From Pseudomonadota bacterium (GTDB taxonomy: Bacteria; Desulfobacterota; Binatia; Binatales; Binataceae): a DNA stretch of 64,000 nucleotides. Below, piece by piece: positions 1-64,000 of this stretch (position 1 is the stretch's first letter; every line of letters starts with the position of its first letter). The translations under genes were made by a program, and so were the position numbers. The stretch covers positions 190 to 64,189 of the forward strand of contig JAJPHZ010000007.1 in NCBI GenBank assembly GCA_021325025.1, given 5' to 3'. The notes below the pieces were generated by a model. That model was not told the origin of the DNA. It was given only the letters and a program-made list of their open reading frames with translations, and ran no database searches.

Positions 1-2
1 TC

Positions 3-1097
3 GAATGGCAGCAGAACGTCAAGGACCCCCAGGAGTTCCTCTCCACGGTCAAGGAGGACCTCTTCCCCGAGGAGGTCTTCGTCTTCACGCCCAAGGGCGA
101 CGTGCTGGATTTTCCGCGCGGCGCGACGATTGTCGACTTCGCCTATCGCATCCATTCCCAGGTCGGCAATCATCTGGTCGGCGCGCGCGTCAACGGGCGG
201 CTGGTGCCGCTGCGCTACAAGCTGGAATCGGGCGACACGGTGGAGGTGCTGACCTCCGACAAGCAGGTGCCGGGCAAGGACTGGCTTAACTGGGCGGCGA
301 CGGCGCGCGCCAAAAGCCGTATCCGCCAGTGGCTGCGGGCGCAGGAATCGCAGCGCTCCATCCAGGTCGCGACCGCGATGCTGGATCACGAACTGGCGCC
401 GCTGGGGCTGACGCTTAACCAGTTGCGCCGCGACGGGCGGCTCGATCAGGCGGTCAAGGAATTTTCCACCCGCGACGTCGATACCTTGCTGGCGCAGGTC
501 GGCTATGGAATCGTCTCCGCCGGTCAGTTGCTGACCAAGGTTCTGACCCCCGAGGAACTGAAGGTCATTCGCGGCGAAAAAGTGCCGCAGGCTCCCGCCG
601 AGCGCCCGTCCAAGGAGGCGCGCAAGGCGGCCAGCGGCGGCGTGGTGGTGTCGGGGTTGGGCGACGTGCTGGTGCGCTTCGCCCATTGCTGCAATCCGCT
701 GCCCGGCGAGCGCATCACCGGCTTCATCACGCGCGGGCGCGGGGTCACGATACATCTGGTCGGATGCCCCCGGGCGCTGGAAACCGACCCGCAGCGGCGT
801 GTGCCGGTGGTATGGAAGGACGGTGAGGAGAGCCCCCATCCGATCCGCCTGGAGGTGCTGTGCGTGGACAAGCCCGGCGTGCTGGCCGCGATCACCAAGA
901 ACATCGCTGCGGCTGGCATCAACATCACCGGCGCGCAGGTCAAAAGCACCGACGTCAACCACCGCTCCTCCTCGCTGTTCGAACTCAACGTTACCAGCGC
1001 CCGCCAATTGAACAGCCTGATGCATTCGATCGCGACCATCGACGGCGTGCTGCGCGTCACGCGCGTCGCCCAGCACAACGGCCATCGCCCGGCGTAG
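3..1097 (+). CDS. relA: 5'-truncated C-terminal part of a bifunctional (p)ppGpp synthetase/hydrolase (RelA/SpoT family), covering the TGS and ACT domains
   Basis: Frame-3 translation runs from the window edge: EWQQNVKDPQEFLSTVKEDLFPEEVFVFTPKGDVLDFPRGATIVDFAYRIHS..., matching the RelA/SpoT TGS region. The C-terminus is ACT-like (LEVLCVDKPGVLAAITKNIAAAGINI). No start codon in window. Confidence 0.8.
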   Translation, partial: EWQQNVKDPQEFLSTVKEDLFPEEVFVFTPKGDVLDFPRGATIVDFAYRIHSQVGNHLVGARVNGRLVPLRYKLESGDTVEVLTSDKQVPGKDWLNWAATARAKSRIRQWLRAQESQRSIQVATAMLDHELAPLGLTLNQLRRDGRLDQAVKEFSTRDVDTLLAQVGYGIVSAGQLLTKVLTPEELKVIRGEKVPQAPAERPSKEARKAASGGVVVSGLGDVLVRFAHCCNPLPGERITGFITRGRGVTIHLVGCPRALETDPQRRVPVVWKDGEESPHPIRLEVLCVDKPGVLAAITKNIAAAGINITGAQVKSTDVNHRSSSLFELNVTSARQLNSLMHSIATIDGVLRVTRVAQHNGHRPA

Positions 1098-1099
1098 GC

Positions 1100-1492
1100 A
1101 TGAAGCAAGCAATCCAGACGCACGCGGCCCCAGCGGCGGTCGGTCCCTACTCGCAGGCAATCGAACTGGACGGCTGGATCTTCTGCTCAGGTCAGATCGG
1201 ACTTGACGCGGCCACGGGCAAGCTGGTCGAGGGTGGAATCGAGGCCGAGACACGCCGCGTGATGGAGAACCTGCGCGAGGTGCTCGACGCGGCCGGCGCA
1301 CGGCTTGCCGATGTGGTCAAGGCCACCATATTTCTGACTGACCTCAAGGACTTCGAGACCGTCAACCGCATCTACAGCGAGCATTTCGAACAGCCCTACC
1401 CGGCCCGCTCCACAGTGCAGGTCTCCGCGCTCCCGCGCGGCGCCCGTGTCGAAATCGAAGTCATCGCGCGCCGTTCCAGCGCCGTCCCCTAA
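1100..1492 (+). CDS. ridA: RidA/YjgF-family reactive enamine/imine deaminase
   Basis: 130 aa starting MKQAIQTHAAPAAVGPYSQAIELDGWIFCSGQIGLD..., the typical RidA signature (GPYSQA, FLTD). ATG lies 3 nt after the relA stop. Confidence 0.8.
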   Translation: MKQAIQTHAAPAAVGPYSQAIELDGWIFCSGQIGLDAATGKLVEGGIEAETRRVMENLREVLDAAGARLADVVKATIFLTDLKDFETVNRIYSEHFEQPYPARSTVQVSALPRGARVEIEVIARRSSAVP

Positions 1493-1612
1493 CGCCGCTA
1501 ACCGTACGCCGCCGGGCTGGTAGCCTTGAACAGCGGCCGGAAAGCGGGGCAAGCTTCCGATCAGGATTGGGCAAAAGCGTTTGGGCCGCAAACTCGACTA
1601 TCGGAGGACGAT

Positions 1613-2812
1613 ATGGCCACGGCGAATCAGCAGCCGACGGCGGCAGGACGGGAGTCGTTGGCGGGAATCAAGGTAATCGACGTCGATACCCATTTCACCG
1701 AGCCACACAACCTGTGGACCTCCCGGGCGCCGGCCAAATGGAAGGAGCGCGTTCCGCAGGTCAAAGTCGTCGACGGCAAGCGGCAGTGGATCATCGACGG
1801 CGACCGGCCGATGGGCGCCGCCAATCCTTCCAGTGTGGTCAAGCCCGACGGCGCCAAGGCCAAAGGCATCGAGTTCCTGAAATGGGAAATCGAGGAGGTC
1901 CATCCCGGATCCTATGACGTGAAGCCCCGGCTTGAGTTCATGGACGGGGAAGGGATTTGGGCCCAAATCATCTATCCCAACCTGCTTGGCTTTGGGGGTC
2001 TGCGCGCCGCGACGCTCGATCCCGAACTGCGCCTTTTGTGCACGCAGATTTTCAACGACGCAATGGCGGAGATTCAGGAGCAGTCCGGTAACCGGATGTT
2101 TCCGATGGCGCTGATGCCGTGGTGGGACATGGAGGCCACGCTTAAGGAGGTGCAGCGTTGCCACAAGATGGGCCTTAAGGGCATCAACACCAACTCCAGC
2201 CCCCACGACCATAAGGTGCCCGACCTCGGCGAGCCCCACTGGGATCCACTGTGGGAGTTGTGCTCCGACCTCAACCTGCCGATCAACTTCCATATCGGCT
2301 CGAGTACCGAAGGCATCGACTGGTTCGGCAAGGCGCCGTGGCCCTCGCAATCGGTCGACCGCAGGATTGCGCTGGGCTCGACCATGCTGTTCATGCATAA
2401 CGCCCAGGTCTTCGCCAACATCATCTACTCGGGGCTGCTGGAGCGTTTCCCCAGGCTTAAGTTCGTGTCGGTGGAAAGCGGCGTGGGCTGGATGCCGTTT
2501 TTACTCGAAACGCTGGACTACGAGCTTGAGGAAGCGGCGCCGCGCGCCAAGAAGATTCTCACCATGAAGCCCTCCGAGTATTTCAAACGCAATATCTACT
2601 CGTGCTTCTGGTTCGAGGACCAGGGCCTGCACAATGCGATCAGGGCGGTGGGTGTGGACAACCTCATGTTCGAGACCGACTTTCCCCATCCCACCTGCCT
2701 GTATCCCAACGCGCTGGACCATGTCGCACACACGCTGGGAGATTTCGACTTCGAGACCAGGCGCAAGCTGCTGAGCACCAACGCGTCGCGAGTGTACTCG
2801 ATCCCGGTGTAA
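1613..2812 (+). CDS. Amidohydrolase-2 family protein (PF04909-like metal-dependent hydrolase)
   Basis: GGAGGA RBS 7 nt upstream of ATG at 1613. IDVDTHFTEPHNLW... and HxH/D metal-binding pattern (FETDFPHP). Paralog of the 3124..4320 gene. Confidence 0.7.
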   Translation: MATANQQPTAAGRESLAGIKVIDVDTHFTEPHNLWTSRAPAKWKERVPQVKVVDGKRQWIIDGDRPMGAANPSSVVKPDGAKAKGIEFLKWEIEEVHPGSYDVKPRLEFMDGEGIWAQIIYPNLLGFGGLRAATLDPELRLLCTQIFNDAMAEIQEQSGNRMFPMALMPWWDMEATLKEVQRCHKMGLKGINTNSSPHDHKVPDLGEPHWDPLWELCSDLNLPINFHIGSSTEGIDWFGKAPWPSQSVDRRIALGSTMLFMHNAQVFANIIYSGLLERFPRLKFVSVESGVGWMPFLLETLDYELEEAAPRAKKILTMKPSEYFKRNIYSCFWFEDQGLHNAIRAVGVDNLMFETDFPHPTCLYPNALDHVAHTLGDFDFETRRKLLSTNASRVYSIPV

Positions 2813-3123
2813 GCCGCGTTCCAGCAGAAAAAGAACCAGAAAAGAACCGGCGCGGAGGCCGGCGCTACAGAAATGGAGAGGTTGGCTTAATTCGTGCCGA
2901 CCTCCGTGGCGGTTCTTGTGCCGCGGATCGCAAAGTTTGAGCTTGTGTCCGTCCCCGCCGCGCCAGTCTTGACGCCGCCGCACGCGACGTTGTGTATTAG
3001 GTGAACGCCGGGGCAGAAAACAGTACCGGCGGCGGGGTGGGGCCTCTTGGCATCCGGCGGTCTGCATCTGGGGATAAGCGGCCAACCGCCTTCGCTACAA
3101 TTTCAGGCTCGTGGAGGAAAATA

Positions 3124-4320
3124 ATGGCCACTGCACATCAGGCGTCGCCCGGAGCGGCTCGTGATTCGATCGCCGGCATCAAGGTGATCGACGTCGATAC
3201 CCATCTGAGCGAGCCCTACGACCTGTGGAGCTCTCGCGCACCGGCCAAATGGAAGGAGCGCGTCCCGCAGGTCAAAACCATCGACAACAAACGTCAGTGG
3301 GTGATCGACGCCAAAACCGTGATGGGCCCCGCTGCCGCGGTCAGCGTGGTGCGCGCCGATGGCGCCAAGGCCCAAGGCGTCGAGTTTTTCACCTGGCCGC
3401 TGGAAGACGTCCATGCCGGATGTCACACTATCAAGCCGCGCCTTGAGTTCATGGACAGTGAGGGCATCTGGGCGCAAATCCTGTATCCCAACCTGCTGGG
3501 GTTCGGCGGGCAGCGCGCCGCCGGCTTCGATCCCGAGCTGCGCCTGATCTGTACGCAGATCTACAACGATGCGATGGCGGAATTTCAGCAGGAATCCGGC
3601 CAGCGCATCTTCGGGATGGCACTGATGCCGTGGTGGGACGTAAAGGAAGCGGTCAAGGAGACCATCCGCTGTCACAAGATGGGACTCAAGGGCATCAACA
3701 CCAACTCCTGCCCGCAGGACCATGGAATTCCCGACCTCGGCCAGGACTATTGGCATCCGCTATGGGAGGTGTGTTCGGACCTGGGCATGCCGATCAACTT
3801 TCACATCGGCAACAGCACAGAGTCGATGGACTTCTTCGGCAAGTCTTGCTGGCCCTCCCAGACCCCGGAGATGAAGCTGGCGCTGGGCTCGACGCTGCTG
3901 TTCCTGCACAACGCCGGAGTGTTTGCCAACATCATCTATTCCGGCATCCTGGAGCGGTTCCCCAAGCTTAAGTTCGTGTCGGTGGAAAGCGGGATCGGCT
4001 GGATGCCGTTTTTGCTCGACGCGCTGGACTGGGAGTTCAACGAGGTCGATCCGCGCTCCAAGCATCTCACCATGAAGCCGTCGGATTACTTTCGCCGGCA
4101 GATTTACGCGTGCTTTTGGTTTGAAACCAAGGCTTTCAGGACGGCGCTGGATGTAATCGGCGAGGACAACATCATGTTCGAAACCGATTTCCCCCATCCG
4201 ACCTGCCTGTATCCCAAGGCCCTGGATCACGCCCTCCACACCCTGGAGGGACTGAGCCTGGAGACCAAGCGCAAGCTGCTCAGCGGCAACGCGTCGCGGG
4301 TGTATTCGATCCCGGTGTAG
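3124..4320 (+). CDS. Amidohydrolase-2 family protein, tandem paralog of 1613..2812
   Basis: GGAGGA RBS before ATG 3124. About 70% identical over the full length to the upstream gene (IDVDTHLSEPYDLWSSRAPAKWKERVPQVK...). Confidence 0.7.
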   Translation: MATAHQASPGAARDSIAGIKVIDVDTHLSEPYDLWSSRAPAKWKERVPQVKTIDNKRQWVIDAKTVMGPAAAVSVVRADGAKAQGVEFFTWPLEDVHAGCHTIKPRLEFMDSEGIWAQILYPNLLGFGGQRAAGFDPELRLICTQIYNDAMAEFQQESGQRIFGMALMPWWDVKEAVKETIRCHKMGLKGINTNSCPQDHGIPDLGQDYWHPLWEVCSDLGMPINFHIGNSTESMDFFGKSCWPSQTPEMKLALGSTLLFLHNAGVFANIIYSGILERFPKLKFVSVESGIGWMPFLLDALDWEFNEVDPRSKHLTMKPSDYFRRQIYACFWFETKAFRTALDVIGEDNIMFETDFPHPTCLYPKALDHALHTLEGLSLETKRKLLSGNASRVYSIPV

Positions 4321-4330
4321 TTCTGCGAAC

Positions 4331-4406
4331 GCCTCTCCCACACCCACGGTTTGTGGGAGAGGCGCATCCCTCTCCCCCTCTGGCTGTGACTGGGAGAGGG
4401 GAGGGC
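4331..4406. terminator. Two tandem GC-rich hairpins between convergent genes (12-bp perfect stem gcctctcccaca/tgtgggagaggc, then a ccctctcccc/ggggagaggg stem); likely bidirectional transcription stop
   Basis: Inverted repeats read directly in the sequence. There is no U-tract, so the call is hairpin-only. Confidence 0.45.
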
Positions 4407-4425
4407 GGGTGGTGCACTTCGATCT

Positions 4426-4830
4426 TTAGGCGATATCCTCGAAACGCACTTCGTCGCCGGCACGCGTGGCGGCGCGCTGTGCCGCGCCGGCCTCCAGCTC
4501 CAGGACGCTGTGCGCGCCGAGCACCGGCGCCGTCAGCCGCCATGGCTTGACGGCCGGCATCAGGCGGATGATGCGGCCGCTGCGGCCCAAAAATACCAAA
4601 TCGATAGGAAAGCGCATGAAAAAGGTGTGAATCCACAGCATCGGGAGCAGCGGTCCGGAGCCGATCAACAATCCGGCGCCGGGGGCGAGCGCCTCCCGAC
4701 CCATCAGGCCCCGGCCGCGCGCAATCGCGCTGGCGGCCTCCTCTACGGACGCACATAAAACGCTACCGCGCGTAATGTTAATCGCCCGCCTCACGCGCTT
4801 GAGGTTGCAGCAGCGTGCGCACATTTGCAA
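4426..4830 (-). CDS. DUF192 domain protein (COG1430-like)
   Basis: ARGRGLMGR...FWMKNT-like FFMRFPIDLVFL...VLELEAG pattern typical of DUF192. Confidence 0.55.
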   Translation of the reverse strand: MQMCARCCNLKRVRRAINITRGSVLCASVEEAASAIARGRGLMGREALAPGAGLLIGSGPLLPMLWIHTFFMRFPIDLVFLGRSGRIIRLMPAVKPWRLTAPVLGAHSVLELEAGAAQRAATRAGDEVRFEDIA

Positions 4831-5069
4831 GCGTCACCACCTCACGCGCGCAAGCGTCCGGACCTTGCCAGTCTTACCAACGTGGTGCGGGTGCCGCTTG
4901 GCGGCCTGCCAACTCTTTGGCGGAGCGCGGTTTGACACATAGTGACGGCCGCAGTCGCTCGTCCGATTCCGGACGCCGATTGTTCGCCGCGAACGGGCAG
5001 ATTAAGCTAATGCCGCCTCGTGCTTGGGCCGAGGCGGCGGGGAACTCTGATAGGCAAAGGAGGCCTGTG

Positions 5070-5798
5070 GTGAAACGTCGTCCCGGTTTTTGGCTAGCGA
5101 TGCTGATTGCCTGCTGTGTTGCGTGCAGCAGCGGCGTTGCGCGCGCCCAGATAAGCGTTACCGTGACCCACTCGGTCGCCATCGTGGTAAGCGGGGGTTC
5201 CAGCATCTCCGACGCCGGCGACTTCACGGTGACCAATTCCAGCGGCGCAACCATCACCATCAATTCAATCAATCTTTCGGCCACGGCGCCCGGGATTTTT
5301 TCCTCCCTGTCGATGACCGGCCAGGTGCCGGGATCCTCCGCGGTGGTGGTGCAAAGCGATCCTAATCCGCCCGGGACCTCGAACACCTTCAGCTTTGCCG
5401 CGCTGCCCGCTCTGCCCAACGGTCAGACCGCGACCTTCACACTCTCGGGGACGGCCGCTTCGTCGCCGACCGCGACTCCGTCCGCCACTTTGATCGAGCT
5501 GCAGAGAAAACACCCCACCTATGCCGGCGTGCTGTGGCCACTGCCGGGAGGGCTGAAGATGCCGGCCGGCCTGCTCACCGCCCTGGCGCTGGGAATGCTG
5601 TTGATGACCGGCAAGCTGCGCCGCCGGCATCTGATCCTGCTGGCGATCGCGATGGTGCTGGCGGCCACCGAGGTGGGATGCGGCAGTGGATCGAACTTCG
5701 GCGGAACCTCGCTTCAGACCGTGCAGACCATCACGGTCAGTTCCGGCGGCACACCCACCGGTTTGCCCGCCGAGCTGGGGTCGATCACGGTGCAGTAG
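5070..5798 (+). CDS. Putative lipoprotein with Ser/Thr-rich beta-domain and a conserved C-terminal dual-helix module shared with the S53 peptidase at 20738..23206
   Basis: AGGAGG RBS before GTG 5070. N-terminal signal with lipobox (LIACCVAC). FTVTN...ATAPGIFS...TATFTLSGTA motifs. C-terminal TM helix, RRRH, second helix ending EVGCGSGS. Confidence 0.55.
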   Translation: MKRRPGFWLAMLIACCVACSSGVARAQISVTVTHSVAIVVSGGSSISDAGDFTVTNSSGATITINSINLSATAPGIFSSLSMTGQVPGSSAVVVQSDPNPPGTSNTFSFAALPALPNGQTATFTLSGTAASSPTATPSATLIELQRKHPTYAGVLWPLPGGLKMPAGLLTALALGMLLMTGKLRRRHLILLAIAMVLAATEVGCGSGSNFGGTSLQTVQTITVSSGGTPTGLPAELGSITVQ

Positions 5799-5803
5799 CC
5801 GGG

Positions 5804-6250
5804 CTACTCGCTGAGCAGATCGGCCAGCACCTCGGCGGCATGGATCCTGGGATCGACCTGCGGATAGGCGCGCAGGATTTTGCCCCGCTCGTCAATCACG
5901 TAGCTGATGCGCTCGGCGTGTGCGGCTTTGGCGCTGGCGCACGCCCCGTAAGCCATTCCCACCTTGCGCTCGGTGTCGCACAACAAGAGGAAGGGAAAGC
6001 TGAACTTTCTGGCAAAGGCGGCGTTGTCCTCGACGCTGTCGAAACTCACCCCGAGCACGACGACCCCATGCTCCTCGAAATAGCTGTACTGGTCGCGAAT
6101 GCTGCATCCCTCGGCGGTGCAGCCGGGTGTAGCGGCCTGCGGGTAGAACCACAGCAGGACCTTCCTGCCGCGCAGGCTCGACAGGCGCAGCGGCTCGCCC
6201 TGGTGGGTCATGGCGGTGAAGTCAGGGGCGTCGTCGCCGGGCTTCAGCAT
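5804..6250 (-). CDS. bcp: Peroxiredoxin Bcp (thiol peroxidase, AhpC/TSA family)
   Basis: APDFTAMTHQGEPLRLSSLRGRKVLLWFYPQAATPGCTAEGC, the canonical Bcp active-site context. Confidence 0.85.
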   Translation of the reverse strand: MLKPGDDAPDFTAMTHQGEPLRLSSLRGRKVLLWFYPQAATPGCTAEGCSIRDQYSYFEEHGVVVLGVSFDSVEDNAAFARKFSFPFLLLCDTERKVGMAYGACASAKAAHAERISYVIDERGKILRAYPQVDPRIHAAEVLADLLSE

Positions 6251-6348
6251 CGGCGTTTCCTCCTGTTGATCAACGATACCCTTGCATGGGCACGCCGTGA
6301 AAGGCGCGATGGAATCGGGCGGCGGGTCTCTGGTAAGTTGGCAAAACG

Positions 6349-7839
6349 ATGAACCACCAGGGCGAACTCGAGTTCGGCGTGCGCAAGCCCAGGGCGCTGA
6401 GCGTCAGCCAGTTGGTGCGCATGGTGCGCGAATCGCTGGAGTCGAATCTCGACCAATGCTGGGTAGTGGGCGAGGTTTCCAACGCCCGCCTTGCGCCCTC
6501 GGGCCACCTCTACCTGACGCTCAAGGACGCGCGCAGCGCGATCGCGGTGGTGATGTTCCGCAGCGCCTCGGAGCGGCTGCGTTTTCGGGTCAACGACGGC
6601 CTGCAGGTGCTGGTCCGCGGGCGGGTCAGCCTGTACGAAGCGCGCGGCACACTGCAGTTTTATGCCGAAGAAATCCAGCCGCGCGGCCTGGGTGCGCTGC
6701 AACTGGCCTTCGAGCAGCTCAAGCAGAAGCTGGCCGCCGAGGGATTGTTCGACGTGGCGCGCAAACGCCCGGTTCCGTTTTTGCCGCGCACCGTGGGAAT
6801 CGTCACCGCGCTGGGCGGCGCTGCGCTGCGTGACATGCTGTTTATCCTGATGGGCCGCAATCCCAACCTCCATGTGCTGATCCGGCCCACGCGGGTGCAG
6901 GGAGCGGGCGCCGCGGCCGACGTGGCGGCGGGGTTGGACGAGCTCAATCGCGACGGGCGCTGCGAGGTGATTATCGTGGGGCGGGGCGGCGGCTCGCTGG
7001 AAGACCTGTGGGCCTTTAACGAGGAGATCGTCGCGCGCGCCATCCGCCGCTCCGCCATCCCGGTGATTTCCGCGGTCGGCCATGAGATCGATTACACGAT
7101 TGCCGATTTTGCCGCCGATGTGCGCGCCCCCACGCCGACCGCGGCGGCCCATCTGGCCACCGCCAGCAAGGAGGAACTCAAGCAACGCGTGGATGAAACC
7201 GCGGCCACGCTGGTTGGCGCGATGCGCGGCGTCGTGGCGGCCTATCGTAAGGACGTTGCCCAGCTCGCACGCAGGGTACGCAATCCAGCGGCGCAGCTTC
7301 GCCAAAACCGCCAACGCGTGGACGACGCCGCAGGAGCGCTCAATGCCGCCGCGCTGCGCGCTTTGCACGATCGGCGCAGCCGGGTCACGCATCTGGCGCA
7401 GCGGCTGCGCGCTCCGCTGGACGTGGCGCGCGAACTGCGCAACCGCGCCGCGCGTGCCGCTCTGCATCTGGCGCACCGCCTGTCCGCGATGGTGCAGGCA
7501 CGGCGGGTTCAAACCGCCCGCGCGGCGGTAAATCTGGGACGCTCCTCACTGCCGCAGCGCGCCGGCGCTCATCGGCGCGAACTGGCCGCCCACACTGAAC
7601 ATCTGATCGGAAGGATGCACCGCGCCGTGGAGATGCGCCGCCATCGACTGGCGCAGCTTGCCGCGCGCCTGGACTCGCTGTCACCACTCAAGGTGCTCGA
7701 GCGCGGCTACGCGGTGGCCGTCAATCTACGCGACGGACACGCCATCACCGACGCCGCGTCGGTGGAGATCGGCGACGAGCTCGAGGTGCGTGTAAATCGC
7801 GGGCGCATCCGCGCCGTGACCAGCGCGCGCCAGACATGA
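6349..7839 (+). CDS. xseA: Exodeoxyribonuclease VII large subunit
   Basis: OB-fold N-terminus, then GIVTALGGAALRDM...IIVGRGGGSLEDLWAFNEE...ISAVGHEIDYTIADFAAD. Followed directly by xseB. Confidence 0.85.
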   Translation: MNHQGELEFGVRKPRALSVSQLVRMVRESLESNLDQCWVVGEVSNARLAPSGHLYLTLKDARSAIAVVMFRSASERLRFRVNDGLQVLVRGRVSLYEARGTLQFYAEEIQPRGLGALQLAFEQLKQKLAAEGLFDVARKRPVPFLPRTVGIVTALGGAALRDMLFILMGRNPNLHVLIRPTRVQGAGAAADVAAGLDELNRDGRCEVIIVGRGGGSLEDLWAFNEEIVARAIRRSAIPVISAVGHEIDYTIADFAADVRAPTPTAAAHLATASKEELKQRVDETAATLVGAMRGVVAAYRKDVAQLARRVRNPAAQLRQNRQRVDDAAGALNAAALRALHDRRSRVTHLAQRLRAPLDVARELRNRAARAALHLAHRLSAMVQARRVQTARAAVNLGRSSLPQRAGAHRRELAAHTEHLIGRMHRAVEMRRHRLAQLAARLDSLSPLKVLERGYAVAVNLRDGHAITDAASVEIGDELEVRVNRGRIRAVTSARQT

Positions 7840-7847
7840 TTTGAACC

Positions 7848-8105
7848 ATGGCGAACCAGGAAAAAAAATTCGAAGACGAACTCAAGGAGCTCGAAGACAC
7901 CGTGGCGCGGATCGACAGCGGCGAACTGTCGCTGGAAGAATCGATCCAGGCCTTCGAGCACGGCGTCGCGCTGGTGCGCTCGCTCAATCAGAAGCTCGAC
8001 GAAGCGGAGAAGAAGATCGAGGTCCTCGTCCGCGACAGCCAGGGTGAGCTGCGCACCACGCCCTACCGCGTCGAAGCAAAAAACGGCGGCGAGGAAGAAG
8101 AATAG
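7848..8105 (+). CDS. xseB: Exodeoxyribonuclease VII small subunit
   Basis: 85 aa, FEDELKELEDTVARIDSGELSLEESIQAFEHGVALVRSLNQKL, typical XseB. 8 nt after xseA. Confidence 0.85.
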   Translation: MANQEKKFEDELKELEDTVARIDSGELSLEESIQAFEHGVALVRSLNQKLDEAEKKIEVLVRDSQGELRTTPYRVEAKNGGEEEE

Positions 8106-8206
8106 TCATGAGCTTCTCCCCCGGCAGGGTACAAGCGCCGGACCAAACGGGAGACTTGTTTTCGCTGCGGGTGGTGGGTCGGTAGGTTGCGGCTCGCTTT
8201 GAGTTG

Positions 8207-9658
8207 TCATGCGCTTGCGCCTGCCTGTTCGGAAGCCGCCTGCAGGTGGCCCTCGCGCACCGCTTTTACAAACAGTTTATAATCGCGCTCGGTCTGATCG
8301 GCGTAGTCAAGCGCGAACTGAGCGACTGCCGTATCGAAGGTGTCTTTGGTCCCGAGATAACCGGAAATCTCCGGTGCGCCGCCTGAACGGGCGTGCGCCT
8401 GGGCGAGGACCTGGCCGCATCGCACCCCGTAGTTCCTGAACACCAGGGGCTTCATCTCATGCACCAGCGGAGCGATCTTCATGTCGCGCAACTGGCGGAC
8501 GTAGAAATCGCGCCCACGCATGTCGCCGTGCGTCCAGCCCAGCAGCATGTCGCCCGCCGATTGCATCAGGCGCTGTCCCGCCGCCACGCGCTGGCCGTGG
8601 TTGGGGTATGCGCTCGGGCCCGCGTAAGGCTCCAGCACCGAAGCTCTGGCTTCCTTGAACTGAAGAAACAGCGGGTCGTTCTCGGCGGCCATGAACAGGG
8701 CGACGGCGCAGGTTGTGCCGACGCTGCCGACCCCGACCACCTTGAGCGCGACGTCGCACAGTTGGAAGCGCTCGAACAGGGCGCGGCAATGGTCGGGCAG
8801 CGAGCGGCGGTAAAGTTCCAGCGCCGTGCTCATCGCCTCCTGAAATTCCCGGCTGCGCTGGCGTTCGGAATGGAAGATCAGCGGCGGATTGTCCTTGATA
8901 CGCGGGATGGAGCCGCTATTTTCGGCCAGCCGGGGGAAGTCGTGGTCGTAAGCTCCGCGCCGGCGCGCCTTTTCGATCCGTGTCCGCAAAAATTTCTGAT
9001 GGCGTTTGTCCTGCATCTCGGCGACGAACTGATCGGCATCGCCCCTGTGGTACCAGATTTCCAACTGGCGCATGCGCGCAAACTGCGCCATCTGCTCGCG
9101 ATATGCACCCACCACCGCGGCGGCGGCGCCGGCGCATCCGTCCCGATCCAGACCAAGCTGGCGCCCTGCAACGGCGAAACTTGCGGCCAGCCGCTTGACA
9201 TCCCATTCGAACGGCGCCGGCAGTGTTTCGTCGAAGTCGTTGATGTCGAAGATGAGCCGGCGCTCGGGCGTGGCGAAGCCGCCGAAGTTGAGCAGATGGC
9301 AGTCGCCGCAGGCCTGGACGCGGATGCCGCTGGAGGGGGTACGCGCGAGGTCGGCCGCCATGATGGCCGCCGCGCCGCGGAAAAAAGCGAATGCCGATGG
9401 CAGCATCCGCCCGTGTCGAATCGGTACGAGGTGCGGCAGGCGTCCGTGGTTGGACGCGATCAGAAGCTCGATCGGGTCGGCCCGGTCCGCCGGCGCCGTC
9501 CACCCGGCATGACTGCGGCGCGGCACCGCTTCGCGCAGCGCCTTGCCCGCCGCACGGCGCTGTTCAGGAGATTGGTAAGGTGCGGTTGTGAGATCGGCAG
9601 AGGGCGCTTCGCCGCTGCGCGCCAAAGTCGCGTTCTGATGCATCGTCCACGTGACCAT
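8207..9658 (-). CDS. DUF2252-family protein (uncharacterized)
   Basis: 483 aa with QRLMQ / FYVRQLRD motifs recalled for DUF2252. No other assignable domain. Confidence 0.5.
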   Translation of the reverse strand: MVTWTMHQNATLARSGEAPSADLTTAPYQSPEQRRAAGKALREAVPRRSHAGWTAPADRADPIELLIASNHGRLPHLVPIRHGRMLPSAFAFFRGAAAIMAADLARTPSSGIRVQACGDCHLLNFGGFATPERRLIFDINDFDETLPAPFEWDVKRLAASFAVAGRQLGLDRDGCAGAAAAVVGAYREQMAQFARMRQLEIWYHRGDADQFVAEMQDKRHQKFLRTRIEKARRRGAYDHDFPRLAENSGSIPRIKDNPPLIFHSERQRSREFQEAMSTALELYRRSLPDHCRALFERFQLCDVALKVVGVGSVGTTCAVALFMAAENDPLFLQFKEARASVLEPYAGPSAYPNHGQRVAAGQRLMQSAGDMLLGWTHGDMRGRDFYVRQLRDMKIAPLVHEMKPLVFRNYGVRCGQVLAQAHARSGGAPEISGYLGTKDTFDTAVAQFALDYADQTERDYKLFVKAVREGHLQAASEQAGASA

Positions 9659-9869
9659 CGGCTAAGCAACCGTCATTGCCGTCTACCCACATTCAGATAG
9701 CCCAACCTCAGAGTTGCGGTAAAGTTTCGCCAAGGGCGACGGCAGCGCCGGTGATCGGGCCCAGCGATGCGGGAACCGATCGACTGCTGTCTGAACAACG
9801 CGGTCAAGCAAAGGTCGCCGCAGGCGCAACCGCACCCGGGCCGTTGTGGCCGGCCGCCCGCGACTTCGT

Positions 9870-11600
9870 TTACGCCTCGGCTTCGGCGCCGATGTAGCCT
9901 TCGCGCTCCAGGTGCAGGATGATCTGCTGGGCGGCTTCGTCGGGGCTGAGCTCCGAAGTGTCGATCACCAGCTCGGCATCATCAGGGGATTCGTAGGGAT
10001 CGGAAATGCCGGTGAACTCCTTGACGATGCCGGCGCGCGCCTTGGCGTAAAGGCCCTTGCGGTCGCGCCCTTCGCAGACCTCCAACGGTGTGGCAACGTG
10101 CACCAGCACGAAGCCGCCGCCCTCCTCGACCATCCGGCGCACTTCCTTGCGCACGCTGTCGTAGGGGGCGATGGGCGCGCAGATGGCGATGCCGCCGTTT
10201 TTGGTGATTTCGGCGGCCACGAAGCCGATGCGCCGGATGTTGATGTCGCGATGCTCCTTGGAAAAGCCCAGCTCCGAGGACAGATGCTTGCGCACCAGGT
10301 CGCCGTCAAGCAGCGTCACCGGGCGCCCGCCGATCTCCAGGAACTTGACCAGCAGCGCATTGGCGATCGTCGATTTGCCCGAGCCTGACAGCCCGGTGAA
10401 GAACACGGTGAAGCCCTGGCGATGGCGCGGTGGATAGCTGCGTTTGAGCTCCCTGGCCACTTCGGGAAAAGTGAACCAGTGCGGAATCTCGCGTCCTTCG
10501 TTAAGGCGCCGTCGCAGTTCGGTGCCCGAGATGTTCAGTTCGCGCATGCCCTTGGGAATCTCGTCCTCGGGCACGAAGGTATCGAGCTCCTCGATGTAAA
10601 CCACCATGCGGAAGGGCACCACGCCGACCCCGACTTCGTCCTGATGCTTGAGCAGCAGTTCCTGCGCCTCGTAGGGGCCGTAAAAAGGCTTGCCGCAGGA
10701 ATCCTTGCCCGGCCCGGCGTGGTCGCGGCCGATGATGAAGTCGGTGCATCCGTAATTCTTGCGAATCAGCGCGTGCCAGACCGCTTCGCGCGGTCCGCCC
10801 ATGCGCATCGCCAGCGGCAGCAGCGCCAGCTTCACCGTGCCGTGCGGATAATGGGGCAGCAGCGCCTGGTAACATCTAACCCGCGTGTAGTGATCTACGT
10901 CTCCCGGTTTAGTCATCCCGACCACCGGATGGATCAGCAGGTTGGCTTCCACGCTCTTGGCGGCGCGCAGCGTCAGTTCGGCGTGCGCGCGATGCATCGG
11001 GTTGCGGGTCTGAAACGCGACAATCCGGCGCCATCCAAGCCGCAGAAACTCAGCCCGCAGTTCGGCCGGCGTAAGGCGCAGCGCGCGATAGTCATAATGG
11101 ATGGGCAGTTCCAGTGTCTCCAGCCGTCCGCCCACGTAGCAGGGATGGCTGCGCTGGAGCAGATGGGCCACCCCCGGATGCTCAGGGTTGGTGGTGCCGA
11201 ACACCGACTGCGCTTCCGCCTTGAGGTCGGGCTTCCAGACGTCTTCCACATGCAGCGCCGCCAGCATCACGCCTTCCGGATCGCGCAGCGCCAGGAGGTC
11301 GCCCCGGCTGAGCCTGGCGGCCAGCTCTTCGGGCACATCCAGCGTGATCGGCATCGGCCACAACGTGCCGTCGGTCAGACGCATCCGCTCGCAGACCGAG
11401 TCGTAATCGGCGCGGGTCAGAAACCCGCGCAGCGGCGAAAACCCGCCGTTGGCCAGCAGCTCCAGGTCGCACAGTTGCCGTGGTGTCAGGTCCCACGAAG
11501 GCCAATCCTTGGAGGCCGCTTTCAACTCGGCCGCCCGATCGGGCCCAACGATCAGACTGACAAGAGTGCCGCCGTGCGGAGCGATGAGCGTATGCGCCAT
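9870..11600 (-). CDS. sat/cysC: Bifunctional sulfate adenylyltransferase / adenylylsulfate kinase
   Basis: ATP sulfurylase core (AFQTRNPMHRAH, GRDHAG). C-terminal APS kinase P-loop (FTGLSGSGKST). Confidence 0.85.
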   Translation of the reverse strand: MAHTLIAPHGGTLVSLIVGPDRAAELKAASKDWPSWDLTPRQLCDLELLANGGFSPLRGFLTRADYDSVCERMRLTDGTLWPMPITLDVPEELAARLSRGDLLALRDPEGVMLAALHVEDVWKPDLKAEAQSVFGTTNPEHPGVAHLLQRSHPCYVGGRLETLELPIHYDYRALRLTPAELRAEFLRLGWRRIVAFQTRNPMHRAHAELTLRAAKSVEANLLIHPVVGMTKPGDVDHYTRVRCYQALLPHYPHGTVKLALLPLAMRMGGPREAVWHALIRKNYGCTDFIIGRDHAGPGKDSCGKPFYGPYEAQELLLKHQDEVGVGVVPFRMVVYIEELDTFVPEDEIPKGMRELNISGTELRRRLNEGREIPHWFTFPEVARELKRSYPPRHRQGFTVFFTGLSGSGKSTIANALLVKFLEIGGRPVTLLDGDLVRKHLSSELGFSKEHRDINIRRIGFVAAEITKNGGIAICAPIAPYDSVRKEVRRMVEEGGGFVLVHVATPLEVCEGRDRKGLYAKARAGIVKEFTGISDPYESPDDAELVIDTSELSPDEAAQQIILHLEREGYIGAEAEA

Positions 11601-11804
11601 GAACAGATCCTCTTATGCTTTGTCGAAGTTGATCCGGCCTCTACGGCCGCGGACCACCTGAAGCTGCACGATTGTAGCCCGAATCTCCCGGCCAAACGAG
11701 AAGCGGGGTGGCCGGCCGAAGCCGGACCGCAAAGCCGGCGCCGCGCCTGCAGCTCCCCGGTGTGAGCAGGGCTGCCCGGGGAGAACCGGGCAGCCCGCTT
11801 GCTT

Positions 11805-13220
11805 TTACACCCGAATCGATTCGTCGCGTTTGGGCGCGCGCTTGAGTGCTTCCCAATCCACCAGCGGTTCGTATTTGGTGCCGACCACGAATGGGCGCGA
11901 GCCAGGCTCGCGCTCGAACGGGTCGACGATACCCAACTCCTTGGCGTACTCGCGCAATTCCGGCAGGATTTCCTGGCCCATCAGCCGCATGCTGTTGAGC
12001 CGCTGCTCCTTGGTCAGCGGACCCTGGGCCTGGAACAGCCCCAACACACCCGGACGCAGCACCTCCATGATCAACTTCAGTTTGGGCAGGACGGATTTGG
12101 GCGTGCCGATAATGATCTGAAATCCGGCCTGCGCCTTGCCGTAATTGGCCAGAATCTTGGCCTTGGCCTCCTCGATGCCGATCTCGCCGCGCGCCAACCG
12201 ATGGCGGGTGTCGGCCTGGCGCTTCTCCGCACGCCGTCTTGCGCGCTCCTCGGGCGATTCCTCCTCGCGCGAGCGTTTGAGCGTCTCGGAGGTGATGCCC
12301 AAAAAGCCGTAGTCGCTCTGCGACTGGAACAGGCGGCGATTAGCCTCCTTGGAGTTGTAGCCCGGCGGCAGGGTCCATTCCGGACGCGAGAAGTTGGCAC
12401 CGCCGCCGCCGAACAGCGCCGCCTTGCCCTGCTCCTGCGCCTCCTCTTCGGTGTCGGCCAGATGGACCTGTTGCAGGTAGCCGAAGTTCTCGCTGCCTGC
12501 CTGATAGCCGTGCTCGGCGGCGACCTTGCCGTAGAGGTTCCACAGGTCGACGGTCAGATGCAGCGAGGTGCCCAACCCGATGTAGGGATACTTGCGCTCC
12601 GCGCACCAGGTTACGGTCTCGCCGCTGATGATGCCGGGAATCCAGATCGGCGGACGCGGCTTTTGATACGGCAGCGTCCACGGATTGACGAAGCGATAGG
12701 TGAAGTGCTTGCCCTCCCATCGGAACGGACCCGGCCGCGTCCAGCACGCCAGCACCAGGTCGTGTGCCTCGTTGAAGTACTCGCGATTGTAGGCGGGGTT
12801 GGCGTTGTGGAAGACCTGCTCGCTGCCCGCGCCCCGCACCCATCCGGGGACCAGGCGGCCGTGCGAAATCAGGTCGATGGTGGCCAACTCCTCGGCCAGG
12901 CGCACCGGATTCTTGACGATCGGCAGCGGATTACCCAGCAGCACGATGCGCACCTTCCTGGTGATGCGCGCCAGGATCGCCGCCTCCACGTCCATCACGC
13001 CGCCCATGCAAAAGGGCGTGCCGTGATGCTCGTTGAGCATCACCCCGTCAAATCCCAGTTCCTCGGCGTAGACCGCCTCGTCGAGATACTCGTTGTAAAG
13101 GCGCGCGCCGACCTCGCGGTCGAAGTACTGGTTGGGGGTGCCGAAAAAGCTGCGGCTGCGGATGATTTCTTCTTCGGGAACCTCGCGGTAGGGACGCTCG
13201 GTGAAATACATTATGAACAT
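11805..13220 (-). CDS. LLM-class (luciferase-like) flavin-dependent oxidoreductase
   Basis: GFDGVMLNEHHGTPF... TIM-barrel LLM signature. 20 bp downstream of the alpha/beta hydrolase on the same strand, so probably an operon. Confidence 0.7.
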   Translation of the reverse strand: MFIMYFTERPYREVPEEEIIRSRSFFGTPNQYFDREVGARLYNEYLDEAVYAEELGFDGVMLNEHHGTPFCMGGVMDVEAAILARITRKVRIVLLGNPLPIVKNPVRLAEELATIDLISHGRLVPGWVRGAGSEQVFHNANPAYNREYFNEAHDLVLACWTRPGPFRWEGKHFTYRFVNPWTLPYQKPRPPIWIPGIISGETVTWCAERKYPYIGLGTSLHLTVDLWNLYGKVAAEHGYQAGSENFGYLQQVHLADTEEEAQEQGKAALFGGGGANFSRPEWTLPPGYNSKEANRRLFQSQSDYGFLGITSETLKRSREEESPEERARRRAEKRQADTRHRLARGEIGIEEAKAKILANYGKAQAGFQIIIGTPKSVLPKLKLIMEVLRPGVLGLFQAQGPLTKEQRLNSMRLMGQEILPELREYAKELGIVDPFEREPGSRPFVVGTKYEPLVDWEALKRAPKRDESIRV

Positions 13221-13240
13221 GACGGTCTCCTTTTAGCCGG

Positions 13241-14035
13241 TCAGGCGAGAAACTCGCGCACCGTCTTTAAAAACTGCTCTCGCTGTTCGATTTCGGGCCG
13301 ATGACCGCAATGGTCGAACACCGCAACCCTGACCTCGGTATTGGCCAGCGCTTTCTGGTATGCGGCGGCGGCGCTGACCGGCACCACCCGGTCCTCGCGT
13401 CCCCAGATGAGCTGCACCGGAAGATTCCGCACACCCTGCAAAAGGTAGGGAAGACTGGGATTGTTGAGGATTGGCTCCCAGGCCAGCCGTGCGGTTTCGG
13501 CGCGCGCGTCCTCAAACGCTTCCATGCGCGACGCCGAGCGCTCGCCGCCGCCGTACAGGCTGTTGAATTCCGGCGTCGCGTCGCGGTCATAGACGGTGGC
13601 GTTGAGCTGCGAGCCGATCGTGACGCAGAAGATGTCCATGATTTCGCCTTCGGGCGGCCGGATGCCCATCGGCGCCACCAGCACCATCTTGCGGAACTGG
13701 CCGGCGTTGGCGGTCGCCATCTCCGCGGCCGTCCACGCGCCGAAGGAGAAGCCGATCACATCGATCGGCGCCAGCCCCAGGTCGCGCAGCACCCATCCGT
13801 AGAACAAGCCCAACTGATGCACCGTCCTGATGTCATCGACCCGGGGCGAATTGCCCATCCCGGGCTGGATGGGAATGATCAGGGTGCGCTCTTCGGCCAA
13901 CGCGTCGTGCCAGTTGAGCCATCCGGGATGCCCAAGCTCTTCGTGCAGCACCAGCAACGGCTTGCCGCGCCCGCCTTTGATTATTGCGAGGTCGGTCCCC
14001 GCCACGCGGGTGACTTCCTCTTTCCATTCTGCCAT
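13241..14035 (-). CDS. Alpha/beta-fold hydrolase (paralog of 42464..43255)
   Basis: GGAGG RBS before ATG at 14035. Nucleophile elbow GFSFGAW and C-terminal DHCGHRPE. Start chosen by alignment with the paralog (MAEWKEEVTRVAGTDL vs MASEWRQEKVHVAGADL). Confidence 0.7.
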   Translation of the reverse strand: MAEWKEEVTRVAGTDLAIIKGGRGKPLLVLHEELGHPGWLNWHDALAEERTLIIPIQPGMGNSPRVDDIRTVHQLGLFYGWVLRDLGLAPIDVIGFSFGAWTAAEMATANAGQFRKMVLVAPMGIRPPEGEIMDIFCVTIGSQLNATVYDRDATPEFNSLYGGGERSASRMEAFEDARAETARLAWEPILNNPSLPYLLQGVRNLPVQLIWGREDRVVPVSAAAAYQKALANTEVRVAVFDHCGHRPEIEQREQFLKTVREFLA

Positions 14036-14215
14036 CTGATGAAGGACCTCCGTTTTCGATCGCCGCGCAGAAACAGGCTCTGACGCCGCGTTGTTCAAGA
14101 GCTGGTACTTCACCTTTATACTTGGCTGCGCTCTTTTCGGCCAGCCATCGCCGCCGGCGCGCCGCTTGGCAGGCGGGGCCGTTGCGGACTAAGAAATCCA
14201 CGGAGGTAACAGGCG

Positions 14216-14977
14216 ATGGCAAAGAGCGAGCGTGTAGCGATCGTAACCGGAGCGGCGCGGCCGTGGGGACTGGGGCGATGCACCGCGCTGGGCCTGGCGG
14301 CCAAGGGCTTCGATATCGCGGTGGTGGACATGAGGGATGATTGGGGCGAGGAGGCGGCAGCCGCCATCAGAAGAGAGAAGGAAACCAAAGCGGCCTATGT
14401 GAAAACCGACCTGCGCCAGCGCAGCGACGTCGAAGCGATGGTGGCGCGGGTGATCCGCGAGTTCGGGCGAATCGACGTGCTCGCCAACGTGGCCGCAATC
14501 TGTCCCAGCGAGCGCATCGAAGACCTGAAGGAAGAGACCTACGAGCAGGTCTTCCGTACCAACTTCCTGGGCACCGCGTTTACCTGTCAGGCGGTGCTCA
14601 AGCAGATGCGCGCGCAAAAGGGCGGACACATCGTCAATACCGCGTCGGGCGGCGCGATCACACCCTACGCAGGCCTGGCACTGTACGGCGCCGCCAAGGC
14701 CGCCGTGATTCAATTCAGCAAGGTGCTGGCGTTCGAAGAGGCGAAAAACGGCATCGTGGTGACCGTCGTCGCGCCCGGCCCGATGCATACCGCGATGGGG
14801 CGCGAGTCGGGTCCCACCGAGGAAGATCTGAAGCAACTGGGTCAAACGATGCCGCTGGGCCGTCCCTGCTATCCCGAAGAAGTCGCCGAGGTAATCGTGT
14901 TTGCCGCCACCAACTCCAGCAACGTGCTGACCGGCCAGACCCTGCATGCGCGCGGCGGCGCCTTGCCGATGGTGTGA
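14216..14977 (+). CDS. SDR-family oxidoreductase
   Basis: Rossmann motif VAIVTGAARPWGLG. Catalytic YGAAK. NVAA / PGPMHT motifs. Confidence 0.8.
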   Translation: MAKSERVAIVTGAARPWGLGRCTALGLAAKGFDIAVVDMRDDWGEEAAAAIRREKETKAAYVKTDLRQRSDVEAMVARVIREFGRIDVLANVAAICPSERIEDLKEETYEQVFRTNFLGTAFTCQAVLKQMRAQKGGHIVNTASGGAITPYAGLALYGAAKAAVIQFSKVLAFEEAKNGIVVTVVAPGPMHTAMGRESGPTEEDLKQLGQTMPLGRPCYPEEVAEVIVFAATNSSNVLTGQTLHARGGALPMV

Positions 14978-15012
14978 TTCGACGCTGCTGCAATCTACCG
15001 CCGGACAGGAAA

Positions 15013-15489
15013 TCAGGCCCGCTTGATTTCCAGGAACTCGACGAACGTGCCGTCAGGGTCCTTGATGAAGGCGAAGCGGGTCGTGCCCCAACTCAGATGC
15101 AGCGTTTCGGGGCCATAGGTGACTGCGATGCCCTTGGCGCGCACGTCGGCGAGTTCCTGGTCGAGGTCGTCGACCAGAAACGAGATACGCACCACTCCGG
15201 CCTGATTGAACTTCGGCGGTGAGGCGGGCGCGGCCAGCTTGCCCGGCTTCCAGACGCCGACCTCCAGATGATAGTCGTCGTCAGGCAACCGCAGCATCAC
15301 GAATTCGTCGGCGTCGCCCAGCGGGTCGGCGCCCATTTTCGCGGCGAAATCGCTGACCGGATTGACGGGGGCTCCCGCCCTTTGCTTGAAACCGGGATCC
15401 TCGACGAAGCCCAGCTTTTTGTAGAACTCCACACAGGCCCCGGGATCCCCGGTATTGAGCTGATTGAGGAACATCCTTTTGGCCATTGC
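15013..15489 (-). CDS. VOC-family (glyoxalase/bleomycin-resistance fold) protein
   Basis: Two beta-alpha-beta-beta-beta modules. HLEVGV...FIKDPDGTFVEFLE. Confidence 0.55.
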   Translation of the reverse strand, partial: AMAKRMFLNQLNTGDPGACVEFYKKLGFVEDPGFKQRAGAPVNPVSDFAAKMGADPLGDADEFVMLRLPDDDYHLEVGVWKPGKLAAPASPPKFNQAGVVRISFLVDDLDQELADVRAKGIAVTYGPETLHLSWGTTRFAFIKDPDGTFVEFLEIKRA

Positions 15490-15636
15490 TGTGTCTCCTC
15501 GTTCGCCTGACGATCGACCTGTCCGCCGGTACCGGCGGCGCAACCCGCGCCCCTTTCAAACCGGCCCCGCTTTGGTATGCTCGCAACGTCAGCATCAGGT
15601 GGGACGAAACGTAACCGATTTTGGAGGTTTGCCGCT

Positions 15637-16710
15637 ATGAAAGTCGGCGCGTCGATATTCTGCCAGAACTTTTACCGCACCCAGCGTCCCGACCCCGACA
15701 TCTACCGCGAGGACCTCGCGCTGGCCGATCTGGCCGAGCCGCTGGGCTTCGATTCCCTGTGGGCGGTCGAGCATCACTTCTCGCCCTACACCATGATCCC
15801 CGACGTCACCCAGTTCCTGTCCTACCTGTGCGGACGTACCAAGCGAATCGGTCTGGCCACGATGGTGATCGTGCTGCCCTGGCATGACCCGGTGCGGGTG
15901 GCGGAAGAAATCGCGATGCTCGATCTGTTCGCGCGCGACCGCGAACTGACCCTGGGCTTCGGGCGCGGCAGCGGCCGCATCGAGTACGAAGGCTTGCGCA
16001 TCCCGATGAGCGAGTCGCGCGAGCGTTTTGCCGAAGCCGCCGAAATCGTCAAGCTGGCGCTGACCCAGGAGCGGTTTTCATTTAACGGCCAGTTCTACAA
16101 GGTCCCGGAGATGACCATCCGCCCGCGGCCGCTGCACAACAACCTGACCGAACGCTTTTACGGCGCGATCGTCAGCCCAGAAAGCGGCGAAATCATGGCC
16201 AGGGCGGGCATGGGGATGCTGATCATCCCGCAAAAGCCCTGGAGCGAGCATGCCAAGGATTATCAGAGCTACCTGGGGTCGTGCCGCAAGTTCGGCCAGC
16301 CGGGCAAGCGTCCCATCGCGGTGACCTGGGTGTACTGCGCCAAGGATGAAAAGAGTGCCGAAATCGGCCGCGACAAGTGGATGGCCAACTACGGCGAGTC
16401 AGCGCTGGTGCACTACGAGTACAACGATCCGCAGCACTTCAAGGCCACCAAGGGCTATGAGTTCCACGCCAAAATGGCGGAGGCGATGTCATCGGGCAAA
16501 GGCGGCGACGCGACGCTGTTGGGCCGCACGCAATGCTTCGGCACGCCTGAGCGATGCCTGGAAGTGCTGCGCGAGATCAAGCAGACGGTCGATGCCGAGG
16601 AGTTTGTCGGGGTGTTCAAGTACGGCGGGATGCCGCTGGAAGAGGCAGAGCGTTCCATGAAGCTGTTCGCTGCTGAAGTGCTGCCCAAAGTCCACGCCGA
16701 GAATTTCTAG
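15637..16710 (+). CDS. LLM-class flavin-dependent oxidoreductase
   Basis: GGAGG RBS. MKVGASIFCQN...GFDSLWAVEHHFS, typical LLM N-terminus. Confidence 0.75.
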   Translation: MKVGASIFCQNFYRTQRPDPDIYREDLALADLAEPLGFDSLWAVEHHFSPYTMIPDVTQFLSYLCGRTKRIGLATMVIVLPWHDPVRVAEEIAMLDLFARDRELTLGFGRGSGRIEYEGLRIPMSESRERFAEAAEIVKLALTQERFSFNGQFYKVPEMTIRPRPLHNNLTERFYGAIVSPESGEIMARAGMGMLIIPQKPWSEHAKDYQSYLGSCRKFGQPGKRPIAVTWVYCAKDEKSAEIGRDKWMANYGESALVHYEYNDPQHFKATKGYEFHAKMAEAMSSGKGGDATLLGRTQCFGTPERCLEVLREIKQTVDAEEFVGVFKYGGMPLEEAERSMKLFAAEVLPKVHAENF

Positions 16711-16832
16711 CCGGACTCCGGCCGGCGATAGCGCACACCGCCAGCCCGCGATTGCGCCCCGGCGGTGTTCGAAACTGGCGCCCGAAGCCACCGCAGGCTG
16801 AATGGTGCGGCTGCGGGTCGGCCCGACACTCG

Positions 16833-17270
16833 CTATTGCGCTTTGCCTCTGACGGTCAGCACCGGACAAGGAGATTCGCGCACGACCCGCTCGGCGACGC
16901 TGCCCAAAAAGAAGCGGCTGACTCCCTTGCGCCCGTGCGTCGCCATCACGATCGAATCGGCGCCTACGTCGGCGACGGTCCTGATGATGACATGCGCCGG
17001 GTCCCCGCTCAGTGCCAGCATCTCGTACCTCACCTTGCCCGCCAGATGGGTCTCGGCCAGTTCCCGAAGTCGAGCCCGTGCGTCGTGCTCAGTCTGCGGA
17101 AACGGCTCCAACGGAATCGGGCTTACCGGCACCGGCGGTGTGGGCACTACATGCAGCAGGTAGATGACGGCGTCCTTGTCCTGGGCCAGCGTGCGCGCCA
17201 CTTCAAGGGCGGCAATAGAGTTTTCGTCAAAGCTGACCGGACACAGAATTTTGTTGAATAGTTTCTTCAT
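16833..17270 (-). CDS. Universal stress protein (UspA family)
   Basis: ILCPVSFDENS...DAVIYLLHVV...GADSIVMATHGRKG...GSVAERVVRESPCPVLTV. Confidence 0.8.
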   Translation of the reverse strand: MKKLFNKILCPVSFDENSIAALEVARTLAQDKDAVIYLLHVVPTPPVPVSPIPLEPFPQTEHDARARLRELAETHLAGKVRYEMLALSGDPAHVIIRTVADVGADSIVMATHGRKGVSRFFLGSVAERVVRESPCPVLTVRGKAQ

Positions 17271-17278
17271 GATGTGTC

Positions 17279-17857
17279 CTATCGTCGGGCTGGTTTCGCG
17301 GCCCGTGTCCTGGGTTTCCTTTTGGCCGCGCCCGGGCGGATCCGTTCCGCCCTGGGTATGGCAAACTCTTCCTCGCCGCTGGGCACCGGAACAAACTCGT
17401 CGTGTGACGTCTCGGTGGTTTCACTCATCTCTTCGGGCAGTTCCCACTGATGGATGAACGGTTCATCAATCCAGGGTTTGCCCGACCGCGTCAGGTGGTT
17501 GCGCTTTCTCTGACAATCGACACAGTAGCCGGCAAAGGGCAGGGCCTTGAGGCGCTCTAGCGGAATCTCTTCGCCGCATTGCGCGCAGATTCCGTAGCGG
17601 CCATGTTCGAGGCGATCGAAGGCAAAATCGATCGCCTTGAGCCGGTCTTCAACGCGTTCGATCAGGCTGGCGTGGGTTTCGAGGTCGGCCAACGAGCGCG
17701 CCACGTCCATCTCATCGCCCGGTGGCGGCGTCACCTCCTGATCCTGGTCGCGCCGGTATTCCCGCACGCGCGCCAGCGCCAGATTGCGTTCGTGGTTGAG
17801 AATCGCGCGCAGTGACTCGCGCCGCCCGACTTCCGATGGCTGTTGTTCTGTGGTCAT
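17279..17857 (-). CDS. DksA/TraR-family C4 zinc-finger protein with a roughly 70-aa basic/acidic C-terminal extension (alternative start at 17911)
   Basis: CAQCGEEIPLERLKALPFAGYCVDCQ zinc finger preceded by coiled-coil. 8 bp upstream of usp, same strand. Confidence 0.65.
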   Translation of the reverse strand: MTTEQQPSEVGRRESLRAILNHERNLALARVREYRRDQDQEVTPPPGDEMDVARSLADLETHASLIERVEDRLKAIDFAFDRLEHGRYGICAQCGEEIPLERLKALPFAGYCVDCQRKRNHLTRSGKPWIDEPFIHQWELPEEMSETTETSHDEFVPVPSGEEEFAIPRAERIRPGAAKRKPRTRAAKPARR

Positions 17858-18108
17858 ATTCCGCACCTGCTCAGGGTATAGCCCCGCCAGGAGCATTTGA
17901 GCACCAACCATGCCAGAGCGGCGCTTGTCCGTGCGGCTGGGGCATCAAAGCTTGCCGTCGCGCGAGCCAACCAAAGATGGTTCGAATCGCGACACCATAG
18001 GGGGTGCTGTTTCCTCCGGCATCACCGTCGCGCTGGTGCGGGAGTGAATCTTCCCGGAACTTGTGGCATGAGATTAGCTTGGATAGATGCTGGAAGGCGG
18101 TAGAGACG

Positions 18109-18681
18109 ATGCCAGGAATGATTCGAGAATCCAAGAAATCCAAAGGACTGATCCGCGCCCTCAACCGCGCTGCGGTGCGCGACGACAAAAGCCCCGCCGT
18201 CGTGCGCAAGGCGCGGGTCCCCAAAGATCCGTCGATTTGTGAGCGCTGCGGCGCGATTTATGAACGCAAGACATGGCGCAGCGACCGCAAGGTGACCGAG
18301 CAACTCGCCAAGGCGGCGGATTGGACGGTCTGTCCGGCCTGCGAGCAGGTCAGCCGACAGGAAGGTCAGGGCCGCGTGATACTGTTGGGCTCTGGGGTCG
18401 CCGCCAACCGCGACTTGATTCGCCGCCGCATGGACAACGTCGCCAAACGCGCCGCCGCGACTCAGCCCGAACGGCGCATCACTTCCGTGGACGAACTGGG
18501 GCCCACCGGCGAAGAGGGGCTCGAAGTGCTGACCACCTCGCAAAAGCTGGCCCATCGCATCGTGCATGAATTGAGGAAACTGTTCGGGGGCAGTGCCACT
18601 TATAGCTGGCAGGACGACGGCACGTTGTACGCCGAATGGCGCTACGATCTGCCCAAGCCAAAGGCCAAAAAGCGCGCCTAG
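18109..18681 (+). CDS. Hypothetical zinc-ribbon protein (CxxC...CxxC)
   Basis: ICERCGAIYERK...TVCPACEQ. No recognisable family. Followed by a strong intrinsic terminator. Confidence 0.45.
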   Translation: MPGMIRESKKSKGLIRALNRAAVRDDKSPAVVRKARVPKDPSICERCGAIYERKTWRSDRKVTEQLAKAADWTVCPACEQVSRQEGQGRVILLGSGVAANRDLIRRRMDNVAKRAAATQPERRITSVDELGPTGEEGLEVLTTSQKLAHRIVHELRKLFGGSATYSWQDDGTLYAEWRYDLPKPKAKKRA

Positions 18682-18795
18682 CAGAAGGCGAACATAACGA
18701 GCCGGGACCTTAGGTCAGATGCGTGCGTTCCGTACTGTAAAAGACGGCCGCTTGCCTTAAATTCTCCCCTTCCAGGAGATATTAGAACGAGGCGA

Positions 18796-18837
18796 GCAGG
18801 TTGCGGAAAATCCTTTTTCCGCAACCTGCCGGTTTTT
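18796..18837 (+). terminator. Rho-independent terminator (15-bp perfect stem gcaggttgcggaaaa / ttttccgcaacctgc, 4-nt loop, followed by ggttttt)
   Basis: Read directly. GC-rich stem plus T-run on the plus strand downstream of 18109..18681. Confidence 0.65.
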
Positions 18838-18942
18838 CAACCCACCAAAGCGGCAACGTCTGGATGCGAGGCACCTGCCTGGCGACCGGGCCTGCTGCGT
18901 CATCTTGCGGCCGACCGTTTGAGAGGCGGCAAGTGCCGAGGG

Positions 18943-19191
18943 CTATTCTTCTTCCTCCTCCTCTTCGTAATCTTCATCGATACCTTCGGCGGCGTCGAGC
19001 AGTTCCACGATTTCCTCCAGGCTTTCGGACACCATAACGCTCTCCTCCGCTCCGAAATGGAGCACGCTGCCCGTTCCGTCAGCGTCGTAGGGCTCCATCC
19101 ACAGCGCCCGCTCCAGGTTCACCAGGCCGGCCCGGCCCTCGGAATCCGGATCGGCGAGGTCCTTAAGTGTGAGTTGCACCCACAAGCTCAT
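18943..19191 (-). CDS. Small acidic hypothetical protein (82 aa, C-terminal DEDYEEEEEEE tail)
   Basis: AAGGAG RBS 8 nt before ATG. Preferred over the antisense ORF 18919..19221, which has an F/L-rich composition. Confidence 0.5.
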   Translation of the reverse strand: MSLWVQLTLKDLADPDSEGRAGLVNLERALWMEPYDADGTGSVLHFGAEESVMVSESLEEIVELLDAAEGIDEDYEEEEEEE

Positions 19192-19436
19192 TTATCATCT
19201 CCTTGTGCTTATCTTTTTTGACCGAATTTCCTCACGACCCGGCGGCTAGTCCGTGGCGCCCGAGTAGCACGTGCCCGGTGAGCTGAACCGCCCAACCCAA
19301 TAATGCATCAGCCGTGCCCGCTTCGCGTCCGCAATCGGGCGCGGCGCACGACCCTTCTATCCTGACTGGACCAGCGCGCGGTTGCCAGTGGTCGCCGATC
19401 GGTGCTTTGCTGCGTCAGCCACATTGGACGGCCGAC

Positions 19437-20462
19437 ATGAAATTCGGAATCCTCTACAACATCGACTACCATCCCGAGGTGCATGGCTCCTCGGCCAGCT
19501 ACTATGCCCTGATTCTCGAGCAGATTCAGCTCCTGGAGGAATTGGGCTATGACTCCGCGTGGTTTGGTGAGCACCATTATGCGGGCTATTCTTTCGGGGC
19601 GCCGGCGGTAATTGCCACCGCGGCGGCGGGGAAAACCACCCGTCTGCGGCTGGGGACCGGGGTGTCGCTGGTGCCGCTGCACAATCCGCTGCGGCTGGCC
19701 GAGGAATACGCGATGCTCGACGTGCTGAGCAACGGCCGCTTGGAGTATGGCGTCGGACGCGGGTTCCTCAATTATGCCTATCAGCTCATGGGTGTGAATC
19801 GCTCCGAAAGCTTCGAGCGCTTCCGCGAGGGGACCGATCTGATAATTGCGGCGTGGACCGCGCAGCGCCCGTTTTCATTCCACGGCAAGTTCTGGCATCT
19901 CGACGACTATCAATTCTTTCCGCCGCCGGTGCAAAAGCCGCATCCGCCGATTTACGCGTCGGGCACCAACACCCGCGAAAGCTACGTTTACGCCGCGATG
20001 CGCGGACTTCACCTGTGCACCGCCTTCTTCATCCCGGACAAGGAAGGCGTGCGCGCCAACATCGCGCTGTATCGTAAAACTCTGGCTGAGGCCGGATACG
20101 ATCCCGCGGCGCGCGACGTAGCCGGCGTCTTTCCCATGTATTGCGGCGAGTCTCAGGCCCAGTCGATGCGCCATGGCGGCGAATTTACCTTGAACTATTT
20201 CAAGTTCTTCGGCTCGCTGGAGCGCGGTACGGATCCGACTACCGCGCGGGGGTTCGGCCACAAACCGATCGAATTTTACGATGAGCGCGGCCTCGTCCTG
20301 CTCGGCGATCCCGATTACTTGATCAAGAGAATCAAGTGGGCGGCGGAATATTACGACACCAATTACCTGCTGTTTGAAGTGGCTCAGGGTGGCGCGTCGC
20401 ACCAGGAGACGCTCCAATCGCTGCGCCGCTTCGCCCGTGAGGTCATGCCTGCCTTCAAGTAG
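19437..20462 (+). CDS. LLM-class flavin-dependent oxidoreductase
   Basis: MKFGILYNIDYHPE...GYDSAWFGEHHYAGYSF. Confidence 0.75.
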   Translation: MKFGILYNIDYHPEVHGSSASYYALILEQIQLLEELGYDSAWFGEHHYAGYSFGAPAVIATAAAGKTTRLRLGTGVSLVPLHNPLRLAEEYAMLDVLSNGRLEYGVGRGFLNYAYQLMGVNRSESFERFREGTDLIIAAWTAQRPFSFHGKFWHLDDYQFFPPPVQKPHPPIYASGTNTRESYVYAAMRGLHLCTAFFIPDKEGVRANIALYRKTLAEAGYDPAARDVAGVFPMYCGESQAQSMRHGGEFTLNYFKFFGSLERGTDPTTARGFGHKPIEFYDERGLVLLGDPDYLIKRIKWAAEYYDTNYLLFEVAQGGASHQETLQSLRRFAREVMPAFK

Positions 20463-20737
20463 AACCGGCGGTTCTCAGGTATGGGCTTGCATGATCGAGT
20501 TACTGCGTGGCCAGGCTCCGGCACACGAGCAGCCGGGATTGAGCCGGCCAATCGCACGGTCGTAGGCTGTGCGTGCCGCCTGGGCCTCCTCATCGTCGGC
20601 GGGGATTTCAGTGAAGGTGGCGGTGGCGGCCAATAGCAGGTACGGATCGCCGCTATTCATCCATCGGTATGCATCCGCAAGCCCGGCGGTTGGGTTGCGC
20701 TCGATCACCGCAGGATTTTGGCTTTTACGCGCCGCCC

Positions 20738-23206
20738 TTAGAACACTACCGTAACGGTTCCCAGCGACGCGGGCAGCCCTGACACTTCGATGATTCCGCC
20801 CTGGCCGTCGCTCAGGATGATGGAACCCTGCGCGAGGTTTTGCATCGAATTCAGCGTCGGCCGCAAACCATTGCCACCGCTCGAGCCGCAGCCTGTGGTC
20901 CACAGCGTGGCGGCCGCGATCAGGAAAATGACGGCTGGAGAAAGGGTGAGGGGCCGGCCCGCCAGTGCAACTGCAAGCAGAATGAACGCCCCGATCAGGG
21001 CGGCATACAGCGGCAGGGTGGATTGCGGCCAACTCCCGCTGCTGTCGCTCGGCGACCGGGTCAGTGCTGCTCCCGGCGGTATGGTGGCGGCGGCGGTGGC
21101 CTCCAGGTTGAGAGTGGCAGTGGCACCTGAAGGAATTGCCAACGGCGCGCCAAGGGCGAATACGGTGGTAGCCGCCGGTACTACCGCAACCGGGGCGAAG
21201 CTTGCGCCGCCCGCGGCGCCGCTCAGCGTCAGCTTGGAAAAAATATTGGGCGCCGTTAGTGTCACGGTCACCGAATCGAGCGACAGCGTCACCGCCGTCG
21301 TGTTGGTGACGGTGAAGCTTCCCGCGTGCGCAGTAGCGGTGGGAACAATCCTGGCCGTGGACGGCGACGCCGCCGCACTCGCGCCGGGAAAGGCTGCGAC
21401 CAGTTTGGCAAAATCGGGCGTCCCCCAGCCGCTGGCGAGATCGAAGCCGGGGCCGGCCTTGTAGCCCATTATGCCGTTGTCATCGTTGTTGCCGACCGTG
21501 ATGTCGTGCAATCCGAAATCCAAATTGCGCAAGTTCCCCAATTCATACAAACGCGGATTGATATTACCCAGCCGTGCCACGCCCTGGGACTGCGCGATAA
21601 GCCGGCTCAGCCCCGCCCACATCGGGCTGGCGATGGAGGTCCCGCCTGCAGGAGCAAAGCACACCTTGTCCATGTTCTTGTCATTGCAATGTTCGAGCGT
21701 GGCTGGACGGGTGCATGGCAGTGCCCGGCAGTTGGCGATGAGAAACCCGGGCGCGTTGCCGCTTGCGCCCAGGGCGATATCGGGCACGTCCCGTACACCG
21801 TCGTCGGGCACGCCGAAACCCTTCTGCCACAGTGGTTTGGCAAACAATGTGCTCTTGCCGCCGCTGCCCGCATCCTTGACCGGGCAATGGTCTGGCCCCG
21901 CCTGGCCATCATTCCAGACCGTTTTCAGATTGTCGCTAATTACGCTGGTGTCGTTGCCGGCCTTGTCGTAGACCGGGTCGAACATGGTGCCGCCCACCGA
22001 CGTCAGATAAGGGCTCGAACTTTCCTCGTCCACGCTGGGTTGCGAAAAGGTTGCGCCCTTGGGCAGGCCGCATTTGCATTGGTCGACACGCGGTTCGGTC
22101 GGCACCGCTTTGCCGCACGGCCAGTTGGCACCGAAATCGCCTGCCGCGTGGAACACGGTCTGGCCCTGCACGACCGCCTGGAGCAGCGTCGAGTTGTAGG
22201 CCAGGATGCTCGGAACGTCGGTGCATTGTATTGAAATCGAAGCGGTTATCACCCCGCATCGATTGTCCGCTACCGCTTGAGCAACGTCGTCAAAAAAATT
22301 GCCGAGATAGAAATAGATTGGTGTATTGGGAGCGACTGCATGGGCCCACTCGGCGTCGAGGTACGCCTCGCCATGACCGCTCAGGCCGGGATTGGTCCCA
22401 TTGACCAGAACCCGCGTCAGTATAATCGGCGGCAGGCCAAACTGGTCGTCGAAGGCAGCCAGAGCATTGTCGTTGACATCGCTGTTTTCCGCCATCGCTA
22501 TACAATCCGGAGTACCGGTGCCGCGGTTGCCGCCCGAAATAAGTGGCTTCACATCGTAGAATGTGTAGAGGTCGGGCGGTCCAAAGGCGGTTCCCACACC
22601 CGCAAGTGTAACGTCAGGAACAGGTCGCGCACCCTCAGCGGACGCCTGCTGGAATCTGCTCAAGCCTAAAATCGCCTGGATGACAGAGGCCAAATCGGCC
22701 GGCATTACGGGATCGTCCCGATTGGCATAACTGCTCCCGTCGCCAACGAGCACCGTCTGAAACGCGCGCTCCACAGTGTCGACATCGCCGCTGAAGTCAA
22801 TGCTGCGTTTACGGATGTCGCTGGCCGTCACCTGTAATCCCTGGCTGCGAAGCCATCCCGCCACCGCTTTCATCTGCGCCGGTGTGGGACCAAAACGGCT
22901 GACGAACTCCTCCGTCGTCAGCCATCGATGGTAACTGGGCGAATCGCGATTCTGCAGGTTGGCTTCCAGCTTCGTCAATTGATCAATATTGCGCAGCGTC
23001 AGGATCGCCCGCAGATGGAGGACCTGATTCGCGGCAAGCGGCTGCCAATCATCGGGAACATAGGCCGGATGGTTGTTGAGGATTGGCGTGCCACCCCCAG
23101 CGGACGCGCTACAGCGCAACGCACCAGCATATATCAGCGCCAGAGCGATCCCGACCGCCACGGCGGTCAGCCTGCGTATCGCAAACCAGGAATTGTCAAT
23201 GCGCAT
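20738..23206 (-). CDS. S53-family (sedolisin/kumamolisin-like) serine peptidase with pro-domain and a roughly 230-aa C-terminal extension carrying the FTVTN / dual-helix / GCGS module
   Basis: Signal peptide MRIDNSWFAIRRLTAVAVGIALALIYAGA. Pro-kumamolisin-like activation region. Catalytic Ser motif AGGTSIASPMWAGL. C-terminal tail homologous to ORF 5070..5798. Confidence 0.7.
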   Translation of the reverse strand: MRIDNSWFAIRRLTAVAVGIALALIYAGALRCSASAGGGTPILNNHPAYVPDDWQPLAANQVLHLRAILTLRNIDQLTKLEANLQNRDSPSYHRWLTTEEFVSRFGPTPAQMKAVAGWLRSQGLQVTASDIRKRSIDFSGDVDTVERAFQTVLVGDGSSYANRDDPVMPADLASVIQAILGLSRFQQASAEGARPVPDVTLAGVGTAFGPPDLYTFYDVKPLISGGNRGTGTPDCIAMAENSDVNDNALAAFDDQFGLPPIILTRVLVNGTNPGLSGHGEAYLDAEWAHAVAPNTPIYFYLGNFFDDVAQAVADNRCGVITASISIQCTDVPSILAYNSTLLQAVVQGQTVFHAAGDFGANWPCGKAVPTEPRVDQCKCGLPKGATFSQPSVDEESSSPYLTSVGGTMFDPVYDKAGNDTSVISDNLKTVWNDGQAGPDHCPVKDAGSGGKSTLFAKPLWQKGFGVPDDGVRDVPDIALGASGNAPGFLIANCRALPCTRPATLEHCNDKNMDKVCFAPAGGTSIASPMWAGLSRLIAQSQGVARLGNINPRLYELGNLRNLDFGLHDITVGNNDDNGIMGYKAGPGFDLASGWGTPDFAKLVAAFPGASAAASPSTARIVPTATAHAGSFTVTNTTAVTLSLDSVTVTLTAPNIFSKLTLSGAAGGASFAPVAVVPAATTVFALGAPLAIPSGATATLNLEATAAATIPPGAALTRSPSDSSGSWPQSTLPLYAALIGAFILLAVALAGRPLTLSPAVIFLIAAATLWTTGCGSSGGNGLRPTLNSMQNLAQGSIILSDGQGGIIEVSGLPASLGTVTVVF

Positions 23207-23613
23207 CGTACTCCTGCAAAATGCGGCGTTCAGAATATGTGCGGCAGAGAGATTAGCGGGAGCTTACGACATTATTTGATTTCACTCCGATCCCCTTTGT
23301 TGGGCGTTCATTTCTAACGACATAGCTGGGTGAGTCAATGGCGAAAAACGGGCACGAATGACAGGCTGAGGCTGCGACGCGAATGTCCATTTACTACGTT
23401 CGCGACGATCCTTTCAGGCAAGTGCCTTGGGCACGCTTGTTGCGTTGTAGGTGCGGGCGCGCGTTACACGCGCAAAGGGCGGTACGATTGCGACCCGCTA
23501 ATGTTTTTCGCTTGCCATAGGAGGAGAAGGCATCGCGCAGCGCGCGATGCGCGACAATGGCCGCCTTACTTTCAGATCCGACGCGTCGTGTTTCCATCAG
23601 CGCCATCGAGACC

Positions 23614-25896
23614 ATGCCAATCGTGGCGTTCCCGCTCACGATCTTCCTGGGGGCCTTCCTGCTGTTCGCAGTCGAGCCGATGATGGGCAAGGTCCTGCTG
23701 CCGTGGTTCGGCGGGGCGCCGTCGGTCTGGACGACCTGCATGCTTTTCTTCCAATTGCTGTTACTGGGTGGGTATGCCTACGCGCATGTGATCGCCACCG
23801 CCTTGCCTCCCCGCGCGCAGGCGAGTTTGCACCTGATGCTGGCGGCGCTCTGTATGGCGTCGATGACGGCTGCCGCGATAGTGTGGCGCTCACCCCTGAT
23901 ACCTCCGGCCGACTGGAAACCGGCGAGTCCCGAGTATCCCGCCCTGGGCATCCTGGCAATTCTGTTTACGGCGGCCGGATTGCCATATTTCACCCTGTCG
24001 GCGACCGCTTCGCTGCTGCAGCAGTGGTTCGCCGCCAGCCGCGCCGGCCGCTCGCCGTACCGTCTCTATGCACTGTCGAATCTTGGCTCGATGCTTGGAC
24101 TGGCCGCTTACCCGTTCCTCCTCGAACCCAGCCTCAACCTGCATCAACAGGCAATGCTCTGGTACTGGCTTTATGTCCTCTTCGCCTTGGGGCTTGCCTT
24201 GTCGGCGCTGTCATTGTGCGGTGGTGGCGCAGTCCCGGTAGCGCGCGCCGCAGCCTCAAGCCCTCAACCGCCGATCGAACTGGGCACCCAGTTGATGTGG
24301 GTTGCCCTGGCGGGGTGCGCCTCATTGATGTTTTTAGCGGTTACCAATCAGCTTTGCCAGGACATCGCCGCAGTTCCGTTCTTGTGGGTGTTGCCCCTGG
24401 GAATCTACCTGCTGTCGTTCGTCGTCTGCTTCGGCAATGAAAGTTGGTATCGGCGGGCAATTTTCAATCCCGCGCTGGCTGTTGCGATCGTCGCGTCGTG
24501 CGCCATCCTCTACCGCCCGTATACCGAAATCGTTTGGCAGGCCGTAATCTATTCGTTGCTGGTCGGTTCCTCATGCACGGTGTGTCACGGCGAGTTGGTC
24601 AGGCTCAAACCCGCACGTGGTGCCCTGACTCGATTCTATCTGATGGTCTCCGCCGGCGGAGCGCTGGGCGGATTGCTCAGTGCGGTACTGGCTCCGTGGC
24701 TGTTCCGTGGATACTGGGAACTGCATATTGCTATCTGGGGATGCGCCGCGCTGCTGTTCGTGGCATTGATGCGCGACCCTGCTTCGTGGCTTCATCAACC
24801 ACGCCCCATCCTCGCGATTGGGCTGCTCGCCGGCGCGCTGGCGCTGCCGGAACTAATATTGGCTGCGGCCGGCAACCTGACCTCCGCGCTATATTACAAT
24901 CTGACCGCGGGCTGGGCACTGATGGTGGTGGTTGGCGCGATACTGGCACGGCGCGACCGCAGGCGGACCGAGCAAAAGCGCGGCTTTGCGCCGGTGGCCG
25001 CCGCCGCGGTACTGCTGATGGTAGCCAGTGTGCTGCTGTCCAGTATTACCGCCAAACTCAACAACAGTCTGATTTCGATACGCAACTTTTACGGCGCCGC
25101 GGCGGTGATCGAGCGCGATGCTGCCGATCCCGCCTGGCATGCGTTTGTGCTGCGCCACGGCAGTATCGTGCACGGTGTCCAATATTCCGAGCCCGACAAG
25201 CGGCGCCAGCCCACGGCCTATTTCGGTCCAACCAGCGGTATAGGCCTGCTCATGCTCCACCATCCGCGGCGCATTTCGGTGGACCCGCGCGTGCGGACGG
25301 TGCGCGTTGGAGTGGTTGGTTTGGGCATCGGCACCATCGCCACCTACGGACGTCCCGGCGACTATATTCGCTTTTACGAAATCAATCCCGCGATTATCCA
25401 TCTTGCCACCGCGCGCAACGGTTACTTCAGCTACGTGCGCGACTCCCAGGCGCGGGTTGACATCGTGGCGGGCGACGCGCGTCTTTCAATGGAACGGGAG
25501 GTTAGGGATCAAAACGCACAGCGCTTCGACATCCTGGTGATCGACGCGTTCAGCGGGGACGCCATACCGGTTCATCTTCTGACCATCCAGGCCTTTGCTC
25601 TTTACCTCAGGGAGTTGAATCCCGACGGAGTCCTGGCACTGCACATCAGCAACAACCATCTCGATCTGAGGCCGGTGGCCGCGCGTCTGGCGAATCATTT
25701 CGGTCTACGCGGTGGATGGATTCACAGCGTGGCCGCGGACAGGATGACTCAACCCAGCGACTGGGTCGTGCTTGCGCGCGGCGCCAGTGTGCTGGCGCAG
25801 CCGGCCATCGCTTCGCAGTTAAGGCCGCTTGCGAGCGATGCGACTGTGGGTTTGTGGAGCGACGATTACAGCAACCTGTTCCGGATTCTGCGTTGA
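23614..25896 (+). CDS. Fused MFS-like polytopic membrane domain / spermidine-synthase-like methyltransferase-fold protein
   Basis: About 12 N-terminal hydrophobic helices. C-terminal ILVIDAFSGDAIPVHLLTIQAF, a spermine/spermidine synthase-like motif. Confidence 0.65.
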   Translation: MPIVAFPLTIFLGAFLLFAVEPMMGKVLLPWFGGAPSVWTTCMLFFQLLLLGGYAYAHVIATALPPRAQASLHLMLAALCMASMTAAAIVWRSPLIPPADWKPASPEYPALGILAILFTAAGLPYFTLSATASLLQQWFAASRAGRSPYRLYALSNLGSMLGLAAYPFLLEPSLNLHQQAMLWYWLYVLFALGLALSALSLCGGGAVPVARAAASSPQPPIELGTQLMWVALAGCASLMFLAVTNQLCQDIAAVPFLWVLPLGIYLLSFVVCFGNESWYRRAIFNPALAVAIVASCAILYRPYTEIVWQAVIYSLLVGSSCTVCHGELVRLKPARGALTRFYLMVSAGGALGGLLSAVLAPWLFRGYWELHIAIWGCAALLFVALMRDPASWLHQPRPILAIGLLAGALALPELILAAAGNLTSALYYNLTAGWALMVVVGAILARRDRRRTEQKRGFAPVAAAAVLLMVASVLLSSITAKLNNSLISIRNFYGAAAVIERDAADPAWHAFVLRHGSIVHGVQYSEPDKRRQPTAYFGPTSGIGLLMLHHPRRISVDPRVRTVRVGVVGLGIGTIATYGRPGDYIRFYEINPAIIHLATARNGYFSYVRDSQARVDIVAGDARLSMEREVRDQNAQRFDILVIDAFSGDAIPVHLLTIQAFALYLRELNPDGVLALHISNNHLDLRPVAARLANHFGLRGGWIHSVAADRMTQPSDWVVLARGASVLAQPAIASQLRPLASDATVGLWSDDYSNLFRILR

Positions 25897-25904
25897 CGGC
25901 GAGG

Positions 25905-26681
25905 CTAGAAGTCGAGCGGAAGCTGCAGATATTCCCGGTAGATGAAGTCACGATGCGCCAGCAGCGCTGGCGTCAGTTCGGCCGCCACTTCGGCCCCGAT
26001 ATCGCTGTACATCCGCCGCAGCCCCGGCGCCATCGGGCATACTTCCTGCGGCAGCGGCGCCATCATCGCGGCGAAAGCCGCCCAGTATATATCGAGTGCG
26101 GAAAGCTCATTGCCGATGAAAAAGCGGCTGCCCGACGAGCGTTGGCTTTCCAGCCGCCGGGCCAGGGATCTCAGAATCTCAGCCACCCTGACCGGCGCCT
26201 GCTGTGCGGCGCTTTCGCTGTAGCCATACTTCTCCGCCATCGGGCCCATCAGCGCGCGTCCTCTGCCGCCGCCGTCGGATCGGCTCAAATTGCGTTGAAA
26301 CATCATCAGACGCCGCGCCCAGCCCAGACCGTTCTCACCGCAGATTTCGTTGCTGTAACCGAACATTGCGACTCGATCCTCGATCCCCTCCGGGATGAGC
26401 CGCGGTGAGGGTGCCAGGCGCTCGAACAGATAGAGTTGATCATTCCATATATTGCGCGGGCGCTCATCATTCCAGATGACCGCTGGAGCGCTGGTCTGCG
26501 CGGTCCACTCCATCAGCTCGCGGTTGGCGCCGCCCACTTCCTGTGCAACCGGCACGTAGGAAAGCTTCTTTACATAGCAGATGCTTTTGGCCGCTTCGCT
26601 CCATGGACCCGGACCGCCGGGCGAAAGCACGATCCTCAAGCCTGGCATCGTTCTGGCCTGCGCAACATCGACGTAGTTCAT
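25905..26681 (-). CDS. Glutathione S-transferase-family protein (tentative)
   Basis: Thioredoxin-like N-terminus (LRIVLSPGGPGPWSEAAKSICYVKK) and helical C-terminus (LSALDIYWAAFAAMMAP). Family assignment by pattern only. Confidence 0.45.
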   Translation of the reverse strand: MNYVDVAQARTMPGLRIVLSPGGPGPWSEAAKSICYVKKLSYVPVAQEVGGANRELMEWTAQTSAPAVIWNDERPRNIWNDQLYLFERLAPSPRLIPEGIEDRVAMFGYSNEICGENGLGWARRLMMFQRNLSRSDGGGRGRALMGPMAEKYGYSESAAQQAPVRVAEILRSLARRLESQRSSGSRFFIGNELSALDIYWAAFAAMMAPLPQEVCPMAPGLRRMYSDIGAEVAAELTPALLAHRDFIYREYLQLPLDF

Positions 26682-26768
26682 GACACCGGCTATACCCTCT
26701 CTGCCACTACGATGTTACTGGCACAGACACAAGCCCGGCACAAGCGGCCGTCGCGGCCGGCCGCTCAC

Positions 26769-27140
26769 TCAGGCGCGCTCGTATACACCGCGCTCCTTGC
26801 GCTTGACCGCACCCGAATCGATCCAGCGCGTGATGGCAGCGAAGATTTCGCCCGAGCCCTTGTTGGCCAGACCGCGCACGCTGCGCACGTCGGAGGCTTT
26901 GAACCGCTTGGGCAGCTTTTCCAACACCGCGCGCCAGTTGGTACGCCCGCCGCGCGCCGGACCGCCATCGGTGGCTGCTCTGCCTTCCCCGGCTACCAGC
27001 AGAAGTTGCTCTTCCTGCTTGCGGAGAGTACTCAGCTCCGATTCGAGACTGCGGATGTCGGCCCGCAACTTGTTCAACGCACTGACAGCCTGACGGCGTA
27101 CATGTTCATAAGCTGAAGCTGAACTTGCTTGTCGGGGCAT
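26769..27140 (-). CDS. Hypothetical coiled-coil protein (123 aa)
   Basis: Good ORF preceded by an AT-rich 176-bp intergenic region. No family recognised. Confidence 0.4.
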   Translation of the reverse strand: MPRQASSASAYEHVRRQAVSALNKLRADIRSLESELSTLRKQEEQLLLVAGEGRAATDGGPARGGRTNWRAVLEKLPKRFKASDVRSVRGLANKGSGEIFAAITRWIDSGAVKRKERGVYERA

Positions 27141-27316
27141 ATGAAAATTTCCTCCGCTACCAATTGAGTATCCGCATATGGACCCGAAAAAGCAATCCGA
27201 TCGCTATTGTTGAGTCAAGGGCGAGCCGGCGCGAAATATGGCATGTCCGAGAACGGTCAATTTGGCGAATCTATACGGAAAAATTGAGTTAAATGAACAT
27301 ATAATTGAGTCCGGAT

Positions 27317-28747
27317 TCAGATGCCGGCGAGCTTGCGTGCATATTCTGCGACTGTCCTGAAGTCATATTCCCGGTACATCTGCAACTTTTCTGCCTCAAA
27401 ACCACCCTCGGCATGAACCGCGAGCACTTCCTGGTAGCCGCCATAATCCGAAGCAGTCATATCGCCGATCAGATATAACAGACGCAGCCGCTGTTCGGCG
27501 CTCAATCCTTTGGCCCCGCCTAAAAATTTCGCGATATAGTCGCGGGTCGCAGCGTTGGTCAGGTCTTCGGCGGCCGGCGCTGTGACCAGCAGGCCGCCGG
27601 CGAGGTCCTGCAGGGTTTGCACCGCCTGATGGTAGTTGTGAGCGAAATGATATTTCGCCACGTTGACCAGCAGCGTGTTGGGTACGGCGATTCCATGTTC
27701 GATCGTGCAAGCCGCCGCCGCCCGCCGCAGCAGCGCCAGCGCGATAGTGTGGTAGGCAGCCAGCTGCGTAAGCTTGTCGCGCACATGCGCCGCGGCCGCA
27801 ATTCCGTTGGCCTCGGCGACGGCCGCACCCGCTCCCGCAAGCAGTTCCAGCAGCGGCAGTTTGTAGGAAACCGCGGTGAAACGATGAAAACGCACGAAGT
27901 TTATCGCCAGCGGACCGGCCAGCTCCGCCTCTCCGTCCAGGAAGACCCGCTCGTGGGGGACGAACACATCGTCGAACACCGTCAGCGTTTCCATCATCTT
28001 GCGCCGCGCGCTGATCGGATGCTCGATCGGGTTTTTGGGCTCGCTGCCGTGGGGACTGACAATAAGCTTCAGCCCCGGCGTGTTGAGCGGCAACGCGAAG
28101 GACAGTGCATAGGGTTCGTCGCCGGGGCGCATCGCCCGGGTGGGAAAGACGATCAGCTCATTGGCGTTGGCGGCCAGCGAGGTATGAACCTTGGCGCCGC
28201 GCACGATTATGCCGCCGGGATGCTCCGCCACCTTGCGCAAGTAGTAGTCGGGATGCTGCTGGGCGGCGGGTCCCAGGGAGCGATCGCCTTTGACGTCGGT
28301 TTGTGCCAGCGACAGTGCCAGGTCATGGTCGCGGCAATAGCGATAGTAACGCTGCACACGTTCGAGGTAGTGCGGTTTGCCGCGGTCGGCGAGCATGGTT
28401 GAGACCATGTACAGCGCAAACAGGGCTTCGGTTCCGATTTCCCTGAGCAGCACGGGATAGGTAGCGCCTTCGCGGGTGGTGGCGGCGATAAGTTCGGCGC
28501 GGATGAGTAAATCCTGCGCGCAGCGCGGTATCTGGTAAAAGCGGTTGTACAGTTCGCCGTCCTCTTCAACCACCGCCAGGGGGCGAAAGCGCGCATCGCA
28601 GGCCATCGTGTATTCCAGCGCCGCGTGCTCGACCGCGATGCGAATCACGGGATGCTCAGTTATGTCGGCAACGCGCCGTCCGCGGAAAAACACGCTGCGG
28701 TCATCGCGCAGCGATTCTCGATATTCCTGTGCGCTTCTGAGCGCCAC
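27317..28747 (-). CDS. HpaB / 4-hydroxybutyryl-CoA dehydratase (AbfD)-family flavoprotein
   Basis: N-terminus MALRSAQEYRESLRDDRSVFFRGRRVADITEHPV, typical of the 4-HPA 3-hydroxylase / 4-hydroxybutyryl-CoA dehydratase family. Length 476 aa. Confidence 0.65.
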   Translation of the reverse strand: MALRSAQEYRESLRDDRSVFFRGRRVADITEHPVIRIAVEHAALEYTMACDARFRPLAVVEEDGELYNRFYQIPRCAQDLLIRAELIAATTREGATYPVLLREIGTEALFALYMVSTMLADRGKPHYLERVQRYYRYCRDHDLALSLAQTDVKGDRSLGPAAQQHPDYYLRKVAEHPGGIIVRGAKVHTSLAANANELIVFPTRAMRPGDEPYALSFALPLNTPGLKLIVSPHGSEPKNPIEHPISARRKMMETLTVFDDVFVPHERVFLDGEAELAGPLAINFVRFHRFTAVSYKLPLLELLAGAGAAVAEANGIAAAAHVRDKLTQLAAYHTIALALLRRAAAACTIEHGIAVPNTLLVNVAKYHFAHNYHQAVQTLQDLAGGLLVTAPAAEDLTNAATRDYIAKFLGGAKGLSAEQRLRLLYLIGDMTASDYGGYQEVLAVHAEGGFEAEKLQMYREYDFRTVAEYARKLAGI

Positions 28748-29003
28748 GGTTCATCAGCCTCCTCGATCGGCGATGTTGCGGCCGCTTTAAAAATGATGCC
28801 GGTGCCGTGCTGCCCGGCCAATATAGTGACCGCAACGGGCGCGGTCCACCTTGTCATCGAAGGTAGGCTCCCATACCATGCGAGCGAGACTTCCAAAGCG
28901 GGGTTCTTTGAGCAGATAGAATTGCCCGGCGCGATTGCCCAATAGCGGCCCATGGGCGGCAAACGATGAGCGTTGGCCGGCGGCAAGCGACAGGTTCATT
29001 CAG

Positions 29004-30293
29004 GTGAAGCGCAAAAAGATGATTCGAGGAGCAGTGCTGGCACTGACGCTGGCCTTTGGTCTGTTCCATCATGAACGTGCATGCGCGGCGCAAGCGGGTC
29101 TGAGCCTCTCACAACTGGTGACGATCGGGCTACAGGCCAATCCCCAGGTGCGTGCGGCGCGGGCCCGATGGTACGCCGCATCGCACAACATCCGGCAGAA
29201 CTATGCGCCCGCCGATCCGGTCTTTACATTTCTCAACGAGGACAGTCCGAATAATCCGTTTTTCGTCAAGCCGACCCTGCAGAGCTTCCAGGTAACCCAG
29301 GCCCTGCAGTTTCCGGGCAAGGGTTATCTGCAGGCGCAGTCTGCGTCGCGCACGGCGGAGATAGCGCGTCTGATATACGAGGCCGCCGTCCGCGACGTCC
29401 GCGCCCAGGTGGAAGCCGGTTACTACCAGCTCCTGCTGGATTCCGCGCTGATCGGCGTGGCGCAGGAAAATGTAGTCAACCTGCGCCAGGTGCTGAATGT
29501 GGCGCAGGTTGCGTATGCCGCAAACCGCGTGACACAGACCGATTTTGTCAACGCCGAATTCGCGCTGGCAGCGGCGCAGCAGACCCAACGCCAACTGGAA
29601 GTCGCCAGGTCCAACGACCGCACCGCACTGAACGCGCTGCTTTACCGCCGGCCCGATGAACCGCTGCAAGTGGCCGGCGCACTTGAGCTGTCGGGGATCA
29701 AAACCGGCCTGGATCAGTTGATCGAGCTCGCCCAGTCCTCGCGCCAGGAAATTCTGGAAGCCGCATTGACTGAGCGCAATTCACAAACCGCGCTGATCCT
29801 GGCCAAGCTGGAATATGCCCCCGATTACACGCTGGGCTATACATTCGACCATTACCTGCTGGCGAGCGCGGGCCCTGCTCCGACCTTCCTGCAGGACCAT
29901 ACGATTTCGATCGGACTCAACGTGCCGATTTTCTTCTGGCTCAGGCAACGCGAAGACAACGCGCGCGCAAGCTATGACCTTGAGGCAGCGCGCGAGGATC
30001 TCAATTCGGTGATCAATCAGACCGGCGCGCAGGTAACCACGCTCTACCGCCAGGCGCAATTTGCCTACGCGACGGCCAGGCTGTATCGCGATACGCTTAT
30101 ACCGCTGGCGCGCCAGGCGTTCGCGGTCGCGCTGGTTTCCTACACCAACGGCAAAATCGATTTCGTCACGTTAATCAATACGTTTCGCCAGCACAGCGAT
30201 GCCCGGGTCGCCTACCTGCAATCGGTCAACCAGGCATTGGCGCAGCGCATCGCGCTGGAACAGGCCGTGGGCCGGCCGCTGCCGCAGAAATAG
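29004..30293 (+). CDS. TolC-family outer membrane efflux protein
   Basis: Signal peptide, LSLSQLVTIGLQANPQV start of TolC repeat, duplicated coiled-coil/beta structure, roughly 430 aa. Confidence 0.7.
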   Translation: MKRKKMIRGAVLALTLAFGLFHHERACAAQAGLSLSQLVTIGLQANPQVRAARARWYAASHNIRQNYAPADPVFTFLNEDSPNNPFFVKPTLQSFQVTQALQFPGKGYLQAQSASRTAEIARLIYEAAVRDVRAQVEAGYYQLLLDSALIGVAQENVVNLRQVLNVAQVAYAANRVTQTDFVNAEFALAAAQQTQRQLEVARSNDRTALNALLYRRPDEPLQVAGALELSGIKTGLDQLIELAQSSRQEILEAALTERNSQTALILAKLEYAPDYTLGYTFDHYLLASAGPAPTFLQDHTISIGLNVPIFFWLRQREDNARASYDLEAAREDLNSVINQTGAQVTTLYRQAQFAYATARLYRDTLIPLARQAFAVALVSYTNGKIDFVTLINTFRQHSDARVAYLQSVNQALAQRIALEQAVGRPLPQK

Positions 30294-30315
30294 CAGGCGC
30301 CGTTTTCGGATTTCC

Positions 30316-31947
30316 TCAATAACCGGCGAATCCCATGTTGGTGGTTGCCTGTGCCTCGGGGTCGGTGCGGACGTTGACCAGCGCCGGACGCCGGGCCGCC
30401 AGCGCGCGCTGGATGGCGGGGCGGATGTCTTCGGGCTGCTCGACGAACTCGCCCCACCCGCCCAGCGCCTCGACCACCTTGTCGTAGCGCTGCCATCCCA
30501 GCTCGCGGCCCACGTTGCCGCCGGTCTTGCGCGAGGTGAAGCCAGCGTTATTGGAGACCACGACCACGATCGGCAGGTGATGGCGGATCGCGGTGTCCAT
30601 CTCCATCCCGTTCCATCCAAACGCGCCGTCGCCGCACAGCACGACCACCTGGCGGTCGGGGCGGCCCACCTGCGCCCCGATTCCGAACGGCACGCCGATC
30701 CCCATACATCCATGCGGGCCGGCGTTGAGGCTGGTGCCGGGTTGGTAGATGGGAATCGACTGCCGTGCGAAGTTCAGAATCTCGTGGCCGTCGACCACCA
30801 GGATGGTATCGCGAGTGATAATCTCGCGCAGTTCGCGGCACAGGCGCAGCGGATGAATCGGGACCTGGCTGGAATGCAGCAGCGGCGAGTCGCGCTCTTC
30901 GTTGGAGCGCTGCTTGGCCGATAGCTGCGCCACCCACGGCGTCTCCTCGCGCGGACGGAACTTGCCCGCCGCCTCCTGCACAAGCTGACTGAGCACCATT
31001 TTGGCGTCGCCGATGATTCCCACCGCGACGCCGCGATTGTGCCCGATCTCGCGCCCGTCGAGGTTGACGTTGATGAACCTGGCGGTGGGGGAAAAACGCG
31101 GCGGGCGCAGATGCGAGAGCATCGCATTGGCCCGCGCGCCGATCACCAGCACCACGTCGGCTTCGCGAAACGCCATCGAACGCGCCGCCGGAAAGGACAG
31201 CGGATGATCCTCGGGCACCACGCCGCGTCCCTGCGGGGTGGTGAAAAACGGAATGCCGGTGACCTCAACGAACTGGCGCAGCTCTTCGCTGGCGCCCGAC
31301 CACAGGATGCCGCTGCCGGTGAGGATCAGCGGGCGCTCGGCAGCCTGCAAAAGCTCGATCGCGCGGCGCACCAGCGCCGGGTCGCCGGCAGGCCGGCTGT
31401 CGACGCGATAGTGGTCGGGATAGTGCACGCGATTGGCATCCAGCTTGGTCATCAGGATGTCGCCGGGCAGGTCAAGGTACACCGGGCCCTTCTTGCCGTC
31501 CATCGCTTCGCGAAACGCAGTGCTTACATACTCGGGGATACGTTCGGCGATATCGACGCGGTAGGCGGCCTTCACCACCGGGCGCATCATCGCGAGCTGG
31601 TCCATCTCCTGGAAGGAATCCAGCAGCACGCCGCGCATCGGGGCCGAGCCGCCGATCGCCACGATTGGAGTGGCGTCAGCCCAGGCGTTGGCAAGTCCGG
31701 TGACCGCGTTGGCGGTGCCCGGACCCGAGGGCGTGATACAGATGCCCGGCTTGCCGGTGACGCGGGCATATGCGTGGGCTGCCATCGCGGCGGCCTGCTC
31801 GTGGCGTATGTAAATGCCGGTCATGCCCAGATCGATACAGGCGCCGGCCGTGCCGCTGGTCGGCCCGCCCATCATGAAGAAGAACGCATCGACGCCCTCG
31901 TTCTTGAAGCATCGCGCGATAACCTGTTCGCCGCGTATCGTTTCCAT
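30316..31947 (-). CDS. Thiamine-pyrophosphate-dependent enzyme (acetolactate synthase large-subunit-like)
   Basis: N-terminal Pyr domain GVDAFFFMMGG, central domain, C-terminal PP domain with GDGAFGWNGMEMDTAIRHHLPIVVVVSNN. Confidence 0.75.
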   Translation of the reverse strand: METIRGEQVIARCFKNEGVDAFFFMMGGPTSGTAGACIDLGMTGIYIRHEQAAAMAAHAYARVTGKPGICITPSGPGTANAVTGLANAWADATPIVAIGGSAPMRGVLLDSFQEMDQLAMMRPVVKAAYRVDIAERIPEYVSTAFREAMDGKKGPVYLDLPGDILMTKLDANRVHYPDHYRVDSRPAGDPALVRRAIELLQAAERPLILTGSGILWSGASEELRQFVEVTGIPFFTTPQGRGVVPEDHPLSFPAARSMAFREADVVLVIGARANAMLSHLRPPRFSPTARFINVNLDGREIGHNRGVAVGIIGDAKMVLSQLVQEAAGKFRPREETPWVAQLSAKQRSNEERDSPLLHSSQVPIHPLRLCRELREIITRDTILVVDGHEILNFARQSIPIYQPGTSLNAGPHGCMGIGVPFGIGAQVGRPDRQVVVLCGDGAFGWNGMEMDTAIRHHLPIVVVVSNNAGFTSRKTGGNVGRELGWQRYDKVVEALGGWGEFVEQPEDIRPAIQRALAARRPALVNVRTDPEAQATTNMGFAGY

Positions 31948-32118
31948 GGTCGTGGCACGCCTCCAAAGCGGTTGCGGACCTTGGTCAAATAGCCGGTTCG
32001 CCCCGGCCAGAGCAAGCCAATGGCATCTGTCCGCGCGGGCGGCACCCGAGGCCGCAGCCCGATCCGGCGCGCCGATCCGCGCGCTTGCCGTGCCGACGCC
32101 GGGGGCAGGGCCGCCGTT

Positions 32119-32853
32119 TTAACGGGGCTCGCGCTGGGGGCGGACGAAACTGCACTGCAGTTGCGCCGCCGCCGACGGATGCCACTTGCGTGCGCGGCGC
32201 TCCCGGCGCGAGCCGTGCGGGGCCCGCGCGCGCCTGCTTTCCAGCGCCTTGGAGCCGGTGACCTGCACCCACCCCTGCTGCGGGTCGAACTTCTGCGCGT
32301 AGCCGCCGCTGAGCACTTCGAAAGCGAAGTGGGAATAGCCCTTGAAATCGATATTGCCCTGCGCGTTGAGATGGGCGAACCAGGCCGGCGTGACGAAATC
32401 GGTTACCAGGATTCCATCGATCGAATAGGCGTACTGGTCGTCCTCCACCGGATCGCAGATCTCGGCGGCCCAGAACACGCCCTGCGGATCCTGGTAGGCG
32501 CCGTTGAGCCACGGGTCCACCGCCATCTCGCAGATTTCATGAGTTGCGCCCACACTGACGCTGGCGTTGTCGGCCTGGATGGTTTTCACGAACACTTTGG
32601 AGATCGGCAGACCCACGTTGGTCAGGTCGTGATAGGCAAGCGCGTTGGCCTGATCGCTGTCGTCCAGGAACACCACCCACCAGGTGCCGGCGTCGGGCGT
32701 GGTGCCTTTGGGTAGGAAGGTGAAAGCGGCGGCCTCCAGGCCCCAGATCGGTGCCAGGTCGCCGTTCCATTGCTTGTCGAAGGCCGGCAGCATGGCCGCA
32801 ACGTCAGCGTCGCCAATCACGGTTGACTCGTTGATCACTGCAATTTGAAGCAT
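32119..32853 (-). CDS. Hypothetical protein with Arg-rich low-complexity C-terminal tail
   Basis: ORF with W/D-rich globular part (roughly 200 aa), then RRARAPHGSRRERRARK tail lying in a GC-rich palindromic stretch. 3' end uncertain. Confidence 0.35.
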   Translation of the reverse strand: MLQIAVINESTVIGDADVAAMLPAFDKQWNGDLAPIWGLEAAAFTFLPKGTTPDAGTWWVVFLDDSDQANALAYHDLTNVGLPISKVFVKTIQADNASVSVGATHEICEMAVDPWLNGAYQDPQGVFWAAEICDPVEDDQYAYSIDGILVTDFVTPAWFAHLNAQGNIDFKGYSHFAFEVLSGGYAQKFDPQQGWVQVTGSKALESRRARAPHGSRRERRARKWHPSAAAQLQCSFVRPQREPR

Positions 32854-33026
32854 GTCTGGCGTCCTCCCCCGAATTGCACCGCGCCGACGAAGCGGCGGGA
32901 GCAGCTTTAACCCTACTCAGGACTGATCGGAATGACAGGATCCGACGCTACTGAAAGTAGCATCCGATGGCAATTATATGCCGATCCTGAATTCAGGCCC
33001 GCCGGGGCGAACTCCGCGCGACCAGC

Positions 33027-35075
33027 TTATCGCCCGTGCGCCAACAACGCGGAGAGTTCCTCGGCCAGGCCCGAGAAGCGCTGGATGCCGCGGCTGATGC
33101 CGATACGCAACAGTTCTTCGGATCCGGCGATCACCGCCGAGCGGCGGCTGCGCGTGACTGCCGTGTACAGCGCTTCGCGCGTCAGCAGCGGCAAGTCGCG
33201 CTCGGGCAGCACGACCGCGACCGCGTCGAACTCCGAGCCCTGCGCCTTGTGAATCGTGGTCGCGTAGCATAGTTCGATCGATTCGCGCAGTGCCGCGAGA
33301 TGGAACGCAACGAACCGGTCCTCGCGCCTGAACACCGCCATTGGCGCCGCGCGTCCGCCGGGCCGGCGGATGCGGACGATCACGCCCTGATCGCCGTTGA
33401 ACAGCATCCGCTCATAGTCGTTGCGCACCACGATGACGGGTTCGCCGGGCAGAAATTCCCGCTCAGAGGCGGCCGCGCCGGCGGCCTCTGAGCGCCGCCG
33501 ATGCAGCGCCGCATTGACACGCTCGGAGCCGGTGGAAAGGACACGCGTGAAGCACAAGATGCGCGAGGCGGCCAGGTGATCGAAAATCCGCCGCAACGCG
33601 GCTTGCGCCTTCGCGTCGAAGCCGTTTTCATCCTGCTCGACGTCCTGTGCGCACAGTTTCTCCACGTCGTCCGCCTTGATGCGCGCCGCATACCATCGGT
33701 TTAAAAATGCTTCCATAAGTCCGGTGCCGCCTAGAAACTCCACACCCGCAAACTGCAGTGCTTCCGGACCCTCACGCCGGACCATACCCTGGTCCGCGCC
33801 GCCCCGCGGCGCCGCCAGGTTTTGATCGGCCAGGTTGATCGCGCGCGCCACGGAGAAAACGGCGCGGCCGGCGGGATCGCCGGTATCCATCCGATAGCTG
33901 TGAGTCAGCCGCGTGCATAGACCCGGGTAGCGGCGGCGGTGCGCCTGCACCTGGGCGGCGCCCACCAGGTCGCGGAAGACCGCGCCCGCCGCAACCGACG
34001 GAAGCTGATCGGCGTCGCCGAGCAGGATCAACCGCGCATCGGGTTTCAACGCGCCCACCAGCCGCTCCATCAGGGAGAGATCGAGCATCGAGCCCTCATC
34101 CACGATCACGACGGCCGCCTCCAACGGGTTGTTGCGATGATAAGTGAAGCGCCCGCGGGTGGGCGAAAAGCCGAGCAGGCGATGGATTGTGCAGGGCTCA
34201 AGGCGAGCCTCCCTGAGCGCGCGGTCCGCCGCGGCGGGTGCCGCGATTCGCTCCAGGCCCTGGCCGATGCTCTCGCCCATGCGGAAGGCCGCCTTGCCGG
34301 TCGGTGCGGCCAGCGCGATCTGCCTGGGCGCGATTCCGATTCTGACCAGCATGCGCAAAATCGCCACGATAATCGACGTCTTGCCGGTGCCTGGTCCGCC
34401 GGAGATCAGCGCCAGAGCCTGCCCCGCGGCGTTGGCAACCGCGGCGCGCTGCTCGGCAGACAGCGCCACGGAGAGCATGCCCGGGCGCGCCGCCGTGTCG
34501 GCCAGCGCGGCCTCCAGCTTGCCGGTATCGGCTGGCTGTGGCTGCGCGATACGGTCAGCGAGCAGGCGCGCCAGCCGCACCTCCGCGCAGCGCACGCGAT
34601 GGTGATAAATGAAGGGGGGCAGGTAGATCAGCGGGCGATGGTCCTCGGGCGTGCGGCCGATGACGTGCGGGGCCAGGTCGGACTCGAGCAGGTGCGCGAT
34701 TGCCTGGAGCATGGCCTCCGCCGCGTCTGAGTCTGAGGAGTCGGCGCACAACGGCGCCAGCAGCCGGCGCATCGGCTCGCCCGACTCCTTGCCTGTAACC
34801 GGCAACCGGGTGCTGCCTTCCTGCAAGGCCGCAAGCGATGCGGTGACCAGCCCGATCAGCGCCAGGCGCTGCTCGTCGTCAAGGTCCGGCTCGAGGGAGG
34901 CGATTTCGGCCGCCAGGTGGACCGCCGGCGGATCGAGGTTGAGGTCGGCCGCGCCCGCTTCCATTCGGTGCAGGCGCCGCCTGAACTCCGCCTCGCGGCC
35001 CTGGGCGCCGTCGCCCATCTGATGGCGGAGCCAAATTGTCGCTATTCCCAACTGCCTGTAGCGCTGCTCGATCAT
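33027..35075 (-). CDS. recD: Exodeoxyribonuclease V alpha subunit
   Basis: Walker A ISGGPGTGKTS, VIVDEGSMLDL, ATTIHKAQGSEFD. Overlaps recB by 4 nt. Confidence 0.85.
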   Translation of the reverse strand: MIEQRYRQLGIATIWLRHQMGDGAQGREAEFRRRLHRMEAGAADLNLDPPAVHLAAEIASLEPDLDDEQRLALIGLVTASLAALQEGSTRLPVTGKESGEPMRRLLAPLCADSSDSDAAEAMLQAIAHLLESDLAPHVIGRTPEDHRPLIYLPPFIYHHRVRCAEVRLARLLADRIAQPQPADTGKLEAALADTAARPGMLSVALSAEQRAAVANAAGQALALISGGPGTGKTSIIVAILRMLVRIGIAPRQIALAAPTGKAAFRMGESIGQGLERIAAPAAADRALREARLEPCTIHRLLGFSPTRGRFTYHRNNPLEAAVVIVDEGSMLDLSLMERLVGALKPDARLILLGDADQLPSVAAGAVFRDLVGAAQVQAHRRRYPGLCTRLTHSYRMDTGDPAGRAVFSVARAINLADQNLAAPRGGADQGMVRREGPEALQFAGVEFLGGTGLMEAFLNRWYAARIKADDVEKLCAQDVEQDENGFDAKAQAALRRIFDHLAASRILCFTRVLSTGSERVNAALHRRRSEAAGAAASEREFLPGEPVIVVRNDYERMLFNGDQGVIVRIRRPGGRAAPMAVFRREDRFVAFHLAALRESIELCYATTIHKAQGSEFDAVAVVLPERDLPLLTREALYTAVTRSRRSAVIAGSEELLRIGISRGIQRFSGLAEELSALLAHGR

Positions 35076-38000
35076 CGCGCGGCCGCCTCGCTCTCCAAAC
35101 GCATCAGTGCGGCTTCGTAGGTGCAGACCTCCGTCCAGGCAGGGCGATGGAAATAGACGCCGGTGCGTCCGCCGCCGTCCATCCCGCGCAGGAAAATGTA
35201 CAGCAGTCCGCCAAACCGCCGGTAATCCTGCTCGCTGTTGATGTGCAGCAGGCGCAGCACGCCAATGGAATAGATGAGCGCCTGGGTCTGGTAGTGGTTT
35301 CTGACATGCGCCTCTATCGGCGCACGCTCATAGGAGGGAAGCTGGTCGCTTTTCCAGTCGGCGAAGTAGATCAACCCGTTGTGCTCAAACACGAAGTCCA
35401 CGAAGCCCTTGAGATAACCGCGCTCGACCGTCCATTTGCCGCCTGCCGACGAACCAAGCATCCGATGGCCCGCCTCGGGGATCGGATAGACGAATTCCAT
35501 CTCCCGCACGCTGCGGCATCGGTAAAGCGGACCGATGCGGTTGTGTTCCGAAATCACGATCGGAGCGGCGAGGGCGTTGAACACGATTTGGGTGCCGCGT
35601 TCGAACCACGCCTGCTGATCCCTGACCTGATTGCGGCGCATGGCGCCATAAAACAGCCCCTTGACGTCGTCGCGCTCGCGCCAGCACCCGAGGTCCGGCG
35701 CCGCCGCGAAGGAATCCATCGCCACCTTCTCGATCACCTCATGCAGGAACAGGCCGACGGCACGCCCGCCGGGAAGGTCCCGCTCGTCGGGCGGCATCTC
35801 AAGATCGCCCTTGAATTCCTCGACGGGAATGTTCCAGCCCGCCTCCTCCGCCCCCGATGCGCGCAGCGAAGTGTAGGAGCGCATTACGAGCGGGGTGCGC
35901 AGGCGCCTTAGATTCCACAACGCCGCCTCGTGCTCGGCGTCTTTGCGATCGTCCATCAGCGCCTGCGGCGGTCTCCATCGCAGGAGTCTGTCAGCGAGTT
36001 CAGCGTCGCCGGTGGTTACCTCCACAGGCTCGGCTACGTTGTGGATGGTAAACAGTTTGGACAGTTGCCCATCCTTCGCATCGTGCGCAACCGTCTGTAG
36101 GCGGTTGTTGAGCGCAGCGTAATAGCCGTTCAGCCTGTTGGTCGCGCCGTCGGGCAGCAGCGGCAGGTAAAGGCGCACCCGCGCCCGCGTCAACGCGACG
36201 TACAGCAGGCGGCGCTCCTCGTCTTCCTCCTCCGATTTCAACGCCTGCCTGGCGCGGTCCTTGGCCGCCTTTCCGATCGCAAAGCGGCGGTTGCCGTCTT
36301 CGTCATGATAGACGGCCAGCTTGCGAATATCGGGAATGCGGCCGAATCCGCCGAACAAGGCCACGACGTCGGCTTCCAGTCCCTTGCTCATGTGGACGGT
36401 AATCACGGAGACCGCGTCGCGTTCGCTCTCCAGGCGCTGGATGTTGGAATCCTCGAGCTCGGGCGCGGCCCGTTCGGAGATGTAGTCCTCGAGCAGCGCG
36501 ATGATTTCGGGCAGTGCCAGCCGGCGGCCCATTGCCGCCGCCAGCAGGATCTCGAAGATGTGCTCATAGTTGGTCAATCGCCGCTCGCTGCCCGACAAAA
36601 ACAGCTCGCGCGCCGCCACGCCACTGTCATGGAGCAGATGCTGGAACAGTTCGGCAAAGCGTTGACGTTCGGCGAGCGCCTTCCACTCGTACAGGCGTTC
36701 ATTGAGCGGATGGGCGGGCTGGATGTCGCCCAGCAGCGCCACTTCGCGCAGCGGCACGGCAAAAAACGGCGACAACCACGCCTTGAGGCGATGGGAGCGG
36801 ATGTGCGGCTGCGCAATCGCGCGCAGCACGTCGAGGACATGGCCGGCTTCGGAAGTTTGAAACAGCCCCTCCTGCTTGTAGAAAGCGAACGGCACCCGCG
36901 CCTCGCGCAGATACTCGCCGATCTCGGCGCTTTCCTGGCGGGTGCGGGTTAACACGAAGATACCTTTTGCGCCCACGAGCCGGGGCGGCGCGCCATCCTC
37001 TTCGATCGTGATGCGCTCGCCGGGCTCGTCCAGCAAGCGGCGCAATTCGCGGGCCAGATGGCGTCCGATGGCGCGACGGATTTCGGGAACCGACGCCTTT
37101 TGCAGGTCGGCTCTCTGGTAGCGCATCAGGATTACCGGTGTGATCGGCTTTGCGCCGGCGTCGATCGCCCGGCGATCGGGGCGCCCGCAGCGCACCGGCC
37201 GGTCATACCTTATCCGGCTGTTTTGGAACAGCGGATTGGCCGCGTTCGGATCGAAGATATGATTGCACGCCTTGATCAGGTCTTCGGTGGAGCGGAAGTT
37301 ATCGGCCAGTTCGACCGGCGGGTTGCCCCCCGTCAACTCGGCGCGCGCCTTCAGATAAGTAAAGACGTCGGCGCCGCGAAAGGCGTAGATGGCTTGTTTG
37401 GGATCGCCCACGACGTAAAGCCGCGCGCCGCCGCACTCGACAAACAGCCGGCGGAAGATCCGCCATTGCAAGTCGTCGGTGTCCTGGAATTCGTCGACCA
37501 GCGCGCAGCGGAAGCGAGCGCGCAACGCGGCAGCCAGCGCCGGACCGCCCGGGCCGTCGAGCGCCCGCCATACCCACGCCAGCATGTCGTCGTAATCGAT
37601 CAGTCCGTGCTCGCGTTTGTCGCGCTCCAGCCGATCCCTGATCGGCGGAAGAAAGGCGTCGACCACCCTCCATTCCGGCGACGTTGCCGCGACTGACACC
37701 TCGACCAGGGTCGACATCAGGCGGCCGGCCGCCCCGGAGAACTTCAGTTCCCTTTTGAGCCCGCGGTCGCCGCCAAACAACGCATCGAATTTGATCGATT
37801 CAAGCAGATCGAGCAGCCGCTCAGGCGACCCGCCGGACTCTTCGATGCTGCCTTGCACGTCGTCGACGAGCTTCAGCACGCGACGCAGCGGCTCGGGTCT
37901 GAGCGCTGAGTGCCGGCACGCTTCGCGCAGCGTCTGTGCGTTGAATCCCGCCAGTAAGCGCTCGGCGGTGCGCACCCGCTCGCCGAAGTCGCAGGAGTCC

Positions 38001-38602
38001 AGGTAGCGGTGCCGATAGGCCTCGAACAGCAGGTTTTCCAGGGTGTCGGCGGTGTCGCCCTTGTCCGTATCCGACCCCATCAGGCGCTTTTCCAGCAGCC
38101 GTTTCGGCGTCACGTTGACCGCCAGGTTGGTGCGCAATTCGGCGCGAAAGGCGCGATGGAACGCGGCGCGGCCGTCGGTCAGTTGCAGGTCGAGCAAGGC
38201 GCCGCTTTGAAAGGCGAAGTCGGTCAGGACGCGATGGCAGAAGCCGTGAATCGTGAATATCGGCGCACGGTCGAAAGAATAATAAGCATCTTCCAGCCGC
38301 CGACGGCCGCTTTCGTCGACCATAACGGGCTCGGAATCGGCGGCGGGCTTTGGAGCGGCGGGGCCGAACACAATCCGAGCCAGCGCCTGACGTATGCGCA
38401 CGCGCAACTCGGTGGTGGCTTTTTCGGTAAAGGTAACCACCAAGATCTGCTCGACGGTGCATTCTCCCGACAGCAGCAAGTCGATCACCAGGTGCTCGAT
38501 TGCGAAAGTCTTGCCGGTTCCGGCGCTGGCCTCTATAACCGCACAAGCGCTGTGCGCGATGCCGTTGAGTATCGAAGGGCGATAGAAAGTTGCCGTGCCC
38601 AT
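35072..38602 (-). CDS. recB: Exodeoxyribonuclease V beta subunit (UvrD-like helicase plus PD-(D/E)xK nuclease)
   Basis: VIEASAGTGKTFAI Walker A, 1176 aa, nuclease domain at C-terminus. Between recC and recD. Confidence 0.85.
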   Translation of the reverse strand: MGTATFYRPSILNGIAHSACAVIEASAGTGKTFAIEHLVIDLLLSGECTVEQILVVTFTEKATTELRVRIRQALARIVFGPAAPKPAADSEPVMVDESGRRRLEDAYYSFDRAPIFTIHGFCHRVLTDFAFQSGALLDLQLTDGRAAFHRAFRAELRTNLAVNVTPKRLLEKRLMGSDTDKGDTADTLENLLFEAYRHRYLDSCDFGERVRTAERLLAGFNAQTLREACRHSALRPEPLRRVLKLVDDVQGSIEESGGSPERLLDLLESIKFDALFGGDRGLKRELKFSGAAGRLMSTLVEVSVAATSPEWRVVDAFLPPIRDRLERDKREHGLIDYDDMLAWVWRALDGPGGPALAAALRARFRCALVDEFQDTDDLQWRIFRRLFVECGGARLYVVGDPKQAIYAFRGADVFTYLKARAELTGGNPPVELADNFRSTEDLIKACNHIFDPNAANPLFQNSRIRYDRPVRCGRPDRRAIDAGAKPITPVILMRYQRADLQKASVPEIRRAIGRHLARELRRLLDEPGERITIEEDGAPPRLVGAKGIFVLTRTRQESAEIGEYLREARVPFAFYKQEGLFQTSEAGHVLDVLRAIAQPHIRSHRLKAWLSPFFAVPLREVALLGDIQPAHPLNERLYEWKALAERQRFAELFQHLLHDSGVAARELFLSGSERRLTNYEHIFEILLAAAMGRRLALPEIIALLEDYISERAAPELEDSNIQRLESERDAVSVITVHMSKGLEADVVALFGGFGRIPDIRKLAVYHDEDGNRRFAIGKAAKDRARQALKSEEEDEERRLLYVALTRARVRLYLPLLPDGATNRLNGYYAALNNRLQTVAHDAKDGQLSKLFTIHNVAEPVEVTTGDAELADRLLRWRPPQALMDDRKDAEHEAALWNLRRLRTPLVMRSYTSLRASGAEEAGWNIPVEEFKGDLEMPPDERDLPGGRAVGLFLHEVIEKVAMDSFAAAPDLGCWRERDDVKGLFYGAMRRNQVRDQQAWFERGTQIVFNALAAPIVISEHNRIGPLYRCRSVREMEFVYPIPEAGHRMLGSSAGGKWTVERGYLKGFVDFVFEHNGLIYFADWKSDQLPSYERAPIEAHVRNHYQTQALIYSIGVLRLLHINSEQDYRRFGGLLYIFLRGMDGGGRTGVYFHRPAWTEVCTYEAALMRLESEAAAR

Positions 38603-38618
38603 CGCGCAGCCTCTCGCC

Positions 38619-41600
38619 TCAGGGGCGGAAAATACCCTCGATCGGTCCGAAGCGCCGCTCGATGATCGCGATCACCTCGTGTGGCGGCGGCGGCAGGTAG
38701 TCGCGCGCGTTGCGGATCGGCCCGTAATCGGAGCGGCAGCGGGCGAATTCGTTTTCACGCACAGGTTCGATGATGTCCCTGATTCTGGCCGCATCCGGCC
38801 ATCTTCCGCCCTTCTTCTCTTTGACAATTTTCTCTACAACTTCGATGGGAAGGAAATAATGATTCTGCGCGGAGAAGATGTCCCGCGCGAGCGTGGCCAG
38901 ATATGCGCGCGCCGTTTCCGGTGAGGGCACCGCGACGGTCCTGGCAAGGCCTTCGACCTCGGCGGCATCCTCGCCCGCGCCAACCGCAATCGCGGTAAAC
39001 AGCTTGTCCGGATTTCCGCCCGCCGCCGCCAACGCCATTGCGCCCAGAACGCCGGACAGGAAATCGCTGGCCCGCGCGCCGCTGTTGCGCGCGATGCAAT
39101 TGAGCGAGCGGCTGCGGTCCGGGGACACCGTGACGATACCGCGCAGGTTGATACGCAGCGCGGCATCGGTACCCGCACGCGGCACGCTCACGTCGAGCAC
39201 TATTGCTGGCAAAATCAGGTCGGGCTCGGCGATTTCCTCCGCCGCGCCGCCAATTCTAATGCGCTGCCATCCGGTCAAAGTCGCGACTCCCAGCTTGCGC
39301 GCCTGCTCGACGCACAGTTCCAGCCGGCGCGCAAAGGCCGTTTCCTCCACCTCGGCGAACGGCCCCACCGGTGCCTTGCCGGCCAACTGATGGCGCCGCA
39401 GGGCCCGCCGGAAATGAGCTTGAGCCGCGGCCGCGTCGCCGCGCCCGGCCCAAAAGGCGTCGCGCAGCAGGACGACGTGATCGAGAAAGGTCTGGCTCAG
39501 CGGTTCATTTTCCGTGTCCTCTTCGTCGCCGCCGTCCTCGTCCACCATCCCCAACGCGTATTGCGCCGCCCCCTGGAGCGGGCACTCGAGGTAGCGCCGC
39601 AGCGCCGCCAGCGAAAGATGTATCTCGCGCGGCTCCTCAGTTGCGGGGTCGGCTGCGGGCGGCGGTTGCACGATGTGCAGCGCGGGCGCCAGTTGCGCTT
39701 GCACCTGCGGCGCCAGCATCTCCAGCAGCGGCGCGTCGCGCGGCGGCGCACCGCATTTGTCCTCCAAATCGGCGCGCAGCGCGGCCATTCGCGCCGTCCA
39801 TCGCGCGTTGGGATCGAAGTTGACCAGGCGGGCGTCCGCCGCGGCGCCGTTAAGGTCGGGAAAATATTTGGGATCGTGGCTGCTGGCGGGATGATCGATG
39901 GTCAGGTTTTCTATCTCCGCCTGATCGAGGTAGTGCCCGATAATCATTCTCAGTTCGCCGATTGCGGGCGACGGCTCGATCCGCTCGCCGCTCAGCGCGT
40001 CGCGTGACACCCAGGAAAAGCAGATGCGCTCGCGCGCGGCCAGCAGCATCTCCAAAAACAGGTAGCGGTCGCGTTGGCTGGGGCTGACGTCGCCGGCGCG
40101 CCGGCCAGCCGTGCGCAGGTCGAGCAGGTCGTGGCGGTCGCGCTGGGGAAAAATCGTCTCGCCCAATCCCAGCGCGAAGATGGCCTGAAATGGAATCGAA
40201 CGCAGGGCCGAAAACGATCCGACCGCGACGCCGCCCTCGGCATAGAGCCCCTGCTCGGATTGGGCCGCCGCAATCCGTTCCATGGCGCGGGCGCAGGCGA
40301 CCCGATATGAGACCGGCTCGCCGCGCAATCCCTGCGGCACCATCGATTCGATCGCATTTGCACACCACGCCGCGACGGCGCGCCCCGCCGGCTCGGTCGG
40401 ATTGACGTAAGTCCGGATCAGATCGCCCAGCAGGTGCGCCCACGCCGCCATCGGCAGCCGCCGCTCGCGCAGGTCGAGCGCGTCGGCGAGCAGGCGGCGC
40501 ACATTTGCGATCAGAGCCGCGATGGCGGCAAGGTCGTCCGGTTCGGATGCGCACGGCAGATACTCGCGCTGCTGCGGCCCCGTCACAACCGGCGCTTGTT
40601 CCTGCGGCTGGTCGCCGATGAAGACTCCCAGCGCAAGGCGCCGCAGGGCCTGATCCCAATGGAAGTAATTGGCCGGTATGTAGGTGCCCTTGAAGTCAGT
40701 TTCGTCGGCGCCGAAGAACACGCCGGCCGACCGGCACCATTGCTCCCACTGCGCGGCGTCCACAGCAGCATCGCCGATGATCGCCGGATGGGTTGCCAGA
40801 TGGAGCACTGCGTCGCGATGGAAATGGCCGTTGGGCAGGTCCAACAGCAGTTGAATGGCTTCGAGGACGCGCGCCTCGGCGCTCACGGGGCGATCGACCA
40901 TGTTGAGCGGAATGCGGTAGCGCTGCGCGAAGACGGTCTCGACATGCGGCAGGTAGGCGTCGAGTTCGGAGTCCGGAATCAGCACGGCGATTTGATGCAA
41001 GCGCAGCGGCGCGGCGCGTTTGTCCTCGCGCAGCAGCGACCAGATCGAATCGGCGACAATCTCGACTTCGCGCCGGATTCCCGGACAGCCGAGGAAGCGG
41101 ATGCTGCCATCGTTCGCCGCGCCGCCTTGCGCCGATCCCCCAGGGGCGTGCGGCTGGCGGCACAGGATGTCTTCCTGGATCTGGGCAAGCAGCGTGGCCC
41201 GTTCGCCCTGGCGCACCGGATGTTTGAAGTGGGCGTCGAAGTCGCAGTCGGTCAGTTCGTTGAGCAGGCGGATGTATTCGCGGCCGGGTTTGCCCCACAG
41301 GCGCAGCGCCGGGTTGTCGTCGGGCGCGTCGAGGCCGAACGGATCCTCGACCGCGTCCAGCGCGGCGCCCAGCTTGTGGCCGCGGCGAAGCAGGCGGTCG
41401 CGCGCGCCGCGATACGAACTGTCCACGTCTTCCCAGAATTCCATGCACGGATTAAGCGTGTAAATGTGCAGATCGGCAATTTTGCCAATCTGTGCAAAGA
41501 CGCGGATGAATTCGGGGCCGGCGTAGGAAAGCCCAAACACGTGCAGCGGCGCTGCGATCGCTGACGCGAGCCGCTGCGGCGCCAGCGCCGCCAGCGCGGC

Positions 41601-42203
41601 GCTGGGCAAAAAGTACCGCGAGCGATCATCCTCGAACCATCGCGCCATCAGCCGCCCGTCGGGACCGAACAGGGACAGGTAGAGATGGCGCTGCCAGCGT
41701 TCCGCCGCGCGCATCGAATCCAGCCCGGGCATCGTCCCGGTGTGCCATCGCGCCAGCATCTCGGCGCGCGAAATCGCATACTCCCGGAACAGATGCGCGA
41801 TGCGCGCGCTCAACTCGAACAGGCGTAGTTCACGGTCCGCGCCGGTGCCCGAGCCTGCCGACGCGTATTCGGCCACCGCGCGCAGATTGGCGTCGCCGCG
41901 CTCAACGCCGGCGCGCAGGCATTCGAAAATCACCAGTTCCAGGTCGTCCGCTTCAATCATTGCCGCGGACGGATCGGCCGCCGCGACGACGCGGGCCAGA
42001 TAGCGGCGCAGAAAAGGGAATTCGAGGTTTGCCGCCACCCCGTTGATTTGGGCCAGGCGCAGCTTGAGGAACTCCTCGATAATCCGGTTGGGTACGACGA
42101 CCACCGGCCGCGCCAGCGGGTCGGCGCGCTGCTGGGCGCTGAGCGCCGCGGCGAGCGGCGCGATCAACTCCTCGAGGCGGTTGGAATAGTGCAGATGGAT
42201 CAT
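38619..42203 (-). CDS. recC: Exodeoxyribonuclease V gamma subunit
   Basis: MIHLHYSNRLEELIAPLAAAL...PVVVVPNRIIEEFLKLRLAQ, typical RecC N-terminus. 1194 aa. 16 bp upstream of recB. Confidence 0.85.
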   Translation of the reverse strand: MIHLHYSNRLEELIAPLAAALSAQQRADPLARPVVVVPNRIIEEFLKLRLAQINGVAANLEFPFLRRYLARVVAAADPSAAMIEADDLELVIFECLRAGVERGDANLRAVAEYASAGSGTGADRELRLFELSARIAHLFREYAISRAEMLARWHTGTMPGLDSMRAAERWQRHLYLSLFGPDGRLMARWFEDDRSRYFLPSAALAALAPQRLASAIAAPLHVFGLSYAGPEFIRVFAQIGKIADLHIYTLNPCMEFWEDVDSSYRGARDRLLRRGHKLGAALDAVEDPFGLDAPDDNPALRLWGKPGREYIRLLNELTDCDFDAHFKHPVRQGERATLLAQIQEDILCRQPHAPGGSAQGGAANDGSIRFLGCPGIRREVEIVADSIWSLLREDKRAAPLRLHQIAVLIPDSELDAYLPHVETVFAQRYRIPLNMVDRPVSAEARVLEAIQLLLDLPNGHFHRDAVLHLATHPAIIGDAAVDAAQWEQWCRSAGVFFGADETDFKGTYIPANYFHWDQALRRLALGVFIGDQPQEQAPVVTGPQQREYLPCASEPDDLAAIAALIANVRRLLADALDLRERRLPMAAWAHLLGDLIRTYVNPTEPAGRAVAAWCANAIESMVPQGLRGEPVSYRVACARAMERIAAAQSEQGLYAEGGVAVGSFSALRSIPFQAIFALGLGETIFPQRDRHDLLDLRTAGRRAGDVSPSQRDRYLFLEMLLAARERICFSWVSRDALSGERIEPSPAIGELRMIIGHYLDQAEIENLTIDHPASSHDPKYFPDLNGAAADARLVNFDPNARWTARMAALRADLEDKCGAPPRDAPLLEMLAPQVQAQLAPALHIVQPPPAADPATEEPREIHLSLAALRRYLECPLQGAAQYALGMVDEDGGDEEDTENEPLSQTFLDHVVLLRDAFWAGRGDAAAAQAHFRRALRRHQLAGKAPVGPFAEVEETAFARRLELCVEQARKLGVATLTGWQRIRIGGAAEEIAEPDLILPAIVLDVSVPRAGTDAALRINLRGIVTVSPDRSRSLNCIARNSGARASDFLSGVLGAMALAAAGGNPDKLFTAIAVGAGEDAAEVEGLARTVAVPSPETARAYLATLARDIFSAQNHYFLPIEVVEKIVKEKKGGRWPDAARIRDIIEPVRENEFARCRSDYGPIRNARDYLPPPPHEVIAIIERRFGPIEGIFRP

Positions 42204-42463
42204 GCCACCTGCTCAGATTACACCCGTCAATGGAACACCATAAAGCCGCAAATCGCAGTTTGCCCACAACGACATGTTCAACTTGTACCAGGGTGCGCTG
42301 ACAGCCGTTGTCAGCGCAGCGCGCGCCGGGTGCAGTTTGTTTGGGCGATGGAACAGTGCTATCCAAGCACAGGCGCGCAGGCGAGCCTGGGTGGTTTTGC
42401 GCCGGGAGGCTTGGACCTCGATGGCTCGCGCGCAGGCAGGGCCGGCCCAAGCAAGGAGCGTGT

Positions 42464-43255
42464 TCGATGGCATCTGAATGGCGACAGGAAAAGGTCCACG
42501 TGGCGGGCGCGGACCTGCAGTTTATAAAGGGTGGTCAGGGCAAACCGCTGTTGGTGTTGCATGAGGAATTGGGCCATCCGGGATGGCTGCGATGGCATTC
42601 GGAGTTGGCGCGTGAGCGTGAGCTGCTGATCCCCATCCAGCCCGGCTTTTACGGCACCGAGCGGATTGAATGGATCGCCAACATGCGCGATTTGGCGGGC
42701 TTTTACGGACGCCTGGTGCGCGAGTTGAAGCTGACGCCGGTGGACGTGATCGGATTTTCCACCGGCGGCTGGATCGCGGCGGAGATGGCGGCGCAGAACT
42801 TTCAGCAGTTCAACCGCATGGTGCTGGTGGCGCCGGCCGGCATTCGGCCGCCCAGCGGCGAAATCATGGACATCTTCACCGTCACCGCGCGCGCCTATTT
42901 AGCCTCCACCGTGCTGGACCGCGACAATGCGCCCGAACTGGCCAGGCTTTACGGCGGCGAGCGCACGCCCGAGCAATTCGAGGCCTTTGAAGACGCGCGC
43001 TCGGAAATCGCGCGCCTGGCATGGGAGCCTTATCTGTTCAGTCCCAGTCTGCCCAAACTGCTCGAGGGCGTAGCTGGGCTGCCCACCCTGATCATCTGGG
43101 GAAGGCAGGATCCGGTCATCCCGCTCAGTGCGGGCGAGGTGTACAACAAGTCGATCGCGGGGTCGCGCCTGGCGGTGCTCGATCGCTGCGGCCATCGGCC
43201 GGAGATTGAAAAAACCGAGGAATTTGTGAAACTGCTGCGCGATTTTCTCCGCTAA
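42464..43255 (+). CDS. Alpha/beta-fold hydrolase (paralog of 13241..14035)
   Basis: GFSTGGW nucleophile elbow. About 60% identical to the other copy across the full length. Confidence 0.7.
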   Translation, partial: SMASEWRQEKVHVAGADLQFIKGGQGKPLLVLHEELGHPGWLRWHSELARERELLIPIQPGFYGTERIEWIANMRDLAGFYGRLVRELKLTPVDVIGFSTGGWIAAEMAAQNFQQFNRMVLVAPAGIRPPSGEIMDIFTVTARAYLASTVLDRDNAPELARLYGGERTPEQFEAFEDARSEIARLAWEPYLFSPSLPKLLEGVAGLPTLIIWGRQDPVIPLSAGEVYNKSIAGSRLAVLDRCGHRPEIEKTEEFVKLLRDFLR

Positions 43256-43317
43256 TCCGTTTTTTTCGCTGTTTCGGCCGCCGCCGGCCGTGCTATTGCT
43301 GTGAGGGGGAGGACATC

Positions 43318-43521
43318 ATGGCGCGATGCATCATGGTATTCAGGCGCGGCGGCCGATACCATCGAATCCCCGAAACCGAAGTCGAAGACTGGCAGGAAGT
43401 GCTCGACGCCATCGACGGCGAGCCCGAGCTCATCGAGCGCGTTTCGGGATGGGAGCCGTACACCCACGCTTACCGTCTGCCTGACGCGTCGGTGTATCTG
43501 GTCGAGATGGAAAACGAATAG
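43318..43521 (+). CDS. Small hypothetical protein (67 aa)
   Basis: GGGGGAGGA RBS immediately upstream of ATG. Compact acidic protein between hydrolase and SDR. Confidence 0.4.
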   Translation: MARCIMVFRRGGRYHRIPETEVEDWQEVLDAIDGEPELIERVSGWEPYTHAYRLPDASVYLVEMENE

Positions 43522-43533
43522 TTTGGCCGCGCG

Positions 43534-44307
43534 TCATTCCTCGAGAATCAAGGGCACCGGCTCGGCCGTGTTTTGCCCGCCGTCCACCACCATCGTCGCG
43601 CCCGATATCCACTGGGCTTCATCGCTGGCCAAAAACAGCGCCATCGCGGCAATATCCTCCGGGGCGCCGGCCTTGGGAATCGCCTGAGCCCTGGCGAAGG
43701 CGGCCTCGGCGTCGGGAATTGTGCTGCGGGAAGCCGGCGTCGCGATCAGGCCGGGTGAAATGCAATTGACGCGGATGAAGTCCTTGCCCACCAGGCGCGC
43801 CACCGACGCGGTCAGGTTGATGACCCCGGCCTTGGCGGCGCTGTAAGCGTGCAACGGCGGCATCCCGCGCAGGCCGGCGTTGGAGGCGATGGAAATGATC
43901 GAGCCGCCGCCCGCCTTGCGCATCTCGGGAATCGCCAGCCGCATGCCGATGAAGACGCTGCGCAGGGTCAGGGCGAAGGTCCGGTCCCAGTCCTCCAGCG
44001 TGGTCTGTTCGAAGGTCCGCCATGGTCCGCCGCCGGCGTTGTTGACCAGGATGTTGAGGCGGCCGAAATCCTTGACCGTCCGGTCCACTACCTCTTTAAG
44101 GTCGCGCTCGGCGGTGACGTCAACGCGATGGAAGACGGCGCGGCCCGCACCCTGGCTGAATTCGCGTGCGGCTTGCGCGCCCGCGCTCTCGTTGATGTCC
44201 GCGATAACCACCGCGGCGCCTTCGTCGGTAAAGCGCCGGGCGATGGCGCGTCCGATGCCGCTGGCGGCGCCGGTTACGATCGCAACCTTTGCGTCAAGTC
44301 TGCCCAT
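43534..44307 (-). CDS. SDR-family oxidoreductase
   Basis: VAIVTGAASGIGRAIA. NNAG. Catalytic YSAAK. PG-IATP. Confidence 0.8.
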   Translation of the reverse strand: MGRLDAKVAIVTGAASGIGRAIARRFTDEGAAVVIADINESAGAQAAREFSQGAGRAVFHRVDVTAERDLKEVVDRTVKDFGRLNILVNNAGGGPWRTFEQTTLEDWDRTFALTLRSVFIGMRLAIPEMRKAGGGSIISIASNAGLRGMPPLHAYSAAKAGVINLTASVARLVGKDFIRVNCISPGLIATPASRSTIPDAEAAFARAQAIPKAGAPEDIAAMALFLASDEAQWISGATMVVDGGQNTAEPVPLILEE

Positions 44308-44502
44308 TTCTGAATCTCCCCTGGAGTTGGAGGCAATAGTAGTGGCGCAGCGGCGCGAGCGCAAAAGCGCCGCGCTGCAGTCGAAGCCGGGGGTTTGATT
44401 TCAACCCGCGTTAGTTCAACAATCGCCTCTCGCCGCACGTGCGTTTGAGCGATGCGATGCGGCAAAAACGACCATGGCGGCAGCGCCAGTAGGAGGAAAG
44501 CC

Positions 44503-45291
44503 ATGCCAGGAGGACTCAGCAACCCGCACGTCAAGTTCGAGGATTACAAGAATCGCTATCGAAACATCAAGTTGGAGCGCCAAGACGGCATTCTGCTCGT
44601 GACCCTGCATTCCAACGGCGGACCGTTCAAGTTCAGCGCCGAGTTCCATACCGACTCCTGCGACGCGTTTGCCAATATCGGCGCCGATTTCGAGAACCGA
44701 TGCGTGATCATCACCGGTACCGGCGACAGTTTCTGCAACGGCCTGGACTTCAACGCCGACGTCAGCGATCCCGACGTGGTGGCGCGCATCCAGTGGGAAG
44801 GGCGCAAGATGCTGCTCAACCTGATGGATATCGAGGTGCCGGTGATCGGCGCGGTCAACGGGCCGGCGATCATCCATGCCGAGATGGGCGTAATGCATGA
44901 CATCGTGATTTGCACCGAGGACACCGTCTTCGCCGACATGCCGCACTTCCCCGGCGGGGTCGTCCCCGGCGACGGCGTCCACGTTATCTGGCAGCACATC
45001 CTGGGACCGACGCGCGGCCGCTATTTCCTGCTGACCGGCCAGCACATCCCGGCCAAGGAAGCCAAGGAGGTCGGCATCGTCAACGAGGTCGTGCCGCGGG
45101 CCAAGCTGATGGATCGCGCCTGGGAACTGGCGCGGATGATCACCGAGCGGCCCAATCTGGTCACACGCTACTCGCGCCTGGTCCTGACCCGCAACTACCG
45201 CAAGCTGCTCGAAGCGGAAACCGGCTACGGGCTGGCGTTGGAGCTTTTCGCCTCCAGCGTCCGGGTCAGGGAGATGATGGGACAACGGTAA
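44503..45291 (+). CDS. Enoyl-CoA hydratase/isomerase (crotonase) family protein
   Basis: AGGAGG RBS. ITGTGDSFCNGLDF oxyanion-hole region and VPVIGAVNGPA. Confidence 0.7.
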   Translation: MPGGLSNPHVKFEDYKNRYRNIKLERQDGILLVTLHSNGGPFKFSAEFHTDSCDAFANIGADFENRCVIITGTGDSFCNGLDFNADVSDPDVVARIQWEGRKMLLNLMDIEVPVIGAVNGPAIIHAEMGVMHDIVICTEDTVFADMPHFPGGVVPGDGVHVIWQHILGPTRGRYFLLTGQHIPAKEAKEVGIVNEVVPRAKLMDRAWELARMITERPNLVTRYSRLVLTRNYRKLLEAETGYGLALELFASSVRVREMMGQR

Positions 45292-45410
45292 AGCGCGGTT
45301 TGCAATGTGCCGTGCGCATCCGGCCTTCAACAGTGGGGCGGACGAAGCCGTCCGCCCCACGCGCGTCCATCATATCGCGGGCATTGATCCATGCCTGCAC
45401 CAGCCCTTGC

Positions 45411-45875
45411 TCAGGGTTCGACGGTCGCGGGTGACAGTGGCGGTTTGGCGTCGGGCGCCACGATGAATCCCATCGCCTTGAGTTGGGCGGCCAACCGCCG
45501 GCGGGTTTGTGTGACATCGAGCAATTGATGCGTCCGGTATTTGCGGACTTCGGTGGCAGTGTAAGGCTTGAAGTGCGCGGGAAGCTGCGCGCGGCTGAAC
45601 GTCAGCAGCATCCAATTCAATACCGCGGCGATTTCCTGGTCGCTGAGCGCGGCGGCGGCGACGCCCGGCACTTCGACCAGGTAGGCGCGTCCCTCGGGAA
45701 TGCGCACAAAGTAGCCCATCGAGCCGGCCAGCCGCGGCACACTGCCCGCAATCCCTTGTGCGTGCGGCTGATGGCATCCCCAGCAATGGAGCGTGTAGAG
45801 CTGCTCGGGCGGAGCGGCATGTACAGTCGCCGCCGCGCCGAGAACAACGATCGCTGTCCACGTCCGCCATTTCAT
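45411..45875 (-). CDS. Class I c-type cytochrome (monoheme)
   Basis: Signal peptide then CWGCH heme-binding motif. About 130-aa mature protein. Confidence 0.75.
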   Translation of the reverse strand: MKWRTWTAIVVLGAAATVHAAPPEQLYTLHCWGCHQPHAQGIAGSVPRLAGSMGYFVRIPEGRAYLVEVPGVAAAALSDQEIAAVLNWMLLTFSRAQLPAHFKPYTATEVRKYRTHQLLDVTQTRRRLAAQLKAMGFIVAPDAKPPLSPATVEP

Positions 45876-45994
45876 CGAACAACGTAGCTACTACTTCATA
45901 GCGGGCCGCTTCAAGATTCCGCGAACGCGGCGAAACCCCCGCTCTGGCCGGCGCGAAACTCTTTGCTCCGTAGCGCGCCGGCACGTTCGGGTTG

Positions 45995-46546
45995 CTACCG
46001 TGACGCTTGCGACTTGACCGAGATGCCCAGCATCTGTAACTCGCGGTAAACCGCGGTCGAGGTCATCTGGTGGGTGCGATTGCGTCTGACTTCGCGGGCG
46101 GTGAACGGCACGAAGTTTTTGGGCAGAAGGCCGGCGTTGAAGCTGGTGAGGACATGGTTTAGGAGCTGCGCGATCTCGTCGTCGCTCAACTGCGCCCAGG
46201 ATTGCATGACACCGTTGTAAGTCATCCCGCGTACCGTGATGGGACCGATCAGCCCGAATGACAGCACGTGCACCAGATACGCGCGGCCATCTTTGGAATG
46301 TGCGAATTCGCCCACCGAGTCGGCCAGCGGCGGATACATGGCGGGAATCCCACGTCCGTCCGCCTGATGGCAAACTGCGCAGTGCACCGCGAACAACTGC
46401 GCTCCCGACGCGTGGGCGAGGCCGCCCCAGGCTATCGCGCCGGCGGCGGCGGCGATGAAAGCGATTGGCGCAAGCAGGCCGGGCGCCGAAGCCGGCGCTG
46501 CGGGACACGCGGTCGTTGTCACGGGATTTCGGCGCCAACGTTTCAA
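45995..46546 (-). CDS. Class I c-type cytochrome (monoheme), paralog of 45411..45875
   Basis: CAVCH motif. ...GRAYLVHV... aligns with ...GRAYLVEV... in the neighbour. Start uncertain (TTG 46546 or GTG 46522) because the stop-to-stop ORF would overlap the light-chain gene. Confidence 0.65.
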   Translation of the reverse strand: MKRWRRNPVTTTACPAAPASAPGLLAPIAFIAAAAGAIAWGGLAHASGAQLFAVHCAVCHQADGRGIPAMYPPLADSVGEFAHSKDGRAYLVHVLSFGLIGPITVRGMTYNGVMQSWAQLSDDEIAQLLNHVLTSFNAGLLPKNFVPFTAREVRRNRTHQMTSTAVYRELQMLGISVKSQASR

Positions 46547-46556
46547 ATATCTTCGG

Positions 46557-47063
46557 CTAGCTCTTGAGCGCGAGCTTGACGGCCGTAGTGCAGTTGACGA
46601 CAAAGCTGGAGGTCCCGTAGCACCAGGTCACGCCGTTGTCGAGTTGCGTACGATACAGGGGCAGGTCGCCCTTGTTGTTCTGGCAGAAGCAGCGTCCACA
46701 ATTATCCTTTCCGCAGCAGTCGCGGTAGCCGATTATGTACTCCTTGCCGTCGACCGGATTGCGGCAGGTTCCTACCCACGAGGTGGGCGACATCAGCGTC
46801 CCCGGCGGACACTCGGTGGTGCTGCCGCCGCAGCATCCGCACAACGAACCGTCGAAGCCGCAGTAGCGCCAGTAATCGCAGCTCAGCGGGTCGCCCTCGC
46901 CGGGTGCGGGTTCGGCCGCGTGGGCGCGGGCGGCGACGCGTTCCACCGGCAGCAGCGGCAGCGCGATCGCGCCCAGGATAACTCTGCCGATCAGAGCAAG
47001 CATTCCGCGCCGCGAGGTGCGCATCGCGACCTGGCGTGTGACCCGTTCAACCAGCGCATCCAT
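46557..47063 (-). CDS. mauA: Methylamine/aromatic-amine dehydrogenase light (small) subunit carrying the TTQ cofactor (MauA-like)
   Basis: Twin-arginine leader (SRRGMLALIG). Mature part CDYWRYCGFDGSLCGCCGGSTTECPPGT...SWVGTC..P.DG..YIIGYRDCCG...GRCFC...G.LPLYR...TWCYG matches the MADH light chain 12-Cys pattern. Both TTQ-forming Trp positions are present. Confidence 0.85.
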   Translation of the reverse strand: MDALVERVTRQVAMRTSRRGMLALIGRVILGAIALPLLPVERVAARAHAAEPAPGEGDPLSCDYWRYCGFDGSLCGCCGGSTTECPPGTLMSPTSWVGTCRNPVDGKEYIIGYRDCCGKDNCGRCFCQNNKGDLPLYRTQLDNGVTWCYGTSSFVVNCTTAVKLALKS

Positions 47064-47092
47064 TGCATTCGTCCACCGTCAAACGCTCCCGG

Positions 47093-48277
47093 CTACGGAC
47101 CGAAGATCCACATCGGAAAGCCGGGCAGCTGGTCCATCGCCCCCAGGTATCGTCCGGTTTTGGTCGCGAACGATTGAAGCGTCGGTCCGCTGGCCATTCC
47201 GCCCGGTTCCGGCAGCGAGAGCGCAAACAGCCGCGGGTCACGGTCCTGTGTGACATGGATTTCGGCCGCCGGACGCGGCAGCACGATTTTGTCAACACGC
47301 TGCTTGCGCGCCGCGTCATACACCCACACTTCGATGCCGAACTGCTTGTGAGTCCATTCGCCGCCCCGATGCATCAGGACGTAAAACAACCCGCCGGGCG
47401 CGTAGGCGCCAAGCGGTTGGTATCCGCCGGGCCGCCATCCTTGTTTGCGCTCCGCGTCGGTCACCAACGGCCAGGGCTTTTGCGCGGTCGCCGGGTCCGA
47501 TGACCAATCAACCGGATACACCATCGCGTGATAGCTGATGAAATAGGCGGTTTTGCCGAGCATCGCGGGCACGCTGAACACCGGATCCTTTTCGGGATCG
47601 AAAAACGGCTTGGCCATGCGCTTGGCACCCACGGCCTTGCCGCTGTCGTTGAAGTCGATCGTCAACATCGCCCCGTCGCCGCACAGCGATTGCAACCGGC
47701 GCGGGCCCGAAAGCAGCACGCCGGTGCATCCCGCGGTGTCGATTTCTCCCGCCACTTGGTTATTGGCGATGTCGACCACCGTGATCGAGGTCGCCGGCGT
47801 CAGGTTGGCCACCAGCAGCAAGCGCCCGTCAGAGGTCAGCGCCATGGCGGAGCTGTCGGGCGGGATATGCATCTGGCGCTTGGGCGGAATTATCACTTCG
47901 CGCACCGGCGCCAGCCGTCGCGCGTCGTAAGTCGTGACCACGTCGGTGCGATCGCCGCGCGAGCCGCGCGAGTAGAAGGTATCGGCCGTGAAGATGAACT
48001 TGCGATCGCGCGACAGGGCGGCGATGCCCAACAGGCCGCCGGTGAGCATCCCCAGCATCTGCAGCGAGTCGCCGTCAACGATTTCGACTTTGGTTGAGAT
48101 CTCGCTGTCAAGTCCGGCGGGGCTTACGAGGAATACCCAATGCGGCGCGACCGGTCCCAGTTCGCGGACCCGCACACCTTCAGGAGGGGGCGTCTGGGCG
48201 AACGCATTTGCCGCCGCAAGCCAGAGCGCGGCGCACAAAACATTCAGTAAGGTGTGAAATCCGGCGCGCATCCCCAC
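47093..48277 (-). CDS. mauB: Methylamine/aromatic-amine dehydrogenase heavy (large) subunit, 7-bladed beta-propeller (MauB-like)
   Basis: Signal peptide. 394 aa. C-terminal ...IHVTQDRDPRLFALS resembles MauB (...VSQDEKPLLYALS). 30 bp upstream of the light chain on the same strand. Confidence 0.75.
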   Translation of the reverse strand: MGMRAGFHTLLNVLCAALWLAAANAFAQTPPPEGVRVRELGPVAPHWVFLVSPAGLDSEISTKVEIVDGDSLQMLGMLTGGLLGIAALSRDRKFIFTADTFYSRGSRGDRTDVVTTYDARRLAPVREVIIPPKRQMHIPPDSSAMALTSDGRLLLVANLTPATSITVVDIANNQVAGEIDTAGCTGVLLSGPRRLQSLCGDGAMLTIDFNDSGKAVGAKRMAKPFFDPEKDPVFSVPAMLGKTAYFISYHAMVYPVDWSSDPATAQKPWPLVTDAERKQGWRPGGYQPLGAYAPGGLFYVLMHRGGEWTHKQFGIEVWVYDAARKQRVDKIVLPRPAAEIHVTQDRDPRLFALSLPEPGGMASGPTLQSFATKTGRYLGAMDQLPGFPMWIFGP

Positions 48278-48403
48278 TTCTGCCCGCGCGGCCCTTGCGA
48301 CTGCGGTGCACCCTGCGGACCGGCCCCCAGCCGTCCAAACGCGGCGCAGGCAATGAAAGCCTTTCGCCCTGTAGCACTTTTGTAAGAATATTTACAACCG
48401 CGC

Positions 48404-51400
48404 CTAAGTTCTGCCGCCGTCCCGCGTGGGCCGCGCGAGGACAGCGCGCTTGGCGCCCTCGTTGATCAGCAGGGGCAGGATGGAGCCGGCGCCGATCGCC
48501 ACAGTGTCGGCCAGATCGATCGCGGTGATGGCGAGCAGCTTGCGCAGCCACGGCATCACGAACACCGCTACCTGCAACACCAACGAGCCGGCCACCATCA
48601 GCGCCAGGACCGGATTGGATTGCCCCGGCGGACGCTCGAAGAGCGTGAAGCGCTCCGAGCGCGAGGGAATGGCGTGGAGAATCTGTCCGCCCACCAACGC
48701 GGTAAAGCCCAGCGTCCGGGCGCGCGCGCCCGCCCCATGTCTGGCTAAGCCGTAGCCATAGGCGCCCAATGTGCCGGCCGACAAGGTCAGGGATTCGAAG
48801 CCCATACGTCGAAGGTCGGCGGGCCGTACTACGGGTTCGTGCGGATCGCGCGGCGGCTGTTCCATGATGCCGGCTTCGGGCGGTTCCAGCGCCAGTCCCA
48901 GACCGAGCGAGGTTTCCGAGATCAGATTGATCCACAGCAGTTGCATCGGGGTCAGCGGCTGGCCCATCCCGGCAGCGATCGCCGCGAAGGTGACGATCAC
49001 TTCGCTCAGATTGGTGGAGAGCAGAAAATGGACCGCCTTGCGGATGTTGGAATAAATCGTGCGGCCCTGACGCACCGCGGCCAGCATGGTCTCCAGCGCG
49101 TCGTCCTCCAGGATTACGTCGGCGACCTCGCGCGCGATGTCGGTGCCGCTATGGCCCATCGCAACCCCGATGTCCGCCGCCTTGAGCGCCGGGCTGTCGT
49201 TGATGCCGTCGCCGGTCATCGCAACGATCTTGCCGCCGCGCTGCATTGCGCGCACAATCTGCAGCTTGTGCGCGGGACTGACGCGGGCGAACACATCGAC
49301 CTTCCCGGCCAGGCCTTTGAGAACGTCAGGCTCGCGACCGGCCAGTTCGGTGGAGTCGACAATCTCCAGGCGGCTGTTGCGGCTTAAGTTCAACTCGTTG
49401 CCAATCGCCCAGGCGGTGGGGCCCTGATCGCCGGTGATCATCACGGTGTCGATGCCGGCGCGATGAAAGCCGCGGATCACTTCCGCCACACCGCTGCGCA
49501 CGGGATCGGTCAGAGCGGCCAGCCCTAGCCATACCAGTTCCTGCTCCCCGTCAAGCGGTTCGGCCGCATCCTCGCGCCAGGCGCATCCCAGCACGCGCAG
49601 CGCACGCCCCGCCATCCGTTGATTCTCGGCTTCGATTGCGGCGCGATCGGCTGCGGTCAGCTCCACGACACGCCCCGCCTTGAGTTGCCGCGTACACATC
49701 GCCAGTACCTGCTCGGGACTGCCTTTGACGGCGGTCAGAAACCGGCGGGCGCCGGCGCCGTCGGCGATGCGATGCAGTGTGCGCATGAAACTGCGGTCCT
49801 CGGAGCGCAAGCTCACCTTGAGGATCGGATGGCTGCGGCGAATGGCGAGCGCGTCCTCGCCCAGCGCGAGCGCCAGGTTGACCAGCGCATTCTCAGTCGG
49901 GGAGCCGGTCAGGACGTAGGTGCCGTCGCGCCGCTCGATGCGGGTTTCGCTGCACAACACGCATGCCCTGAGCAGGCCGGCGAGTTCGCGCGGCGCTTGC
50001 GCCCCAAGGGGTTGGCCCTCTCCCCACAGCGCGTCGGCGCGCACTTCGAACCTGCGTCCACCGGCGTACAGCTCGACCACGGACATGCGGTTGAGCGTCA
50101 GCGTGCCGGTCTTGTCCAGGCATACCGCGCCCACGCAGCCCAGGGTTTCCACCGCGCCCAGGCGGCGTATCAGCACGTGCTGCTTGCGCATGCGGGCGAT
50201 ACCCAGGGCGAGGATCGTGGTGGCGATGGTGGGTAGGCCCTCGGGCACTGCGGCCACCGCCAACGCAATCGAGGTTTGCAGCATATTGATAAAGGAGTAG
50301 CCGCGCAGCAGGCCGATGCCGAACAGCGCGGCGGACACCGCGCTGACCCCGGCGCCAAGCTGACGCCCCATGTCGTCGAGCTGACGCTGCAGCGGGGTGC
50401 GCGGCGCCTGGGCCGCCGCCGCCAGGGTCTGGATGCGCCCGATCTGGGTCCAGCGTCCGGTCGCGACGACCACCGCAGAGCCTTGCCCGCCGGTCACCAG
50501 CGTGCCCATGTAGACCATGTTGCGGCGGTCGGCCAGCGGCAGTTCATCGGCGGCCAGCGGCGCGACGGTCTTGTACGCCGGCGCGCTTTCGCCGGTCAGC
50601 GTCGATTCGTCGATGCTCAGGCGCTCAGCCTCGATCAGCCGCCCGTCGGCCGCCACGCGGTATCCTGGACGCAGTATCATGATGTCGCCTACCACCACTT
50701 CGTACTCCGGAATTTCCCGCAGCAGGCCGTCGCGCAGGACGGTTGCCGATGAGGTAACCAACCTTCGCAGCGAGTCGATGGTCTTTTGCGCCTGGCTTTC
50801 GGTGGCATAGCCGATCGCGCCGTTGAGCGCGACCACGCCGAGGATCATTGCAGCATCGGCTATCCCGCCGGTCAGGATTGACGCGCCCGCCGCCGCCATC
50901 AGCAGCAGAATCGGCGTCGAGCTGAGTTGATCGAGCAGGATTGCCAACTGCGGGCGCGGCGCCGATTCCGGCAACCGGTTTGCTCCGTATTCTTGCAGTC
51001 GTTGCGCGGCGGTCGAGCCGGAAAGCCCGGTTTGAATCGACGTGCCCAGGCGTTGCGCGACCCCTGACCGGTCCATCGCATGCCACGATTCGTGCGGCGG
51101 CGGTTTCGTGGTGTGCCATCGCCAGCCGGCGCGCGCCGAATCGACATGCGCGGGCGGGATTACCGGAATTTCCAGCCGCCCAAAGCCGTCGAGCGCGCGT
51201 TCGATCAATGCGCTTATCTGTTCGATGCTGCAGTCCGGATCGAATCTGACCAGCACGGTTCCGGTCAGCGCGCTGACGCTGATTAGCCTGATGGCGGGAA
51301 GGCCGGCAAGCCTGCTCTCCAGTATGCGCTTCGCGATCGGCGAGCGATGCAGGCCCGCAACCCTGAAGCGGGCGCGACCTGCGACCGCGCAATGGACGGG

Positions 51401-51463
51401 CACGACGCGGTCGCGCGCGGCCTTGCCGGTGGAGTGCATGGGGATTTTGGCGTCAGCGTTCAT
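48404..51463 (-). CDS. P-type cation-transporting ATPase (type II/III, Ca2+/Mn2+/Mg2+-like) with a roughly 100-aa N-terminal extension
   Basis: DKTGTLT phosphorylation motif (CLDKTGTLTLN). MTGDGINDSPALKAADIGVAMG hinge. 10 TM helices. N-terminal domain lacks CxxC. Confidence 0.8.
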   Translation of the reverse strand: MNADAKIPMHSTGKAARDRVVPVHCAVAGRARFRVAGLHRSPIAKRILESRLAGLPAIRLISVSALTGTVLVRFDPDCSIEQISALIERALDGFGRLEIPVIPPAHVDSARAGWRWHTTKPPPHESWHAMDRSGVAQRLGTSIQTGLSGSTAAQRLQEYGANRLPESAPRPQLAILLDQLSSTPILLLMAAAGASILTGGIADAAMILGVVALNGAIGYATESQAQKTIDSLRRLVTSSATVLRDGLLREIPEYEVVVGDIMILRPGYRVAADGRLIEAERLSIDESTLTGESAPAYKTVAPLAADELPLADRRNMVYMGTLVTGGQGSAVVVATGRWTQIGRIQTLAAAAQAPRTPLQRQLDDMGRQLGAGVSAVSAALFGIGLLRGYSFINMLQTSIALAVAAVPEGLPTIATTILALGIARMRKQHVLIRRLGAVETLGCVGAVCLDKTGTLTLNRMSVVELYAGGRRFEVRADALWGEGQPLGAQAPRELAGLLRACVLCSETRIERRDGTYVLTGSPTENALVNLALALGEDALAIRRSHPILKVSLRSEDRSFMRTLHRIADGAGARRFLTAVKGSPEQVLAMCTRQLKAGRVVELTAADRAAIEAENQRMAGRALRVLGCAWREDAAEPLDGEQELVWLGLAALTDPVRSGVAEVIRGFHRAGIDTVMITGDQGPTAWAIGNELNLSRNSRLEIVDSTELAGREPDVLKGLAGKVDVFARVSPAHKLQIVRAMQRGGKIVAMTGDGINDSPALKAADIGVAMGHSGTDIAREVADVILEDDALETMLAAVRQGRTIYSNIRKAVHFLLSTNLSEVIVTFAAIAAGMGQPLTPMQLLWINLISETSLGLGLALEPPEAGIMEQPPRDPHEPVVRPADLRRMGFESLTLSAGTLGAYGYGLARHGAGARARTLGFTALVGGQILHAIPSRSERFTLFERPPGQSNPVLALMVAGSLVLQVAVFVMPWLRKLLAITAIDLADTVAIGAGSILPLLINEGAKRAVLARPTRDGGRT

Positions 51464-51469
51464 CGTAAA

Positions 51470-52186
51470 TCAGTCCGCCCGCCGGTTGTCCGCCGCGCCC
51501 CGCCACCACAATGGAGAGCTTATCACTAAAGCCGCGGTGATGGTGGGGATCAGCAGTTGGGTGGCGCGCAGGGCCGCCAGATGCTCAAAGCGCGCCGCCG
51601 CCTCAACCAGCATCGAGCCGGCAATCCAGCCCAAAATCCCGGCCGCCGCGGTGAACGCCGCCGGGTAGCGCCGCATCACGCCGGCGACTGCCAGACTGGC
51701 GAGGATGATCGGTGCCGCGCTGAGCAGCACCCCGGCGCTCAGCAGCCAGGGATGCCCGCGTCCGACCGCGGCGACGGCCAGGATGTTGTCCGGGCACATC
51801 ACGAAATACCCGACGATTACGGTCATGATCCAACCCGGCATTTTATGGTCGTGGGTGTCAGGCGCGGCCGGTGGCCAATGGTGTGCCGGGCTGCGCACCA
51901 GCCGCACCGCGATCGCGCCCAGCACCAGGCCGCCGACCAGCGAAACGGCCGGCAGCGTCAGCAGCCGCGCCATGATCAGCGTTGTCACGATCTGCATCAG
52001 CACCGCGGCGCCGATTCCGGCCGCCGATGCGATCCGGCGCTGCGCGACAGCCATCCCGTGGACCGCCATGCCGACGACCACCGCGTTATCGCCGCTGAGC
52101 GCGAGGTTGACGGCGACGATCTCGGCCAGGCAGACGACATCTGCACCAAACCGGCTCACGCGCGCGAAACCCCTGCCGGGCAGCAT
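51470..52186 (-). CDS. TerC-family integral membrane protein (putative Mn/metal exporter)
   Basis: Duplicated LSGDNAVVVG / MCPDNILAVAAV motifs, characteristic of TerC/YkoY/Alx. Ends 6 bp before the ATPase start. Confidence 0.75.
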   Translation of the reverse strand: MLPGRGFARVSRFGADVVCLAEIVAVNLALSGDNAVVVGMAVHGMAVAQRRIASAAGIGAAVLMQIVTTLIMARLLTLPAVSLVGGLVLGAIAVRLVRSPAHHWPPAAPDTHDHKMPGWIMTVIVGYFVMCPDNILAVAAVGRGHPWLLSAGVLLSAAPIILASLAVAGVMRRYPAAFTAAAGILGWIAGSMLVEAAARFEHLAALRATQLLIPTITAALVISSPLWWRGAADNRRAD

Positions 52187-52399
52187 GCACGCCGGCGGCC
52201 AATTAGCGCGCGATACACCAAAACAGCCACGCTCATTTCTGTTGTTGTGACGGCCCCCGTTGGCGGGCGCCGATTAAATTTTTCCATATGTAAGGATACA
52301 GAAGGCAACCCACGTCGGCCATTTTTGCATTTCGCGCGGCGCTCTGTTAGACCGATCACATGATTCCCTGCCGCCAGGCGGCGCGGCAAGGGGGGCGAT

Positions 52400-52762
52400 A
52401 TGCAGGGCTGCCAGGTTTGCGATAATCCGCGCCGGCCGGATCTCACCACCAGTCAGATCGAATGGCACAACATGGGTCATCCCGGACTGGAAAGTTTGCG
52501 CAGCAGGGCTGCTTCCACGAAACTGCGCAGCGTGGTGATTATCCGGCCGGGCGATCAGATCCTGTACGAAATCAAGCCCGGGTCGTGGACGCGAATCGAC
52601 GAGCTGGACGTGGCAATTGCGGCCGGACACAGCGTGCACGACCTGGCGGCCACCTGCCGGCGCTGCTCGCGCCTGGTGCTGGAGCGCCGCCGCGGCGCCC
52701 GCGGCTTCTGGGGTGCGTTGCTGGAGCGCATCGCATTGCGCAGACTGCGCAAAGCGGATTGA
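52400..52762 (+). CDS. Hypothetical protein (120 aa, CxxC...CxxC, Arg-rich C-terminus)
   Basis: ORF only. Divergent from TerC. Confidence 0.35.
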   Translation: MQGCQVCDNPRRPDLTTSQIEWHNMGHPGLESLRSRAASTKLRSVVIIRPGDQILYEIKPGSWTRIDELDVAIAAGHSVHDLAATCRRCSRLVLERRRGARGFWGALLERIALRRLRKAD

Positions 52763-52855
52763 CAAACTGTTTGGACTTCAGCGCGACTGCGGCTTTATAA
52801 TCGCAGCGCCCGGCTACTTGCGCCGGGCGCGCATCATGGTGCATCGAGGGAGAAA

Positions 52856-53257
52856 ATGATGGACGCTGCCGCTCAGAAACAACGCGCACTGGCCTTTCTC
52901 GACCAGATGAACCATCCCGATTCGGAGGTGCTGGCCGGCCTTATCAGCGAGGATTTCGAATTCGAGTTCATGATGCGCGCGCCGGGCGTCAAGGTGCAAA
53001 AGCATGATGAGTTTCTCAAGTGGTTTCCCAAAATCATGAAGAGCTGGTTTCCCAACGGGCTGAACATGACCTTCGACACGGTAATCGCGGAGGGACCGAT
53101 GGTCGCGGTGCAGGCGCGGGCCGAGACGCTCGCGGGAAACGGCAAGCGCTACTCCAACCGCTACCACTTCTTCCTGCGCTTCAAGGACGATCGCATCCAA
53201 CAGGCGCGCGAATACAACGACACCAACCACGTGCGCGAGACGTTCTTCCCGGCCTGA
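52856..53257 (+). CDS. NTF2-like / SnoaL-like fold protein
   Basis: LAFLDQMNHPDSEVLAGLISEDFEFEF...YSNRYHFFLRFKDDRIQQAREY, typical ketosteroid-isomerase-like pattern. Confidence 0.55.
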   Translation: MMDAAAQKQRALAFLDQMNHPDSEVLAGLISEDFEFEFMMRAPGVKVQKHDEFLKWFPKIMKSWFPNGLNMTFDTVIAEGPMVAVQARAETLAGNGKRYSNRYHFFLRFKDDRIQQAREYNDTNHVRETFFPA

Positions 53258-53619
53258 ACGCGGTCCGCGAACGGCCCGCATATGACAACGGTTGATACGC
53301 AACCTGTTCGTGGCCGGGATAGACGAGCAGGTCGTCGAAGCCGCGATGCGTGAGCATGACGCGCTCTTCCAGCTCCCAGTCGACCCCCCGAGCTCCAGCG
53401 TCGCTGCGACGAAATCGGTTTTCGGTACATGAGCGGAACGGCTCCCGCGGAAGGGAAAAGACTCTCGGCTGGCTCGCCGCTTGCGACGGGCGCCGCATCG
53501 CAGCCACGGGACCAAAGACAATCGCAGAGCTTTACGCATTGCCTGGAGGCCGCATGATCCCGGACCGTTCATCTATCGGGTTTATTTCCAGTTGAGCCCT
53601 TTGCGGACCGCACCGCGCG

Positions 53620-53862
53620 TCAACCGGGGCGAGCATCTTCGCCACGGGCGGCGGTGAACATCATGTTGATGAATTCGGTGACCTGGCAGCGCGGGCACAT
53701 TACCAGGGGATGGGACTGGTTGCGCTGGTCGCGGCATTCGTCGAAATAGCAACTGCACGCCATCTTAAGCCCGCACCATTCGCATTTGACCGCGTGCAGG
53801 CGGCCGATGTTTTGCGTGATTCGTCGCCGTTCCTCCCTGCGTCTGCGCTTGGCCTTCTTCAT
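53620..53862 (-). CDS. Small basic Cys-rich (zinc-binding?) hypothetical protein, 80 aa
   Basis: KKAKRRRREERRR N-terminus, then CEWCG...CSC...C...CPRC. Confidence 0.35.
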   Translation of the reverse strand: MKKAKRRRREERRRITQNIGRLHAVKCEWCGLKMACSCYFDECRDQRNQSHPLVMCPRCQVTEFINMMFTAARGEDARPG

Positions 53863-54053
53863 GGAGCGACGCTATCACGGCAGCGCGACAACCGTTGTCC
53901 TCGAAGCAATCGAGGTGGGTATCTTCCCGCCCGGACGATCCGCGGACCTGGGGAGTTTATGCTGCGGCGGAAATACCGTTGTATCCCGCCGAGCGCCGCC
54001 GCCTTCGGCAGGTCGGCCATTTCCGGCGCATGGCCCGGCGGCTTGCGGCACCC

Positions 54054-55022
54054 TCAGGAGAAGGCCTGGAACACAGCGCGCACGCCGCGGTCGTAGTCGC
54101 CGTCGATTGCCACCGGATAGAGCAGCACGTAGGCGGCGCCGGCCCGCTCGAACTCCTCCAGTTTACGCCGGCAGTCCTGCGCGCTGCCCATCGCCGCCAC
54201 CTCCTCCGCCATCCGATCGGAAACCGCGGCGGCCGCGCCCGCCATGTCGCCCCGGGCGGCCGCGTCCATGATCGCTTCGGCCTCCTTGGCGAATCCCTGG
54301 CGGACAAACAGGCGGTTGTAAAACGGCAACGAGCCGTACATGGCAAGCGTGCTCTTGACCGAGCGCAGCGCCACGGCCCGATCGGAACAGACGCAGCAAT
54401 GCATAATCAGCGCGACTGCGACGTCGGCGGGATTGCGCCCCGCACGCCGAGCCCCGCGCGCGATCCCGTCCACCACTTCCTTAAGCCCGCGCGGGCAATA
54501 GTTGAGCGGCAGACTGCCGTCGGCGATCTCGCCGGTAAGCTCGATGCTTTTGGGCGAGATGCTCGCGATGTACACGGAAATCCTGCCTTCGGCTTTGGGC
54601 GGCGCGAATCCCGGCCGGTTGATTAGCGCCTCGCCCGCAAACGCCTTGCGCAGCGTCGCCACGCAATCGCGCAGCGCGGCCAGCGGCTTGTTCATGCTGA
54701 TGCCGTAGGCGGCGTTGATCGGCTGATGGCTGGTGCCCAATCCGAGCAGCAGACGGCCCGGCGCCAGCGCATCGATCGCCATCGCATGGCCTGCCAGCAG
54801 CGCCGGATGGCGGGTGTATATGTTGGCGATTCCGGTGCCGACCTGGATGCGCGTGGTCACCGAAGCAATATGCTGCGCCACGGCCAATGCGTCGGTGGCC
54901 GGTCCCTCGGTGACCAGAAAGCTGCGCAGACCGATCTGCTCGGCGGTTTTGGCATAGTCCACCAGCCGGTTGAACGACGCTCGGCCGCCGCCGGCCATTA
55001 CCAGGATCCCCGGTGTCTGCAT
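54054..55022 (-). CDS. LLM-class F420-dependent-type oxidoreductase
   Basis: GLRSFLVTEGPATDALAVAQHIASVT...LGLGTS, typical of the F420/methylene-H4MPT-reductase LLM subclass. Confidence 0.6.
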   Translation of the reverse strand: MQTPGILVMAGGGRASFNRLVDYAKTAEQIGLRSFLVTEGPATDALAVAQHIASVTTRIQVGTGIANIYTRHPALLAGHAMAIDALAPGRLLLGLGTSHQPINAAYGISMNKPLAALRDCVATLRKAFAGEALINRPGFAPPKAEGRISVYIASISPKSIELTGEIADGSLPLNYCPRGLKEVVDGIARGARRAGRNPADVAVALIMHCCVCSDRAVALRSVKSTLAMYGSLPFYNRLFVRQGFAKEAEAIMDAAARGDMAGAAAAVSDRMAEEVAAMGSAQDCRRKLEEFERAGAAYVLLYPVAIDGDYDRGVRAVFQAFS

Positions 55023-55073
55023 CGGCGTATCCTCCTCGAACTGGCTGTGCGCAGATGCTGCGGCGCATGTGAA

Positions 55074-56321
55074 CTATATGATTCCCTCGCGGGCCAGCGC
55101 GGCGATTTCCTCCGCGCTCAGCCCCAACAGTTCGCCGTAAACCAGGCGATTATCCTGACCCAGCGCGGGCGAGCCGCGCCAGATCCGGCCCGGCGTGGCC
55201 GACATCGGAGGCGCGATACCGGTGCCGCGCACCCGGCCCGCCTCTTCGTCCTCCCATTCGATGTGGATGCCGCGCGCGCGATAATGCGGATTCTCCGCCA
55301 TGTCCTTGCTCGACATCACCTTGGCGCACGGGATGCTCAGGTCGCGCATCGTTGCCAGCACCTGCTCGGAGGTATGGTCGGCCACCCACGCCCGGAACAG
55401 CGCGTCGAACTCCCATCCTTCCGCGGTGCCGACCTTGTAGGTGATTCCCTTCCACTTCTCCTCGTTGGGATCCAGGCCGAGCAGGCGGCAGAGTTTCTCG
55501 CCGTGCGCCGGCAGCGCGGCCGCGATCATCAGCCATCCGTCGCGCGAATGGAAGGTGTCGAGCGGCTGAATAGCGGTGGCGCGATTGCCCACCCGCTCCC
55601 GGATTAGCCCGGTTTCGAAATACTCGAGCATGGTGGGCCCCAGTATTTTGTGAATCACTTCGAACATCGCCACGTCGATCGACTGCCCCTGGCCGGTGGC
55701 CCTGGCGTTCATGATACAGGCCAGCGTCGCCGACAGGGCGCAGAAGGCGCTGATGTAGTCGGCGGTCCACGGCTGCGCCCGCACCGGCGGCTCGGGGTCG
55801 GGGAAGCCCGCCTGATACATCATCCCGCCGAAGGCCTGCGCGGTGGAATCGACGCACGCGCGCGGCACGTAGTCGGGGTCGCCGGTGTGTCCGTAGCCGG
55901 AGATATGGGTGATGACCAGGCGCGGATTGGCCTTGAGGATCGCCGCGTCGTCCAGGCCCCATCGCGCAAACGTGCCCGGCTTGGAGGACTCGATCCAAGC
56001 GTCGGCCTCGCACAATAGTTTGAGGAACAGGTCGCGGCCGCGCGGCTTGGAAGGATCGAGCGTAACGCCCAGCATGTTGCGCCGCTCCTGGATCCAGTTG
56101 GTGGTGACCGGCGGCTTGGAGGGATCCTTGTTGGGCAGCTTGATGCCGGCCAGGCGGTAAGGGTCGCCCTCGCCGGCGCGCTCGACATGTATCACCTCGG
56201 CGCCCCATTCCGCGGCCACTTCGGACGCGAATGGCCCGGCAATAAAAACCCCCGAGGAGATGATCCGCGTTCCGTGAAGGGGACCGAATTTTTCCGCAAT
56301 CAACAATTTCCTGCCGTTCAT
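55074..56321 (-). CDS. CoA-transferase family III (CaiB/BaiF) protein
   Basis: AAGGA RBS before ATG 56321. PLHGTRIISSGVFIAGPFASEVAAEWGAEVIHVE, the canonical family III N-terminus. Confidence 0.75.
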   Translation of the reverse strand: MNGRKLLIAEKFGPLHGTRIISSGVFIAGPFASEVAAEWGAEVIHVERAGEGDPYRLAGIKLPNKDPSKPPVTTNWIQERRNMLGVTLDPSKPRGRDLFLKLLCEADAWIESSKPGTFARWGLDDAAILKANPRLVITHISGYGHTGDPDYVPRACVDSTAQAFGGMMYQAGFPDPEPPVRAQPWTADYISAFCALSATLACIMNARATGQGQSIDVAMFEVIHKILGPTMLEYFETGLIRERVGNRATAIQPLDTFHSRDGWLMIAAALPAHGEKLCRLLGLDPNEEKWKGITYKVGTAEGWEFDALFRAWVADHTSEQVLATMRDLSIPCAKVMSSKDMAENPHYRARGIHIEWEDEEAGRVRGTGIAPPMSATPGRIWRGSPALGQDNRLVYGELLGLSAEEIAALAREGII

Positions 56322-56552
56322 GCCTGTCCTTGCGATGGCGGGCCGAAAGCCGTCGGGCCGCACGCTCAGTTACCTTTGCCCAGTGCCGGAACCGATGCAA
56401 TCAGCCCAAACGGTGGCGGCAAACTGAGGATCAGGAGCAATGCGGCCCAACCATCCTCTGCGCCGCGGGCAGGGACGTCCGCGCCGCTTCAGATACGACA
56501 AGGGCCGGGGCGCGATGCGATTGCGCATCGCCGCCCCGGCTGCATTGGAGGA

Positions 56553-57659
56553 TCAATCGAGGTTGTAGACCTTCTTCGCGTTGCCGGCGACGATCTTGTA
56601 CTTTTCGTCCTCCGGGACGCCCGCGAAGGTGTCCTCGATGTACTGACGCGAGTTGGGCCAGGTGGTATCGGTGTGTGGATAGTCCGAGGACCACATCAGG
56701 TTGTCCAGCCCGATGTCGTGGCGAATCTTGACTCCGATCTTGTCCTCGATGAAGGTCGCGTAAACCTGACGATGGAAGTACTCACTGGGCAGCTTGGGCA
56801 GATTGAGCCTGGTCCAATGGCGATGGCGCTTGTAGGTGCGATCGGACTTCTCAAGGAAGTAGCCCAGCCATCCGATGTTCCCTTCGACCGACACGAACTT
56901 TAACCTGGGAAACAACTCCAGCACACCGCCGAAGATGATCTGGGAAAGCGCCTCGTAGTTGGCCAGCGACGCGACGTTGAGCAGCGCCGGCACCGCACCG
57001 CGCAAATTGTTGGCGCCGAACAGCGCCGCAGTGCGCCGATCCCCGGTGCGCAGATGGACATGGACGGGCAGATTGAGGTCCTGCGCCGCGGCCCAGATCG
57101 GATCATAGATGGAGCTGTTGAGCGCCTCGCCGCGCGGATACGTCGGCAGCATCACTCCGCGCAGTCCGGGCAGCTTGGCCACGCGCTCCACTTCCTTCTT
57201 GCCCACTTCGACGTCGTCAGTGGGAATCAGGCCGATGCCGATCAGCCGCGACGGATTGACCGAGCAGAATTCGGAGAGGAAATCGTTGTAGGCACGGATG
57301 CAGGCGAACTGCAGTTCGTGCTCCTCAATCCCGAAGATGCCGAGCCCGACGTTGGGAAAGATGGTCTGCGCGTCGACCCCGTCGATATCCATGTCCTTGA
57401 TCCGCTCATAAGGGTCATATGACCCCTTGCGGATGGTGTCGTAGGACTCGCCCGAGGGCTTGTATTCCTCGAACTTCTTGCCGGCCTGCGCTTCAAGTCC
57501 GATGGTCTTGCCGCGCACGCCGTTGATCTCCCAGGCATCGCCGTCGGCGACCCGCACCACGCGCGGCGCGCGGTCGCGCAGATGGGCCGGGACCCTGGCC
57601 TGCCAGGTATCTTTGGGCTCCTCGACGTGGTCGTCGGAGGAGATGACGTTGTATTTCAT
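56553..57659 (-). CDS. Amidohydrolase-2 family protein (third copy in window, more divergent)
   Basis: MKYNVISSDDHVEEP...MWSSDYPHTDTTWP metal-binding pattern. Confidence 0.7.
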   Translation of the reverse strand: MKYNVISSDDHVEEPKDTWQARVPAHLRDRAPRVVRVADGDAWEINGVRGKTIGLEAQAGKKFEEYKPSGESYDTIRKGSYDPYERIKDMDIDGVDAQTIFPNVGLGIFGIEEHELQFACIRAYNDFLSEFCSVNPSRLIGIGLIPTDDVEVGKKEVERVAKLPGLRGVMLPTYPRGEALNSSIYDPIWAAAQDLNLPVHVHLRTGDRRTAALFGANNLRGAVPALLNVASLANYEALSQIIFGGVLELFPRLKFVSVEGNIGWLGYFLEKSDRTYKRHRHWTRLNLPKLPSEYFHRQVYATFIEDKIGVKIRHDIGLDNLMWSSDYPHTDTTWPNSRQYIEDTFAGVPEDEKYKIVAGNAKKVYNLD

Positions 57660-57753
57660 TGGCTGACCTCCCTTACGATATTGTTCTCACACCGCGTCAA
57701 GAGCCGGCGCCGGGAACAGACGGTTTCGGAGACGGCGGCCGCCCGGCATTCTC

Positions 57754-58485
57754 TTATACGACTTTCAAGCGCGCTTTGCGAATCGCACGTTTGGGCGGGG
57801 GCGGCGTCCTGAGCCGGCCGCTGTCCCCGCCCATCTCGCGCTCCAGTTGTTGCAGGTGCTTCATCAGATTGGGACGCGCCGCAGGCGTCGCCACGCCCAG
57901 CAGGGTCAACACGAATCCGTACAGGACGTGGGTGCGAAACCCCTCGCCGTCGAGGTTGCCCTGAATCCACATGACCAATACGCCATAAAAGCCGATCACC
58001 AGCATCCGCGCGACGAACTGCGGATTGGCCTGCGGAATCAGGCGGCCGGCTTCGACCCCGGCCTGCAGCGCGCGATGCCACAGCGAGACGATGCGCGGAT
58101 GCAGCGGCGACTCGTGGATCGCGCCACGCGCCAGCCAGTGGGCCTGCATCAGCGGCAGCCAGAACGACGGGTCGCCGGTGTAGATGCGGGCACCCAGGTG
58201 CGCGACTTCCAGTACCTGCTCGATCGGGTCGCGCGCCCGCAGTTGTTCGCTGGCCTGCTCCAGCTTCTCCAGGGCGCCGAACTGCAGCGCCATCAGCACT
58301 CCGCCCTTGGAACCGAACAGGTTGTAGGGCGTGGCCAGGCTGACCTCGGCGCGCTGCGCCAGGGTGCGCATCGACAGTCCCGCCGCACCGCGCTCACGGA
58401 TAAGCTGGGCGGCTGCCTCCAGGATGCGCGCCCGCCGCTCCCGCATCTGCCGGTCGCGCAGCCCCTCGCTCTGTTCCGACGTCAT
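57754..58485 (-). CDS. TetR/AcrR-family transcriptional regulator
   Basis: HTH: ILEAAAQLIRERGAAGLSMRTLAQRAEVSLATPYNLFGSK. Confidence 0.8.
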   Translation of the reverse strand: MTSEQSEGLRDRQMRERRARILEAAAQLIRERGAAGLSMRTLAQRAEVSLATPYNLFGSKGGVLMALQFGALEKLEQASEQLRARDPIEQVLEVAHLGARIYTGDPSFWLPLMQAHWLARGAIHESPLHPRIVSLWHRALQAGVEAGRLIPQANPQFVARMLVIGFYGVLVMWIQGNLDGEGFRTHVLYGFVLTLLGVATPAARPNLMKHLQQLEREMGGDSGRLRTPPPPKRAIRKARLKVV

Positions 58486-58630
58486 AACGCGTTCGCTTTT
58501 TATAACGCGTTACGGTAAGAGGTCAAGCGCTCAAAAAGAATAGCGGCGGCGCGCGTCAGATGCTCACGCTTCAGCAACCGGCAGGATGCCCGTCTCACGT
58601 CCTTTTGGACTCCCGGGATCCCCAACGTCT

Positions 58631-59059
58631 TCAACGCGGCCGCGCCAGCGGGTCGGGCACCCGGGTATCGACGAACGGCGTGACGTTGAGGAAGTACCAC
58701 TCGCCGTCGAGCTTGCGCAGTTGCGTGTGGTAGCCGCCCACCAGCAGCAGGGAGGTCACACCCTCGCGAGTGACGTAGACGGTCAGGTTGCACAGCGCCG
58801 TGCCGCGGTCGGCCTCCAGCGACATGGTCAGGTTGGTGACCAGGTGACGCTGCTTGACCCGGCCCATTTCGCTGGCGGCAAGGTCGCGGGTGAATTTGAG
58901 CAGACCCTCGCGCCCGGCGTGGCGGCCCGCCACCGGCGAATCGAAGACCCCATCGGGCGTGAACGTGCTGACCCATTCCTCGTAGCGGCCCTCGTCGATA
59001 CTGTGACAAAAGCGCGCGAACAACTCTCGCACCTTTTCCCGGTCTTCGTAGTTGAACAT
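58631..59059 (-). CDS. SnoaL-like / NTF2-fold protein
   Basis: MFNYEDREKVRELFARFCHSIDEGRYEEWVSTFTPDGVFDSP, SnoaL_4-like. Confidence 0.55.
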   Translation of the reverse strand: MFNYEDREKVRELFARFCHSIDEGRYEEWVSTFTPDGVFDSPVAGRHAGREGLLKFTRDLAASEMGRVKQRHLVTNLTMSLEADRGTALCNLTVYVTREGVTSLLLVGGYHTQLRKLDGEWYFLNVTPFVDTRVPDPLARPR

Positions 59060-59280
59060 GGTCTCGTAACTCCCTGGTGGCAATCCGCGTCCTTCGATCA
59101 ACCAGTGGAACAGGCGTTGTGGCCTGGCGACGATGCGCGACCATTTTTTGGCCGCTGCCACCGCGGAATTTTATTCTGAATTCGACAAAATGGCGCGGCA
59201 AAGGACGCCGCACCTCGAGGACCGACCGCGAGCCTGCCCCGATTATTGTTTGCCCGGGAGTTGGAATCGGACGGGAAAAA

Positions 59281-59844
59281 CTACCTGCCCTCGGGCAGGT
59301 CGACGAACACTGCGGCAGCCACCACCGTGGTCCACAACCCGTCGCGGTCGCCAATCGCCGATTGCGTGACGTTGCGCGTGGTGACGATCTTGTCCGACAT
59401 GCGCCAGATGTTCTTGCGCTCGTCGTAGCTGGTGTTGGGGTCGAAGTCGACGCCCAGGATCGTCGCCAACATCGAGGCCGCCAGGTCTTCGGCGTAATCG
59501 CCCGCCTTCTGGTCGGTCTCGCCGAAACTGTGATGCTCGGAGAGATAGCCGTAATGGGCGGGATTGGACGGAATCGCCAGCCCGACCGAAGCGGCGACCA
59601 GCCGATGCGGCTCGTTGGTCGCGTTCTCGTGCATCACCGTGAACACGATCTGCCCCGGCGTCAGATGCTTGAGCCCTTCCTGGATCGGGATCAGCCTGCA
59701 GTTGGGCGGGAAAATCGAGCTGACGCGCACCAGGTTGAACTCAGCGATTCCGGCGCTGCGCAAGGCCAGCTCAAAGGAGGTGAGCTTCTCCCGATGCTTG
59801 CCGACACCCTTGGTCAGGAAGATACCTTTTGCGACTGGCCCCAT
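59281..59844 (-). CDS. pdaD: Pyruvoyl-dependent arginine decarboxylase (PdaD/AaxB family) proenzyme
   Basis: ALRSAGIAEFNLVRVSSIFPPNCRLIP aligns with the archaeal PdaD self-cleavage region (..NLIRISSIMPP..). Ser-Ser pair present. 187 aa. Confidence 0.7.
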   Translation of the reverse strand: MGPVAKGIFLTKGVGKHREKLTSFELALRSAGIAEFNLVRVSSIFPPNCRLIPIQEGLKHLTPGQIVFTVMHENATNEPHRLVAASVGLAIPSNPAHYGYLSEHHSFGETDQKAGDYAEDLAASMLATILGVDFDPNTSYDERKNIWRMSDKIVTTRNVTQSAIGDRDGLWTTVVAAAVFVDLPEGR

Positions 59845-60036
59845 CCGTCTCCTTCTCCGGCTTTAAAGAATTGGGGAAAACACCACCTATAATCCATTGG
59901 GTGCGCATTTGCCGCAATAGAGGTTGTGGCCGAGAAGGGAATTTTGTGATGACCTCGGCCCCGGCGCCCTGGCGGGCATCGGTCTTGAAGCCGACGAGCA
60001 GAACCGGCACGGAAGCCGGCGCTGCTCACGTCGGCC

Positions 60037-61707
<1,671 letters not shown>

Positions 61708-61724
61708 CGGCTATCCTCTCGACG

Positions 61725-62225
61725 TTATTCGATCACCGCCAGGATCTCGCCTTTTTCCACCGCCTGACCCACCGAGACCTTGATCTCGAGCACTTTGCCG
61801 GCCTTGGGCGTTTTGAGTTCGTTTTCCATCTTCATCGCTTCGACCACAACGATCCCCTGGTCGGCAGCGACTTCATCGCCGGGCTGAACCAGCACGTTGA
61901 CCACCCGCCCCGGCATCATCGCCTTGAGCTCGATGCGTCCGGTGACGACGCGCTCGCCGCCGGCACGCAGGCGCCGGCGGCTCCTGTCAACCAACGTGAC
62001 ACGATTGATGCCGCGGCGCGAGATCAGCACCAGCTCGTCGCCTTCGGCGCTGATGCTGAAGTCGAAGGTGCGAGTGCCCACTACGGCCAGAAACGAAGAG
62101 CCGTGGGTCTTGCGCAAATCGACATCGAAGCTCCGGTCGCCGATTTTGATCCGATAGTTGTTGGCGGCTAGCTCCTCGATTTCCAATTCGTGATTCGTGC
62201 CGTCGACGATTGCCTGATACCGCAT
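61725..62225 (-). CDS. Biotin carboxyl carrier protein (stand-alone BCCP)
   Basis: C-terminal biotinyl domain with EAMKMENE biotin-attachment motif. Confidence 0.8.
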   Translation of the reverse strand: MRYQAIVDGTNHELEIEELAANNYRIKIGDRSFDVDLRKTHGSSFLAVVGTRTFDFSISAEGDELVLISRRGINRVTLVDRSRRRLRAGGERVVTGRIELKAMMPGRVVNVLVQPGDEVAADQGIVVVEAMKMENELKTPKAGKVLEIKVSVGQAVEKGEILAVIE

Positions 62226-62240
62226 CGTGCCGCCCGCTCC

Positions 62241-63752
<1,512 letters not shown>

Positions 63753-63787
63753 CGTGGTGGTAGTCGCGCGGCTGGCCCTGCTTGGCC

Positions 63788-64000
63788 TCACAAGGGAATA
63801 TTACCGTGTTTACGCGGCGGATTCTTGTCGCGCTTGTTTTCCAGCGCCTTGAGCGAAGTGATCAGGCGCGCACGGGTGTCGCGCGGCAAAATGACCTCAT
63901 CTATGTAACCCAACTCCGCCGCCTTGAACGGATTGGCGAACGTGGCGCGGTATTCGTCAACCAGCCGCGCGCGCTCGGCGGCCACGTCGGAGGCGCGCTG
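63788..64000 (-). CDS. Acyl-CoA carboxylase carboxyltransferase (beta) subunit, C-terminal end only (gene continues beyond window)
   Basis: ...FANPFKAAELGYIDEVILPRDTRARL...KHGNIPL, the canonical PccB/MMCT C-terminus. Confidence 0.75.
   Translation of the reverse strand, partial: QRASDVAAERARLVDEYRATFANPFKAAELGYIDEVILPRDTRARLITSLKALENKRDKNPPRKHGNIPL

Follow-up and report, generated by a model that had tools for sequence, protein, structure and literature searches.

Work on C-terminal sorting signals such as LPXTG, PEP-CTERM and MYXO-CTERM has repeatedly brought new enzymes of envelope biogenesis to light. Lipoprotein signal peptides, which belong to the Lgt/LspA/Lnt pathway, usually have their cysteine close to the start of the precursor, in roughly the first 15-35 residues, and we know of no signal peptidase II-type signal that works 200-1100 residues into a protein. 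The classic C-terminal sorting signal has a tripartite layout (10.1101/2023.06.07.544157) of a motif, a single transmembrane (TM) helix and a terminal Arg cluster. In MYXO-CTERM the core of the signature is GCG, which is cut by myxosortase (PMC11980579). Lipidation of the GCG(C) cysteine at the membrane surface has been proposed with Lgt as the leading candidate, and the difficulty noted there is an "inverted topology" in comparison with the usual Lgt substrates (PMC11980579). A further relative exists as a curated HMM in NCBIfam release 20.0: NF058595, "invert_tail", the "lipo-invert putative C-terminal anchoring domain". Its name describes a lipoprotein-type site reached after topology inversion, and a literature search found no publication on NF058595 or the lipo-invert domain.

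The module described here occurs in a window from Binataceae, the window being the whole 64-kb stretch of DNA that was analysed. It looks like an unpublished way to tether exported enzymes to the cell envelope. The preferred reading, to which we give an even chance, is that the module is a C-terminal envelope-anchoring domain working as an "inverted lipoprotein" anchor, for which we infer the lipidation, the cleavage, the enzymes and the final location (inner or outer membrane).

Two copies of the module in the window

One copy ends an S53 peptidase of 822 aa and the other belongs to a stand-alone protein of 242 aa; tblastn and a motif scan found exactly these two (Table 1). The 822-aa protein has both a Pro-kumamolisin activation domain and a sedolisin-type catalytic domain: Pro-kuma_activ (PF09286) matches at E=7e-25, and the best solved relatives in the PDB are tripeptidyl-peptidase 1 (TPP1, E=4.7e-17) and sedolisin. 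Its layout is an N-terminal signal, the pro-domain at residues 55-185, the catalytic domain to about residue 604, and then the module.

Table 1. Positions of the module copies, their parts and the genes named in the text, in window coordinates.
Feature	Residues	Position	Strand	Basis and remarks
Stand-alone module protein gene	242 aa + stop	5070..5798	+	ORF, Shine-Dalgarno, GC3, public gene calls, orthologues
Sec signal peptide	1-26	5070..5147	+	alignment A1, hydropathy peak; predicted signal peptidase I site between ARA and Q
Beta-sandwich	~27-129	5148..5456	+	AlphaFold; FTVTN, IFSSL and TATF motifs; eight predicted strands
Pro/Thr/Ser linker with conserved Y151-A152	~130-163	5457..5558	+	pLDDT ~50 (low confidence)
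TM1, MPAGLLTALALGMLLMTG	164-181	5559..5612	+	hydropathy, both AlphaFold models; predicted stop-transfer helix, out to in
Basic cytoplasmic turn KLRRRH	182-187	5613..5630	+	conservation
TM2, LILLAIAMVLAATEVG	188-203	5631..5678	+	motif scan, position statistics, AlphaFold helix; h-region/lipobox-like, in to out
Cys204, candidate lipidation site	204	5679..5681	+	invariant in alignments A1, A3 and A6
Gly/Ser spacer and 30-aa tail	205-212 and 213-242	5682..5795	+	conservation, AlphaFold
S53 (sedolisin/kumamolisin-type) peptidase gene	822 aa	20738..23206	-	Pro-kuma_activ match, TPP1 and sedolisin PDB matches, translation
S53 module copy	626-822	20741..21331	-	BLASTP, family-profile hmmsearch, motif scan, hydropathy
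S53 copy TM1	733-750	21010-20957	-	
S53 copy R/P turn	751-757		-	
S53 copy TM2	758-772	20935-20891	-	
S53 copy Cys773	773	20890-20888	-	tail = residues 774-822
TolC-type OEP gene		28935-30293		

An initial annotation, made from the letters of the window, had aligned the C-terminal part of the small protein with that of the peptidase, and this was borne out by BLASTP with composition-based statistics: residues 49-241 of the 242-aa protein align with residues 628-820 of the 822-aa protein (about 195 aligned residues, 35% identity, E=3e-16). The shared blocks that it had listed are all present, namely FTVTN, TAPxIFSxL, PxGxTAT, a helix, a basic/Pro patch, a helix ending GCGS, and the GLPAxLGxxTV end. 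The S53 copy scores 134.7 bits against the family profile in hmmsearch, over profile positions 4-214, and hydropathy shows the signal, TM1 and TM2 as the three hydrophobic segments of either protein. Judged by these alignments, the two window copies are homologous C-terminal modules and not a matter of composition.

The 242-aa protein consists of a signal peptide and the module, and a passenger domain is absent. Its ORF begins with GTG, with an AAGGAGG Shine-Dalgarno sequence 7 nt 5' of the start, and GC3 is 0.80 in the sense frame as against 0.62 in the in-frame upstream extension (4815-5069). Gene calls in public assemblies yield the identical product, 48 orthologues were found at 55-100% identity, and the synteny of the locus is kept in at least six Binataceae MAGs.

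One could suppose that the similarity is compositional, a matter of Ser/Thr/Ala/Gly-rich sequence and hydrophobic stretches, or that the ORF is no true gene. S, T, A and G are indeed abundant, and some gene callers prefer an antisense ORF for the 5' half, leaving only the tail, called at 75-91 aa. Against this stand the E-value, which was reached despite composition correction, the invariant and near-invariant columns across 50 diverse sequences, the occurrence of the module in register at the C-terminus of 90 clusters, the GC3 of the sense frame, the confident AlphaFold model and the conserved synteny. The present results already refute this reading, and its probability is negligible. The initial annotation had said that its claim would fall if the likeness were low-complexity or if no further copies existed, and the 90 clusters found at E<=1e-3 by an exhaustive profile search rule out both.

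Natural "split" forms, in which a separate small lipoprotein gene would encode the RRR-TM2-Cys-tail part only, were considered and rejected: the database entries of 68-101 aa are gene-calling artefacts. In the two short entries that were checked, P0052 and P0055, the 5' half is covered by an antisense ORF call, and tblastn finds the full 242-aa frame on the P0052 contig.

Spread of the family

The exhaustive search with the tail profile gave 90 representative protein clusters at E<=1e-3, and 86 of 89 representatives have the end of the module no more than 25 aa from their C-terminus. The passengers are of extracytoplasmic type and unrelated to each other (S53, NHL, BNR/F510_1955-like, Kelch/GlxA-like, choice-of-anchor Q and Big-like), the N-terminally complete members have A-x-A-type signal peptides, and all named members are Candidatus Binataceae. 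The claim of a transferable C-terminal module thus stands, and the module (about 215 residues) is confirmed as common to the two secreted proteins of this Binataceae genome.

The exhaustive search was the informative one; word-indexed searches with the tail and module profiles returned mostly fragments or the same orthologues. Related-locus searches yielded 8 loci with the narrower alignment A4 and 7 with A7, and the diverse alignments A3 and A2 have no conserved stretch of 7-10 columns. One match, the 1417-aa repeat protein P0081, was discarded as a false positive; it has multiple partial matches near zero bits and is missed by the A3 module profile at E<=1e-5.

Architecture and predicted fold

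The order of parts is a beta-sandwich, a YA motif, TM1, an Arg cluster, TM2, an invariant G-C-G, a Gly/Ser spacer and a two-strand tail. At the N-terminus of the small protein, G22, A24, A26 and Q27 are nearly invariant among the 242-aa orthologues (alignment A1). The cysteines of its LIAC and VAC stretches are not conserved and are absent in P0039, P0047 and P0048, so the description "small lipoprotein" is not supported; the A-x-A-Q site of signal peptidase I type is conserved instead.

The beta-sandwich is modelled by AlphaFold with pLDDT 90-98 (strands E3-105 in module numbering) and has no sequence match in Pfam or the PDB. In the linker, Y151 and A152 are invariant among the 242-aa orthologues and the Ala reaches at least 90% conservation in the family alignment of 50 sequences, with a variable spacing of 12-25 residues from the YA motif to TM1. 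R184, R185, R186 and H187 are invariant in the orthologues and the RRR cluster is conserved across the family; the S53 copy has a single Arg in this turn. Both helices are kept in all members. A tail of about 40 aa had been described; the length after the Cys is corrected to 38 aa for the 242-aa protein and to 49 aa for the S53 copy, with a family median of 45. Its conserved motifs are S-x-Q, GLP and G-x-I-T-V.

The structure and topology predictions that the initial annotation had suggested were run. Two helices, TM1 and TM2, are found in both AlphaFold models and agree with hydropathy in giving a hairpin. When the beta-domain was included, the tail was modelled with pLDDT 93-97 as two strands, E188-199 and E210-217 (module numbering), with pTM 0.70. 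When the hairpin and tail were folded on their own from the same 50 sequences, the tail was coil, with pLDDT 41-59 and pTM 0.31. From these confidence values, the tail strands are predicted to complete the upstream beta-sandwich. The beta-domain and the tail had been listed as separate items; in full-length members the two never occur apart, and the sandwich fold is predicted to include the tail. In a covariation analysis by mean-field DCA (86 module sequences, Neff 46) the highest-ranking pairs mostly reflected gaps and subfamilies, and it speaks neither for nor against contacts between tail and sandwich.

The second helix and its cysteine

The initial annotation had compared the second helix and its Gly-Cys to an internal lipobox, and the comparison is supported. 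The last R/K precedes the Cys by a median of 18 residues (range 15-23), and RRR(H) is followed by 15-18 mostly uncharged, hydrophobic residues, so TM2 has both the basic n-region and an h-region within the 7-22 residues of a lipoprotein signal. The Cys is invariant (100 of 100 in the position count) and is followed by the Gly/Ser spacer. The preceding positions favour L at -7, A at -6 and -5, T at -4, Q, E or A at -3, and V, A or L at -2, with Gly at -1 in 93% and at +1 in 86%. Apart from NF058595, the weak NCBIfam matches of the tails are confined to the lipoprotein families LppK, SCO4651 and LpqN and to midcut_by_XrtH.

The likeness to lipoprotein signal peptides therefore covers the charged n-region, the h-region of 15-18 residues, the small residues at -1 and -2, the invariant +1 Cys, the Gly/Ser tether and the N-in/C-out orientation. 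The differences are that the signal here is internal, with the Cys at 204 of 242 and 773 of 822 residues rather than near the N-terminus, that another membrane helix lies upstream, and that -3 is often Gln or Glu and not Leu. After cleavage the "mature lipoprotein" would be a peptide of only 30-78 residues. The lipobox was tested as [LVI][ASTVI][GAS]-C in the PROSITE form {DERK}(6)-[LIVMFWSTAG](2)-[LIVMFYSTAGCQ]-[AGS]-C, a generic pattern that is not organism-specific. It is matched by 39 of 100 representatives; the S53 copy (W-T-T-G-C) passes and the 242-aa protein (T-E-V-G-C, with E at -3) fails.

These features bear on a simpler possibility, that the module is a plain two-helix membrane anchor in a loop of the beta-sandwich, uncut and unlipidated, so that the protein stays one chain in the inner membrane and the Cys serves for an intermolecular disulfide or a metal. 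The hairpin alone would be sufficient as an anchor, a sandwich built from both sides of the hairpin, as in the AlphaFold model, would allow an uncut chain, most members have a non-canonical lipobox, and every member retains both helices. However, one TM helix would suffice for this, and the strict second helix ending in G-C-G and the Gly/Ser tether are left unexplained. The 50-sequence family alignment has no second conserved Cys for an intramolecular disulfide, and the matches to the lipo-invert model and to lipoprotein signal regions point to lipoprotein-type processing. We consider the plain hairpin unlikely.

Relation to known C-terminal signals

The initial annotation had held that the module is not a known sorting signal, naming PEP-CTERM, LPXTG and PGF-CTERM. 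No model of those three was matched in NCBIfam or Pfam, and in that part it was right; the general statement was too strong, since NF058595 matches 45 of 50 isolated family tails at E<=0.01 (best E=1.1e-8), though below its curated cutoff of 37 bits, which no member scored reaches. Scores are 17.5 bits (E=0.0038) for the 242-aa protein and 19.6-27.5 bits for diverse members, and the full-length S53 protein has no match. The match covers the linker, TM1, basic cluster, TM2, Cys and tail (about model positions 2-109 of 113), the order of helix, basic cluster, second helix and Cys that is present here is implied for the model by its name, and in both cases the domain sits at the C-terminus of otherwise unrelated proteins (86 of 89 here). 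The HMM itself does not extend over the upstream beta-sandwich, which is obligatory in the Binataceae family and predicted to bind the tail. Since NF058595 exists, the architecture had already been noticed by curators, and we regard the module as a divergent form, specific to this lineage, of an anchor that is curated in NCBIfam but uncharacterised.

MYXO-CTERM and its relatives are also C-terminal tags on many unrelated secreted proteins of one lineage (PMC11980579; 10.1101/2023.06.07.544157), and MYXO-CTERM shares the invariant Cys in G-C-G at the outer face of the inner membrane, beside a TM helix and an Arg cluster (PMC11980579). In those signals the Cys is followed by one TM helix only and the protein ends in the Arg cluster, whereas here there are two helices, the Cys follows TM2, and a folded tail comes after it. 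No MYXO-CTERM, GlyGly-CTERM or related NCBIfam model matched the tails, and no CPBP protease is encoded nearby. PEP-CTERM/exosortase substrates are secreted proteins that likewise carry a TM helix and an Arg cluster close to their C-terminus, but the PEP motif is absent here and the window holds no exosortase. The midcut-by-XrtH proteins (NF033207) show that more sequence can come after a sorting signal; the family gave weak matches from 3 of 50 tails (E about 1e-3, far below cutoff), which are explained by TM/Arg composition. The tripartite layout is not the one found here, where 55-100 residues follow the Arg cluster and the Cys stands after TM2.

The module might still be a sorting signal cut by a dedicated enzyme whose gene lies elsewhere in Binataceae genomes, perhaps with transfer to another acceptor. 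Candidates would be a CPBP/Rce1-like myxosortase relative, a rhombosortase or an exosortase, recognising LAAT(Q/E)VGCG and/or YA(G/S)-TM1-RRR. The YA motif, TM1 and Arg cluster echo the tripartite sorting-signal layout (10.1101/2023.06.07.544157), GCG is shared with the MYXO-CTERM signature cut by myxosortase (PMC11980579), there are the weak midcut_by_XrtH matches, and confinement to Binataceae is expected if a signal co-evolves with its enzyme. The motif flanking the Cys shows stronger conservation than a generic lipobox, with a polar Q/E at -3; the Gly at +1 and the L-A-A-T at -7 to -4 go beyond what a generic lipobox needs, and a dedicated recognition enzyme could account for them. On the other side, the Cys comes after and not before the membrane helix, the variable distance of the YA motif from TM1 sets it apart from known signature motifs, the protein does not end in the Arg cluster, and no known sorting-signal model was matched. 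The initial annotation had proposed looking for a co-occurring sortase-, exosortase- or rhomboid-like enzyme, and none was found in the 64-kb window or the flanks of 23 loci. This reading seems to us improbable.

Proposed inverted lipoprotein anchor

In the preferred reading, the inverted lipoprotein anchor, the precursor would be exported via Sec by its ordinary N-terminal signal peptide, TM1 would halt transfer, and the Arg cluster would remain cytoplasmic. TM2 would then re-insert N-in/C-out and show (A/V)-G-C-G at the outer face of the inner membrane, as a lipoprotein signal peptide would. The invariant Cys would most likely be diacylglycerylated by Lgt, and signal peptidase II would possibly cut before it. 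The 30-50 residues after the Cys would form two beta-strands inserting into the sandwich, and in this way the lipid-bearing tail would be locked to the passenger. Secreted enzymes would in effect be held at their C-terminal end by a lipid or hairpin tether.

S53 peptidases lose their N-terminal pro-domain on activation, so an N-terminal lipid could not retain such an enzyme and a C-terminal tether would matter. The organism is diderm, as seen from its TolC-type OEP gene. All copies examined, in the window and at the 23 loci, have housekeeping context only with no dedicated sortase-like gene adjoining, which fits processing by general machinery. The hairpin would also remove the inverted-topology difficulty noted for the MYXO-CTERM Cys and Lgt.

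Several points count against this anchor. The site would lie 200-1100 residues into the protein, where no signal peptidase II-type signal is known to us to work, the tail docking is judged from AlphaFold confidence values, and the strong conservation of Gly at +1 and of L-A-A-T could speak for a dedicated enzyme. The lipobox is non-canonical, with Gln or Glu at -3 in 46% of representatives and the low PROSITE count given above. The turn of the S53 copy has just one Arg. Finally, a cut at the Cys leaves the passenger on the TM1-TM2 hairpin, and the lipid adds nothing without a second cleavage in the linker. A split beta-sandwich lipid anchor would include such a cleavage: signal peptidase II would cut between G and C, the triacylated lipopeptide of 30-80 residues would be held by strand complementation, and a second cut in the YA linker would discard the hairpin, giving a two-chain enzyme that could take the Lol pathway to the outer membrane or surface. 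This elaboration is doubtful. If true, it would be a new route for diderms to lipid-anchor proteins with free or removed N-termini, such as S53 pro-enzymes.

The inverted lipoprotein anchor would solve the same problem as the known C-terminal signals in a different way, with a hairpin that reverses the chain and could thereby bring a site near the C-terminus to the universal lipoprotein machinery, in place of a dedicated sortase. It bears on the open MYXO-CTERM question of whether Lgt can lipidate a Cys outside N-terminal signal peptides, and the family offers a concrete set of substrates for that question, with at least 90 clusters that include the 242-aa protein as a minimal member. It also offers a testable structural prediction, that the tail after the Cys completes the beta-sandwich.

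For annotation, members below the NF058595 cutoff are labelled by NCBI as hypothetical or by their passenger domain. The module accounts for a conserved "hypothetical protein" in Binataceae, and would flag secreted hydrolases of this uncultured soil lineage as cell-attached rather than free.

Spread and carriers of the C-terminal module

The initial annotation reported that a 242-aa protein and an S53 peptidase encoded in the same window share a C-terminal module, and this observation was confirmed. Residues 49-241 of the small protein align with residues 628-820 of the peptidase at 35% identity (BLASTP with composition correction, E=3e-16), and the alignment contains every sequence block that had been named. 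The window holds exactly two copies. The similarity is real, being neither a matter of composition nor confined to these two proteins: an exhaustive search of 1.84 billion representatives with a profile of the tail only found 90 clusters at E<=1e-3, and the match ended within 25 residues of the C-terminus in 86 of 89. Every named organism among the cluster members is Candidatus Binataceae, as is the origin of most of the 48 database relatives of the small protein (MAGs, 55-82% identical).

The carrier proteins range from about 235 aa, with only a signal peptide and the module, up to about 1150 aa, and their passenger domains are mutually unrelated. These are S53 peptidases (P0142, P0150, P0137 and the window protein itself, P0071), NHL repeats (P0088), BNR/F510_1955-like glycosidase folds (P0104, P0148), a Kelch/GlxA-like domain (P0109), choice-of-anchor Q (P0093) and Ig-like arrays (P0105, P0144). 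Judged by its Pro-kuma_activ match (E=7e-25) and its best solved relatives, tripeptidyl-peptidase 1 and sedolisin, the 822-aa window protein is a genuine S53 peptidase. In several public assemblies (loci L020-L023), the call spanning the module gene's 5' half is an antisense ORF of 150-167 aa (for example 1535-2020 on the minus strand of L021), and only the last 75-91 residues of the module protein are called. Spurious "tail-only" database proteins (P0052, P0055 and others) arise because the gene caller prefers the antisense ORF.

Anatomy of the small protein and conservation of the module

The small-protein gene lies within a longer open frame (4815-5798), and its true start is the GTG at 5070. 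An AAGGAGG Shine-Dalgarno sequence lies just 5' of this GTG, GC3 is 0.80 in the gene versus only 0.62 in the upstream extension, and public assemblies contain an identical 242-aa call. The plus-strand translation begins with the signal peptide MKRRPGFWLAMLIACCVACSSGVARA, followed by Q, and continues with a Ser/Thr-rich region (FTVTN, IFSSLSMTG, TATFTLSG), a Pro/Thr linker with YAG, a first hydrophobic stretch AGLLTALALGMLLMTG, KLRRRH, a second hydrophobic stretch LILLAIAMVLAATEVG, Cys204 with GSGSNFGG after it, and the tail TSLQTVQTITVSSGGTPTGLPAELGSITVQ before the stop.

At the N-terminus, complete members carry a hydrophobic signal that ends in a site of the A-x-A-Q type. This site is kept among the small-protein orthologues, whereas their N-terminal cysteines vary and are missing altogether from P0039, P0047 and P0048, so that the "small lipoprotein" label of the initial annotation is not supported for the N-terminus. 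The small protein's own signal, which has C15, C16 and C19, contains a canonical-looking L-I-A-C lipobox; these cysteines lack a counterpart in several orthologues. In theory this protein could be lipidated at both ends, although conservation speaks against this.

Conservation was evaluated in 50 aligned module sequences with a mean identity of about 30%. The Cys never varies, and the Gly on either side of it, one turn Arg, the Ala of the YA motif and the tail S-x-Q and G-x-P are invariant or at least 90% conserved. Around the Cys, 100 sequences give L at -7, A at -6 and -5, T, A or G at -4, Q, E or A at -3, V, A or L at -2, G at -1 (93%), C at 0 (100%), G at +1 (86%), and then G, S and N. The median position of the last basic residue is 18 residues ahead of the Cys, and the sequence after the Cys has a median of 45 residues. 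A conserved linker motif, [VI]-x-[YF]-A-[GSA], lies 12-25 residues upstream of TM1, the first helix; the rest of the linker varies and has low model confidence. The motif may serve as a second site of cleavage or recognition.

A stand-alone subfamily (P0047, P0048, P0061, P0062, P0073, P0075; also loci L007, L008) has SSDQQ in the tail instead of S(S/T)TQ and a further 10-25 residues of Ser/Gly/Pro/Thr beyond the final strand, so the module is not always the exact protein end. P0079, P0096, P0118 and P0129 have additional cysteines right after the invariant one (CGDCSGSLFGC, CDPCGSC, CDPCPSC, CDPCPVC), which recall the paired cysteines of MYXO-CTERM.

Coordinates of the features in the window
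Feature	Coordinates	Strand	Description
DUF192 gene	4426-4830	-	COG1430
Longest open frame	4815-5798	+	
Small-protein gene	5070-5798	+	242 aa
N-terminal lipobox-like site	5112-5126	+	C15, C16, C19
Linker of small protein	5457-5558	+	YA motif
Luciferase-like monooxygenase	11805-13220	-	
Luciferase-like monooxygenase	15577-16710	+	
Luciferase-like monooxygenase	19314-20462	+	
S53 peptidase gene	20738-23206	-	822 aa
Polytopic membrane protein	23557-25896	+	779 aa
RecBCD-type operon	33027-42203	-	
RecD-like helicase	33027-35075	-	
UvrD/RecB-like	35072-38602	-	
RecC/Exonuc_V_gamma	38619-42203	-	
Small cytochrome c gene	45411-45887	-	
Methylamine-dehydrogenase heavy-chain-like gene	47093-48277	-	beta-propeller
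Luciferase-like monooxygenase	54054-55022	-	

Predicted structure

AlphaFold2 was used to model the module with the 50-sequence alignment as input (mean pLDDT 84, pTM 0.70). Its eight-strand beta-sandwich has pLDDT 90-98 and the two strands of its tail 93-97; the linker is disordered (about 50), and the two helices that represent TM1 and TM2 score 68-82. In a control with the hairpin and tail alone, using the same sequences trimmed, both helices were kept and the tail became coil (pLDDT 41-59, pTM 0.31); confident tail structure therefore needs the beta-domain. The initial annotation had treated the two parts without a link. They always occur together in full-length members, as found with a profile built from the complete mature form of the small protein.

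On the simplest reading of these confidence values, which are not coordinates, the sandwich includes the tail strands. The TM hairpin would then interrupt a single domain between strand 8 and strands 9-10, with both halves on the same, extracytoplasmic side. Foldseek against the PDB gave no more than weak jelly-roll/CBM-like similarity, and neither a Pfam family nor a PDB sequence matched the module.

Relation to known anchoring signals

The family NF058595 ("invert_tail", NCBIfam release 20) is described as a lipo-invert putative C-terminal anchoring domain. Among its matches are 9 of 20 sequences from an alignment of small-protein homologues with the S53 tail, 4 of 10 large members (19.6-27.5 bits) and 45 of 50 isolated tails (best E=1.1e-8); all per-protein scores obtained, including 17.5 bits for the small protein, are below its 37-bit cutoff. 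The alignments span linker, both helices, Cys and tail, and thus the architecture was already recognised by curators. The Binataceae family is a relative that stays below the threshold, and for this reason NCBI calls its members "hypothetical" or names them after the passenger domain. Literature searches found no paper describing this anchoring domain. The initial interpretation was largely right and overstated the novelty: the module is classed as a variant, specific to this lineage, of a C-terminal anchor type that is curated but uncharacterised, and what is new is the prediction that the post-Cys tail completes the beta-sandwich.

Among published systems, the Cys-containing tripartite signals come closest, MYXO-CTERM in particular. 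For that signal, lipidation of a GCG(C) cysteine that precedes a single TM helix has been proposed, with Lgt as a possible enzyme in spite of the "inverted topology"; myxosortase removes the helix (PMC11980579; 10.1101/2023.06.07.544157). In the Binataceae module the order of Cys and helix is reversed, and the hairpin is predicted to restore the canonical orientation.

A putative inverted lipoprotein anchor

In the proposed topology, passenger and beta-domain would be outside, TM1 would run inward, the Arg cluster would lie in the cytoplasm, and TM2 would return outward to place Cys and tail outside. From the Arg cluster on, the module contains all elements of a lipoprotein signal peptide (n-region, h-region, small residues preceding an invariant Cys, Gly/Ser tether) and is predicted to lie in the orientation that Lgt and LspA use. 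For this reason an "inverted lipoprotein" anchor is favoured. The Cys would be lipidated and the chain perhaps cut before it, and the short lipid-bearing tail, being part of the beta-sandwich, would keep its hold on the passenger.

If true, this would account for the obligatory beta-domain and for use of the tag on S53 pro-enzymes, which shed an N-terminal pro-domain, as established for kumamolisin, sedolisin and TPP1. It would also account for the conserved second helix, one helix being enough to anchor. Weak points of this model are that only 39% of members satisfy the PROSITE lipobox, with Q or E at -3 in nearly half, and that after a cut at the Cys the hairpin would remain attached to the passenger, barring a second cleavage. 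One rival is a plain uncut hairpin anchor. Another is a dedicated sorting enzyme whose targets would be the conserved LAAT(Q/E)VGCG and/or YA-TM1-RRR elements; no sortase, exosortase, rhomboid or CPBP protease was found in the window or adjoining the other module copies examined. The organism has an outer membrane, given its TolC-type OEP gene.

Gene neighbourhoods

The small gene sits in housekeeping synteny conserved in Binataceae: DUF192 (divergent), module protein, Bcp peroxiredoxin, xseA and xseB. At least six Binataceae MAG loci retain the divergent DUF192-module pair, which may reflect plain synteny of close relatives or a functional link; DUF192 is not known to have a function. The neighbours of the S53 gene are a luciferase-like monooxygenase gene and a divergent gene for a fused MFS/spermidine-synthase-like membrane protein, whose C-terminal domain is spermidine-synthase-like; the score of this protein against NF037959 ("fused MFS/spermidine synthase") is 40.8 bits, right at the cutoff, and it has no Pfam matches.

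The neighbourhood is rich in oxidative catabolism genes. Besides four luciferase-like monooxygenase paralogues in 64 kb, the window has two amidohydrolase_2 genes and CoA-transferase III and HpaB-like hydroxylase genes. A RecBCD-type operon is also present, and the methylamine-dehydrogenase heavy-chain-like gene lies near a small cytochrome c gene.

Follow-up and report, generated by a model that had tools for sequence, protein, structure and literature searches.

How an enzyme that depends on tryptophan tryptophylquinone (TTQ) obtains its cofactor, and what then accepts its electrons, are questions raised by a small locus on the minus strand (positions 45411–48277) of the 64-kb window, the whole stretch of DNA analysed here. 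As read from its open reading frames, the locus consists of four co-directional genes, for an amine dehydrogenase heavy chain, the corresponding light chain and two cytochromes c (cyt1 and cyt2). A preliminary description had remarked on the lack of mauE, mauD, mauG and amicyanin, and proposed that the maturation genes lie elsewhere or that the lineage uses another route. Our analysis indicates that the operon probably encodes a MauG-less, cytochrome-c-linked aau-type TTQ amine dehydrogenase, with mauE and mauD most likely located elsewhere in the genome.

The four open reading frames were all found where they had first been placed, with matches to PF06433, PF02975 and PF00034; the gap between the heavy- and light-chain genes, previously given as 30 bp, measures 29 nt. 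Gene order is identical in four independent assemblies with 99.7–99.99% identity, which rules out an assembly artefact. Export signals are predicted on all four products. The dN/dS ratios span 0.12–0.34 across the four genes (0.17–0.22 for the heavy chain, compared with relatives L006 and L007; 0.12–0.13 for the light chain; 0.22–0.25 for cyt1), with no acceleration of rate relative to outgroups, indicating that purifying selection acts on every gene of the set. A promoter-like element, TTGTAA-N18-TACAGG (48368–48397, minus strand), can be read upstream of the heavy-chain gene and is overlapped by a palindrome, TTGTAA-N6-TTACAA (48380–48397). The motif TTGTAA-N17/18-TACAsGGCGAAAGGCTTT also precedes the heavy-chain gene of L006, and a promoter function for the element seems plausible. 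It was not called by a consensus sigma-70 scan; the sigma-70 and terminator scans gave no significant match, and an Rfam scan of the 64-kb window detected no RNA family. The operon, comprising this putative promoter and the genes for heavy chain, light chain, cyt1 and cyt2, is self-contained, and its host is an uncultured Binataceae (Binatota) soil bacterium.

The heavy (alpha) chain of the TTQ amine dehydrogenase (47093–48277, minus strand) is a predicted seven-bladed propeller that matches PF06433 with an E-value of 6.4e-46 (157 bits; cut-off 21). Its likelier start is the ATG at 48271, giving a product of 392 residues that is also called on identical contigs, with a Sec-type signal peptide ending AFA/Q. 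The light (beta) chain precursor of 168 residues (46557–47063, minus strand) carries a long twin-arginine-type leader (TSRRGML). Its assignment held up under a profile search (PF02975, E = 6e-45), and alignments with 3C75_L, 2AGL_D and other solved chains place Trp96 and Trp147 at the TTQ-forming Trp57 and Trp108 of methylamine dehydrogenase (MADH). In the alignments with solved MADH and aromatic amine dehydrogenase (AADH), Asp71, Asp115 and Thr159 match Asp32, Asp76 and Thr122 of MADH. The columns of these five residues, the two TTQ tryptophans included, are invariant across 31 homologues. Both tryptophans had been recognized at the outset, together with a count of 12 cysteines that proved wrong: the chain contains 14, all of which align with those of the Alcaligenes faecalis AADH beta chain. 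The residue before the second TTQ tryptophan is Thr146, compared to an asparagine in AADH and Ile107 in MADH.

Both cytochromes derive from the framework of Thermus thermophilus cytochrome c552. Cyt1 (45995–46546, minus strand; PF00034, E = 2.2e-11) is a monohaem protein of the c552 type that matches the Thermus cytochrome (2FWL/1C52) over the whole mature domain with an E-value of 7.6e-35. It has a signal peptide and the haem motif CAVCH, and it retains the Met ligand in YNGVM and the C-terminal extension of the Thermus protein. Its start is uncertain. The longest open reading frame extends from 45995 to 46603, and the candidates are a TTG at 46546, which is the likely start and gives ∼183 residues, a GTG at 46521 and a distant TTG at 46603; gene callers shorten the protein to 114 residues on identical contigs by choosing an internal ATG. 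The two cytochromes had been described as tandem monohaem class I proteins of ∼150 residues, which is correct in type and number, although cyt1 is longer.

Cyt2 (45411–45875, minus strand), a monohaem protein of 154 residues with the haem motif CWGCH and a signal peptide ending VHA/A, is more divergent. PF00034 matches it partially, covering only the N-terminal residues 24–54, and no NCBIfam model matches. The sequence is related to that of Thermus c552 within the same family framework (E = 2.7e-13), and an AF2 model (pLDDT 76.5) finds Thermus c552 as its only fold match in the PDB; the structure search returned no ligand-binding cytochrome of the SHP or cytochrome c′ kind. Compared to 1C52, an 18-residue deletion removes the loop that carries the Met ligand. 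The loop is gone in all 78 orthologues examined, and, besides the His of CxxCH, these contain no invariant Met, His, Lys or Tyr. Reverse look-ups starting from cyt2 led back to a TTQ operon in three of three cases: in L095 and L096 cyt2 is the next gene downstream of that for the light chain, and in L091–L094, which represent the window's own population, it follows cyt1. To judge from these alignments and its recurrent position, cyt2 is a Met-less c552 derivative and a conserved operon partner, for which neither Pfam nor NCBIfam has a dedicated model.

The absence of helper genes was tested in four ways, and the original observation was confirmed throughout the 64 kb: the window holds no mauE, mauD, mauG, mauF, mauJ, mauM or mauN and no cupredoxin gene. 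Hidden Markov models for MauE, D, G, F, J, M, N and amicyanin found nothing among all six-frame open reading frames of the window, the MauG matches being at chance level; tblastn searches for the helper genes (E ≤ 10) gave chance-level matches at best; a scan for CxxCH revealed no open reading frame with two motifs and hence no dihaem CCP_MauG (PF03150) protein; and a Pfam search of ∼44 open reading frames from the window identified no helper gene. An AhpC/TSA protein (5804–6250) was considered as a substitute for MauD and rejected: it is encoded 40 kb from the operon, is a short peroxiredoxin of the Bcp type, and matches MauD at no better than chance level.

Comparison with other genomes shows how much of this is peculiar to the locus. 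We examined 80 genome loci of 593 confirmed matches. One or two cytochrome c genes directly follow the light-chain gene in most of them, and most also have cyt2 itself as the next gene behind either the light chain or cyt1. About 40 of the 80 have mauE and mauD between the heavy- and light-chain genes, together with one or more cytochromes, whereas ∼21, about a quarter, have adjacent subunit genes and no mauE/mauD within 10 kb; 17 bare heavy–light loci carry no cytochrome. The exact layout of the window recurs in Gammaproteobacteria (L033, L058 and L072). A Pseudomonas aeruginosa plasmid locus is annotated aauB-mauE-mauD-aauA-cycA-cycA, and a Cupriavidus plasmid provides another case of a cytochrome gene after the light-chain gene without MauG.

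A gene for MauG adjoins the operon in none of the 80 loci of this aau-type clade. The sole CCP-family dihaem peroxidase gene within 10 kb of them lies ∼2 kb from the operon in L025 and has a tyrosine at the position of MauG Tyr294. We rejected it as a linked MauG, since a gene for a CCA-adding enzyme intervenes on the opposite strand and a Dps/ferritin gene adjoins it. A weak cupredoxin-like open reading frame is found in one locus of the 80 (L041). By comparison, mauF, J, G, M and N are present in the MADH-type loci of Paracoccus denitrificans (L086) and Indioceanicola (L089). The expectation that characterized mau and aau clusters carry MauG and a cupredoxin is valid for MADH-type clusters alone and does not extend to the aau type. 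Since the helper genes are absent across the enzyme family, this is an ordinary locus within a little-studied group. Its "minimal" appearance is mostly the family norm; only the lack of mauE and mauD in cis is specific to it. The puzzle of MauG is that of the whole family, not of this locus alone.

The history of mauE and mauD can be followed in closer relatives. The two genes lie between the subunit genes in L001–L004, L008–L013, L018, L021–L023 and L025 (54–71% light-chain identity). In the closest relatives (L006, L007 and L097), mauD and mauE are inverted and placed directly after cyt2. The window shares with these three the upstream genes for a P-type ATPase, TerC and SnoaL, and the synteny ends exactly after cyt2. 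That a complete and a bare locus can share a genome is seen in a single metagenome-assembled genome that contains both (L011 and L015). An orphan mauE–mauD pair of the same subclade, with an intact CPVC motif and a MauD 73–81% identical to those of L006, L007 and L097, was found in the same metagenomes as the window; the exact orphan pair protein occurs in four of the seven samples that contain the window's exact cyt2. The orphan contig, k141_400546, has a GC content of 0.647 (0.640 in the window), and its tetranucleotide correlation with the window is 0.984, inside the window's own range, although values of 0.967–0.977 for other Binatota loci make this a weak discriminator. The same samples also harbor at least one further population of related Binatota, that of L097. 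The evidence that the orphan contig belongs to the window's organism is therefore circumstantial. Nevertheless, the presence of the pair in the same metagenomes makes a split cluster likely, and mauE and mauD most likely now reside in another part of the genome. Of the two options first put forward for maturation, a location elsewhere is, for these two genes, the better supported.

A different answer would be that nothing is missing: TTQ maturation could be intrinsic to the operon, with the Met-less cyt2, with or without cyt1, replacing MauG, and general periplasmic Dsb proteins replacing MauE and MauD. We think this unlikely. Cyt2 follows the light chain or cyt1 in most of the MauG-less loci, reverse look-ups retrieve only such operons, about a quarter of the loci have no mauE/mauD within 10 kb, and a haem with neither the Met loop nor a conserved substitute ligand in 78 orthologues is compatible with an open, ligand-binding site. 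Cyt2 defines an uncurated family of c552-derived proteins without the axial Met loop, met in the reverse look-ups only in MauG-less TTQ operons. In the strongest form of the proposal, its open haem, alone or with cyt1, would oxidatively mature the light-chain tryptophans by a MauG-independent route throughout the aau-type clade, with the Binatota operon as a minimal, self-sufficient example; this, too, we consider unlikely. MauG holds a bis-Fe(IV) state that requires two haems, yet many loci have cyt2 alone, and the 17 bare loci have no cytochrome at all. Plain electron acceptance accounts equally well for the linkage of cyt2, and a candidate orphan mauE–mauD pair exists for this organism.

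Less probable still is that the operon represents a canonical methylamine dehydrogenase with a split mau cluster, in which a normally arranged set of mauG, mauE/mauD and amicyanin is located elsewhere and the cytochromes are c551i-like downstream carriers. The top light-chain match in the PDB by score is indeed the MADH precursor 3C75_L (E = 9e-47, leader region included), and homologues are named "methylamine dehydrogenase light chain" by both JGI and NCBI. Binatota mauA and mauB have likewise been listed and read as a methylamine dehydrogenase with a presumed amicyanin, and taken as evidence of methylotrophy (PMC8262859). However, both subunits fall under the MADH equivalog cut-offs (155.8 against 454.45 for the heavy chain with TIGR02658; 172.3 against 196.85 for the light chain with TIGR02659), and the 14-Cys pattern is that of AADH. 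Among solved structures, the A. faecalis AADH alpha chain is the best relative of the heavy chain (E = 1.5e-56, 195 bits), which resembles MADH much less closely (E = 4e-38, 134 bits). In a neighbor-joining tree of heavy chains, the window falls among Binatota that form a monophyletic group nested in the clade of A. faecalis AADH, and the MADH loci (L086 and L089) stand apart on a long branch. Furthermore, MauG or mauF/J/M/N lie beside the operon in none of the 80 related loci, compared to both of the MADH-type loci. On these sequence comparisons, the enzyme is of the aau type and not a canonical methylamine dehydrogenase.

It is scarcely credible that the operon is a decaying remnant, non-functional since mauE and mauD left it: light-chain accumulation in P. 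denitrificans does depend on mauE/mauD, cyt1 has no ATG start and is shortened by automatic callers, and 119 nt separate cyt1 from cyt2 where the genes overlap in relatives, but the four reading frames are intact with their catalytic and haem motifs kept, dN/dS remains at 0.12–0.34 with outgroup distances equal to those of relatives that keep mauD and mauE, the locus is stable over four assemblies, and a conserved promoter-like element lies upstream.

For the MauG-less, cytochrome-linked aau-type enzyme that we favor, the product would be a periplasmic α2β2 TTQ-dependent dehydrogenase predicted to convert a primary amine to an aldehyde and ammonia. The reduced TTQ would pass its electrons to the co-encoded c552-type cytochromes, with no cupredoxin involved. 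Thermus c552 is an electron donor to the ba3 and caa3 oxidases, and cyt1, with its His/Met coordination, is the likely carrier on to a terminal oxidase; here the cytochrome genes are within an amine dehydrogenase operon and have no linkage to a terminal oxidase. MauE and MauD, as helpers of disulfide folding, would have had their ancestral site between the subunit genes and moved out in this sublineage. As there is no MauG beside the operon, like the rest of the clade, maturation would proceed by whatever route the aau-type family uses, be it with MauG in trans or independent of MauG.

The closest characterized system is the AADH of A. faecalis (PDB 2AGL and 2H3X), which shares the TTQ heavy and light subunits, the 14 cysteines, both TTQ tryptophans and the catalytic aspartate. 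Its aau cluster reportedly contains, like the window, none of mauG, F, J, M and N, and places a monohaem cytochrome gene downstream of aauA; in the annotated P. aeruginosa locus, too, cytochrome c genes follow that for the light chain. The window differs from the A. faecalis arrangement (aauB-E-D-A and one cytochrome) in having two cytochromes and no mauE/mauD between the subunits, and the Binatota clade forms a separate deep branch with ∼40% identity in the aligned heavy-chain region. In vitro, the A. faecalis enzyme uses azurin, which makes a cytochrome only a presumed acceptor even for this type enzyme; azurin has no counterpart in the window. The MADH of P. denitrificans and Paracoccus versutus (mauFBEDACJGMN) shares the two-subunit TTQ fold, the catalytic residues and the twin-arginine-type light-chain leader, and its heavy–mauE–mauD–light order is the ancestral one kept in the window's relatives. 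Unlike the window, it has 12 light-chain cysteines, MauG, MauF, MauJ, MauM and MauN, and amicyanin, in whose place the window has cytochromes c.

The message of the window itself is modest: an intact, ordinary member of its family, whose mauE and mauD have most likely been relocated in the genome. Together with its relatives, it corrects the habit of annotating Binatota mauA and mauB as methylamine dehydrogenase. As these proteins score below the MADH equivalog cut-offs, cluster with the AADH clade and come with cytochromes c in place of a cupredoxin, neither the substrate nor the electron route in Binatota can be regarded as proven. Cyt2 is a conserved partner that merits spectroscopic attention. 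The absence of MauG is a trait of a large and widespread clade, which sharpens the old question of how TTQ is made in aau-type enzymes.

Four co-directional open reading frames on the minus strand at 45411–48277 encode the heavy chain (47093–48277; PF06433, the methylamine dehydrogenase heavy-chain family, E 6.4e-46), the light chain (46557–47063; PF02975, E 6e-45) and two cytochromes c, cyt1 (longest ORF 45995–46603) and cyt2 (45411–45875), with the haem motifs CAVCH and CWGCH, respectively. These matches and motifs bear out the gene content given in the preliminary description, as well as the position of the heavy chain just upstream of the light chain, although the gap is 29 nt and not 30 bp. 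The locus is an aau-type tryptophan tryptophylquinone (TTQ) amine dehydrogenase operon with displaced mauE and mauD, a kind of system that is already known.

Two heavy-chain start candidates were read from the DNA, GTG at 48277 and ATG at 48271; the latter is the choice of gene callers on identical contigs and yields a 392-residue protein whose signal peptide ends AFA-Q. The light chain has a long leader with a twin-arginine-type motif (TSRRGML). On identical public contigs from the window's own population (L091–L094), cyt1 is called as a 114-residue protein from an internal ATG, which loses the signal peptide and CAVCH and then has no Pfam match. A functional cyt1 ORF requires a TTG or GTG start, most likely TTG at 46546, 11 nt past the light-chain stop, whose product has a signal peptide. 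Each of the four products bears an export signal. A promoter-like TTGTAA-N18-TACAGG, conserved in the relative L006, lies 5′ of the heavy chain. Its −35-like hexamer is overlapped by a perfect palindrome, TTGTAA-N6-TTACAA (48380–48397), which could be an operator; the palindrome was not found in L001, L002, L005, L006, L007 or L013. Four independent assemblies, 99.7–99.99% identical over 5–8 kb, share the same gene order, and the arrangement is therefore not an assembly artefact. The four genes form a single operon under purifying selection. A decaying operon is contradicted by dN/dS values of 0.12–0.34 against L006 and L007 (heavy 0.17–0.22, light 0.12–0.13, cyt1 0.22–0.25, cyt2 0.27–0.34) and by unaccelerated outgroup distances, equal to those of relatives retaining mauDE.

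Alignment with solved chains indicates that the catalytic and cofactor-forming residues of the light chain are conserved. W96 and W147 fall on both TTQ tryptophans, as had been proposed, and D71, D115 and T159 match Asp32, Asp76 and Thr122 of methylamine dehydrogenase (MADH). The 12-cysteine pattern previously assigned to this chain has to be corrected, since it contains 14 cysteines, all aligned with the 14 of the β subunit of A. faecalis aromatic amine dehydrogenase (AADH), whereas the MADH light chain has 12. The heavy chain is much nearer to AADH than to MADH (E 1.5e-56 vs 4e-38), and both chains fall below the NCBI curated cut-offs for methylamine dehydrogenase (amicyanin) (heavy 155.8 vs 454.45; light 172.3 vs 196.85). 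Neighbour-joining of 98 heavy chains sets the canonical MADH loci of P. denitrificans (L086) and Indioceanicola (L089) apart on a long branch. All others form one large clade that includes A. faecalis AADH and the window enzyme, and within which the Binatota sequences are monophyletic. The source organism is a Binataceae relative, and the nearest genome loci are from Candidatus Binataceae MAGs (86% and 82% light-chain identity). Published metabolic reconstructions of Binatota assign these genes to a methylamine dehydrogenase that works with amicyanin (PMC8262859), a reading that is unsupported at this locus. The residue preceding the second TTQ tryptophan varies among Binatota (Thr, Tyr, Ile or Asp), which hints at diversified substrate specificities. 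The window also encodes, 11 kb from the operon, a pyruvoyl-dependent arginine decarboxylase (59281–59844, minus strand), whose product agmatine is a primary amine, and, 17 kb away, an HpaB-type 4-hydroxyphenylacetate 3-hydroxylase (27317–28747, minus strand). These may have a bearing on the amine substrate, or their presence may be a coincidence.

The reported lack of mauE, mauD, mauG and amicyanin holds for the whole 64 kb by HMM, tblastn, CxxCH scan and Pfam. HMMs for MauE, MauD, MauG, MauF, MauJ, MauM, MauN and amicyanin, built from P. denitrificans and relatives, had no matches in the window other than the four operon genes; tblastn at E<=10 gave chance-level matches only, azurin included; and no other ORF of the 64 kb carries a second CxxCH that would make a dihaem protein. 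Pfam analysis of about 44 window ORFs revealed housekeeping and catabolic genes, RecBCD-like genes among them, with P-type ATPase and TerC genes upstream of the operon and enoyl-CoA hydratase, SDR and hydrolase genes downstream. A 779-residue ORF (23557–25896, plus strand) with good coding statistics and one CTVCH has no Pfam match; it is divergent from the gene for an 822-residue protein with a pro-kumamolisin (sedolisin) activation domain (20738–23206, minus strand).

A light-chain profile yielded 593 confirmed genome loci, the best 80 of which were scanned, with 10-kb flanks, using the same HMMs. Within these 80, heavy-mauE-mauD-light is followed by cyt2 in 21 loci and by cyt1-cyt2 in 19; heavy and light chains are adjacent without a cytochrome in 17, with cyt2 in nine and with cyt1-cyt2, the window layout, in seven. 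The rest are variants, including tandem paralogues. MauG was found beside the operon in none of the 80. A CCP-family gene within 10 kb of L025 was rejected as a linked MauG, as it belongs to a Dps/CCA-enzyme neighbourhood. The sole cupredoxin-like ORF near these 80 loci (L041, 5286–6152, minus strand) is a weak match to amicyanin (28% identity across 90 residues, E 6e-6); it lies upstream of a Binataceae heavy-light-cyt2 operon, in divergent orientation. Among annotated records, the gene order on a P. aeruginosa plasmid is aauB-mauE-mauD-aauA-cycA-cycA; it recurs on a Cupriavidus plasmid, where an aldehyde dehydrogenase gene comes next. In the A. faecalis aau cluster, mauG, F, L, M and N are reportedly missing and aauA is followed by a monohaem cytochrome gene, and recombinant AADH is said to have been produced in P. 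denitrificans from aauBEDA plus the monohaem cytochrome gene. Thus, the locus census and the annotated aau records indicate that cytochromes c without MauG or a cupredoxin are the family norm, not a peculiarity of the window. The expectation that mau/aau clusters carry both holds for the canonical MADH cluster L086 (mauFBEDA-amicyanin-mauJGMN) but not for the aau-type family. The analysis confirms the original observation and supports its interpretation in part.

Several other arrangements were observed. In some Binatota loci, cyt2 is directly followed by another light-chain gene (L008 11980–12606, L010 11532–12074, L012 11645–12187), but the heavy chain is not duplicated. Gammaproteobacterial loci L028, L029, L036, L042, L062, L075 and L079 encode tandem paralogous enzymes (heavy-light-heavy-[mauE-mauD]-light-cyt2), apparently with one accessory set and one cyt2 for two dehydrogenases. 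In L096 (5165–14127), a single contig carries an aau-type TTQ cluster and, next to it, a cluster for a quinohemoprotein amine dehydrogenase (CTQ, radical-SAM), and in both L095 and L096 a CN_hydrolase gene lies directly upstream of the heavy chain. On Novosphingobium aromaticivorans pNL2 (L088), the light chain is followed by a 161-residue hypothetical protein (8519–9004) with no match to Pfam or to the cyt1 and cyt2 HMMs, and a c-type cytochrome gene is located upstream of the heavy chain instead.

The placement of mauE/mauD between the subunit genes, described as typical, is seen in many relatives, including those with 54–71% light-chain identity (L001–L004, L008–L013, L018, L021–L023, L025), but not in the closest ones (L006, L007, L097), where mauD and mauE, in opposite orientation, come immediately after heavy-light-cyt1-cyt2. 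The window shares upstream synteny with L006 and L097 (ATPase, TerC, SnoaL), which breaks exactly after cyt2. Based on this break and the gene order of the relatives, mauE/mauD left the ancestral site in the window sublineage. A search with L006 MauD recovered an orphan mauE-mauD pair, P0272 (L100 1169–2315, ena:ERZ27279671:k141_400546; also L101–L106), with an intact CPVC motif and no adjacent TTQ subunit gene; its flanks encode unrelated FIST-domain, M20 peptidase and S41 peptidase proteins. The pair belongs to the MauD/E subclade of L006, L007 and L097, at 73–81% (MauD) and 60–66% (MauE) identity, similar to the identities of the window heavy chain (73–75%) and cyt2 (65–66%) to the same loci. 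The exact orphan protein occurs in ERZ27279671, ERZ27279669, GCA_037025265.1 and JGI 3300027706, four of the seven samples with the window's exact cyt2. Its GC content is 0.647 (window 0.640, relatives 0.60–0.62), and its tetranucleotide profile correlates with that of the window at 0.984, inside the 0.960–0.989 range of the window's own 10-kb chunks. The case is circumstantial, with other Binatota in the same samples, but the pair is the best available answer and is somewhat likely to be the mauED of the window organism. The bare heavy-light loci common among the best 80 of 593, one MAG with both a complete (L011) and a bare locus (L015), and the orphan pair suggest that mauE/mauD act in trans.

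Across its entire mature domain, cyt1 is closely homologous to Thermus thermophilus cytochrome c552 (E 7.6e-35), and it keeps the YNGVM Met ligand. Since the Thermus protein shuttles electrons to terminal oxidases, cyt1 could plausibly carry them from the dehydrogenase into the respiratory chain. Cyt2, a paralogue in the same family, has an 18-residue deletion that takes out the Met-ligand loop. All 78 cyt2 orthologues collected, from Binatota and from Alpha-, Beta- and Gammaproteobacteria, share this deletion, and the CxxCH histidine is their only invariant potential haem ligand (alignments A2 and A3). Thermus c552 is the only PDB match of the cyt2 AlphaFold model (pLDDT 76.5). Cyt2 is the more constant partner, found where cyt1 is missing; it is usually annotated as hypothetical, and NCBIfam has no model for it. 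Each of the three homologues traced to its contig belongs to a TTQ operon, where two immediately follow the light chain and the third follows cyt1. From its sequence, cyt2 may be an electron acceptor of an unusual kind, or else take part in cofactor maturation as a ligand-binding haem protein.

We propose that an α2β2 enzyme would oxidise a primary amine to aldehyde and ammonia via TTQ, with electrons leaving through the co-encoded c552-type cytochromes and not a cupredoxin. MauE/MauD, acting in trans, would fold the seven-disulfide light chain, and TTQ would be completed by whichever route serves the whole aau-type clade. The window itself is of modest interest; what deserves experiment is the family-wide absence of MauG, among the best 80 of 593 loci, and the conserved Met-less cyt2.
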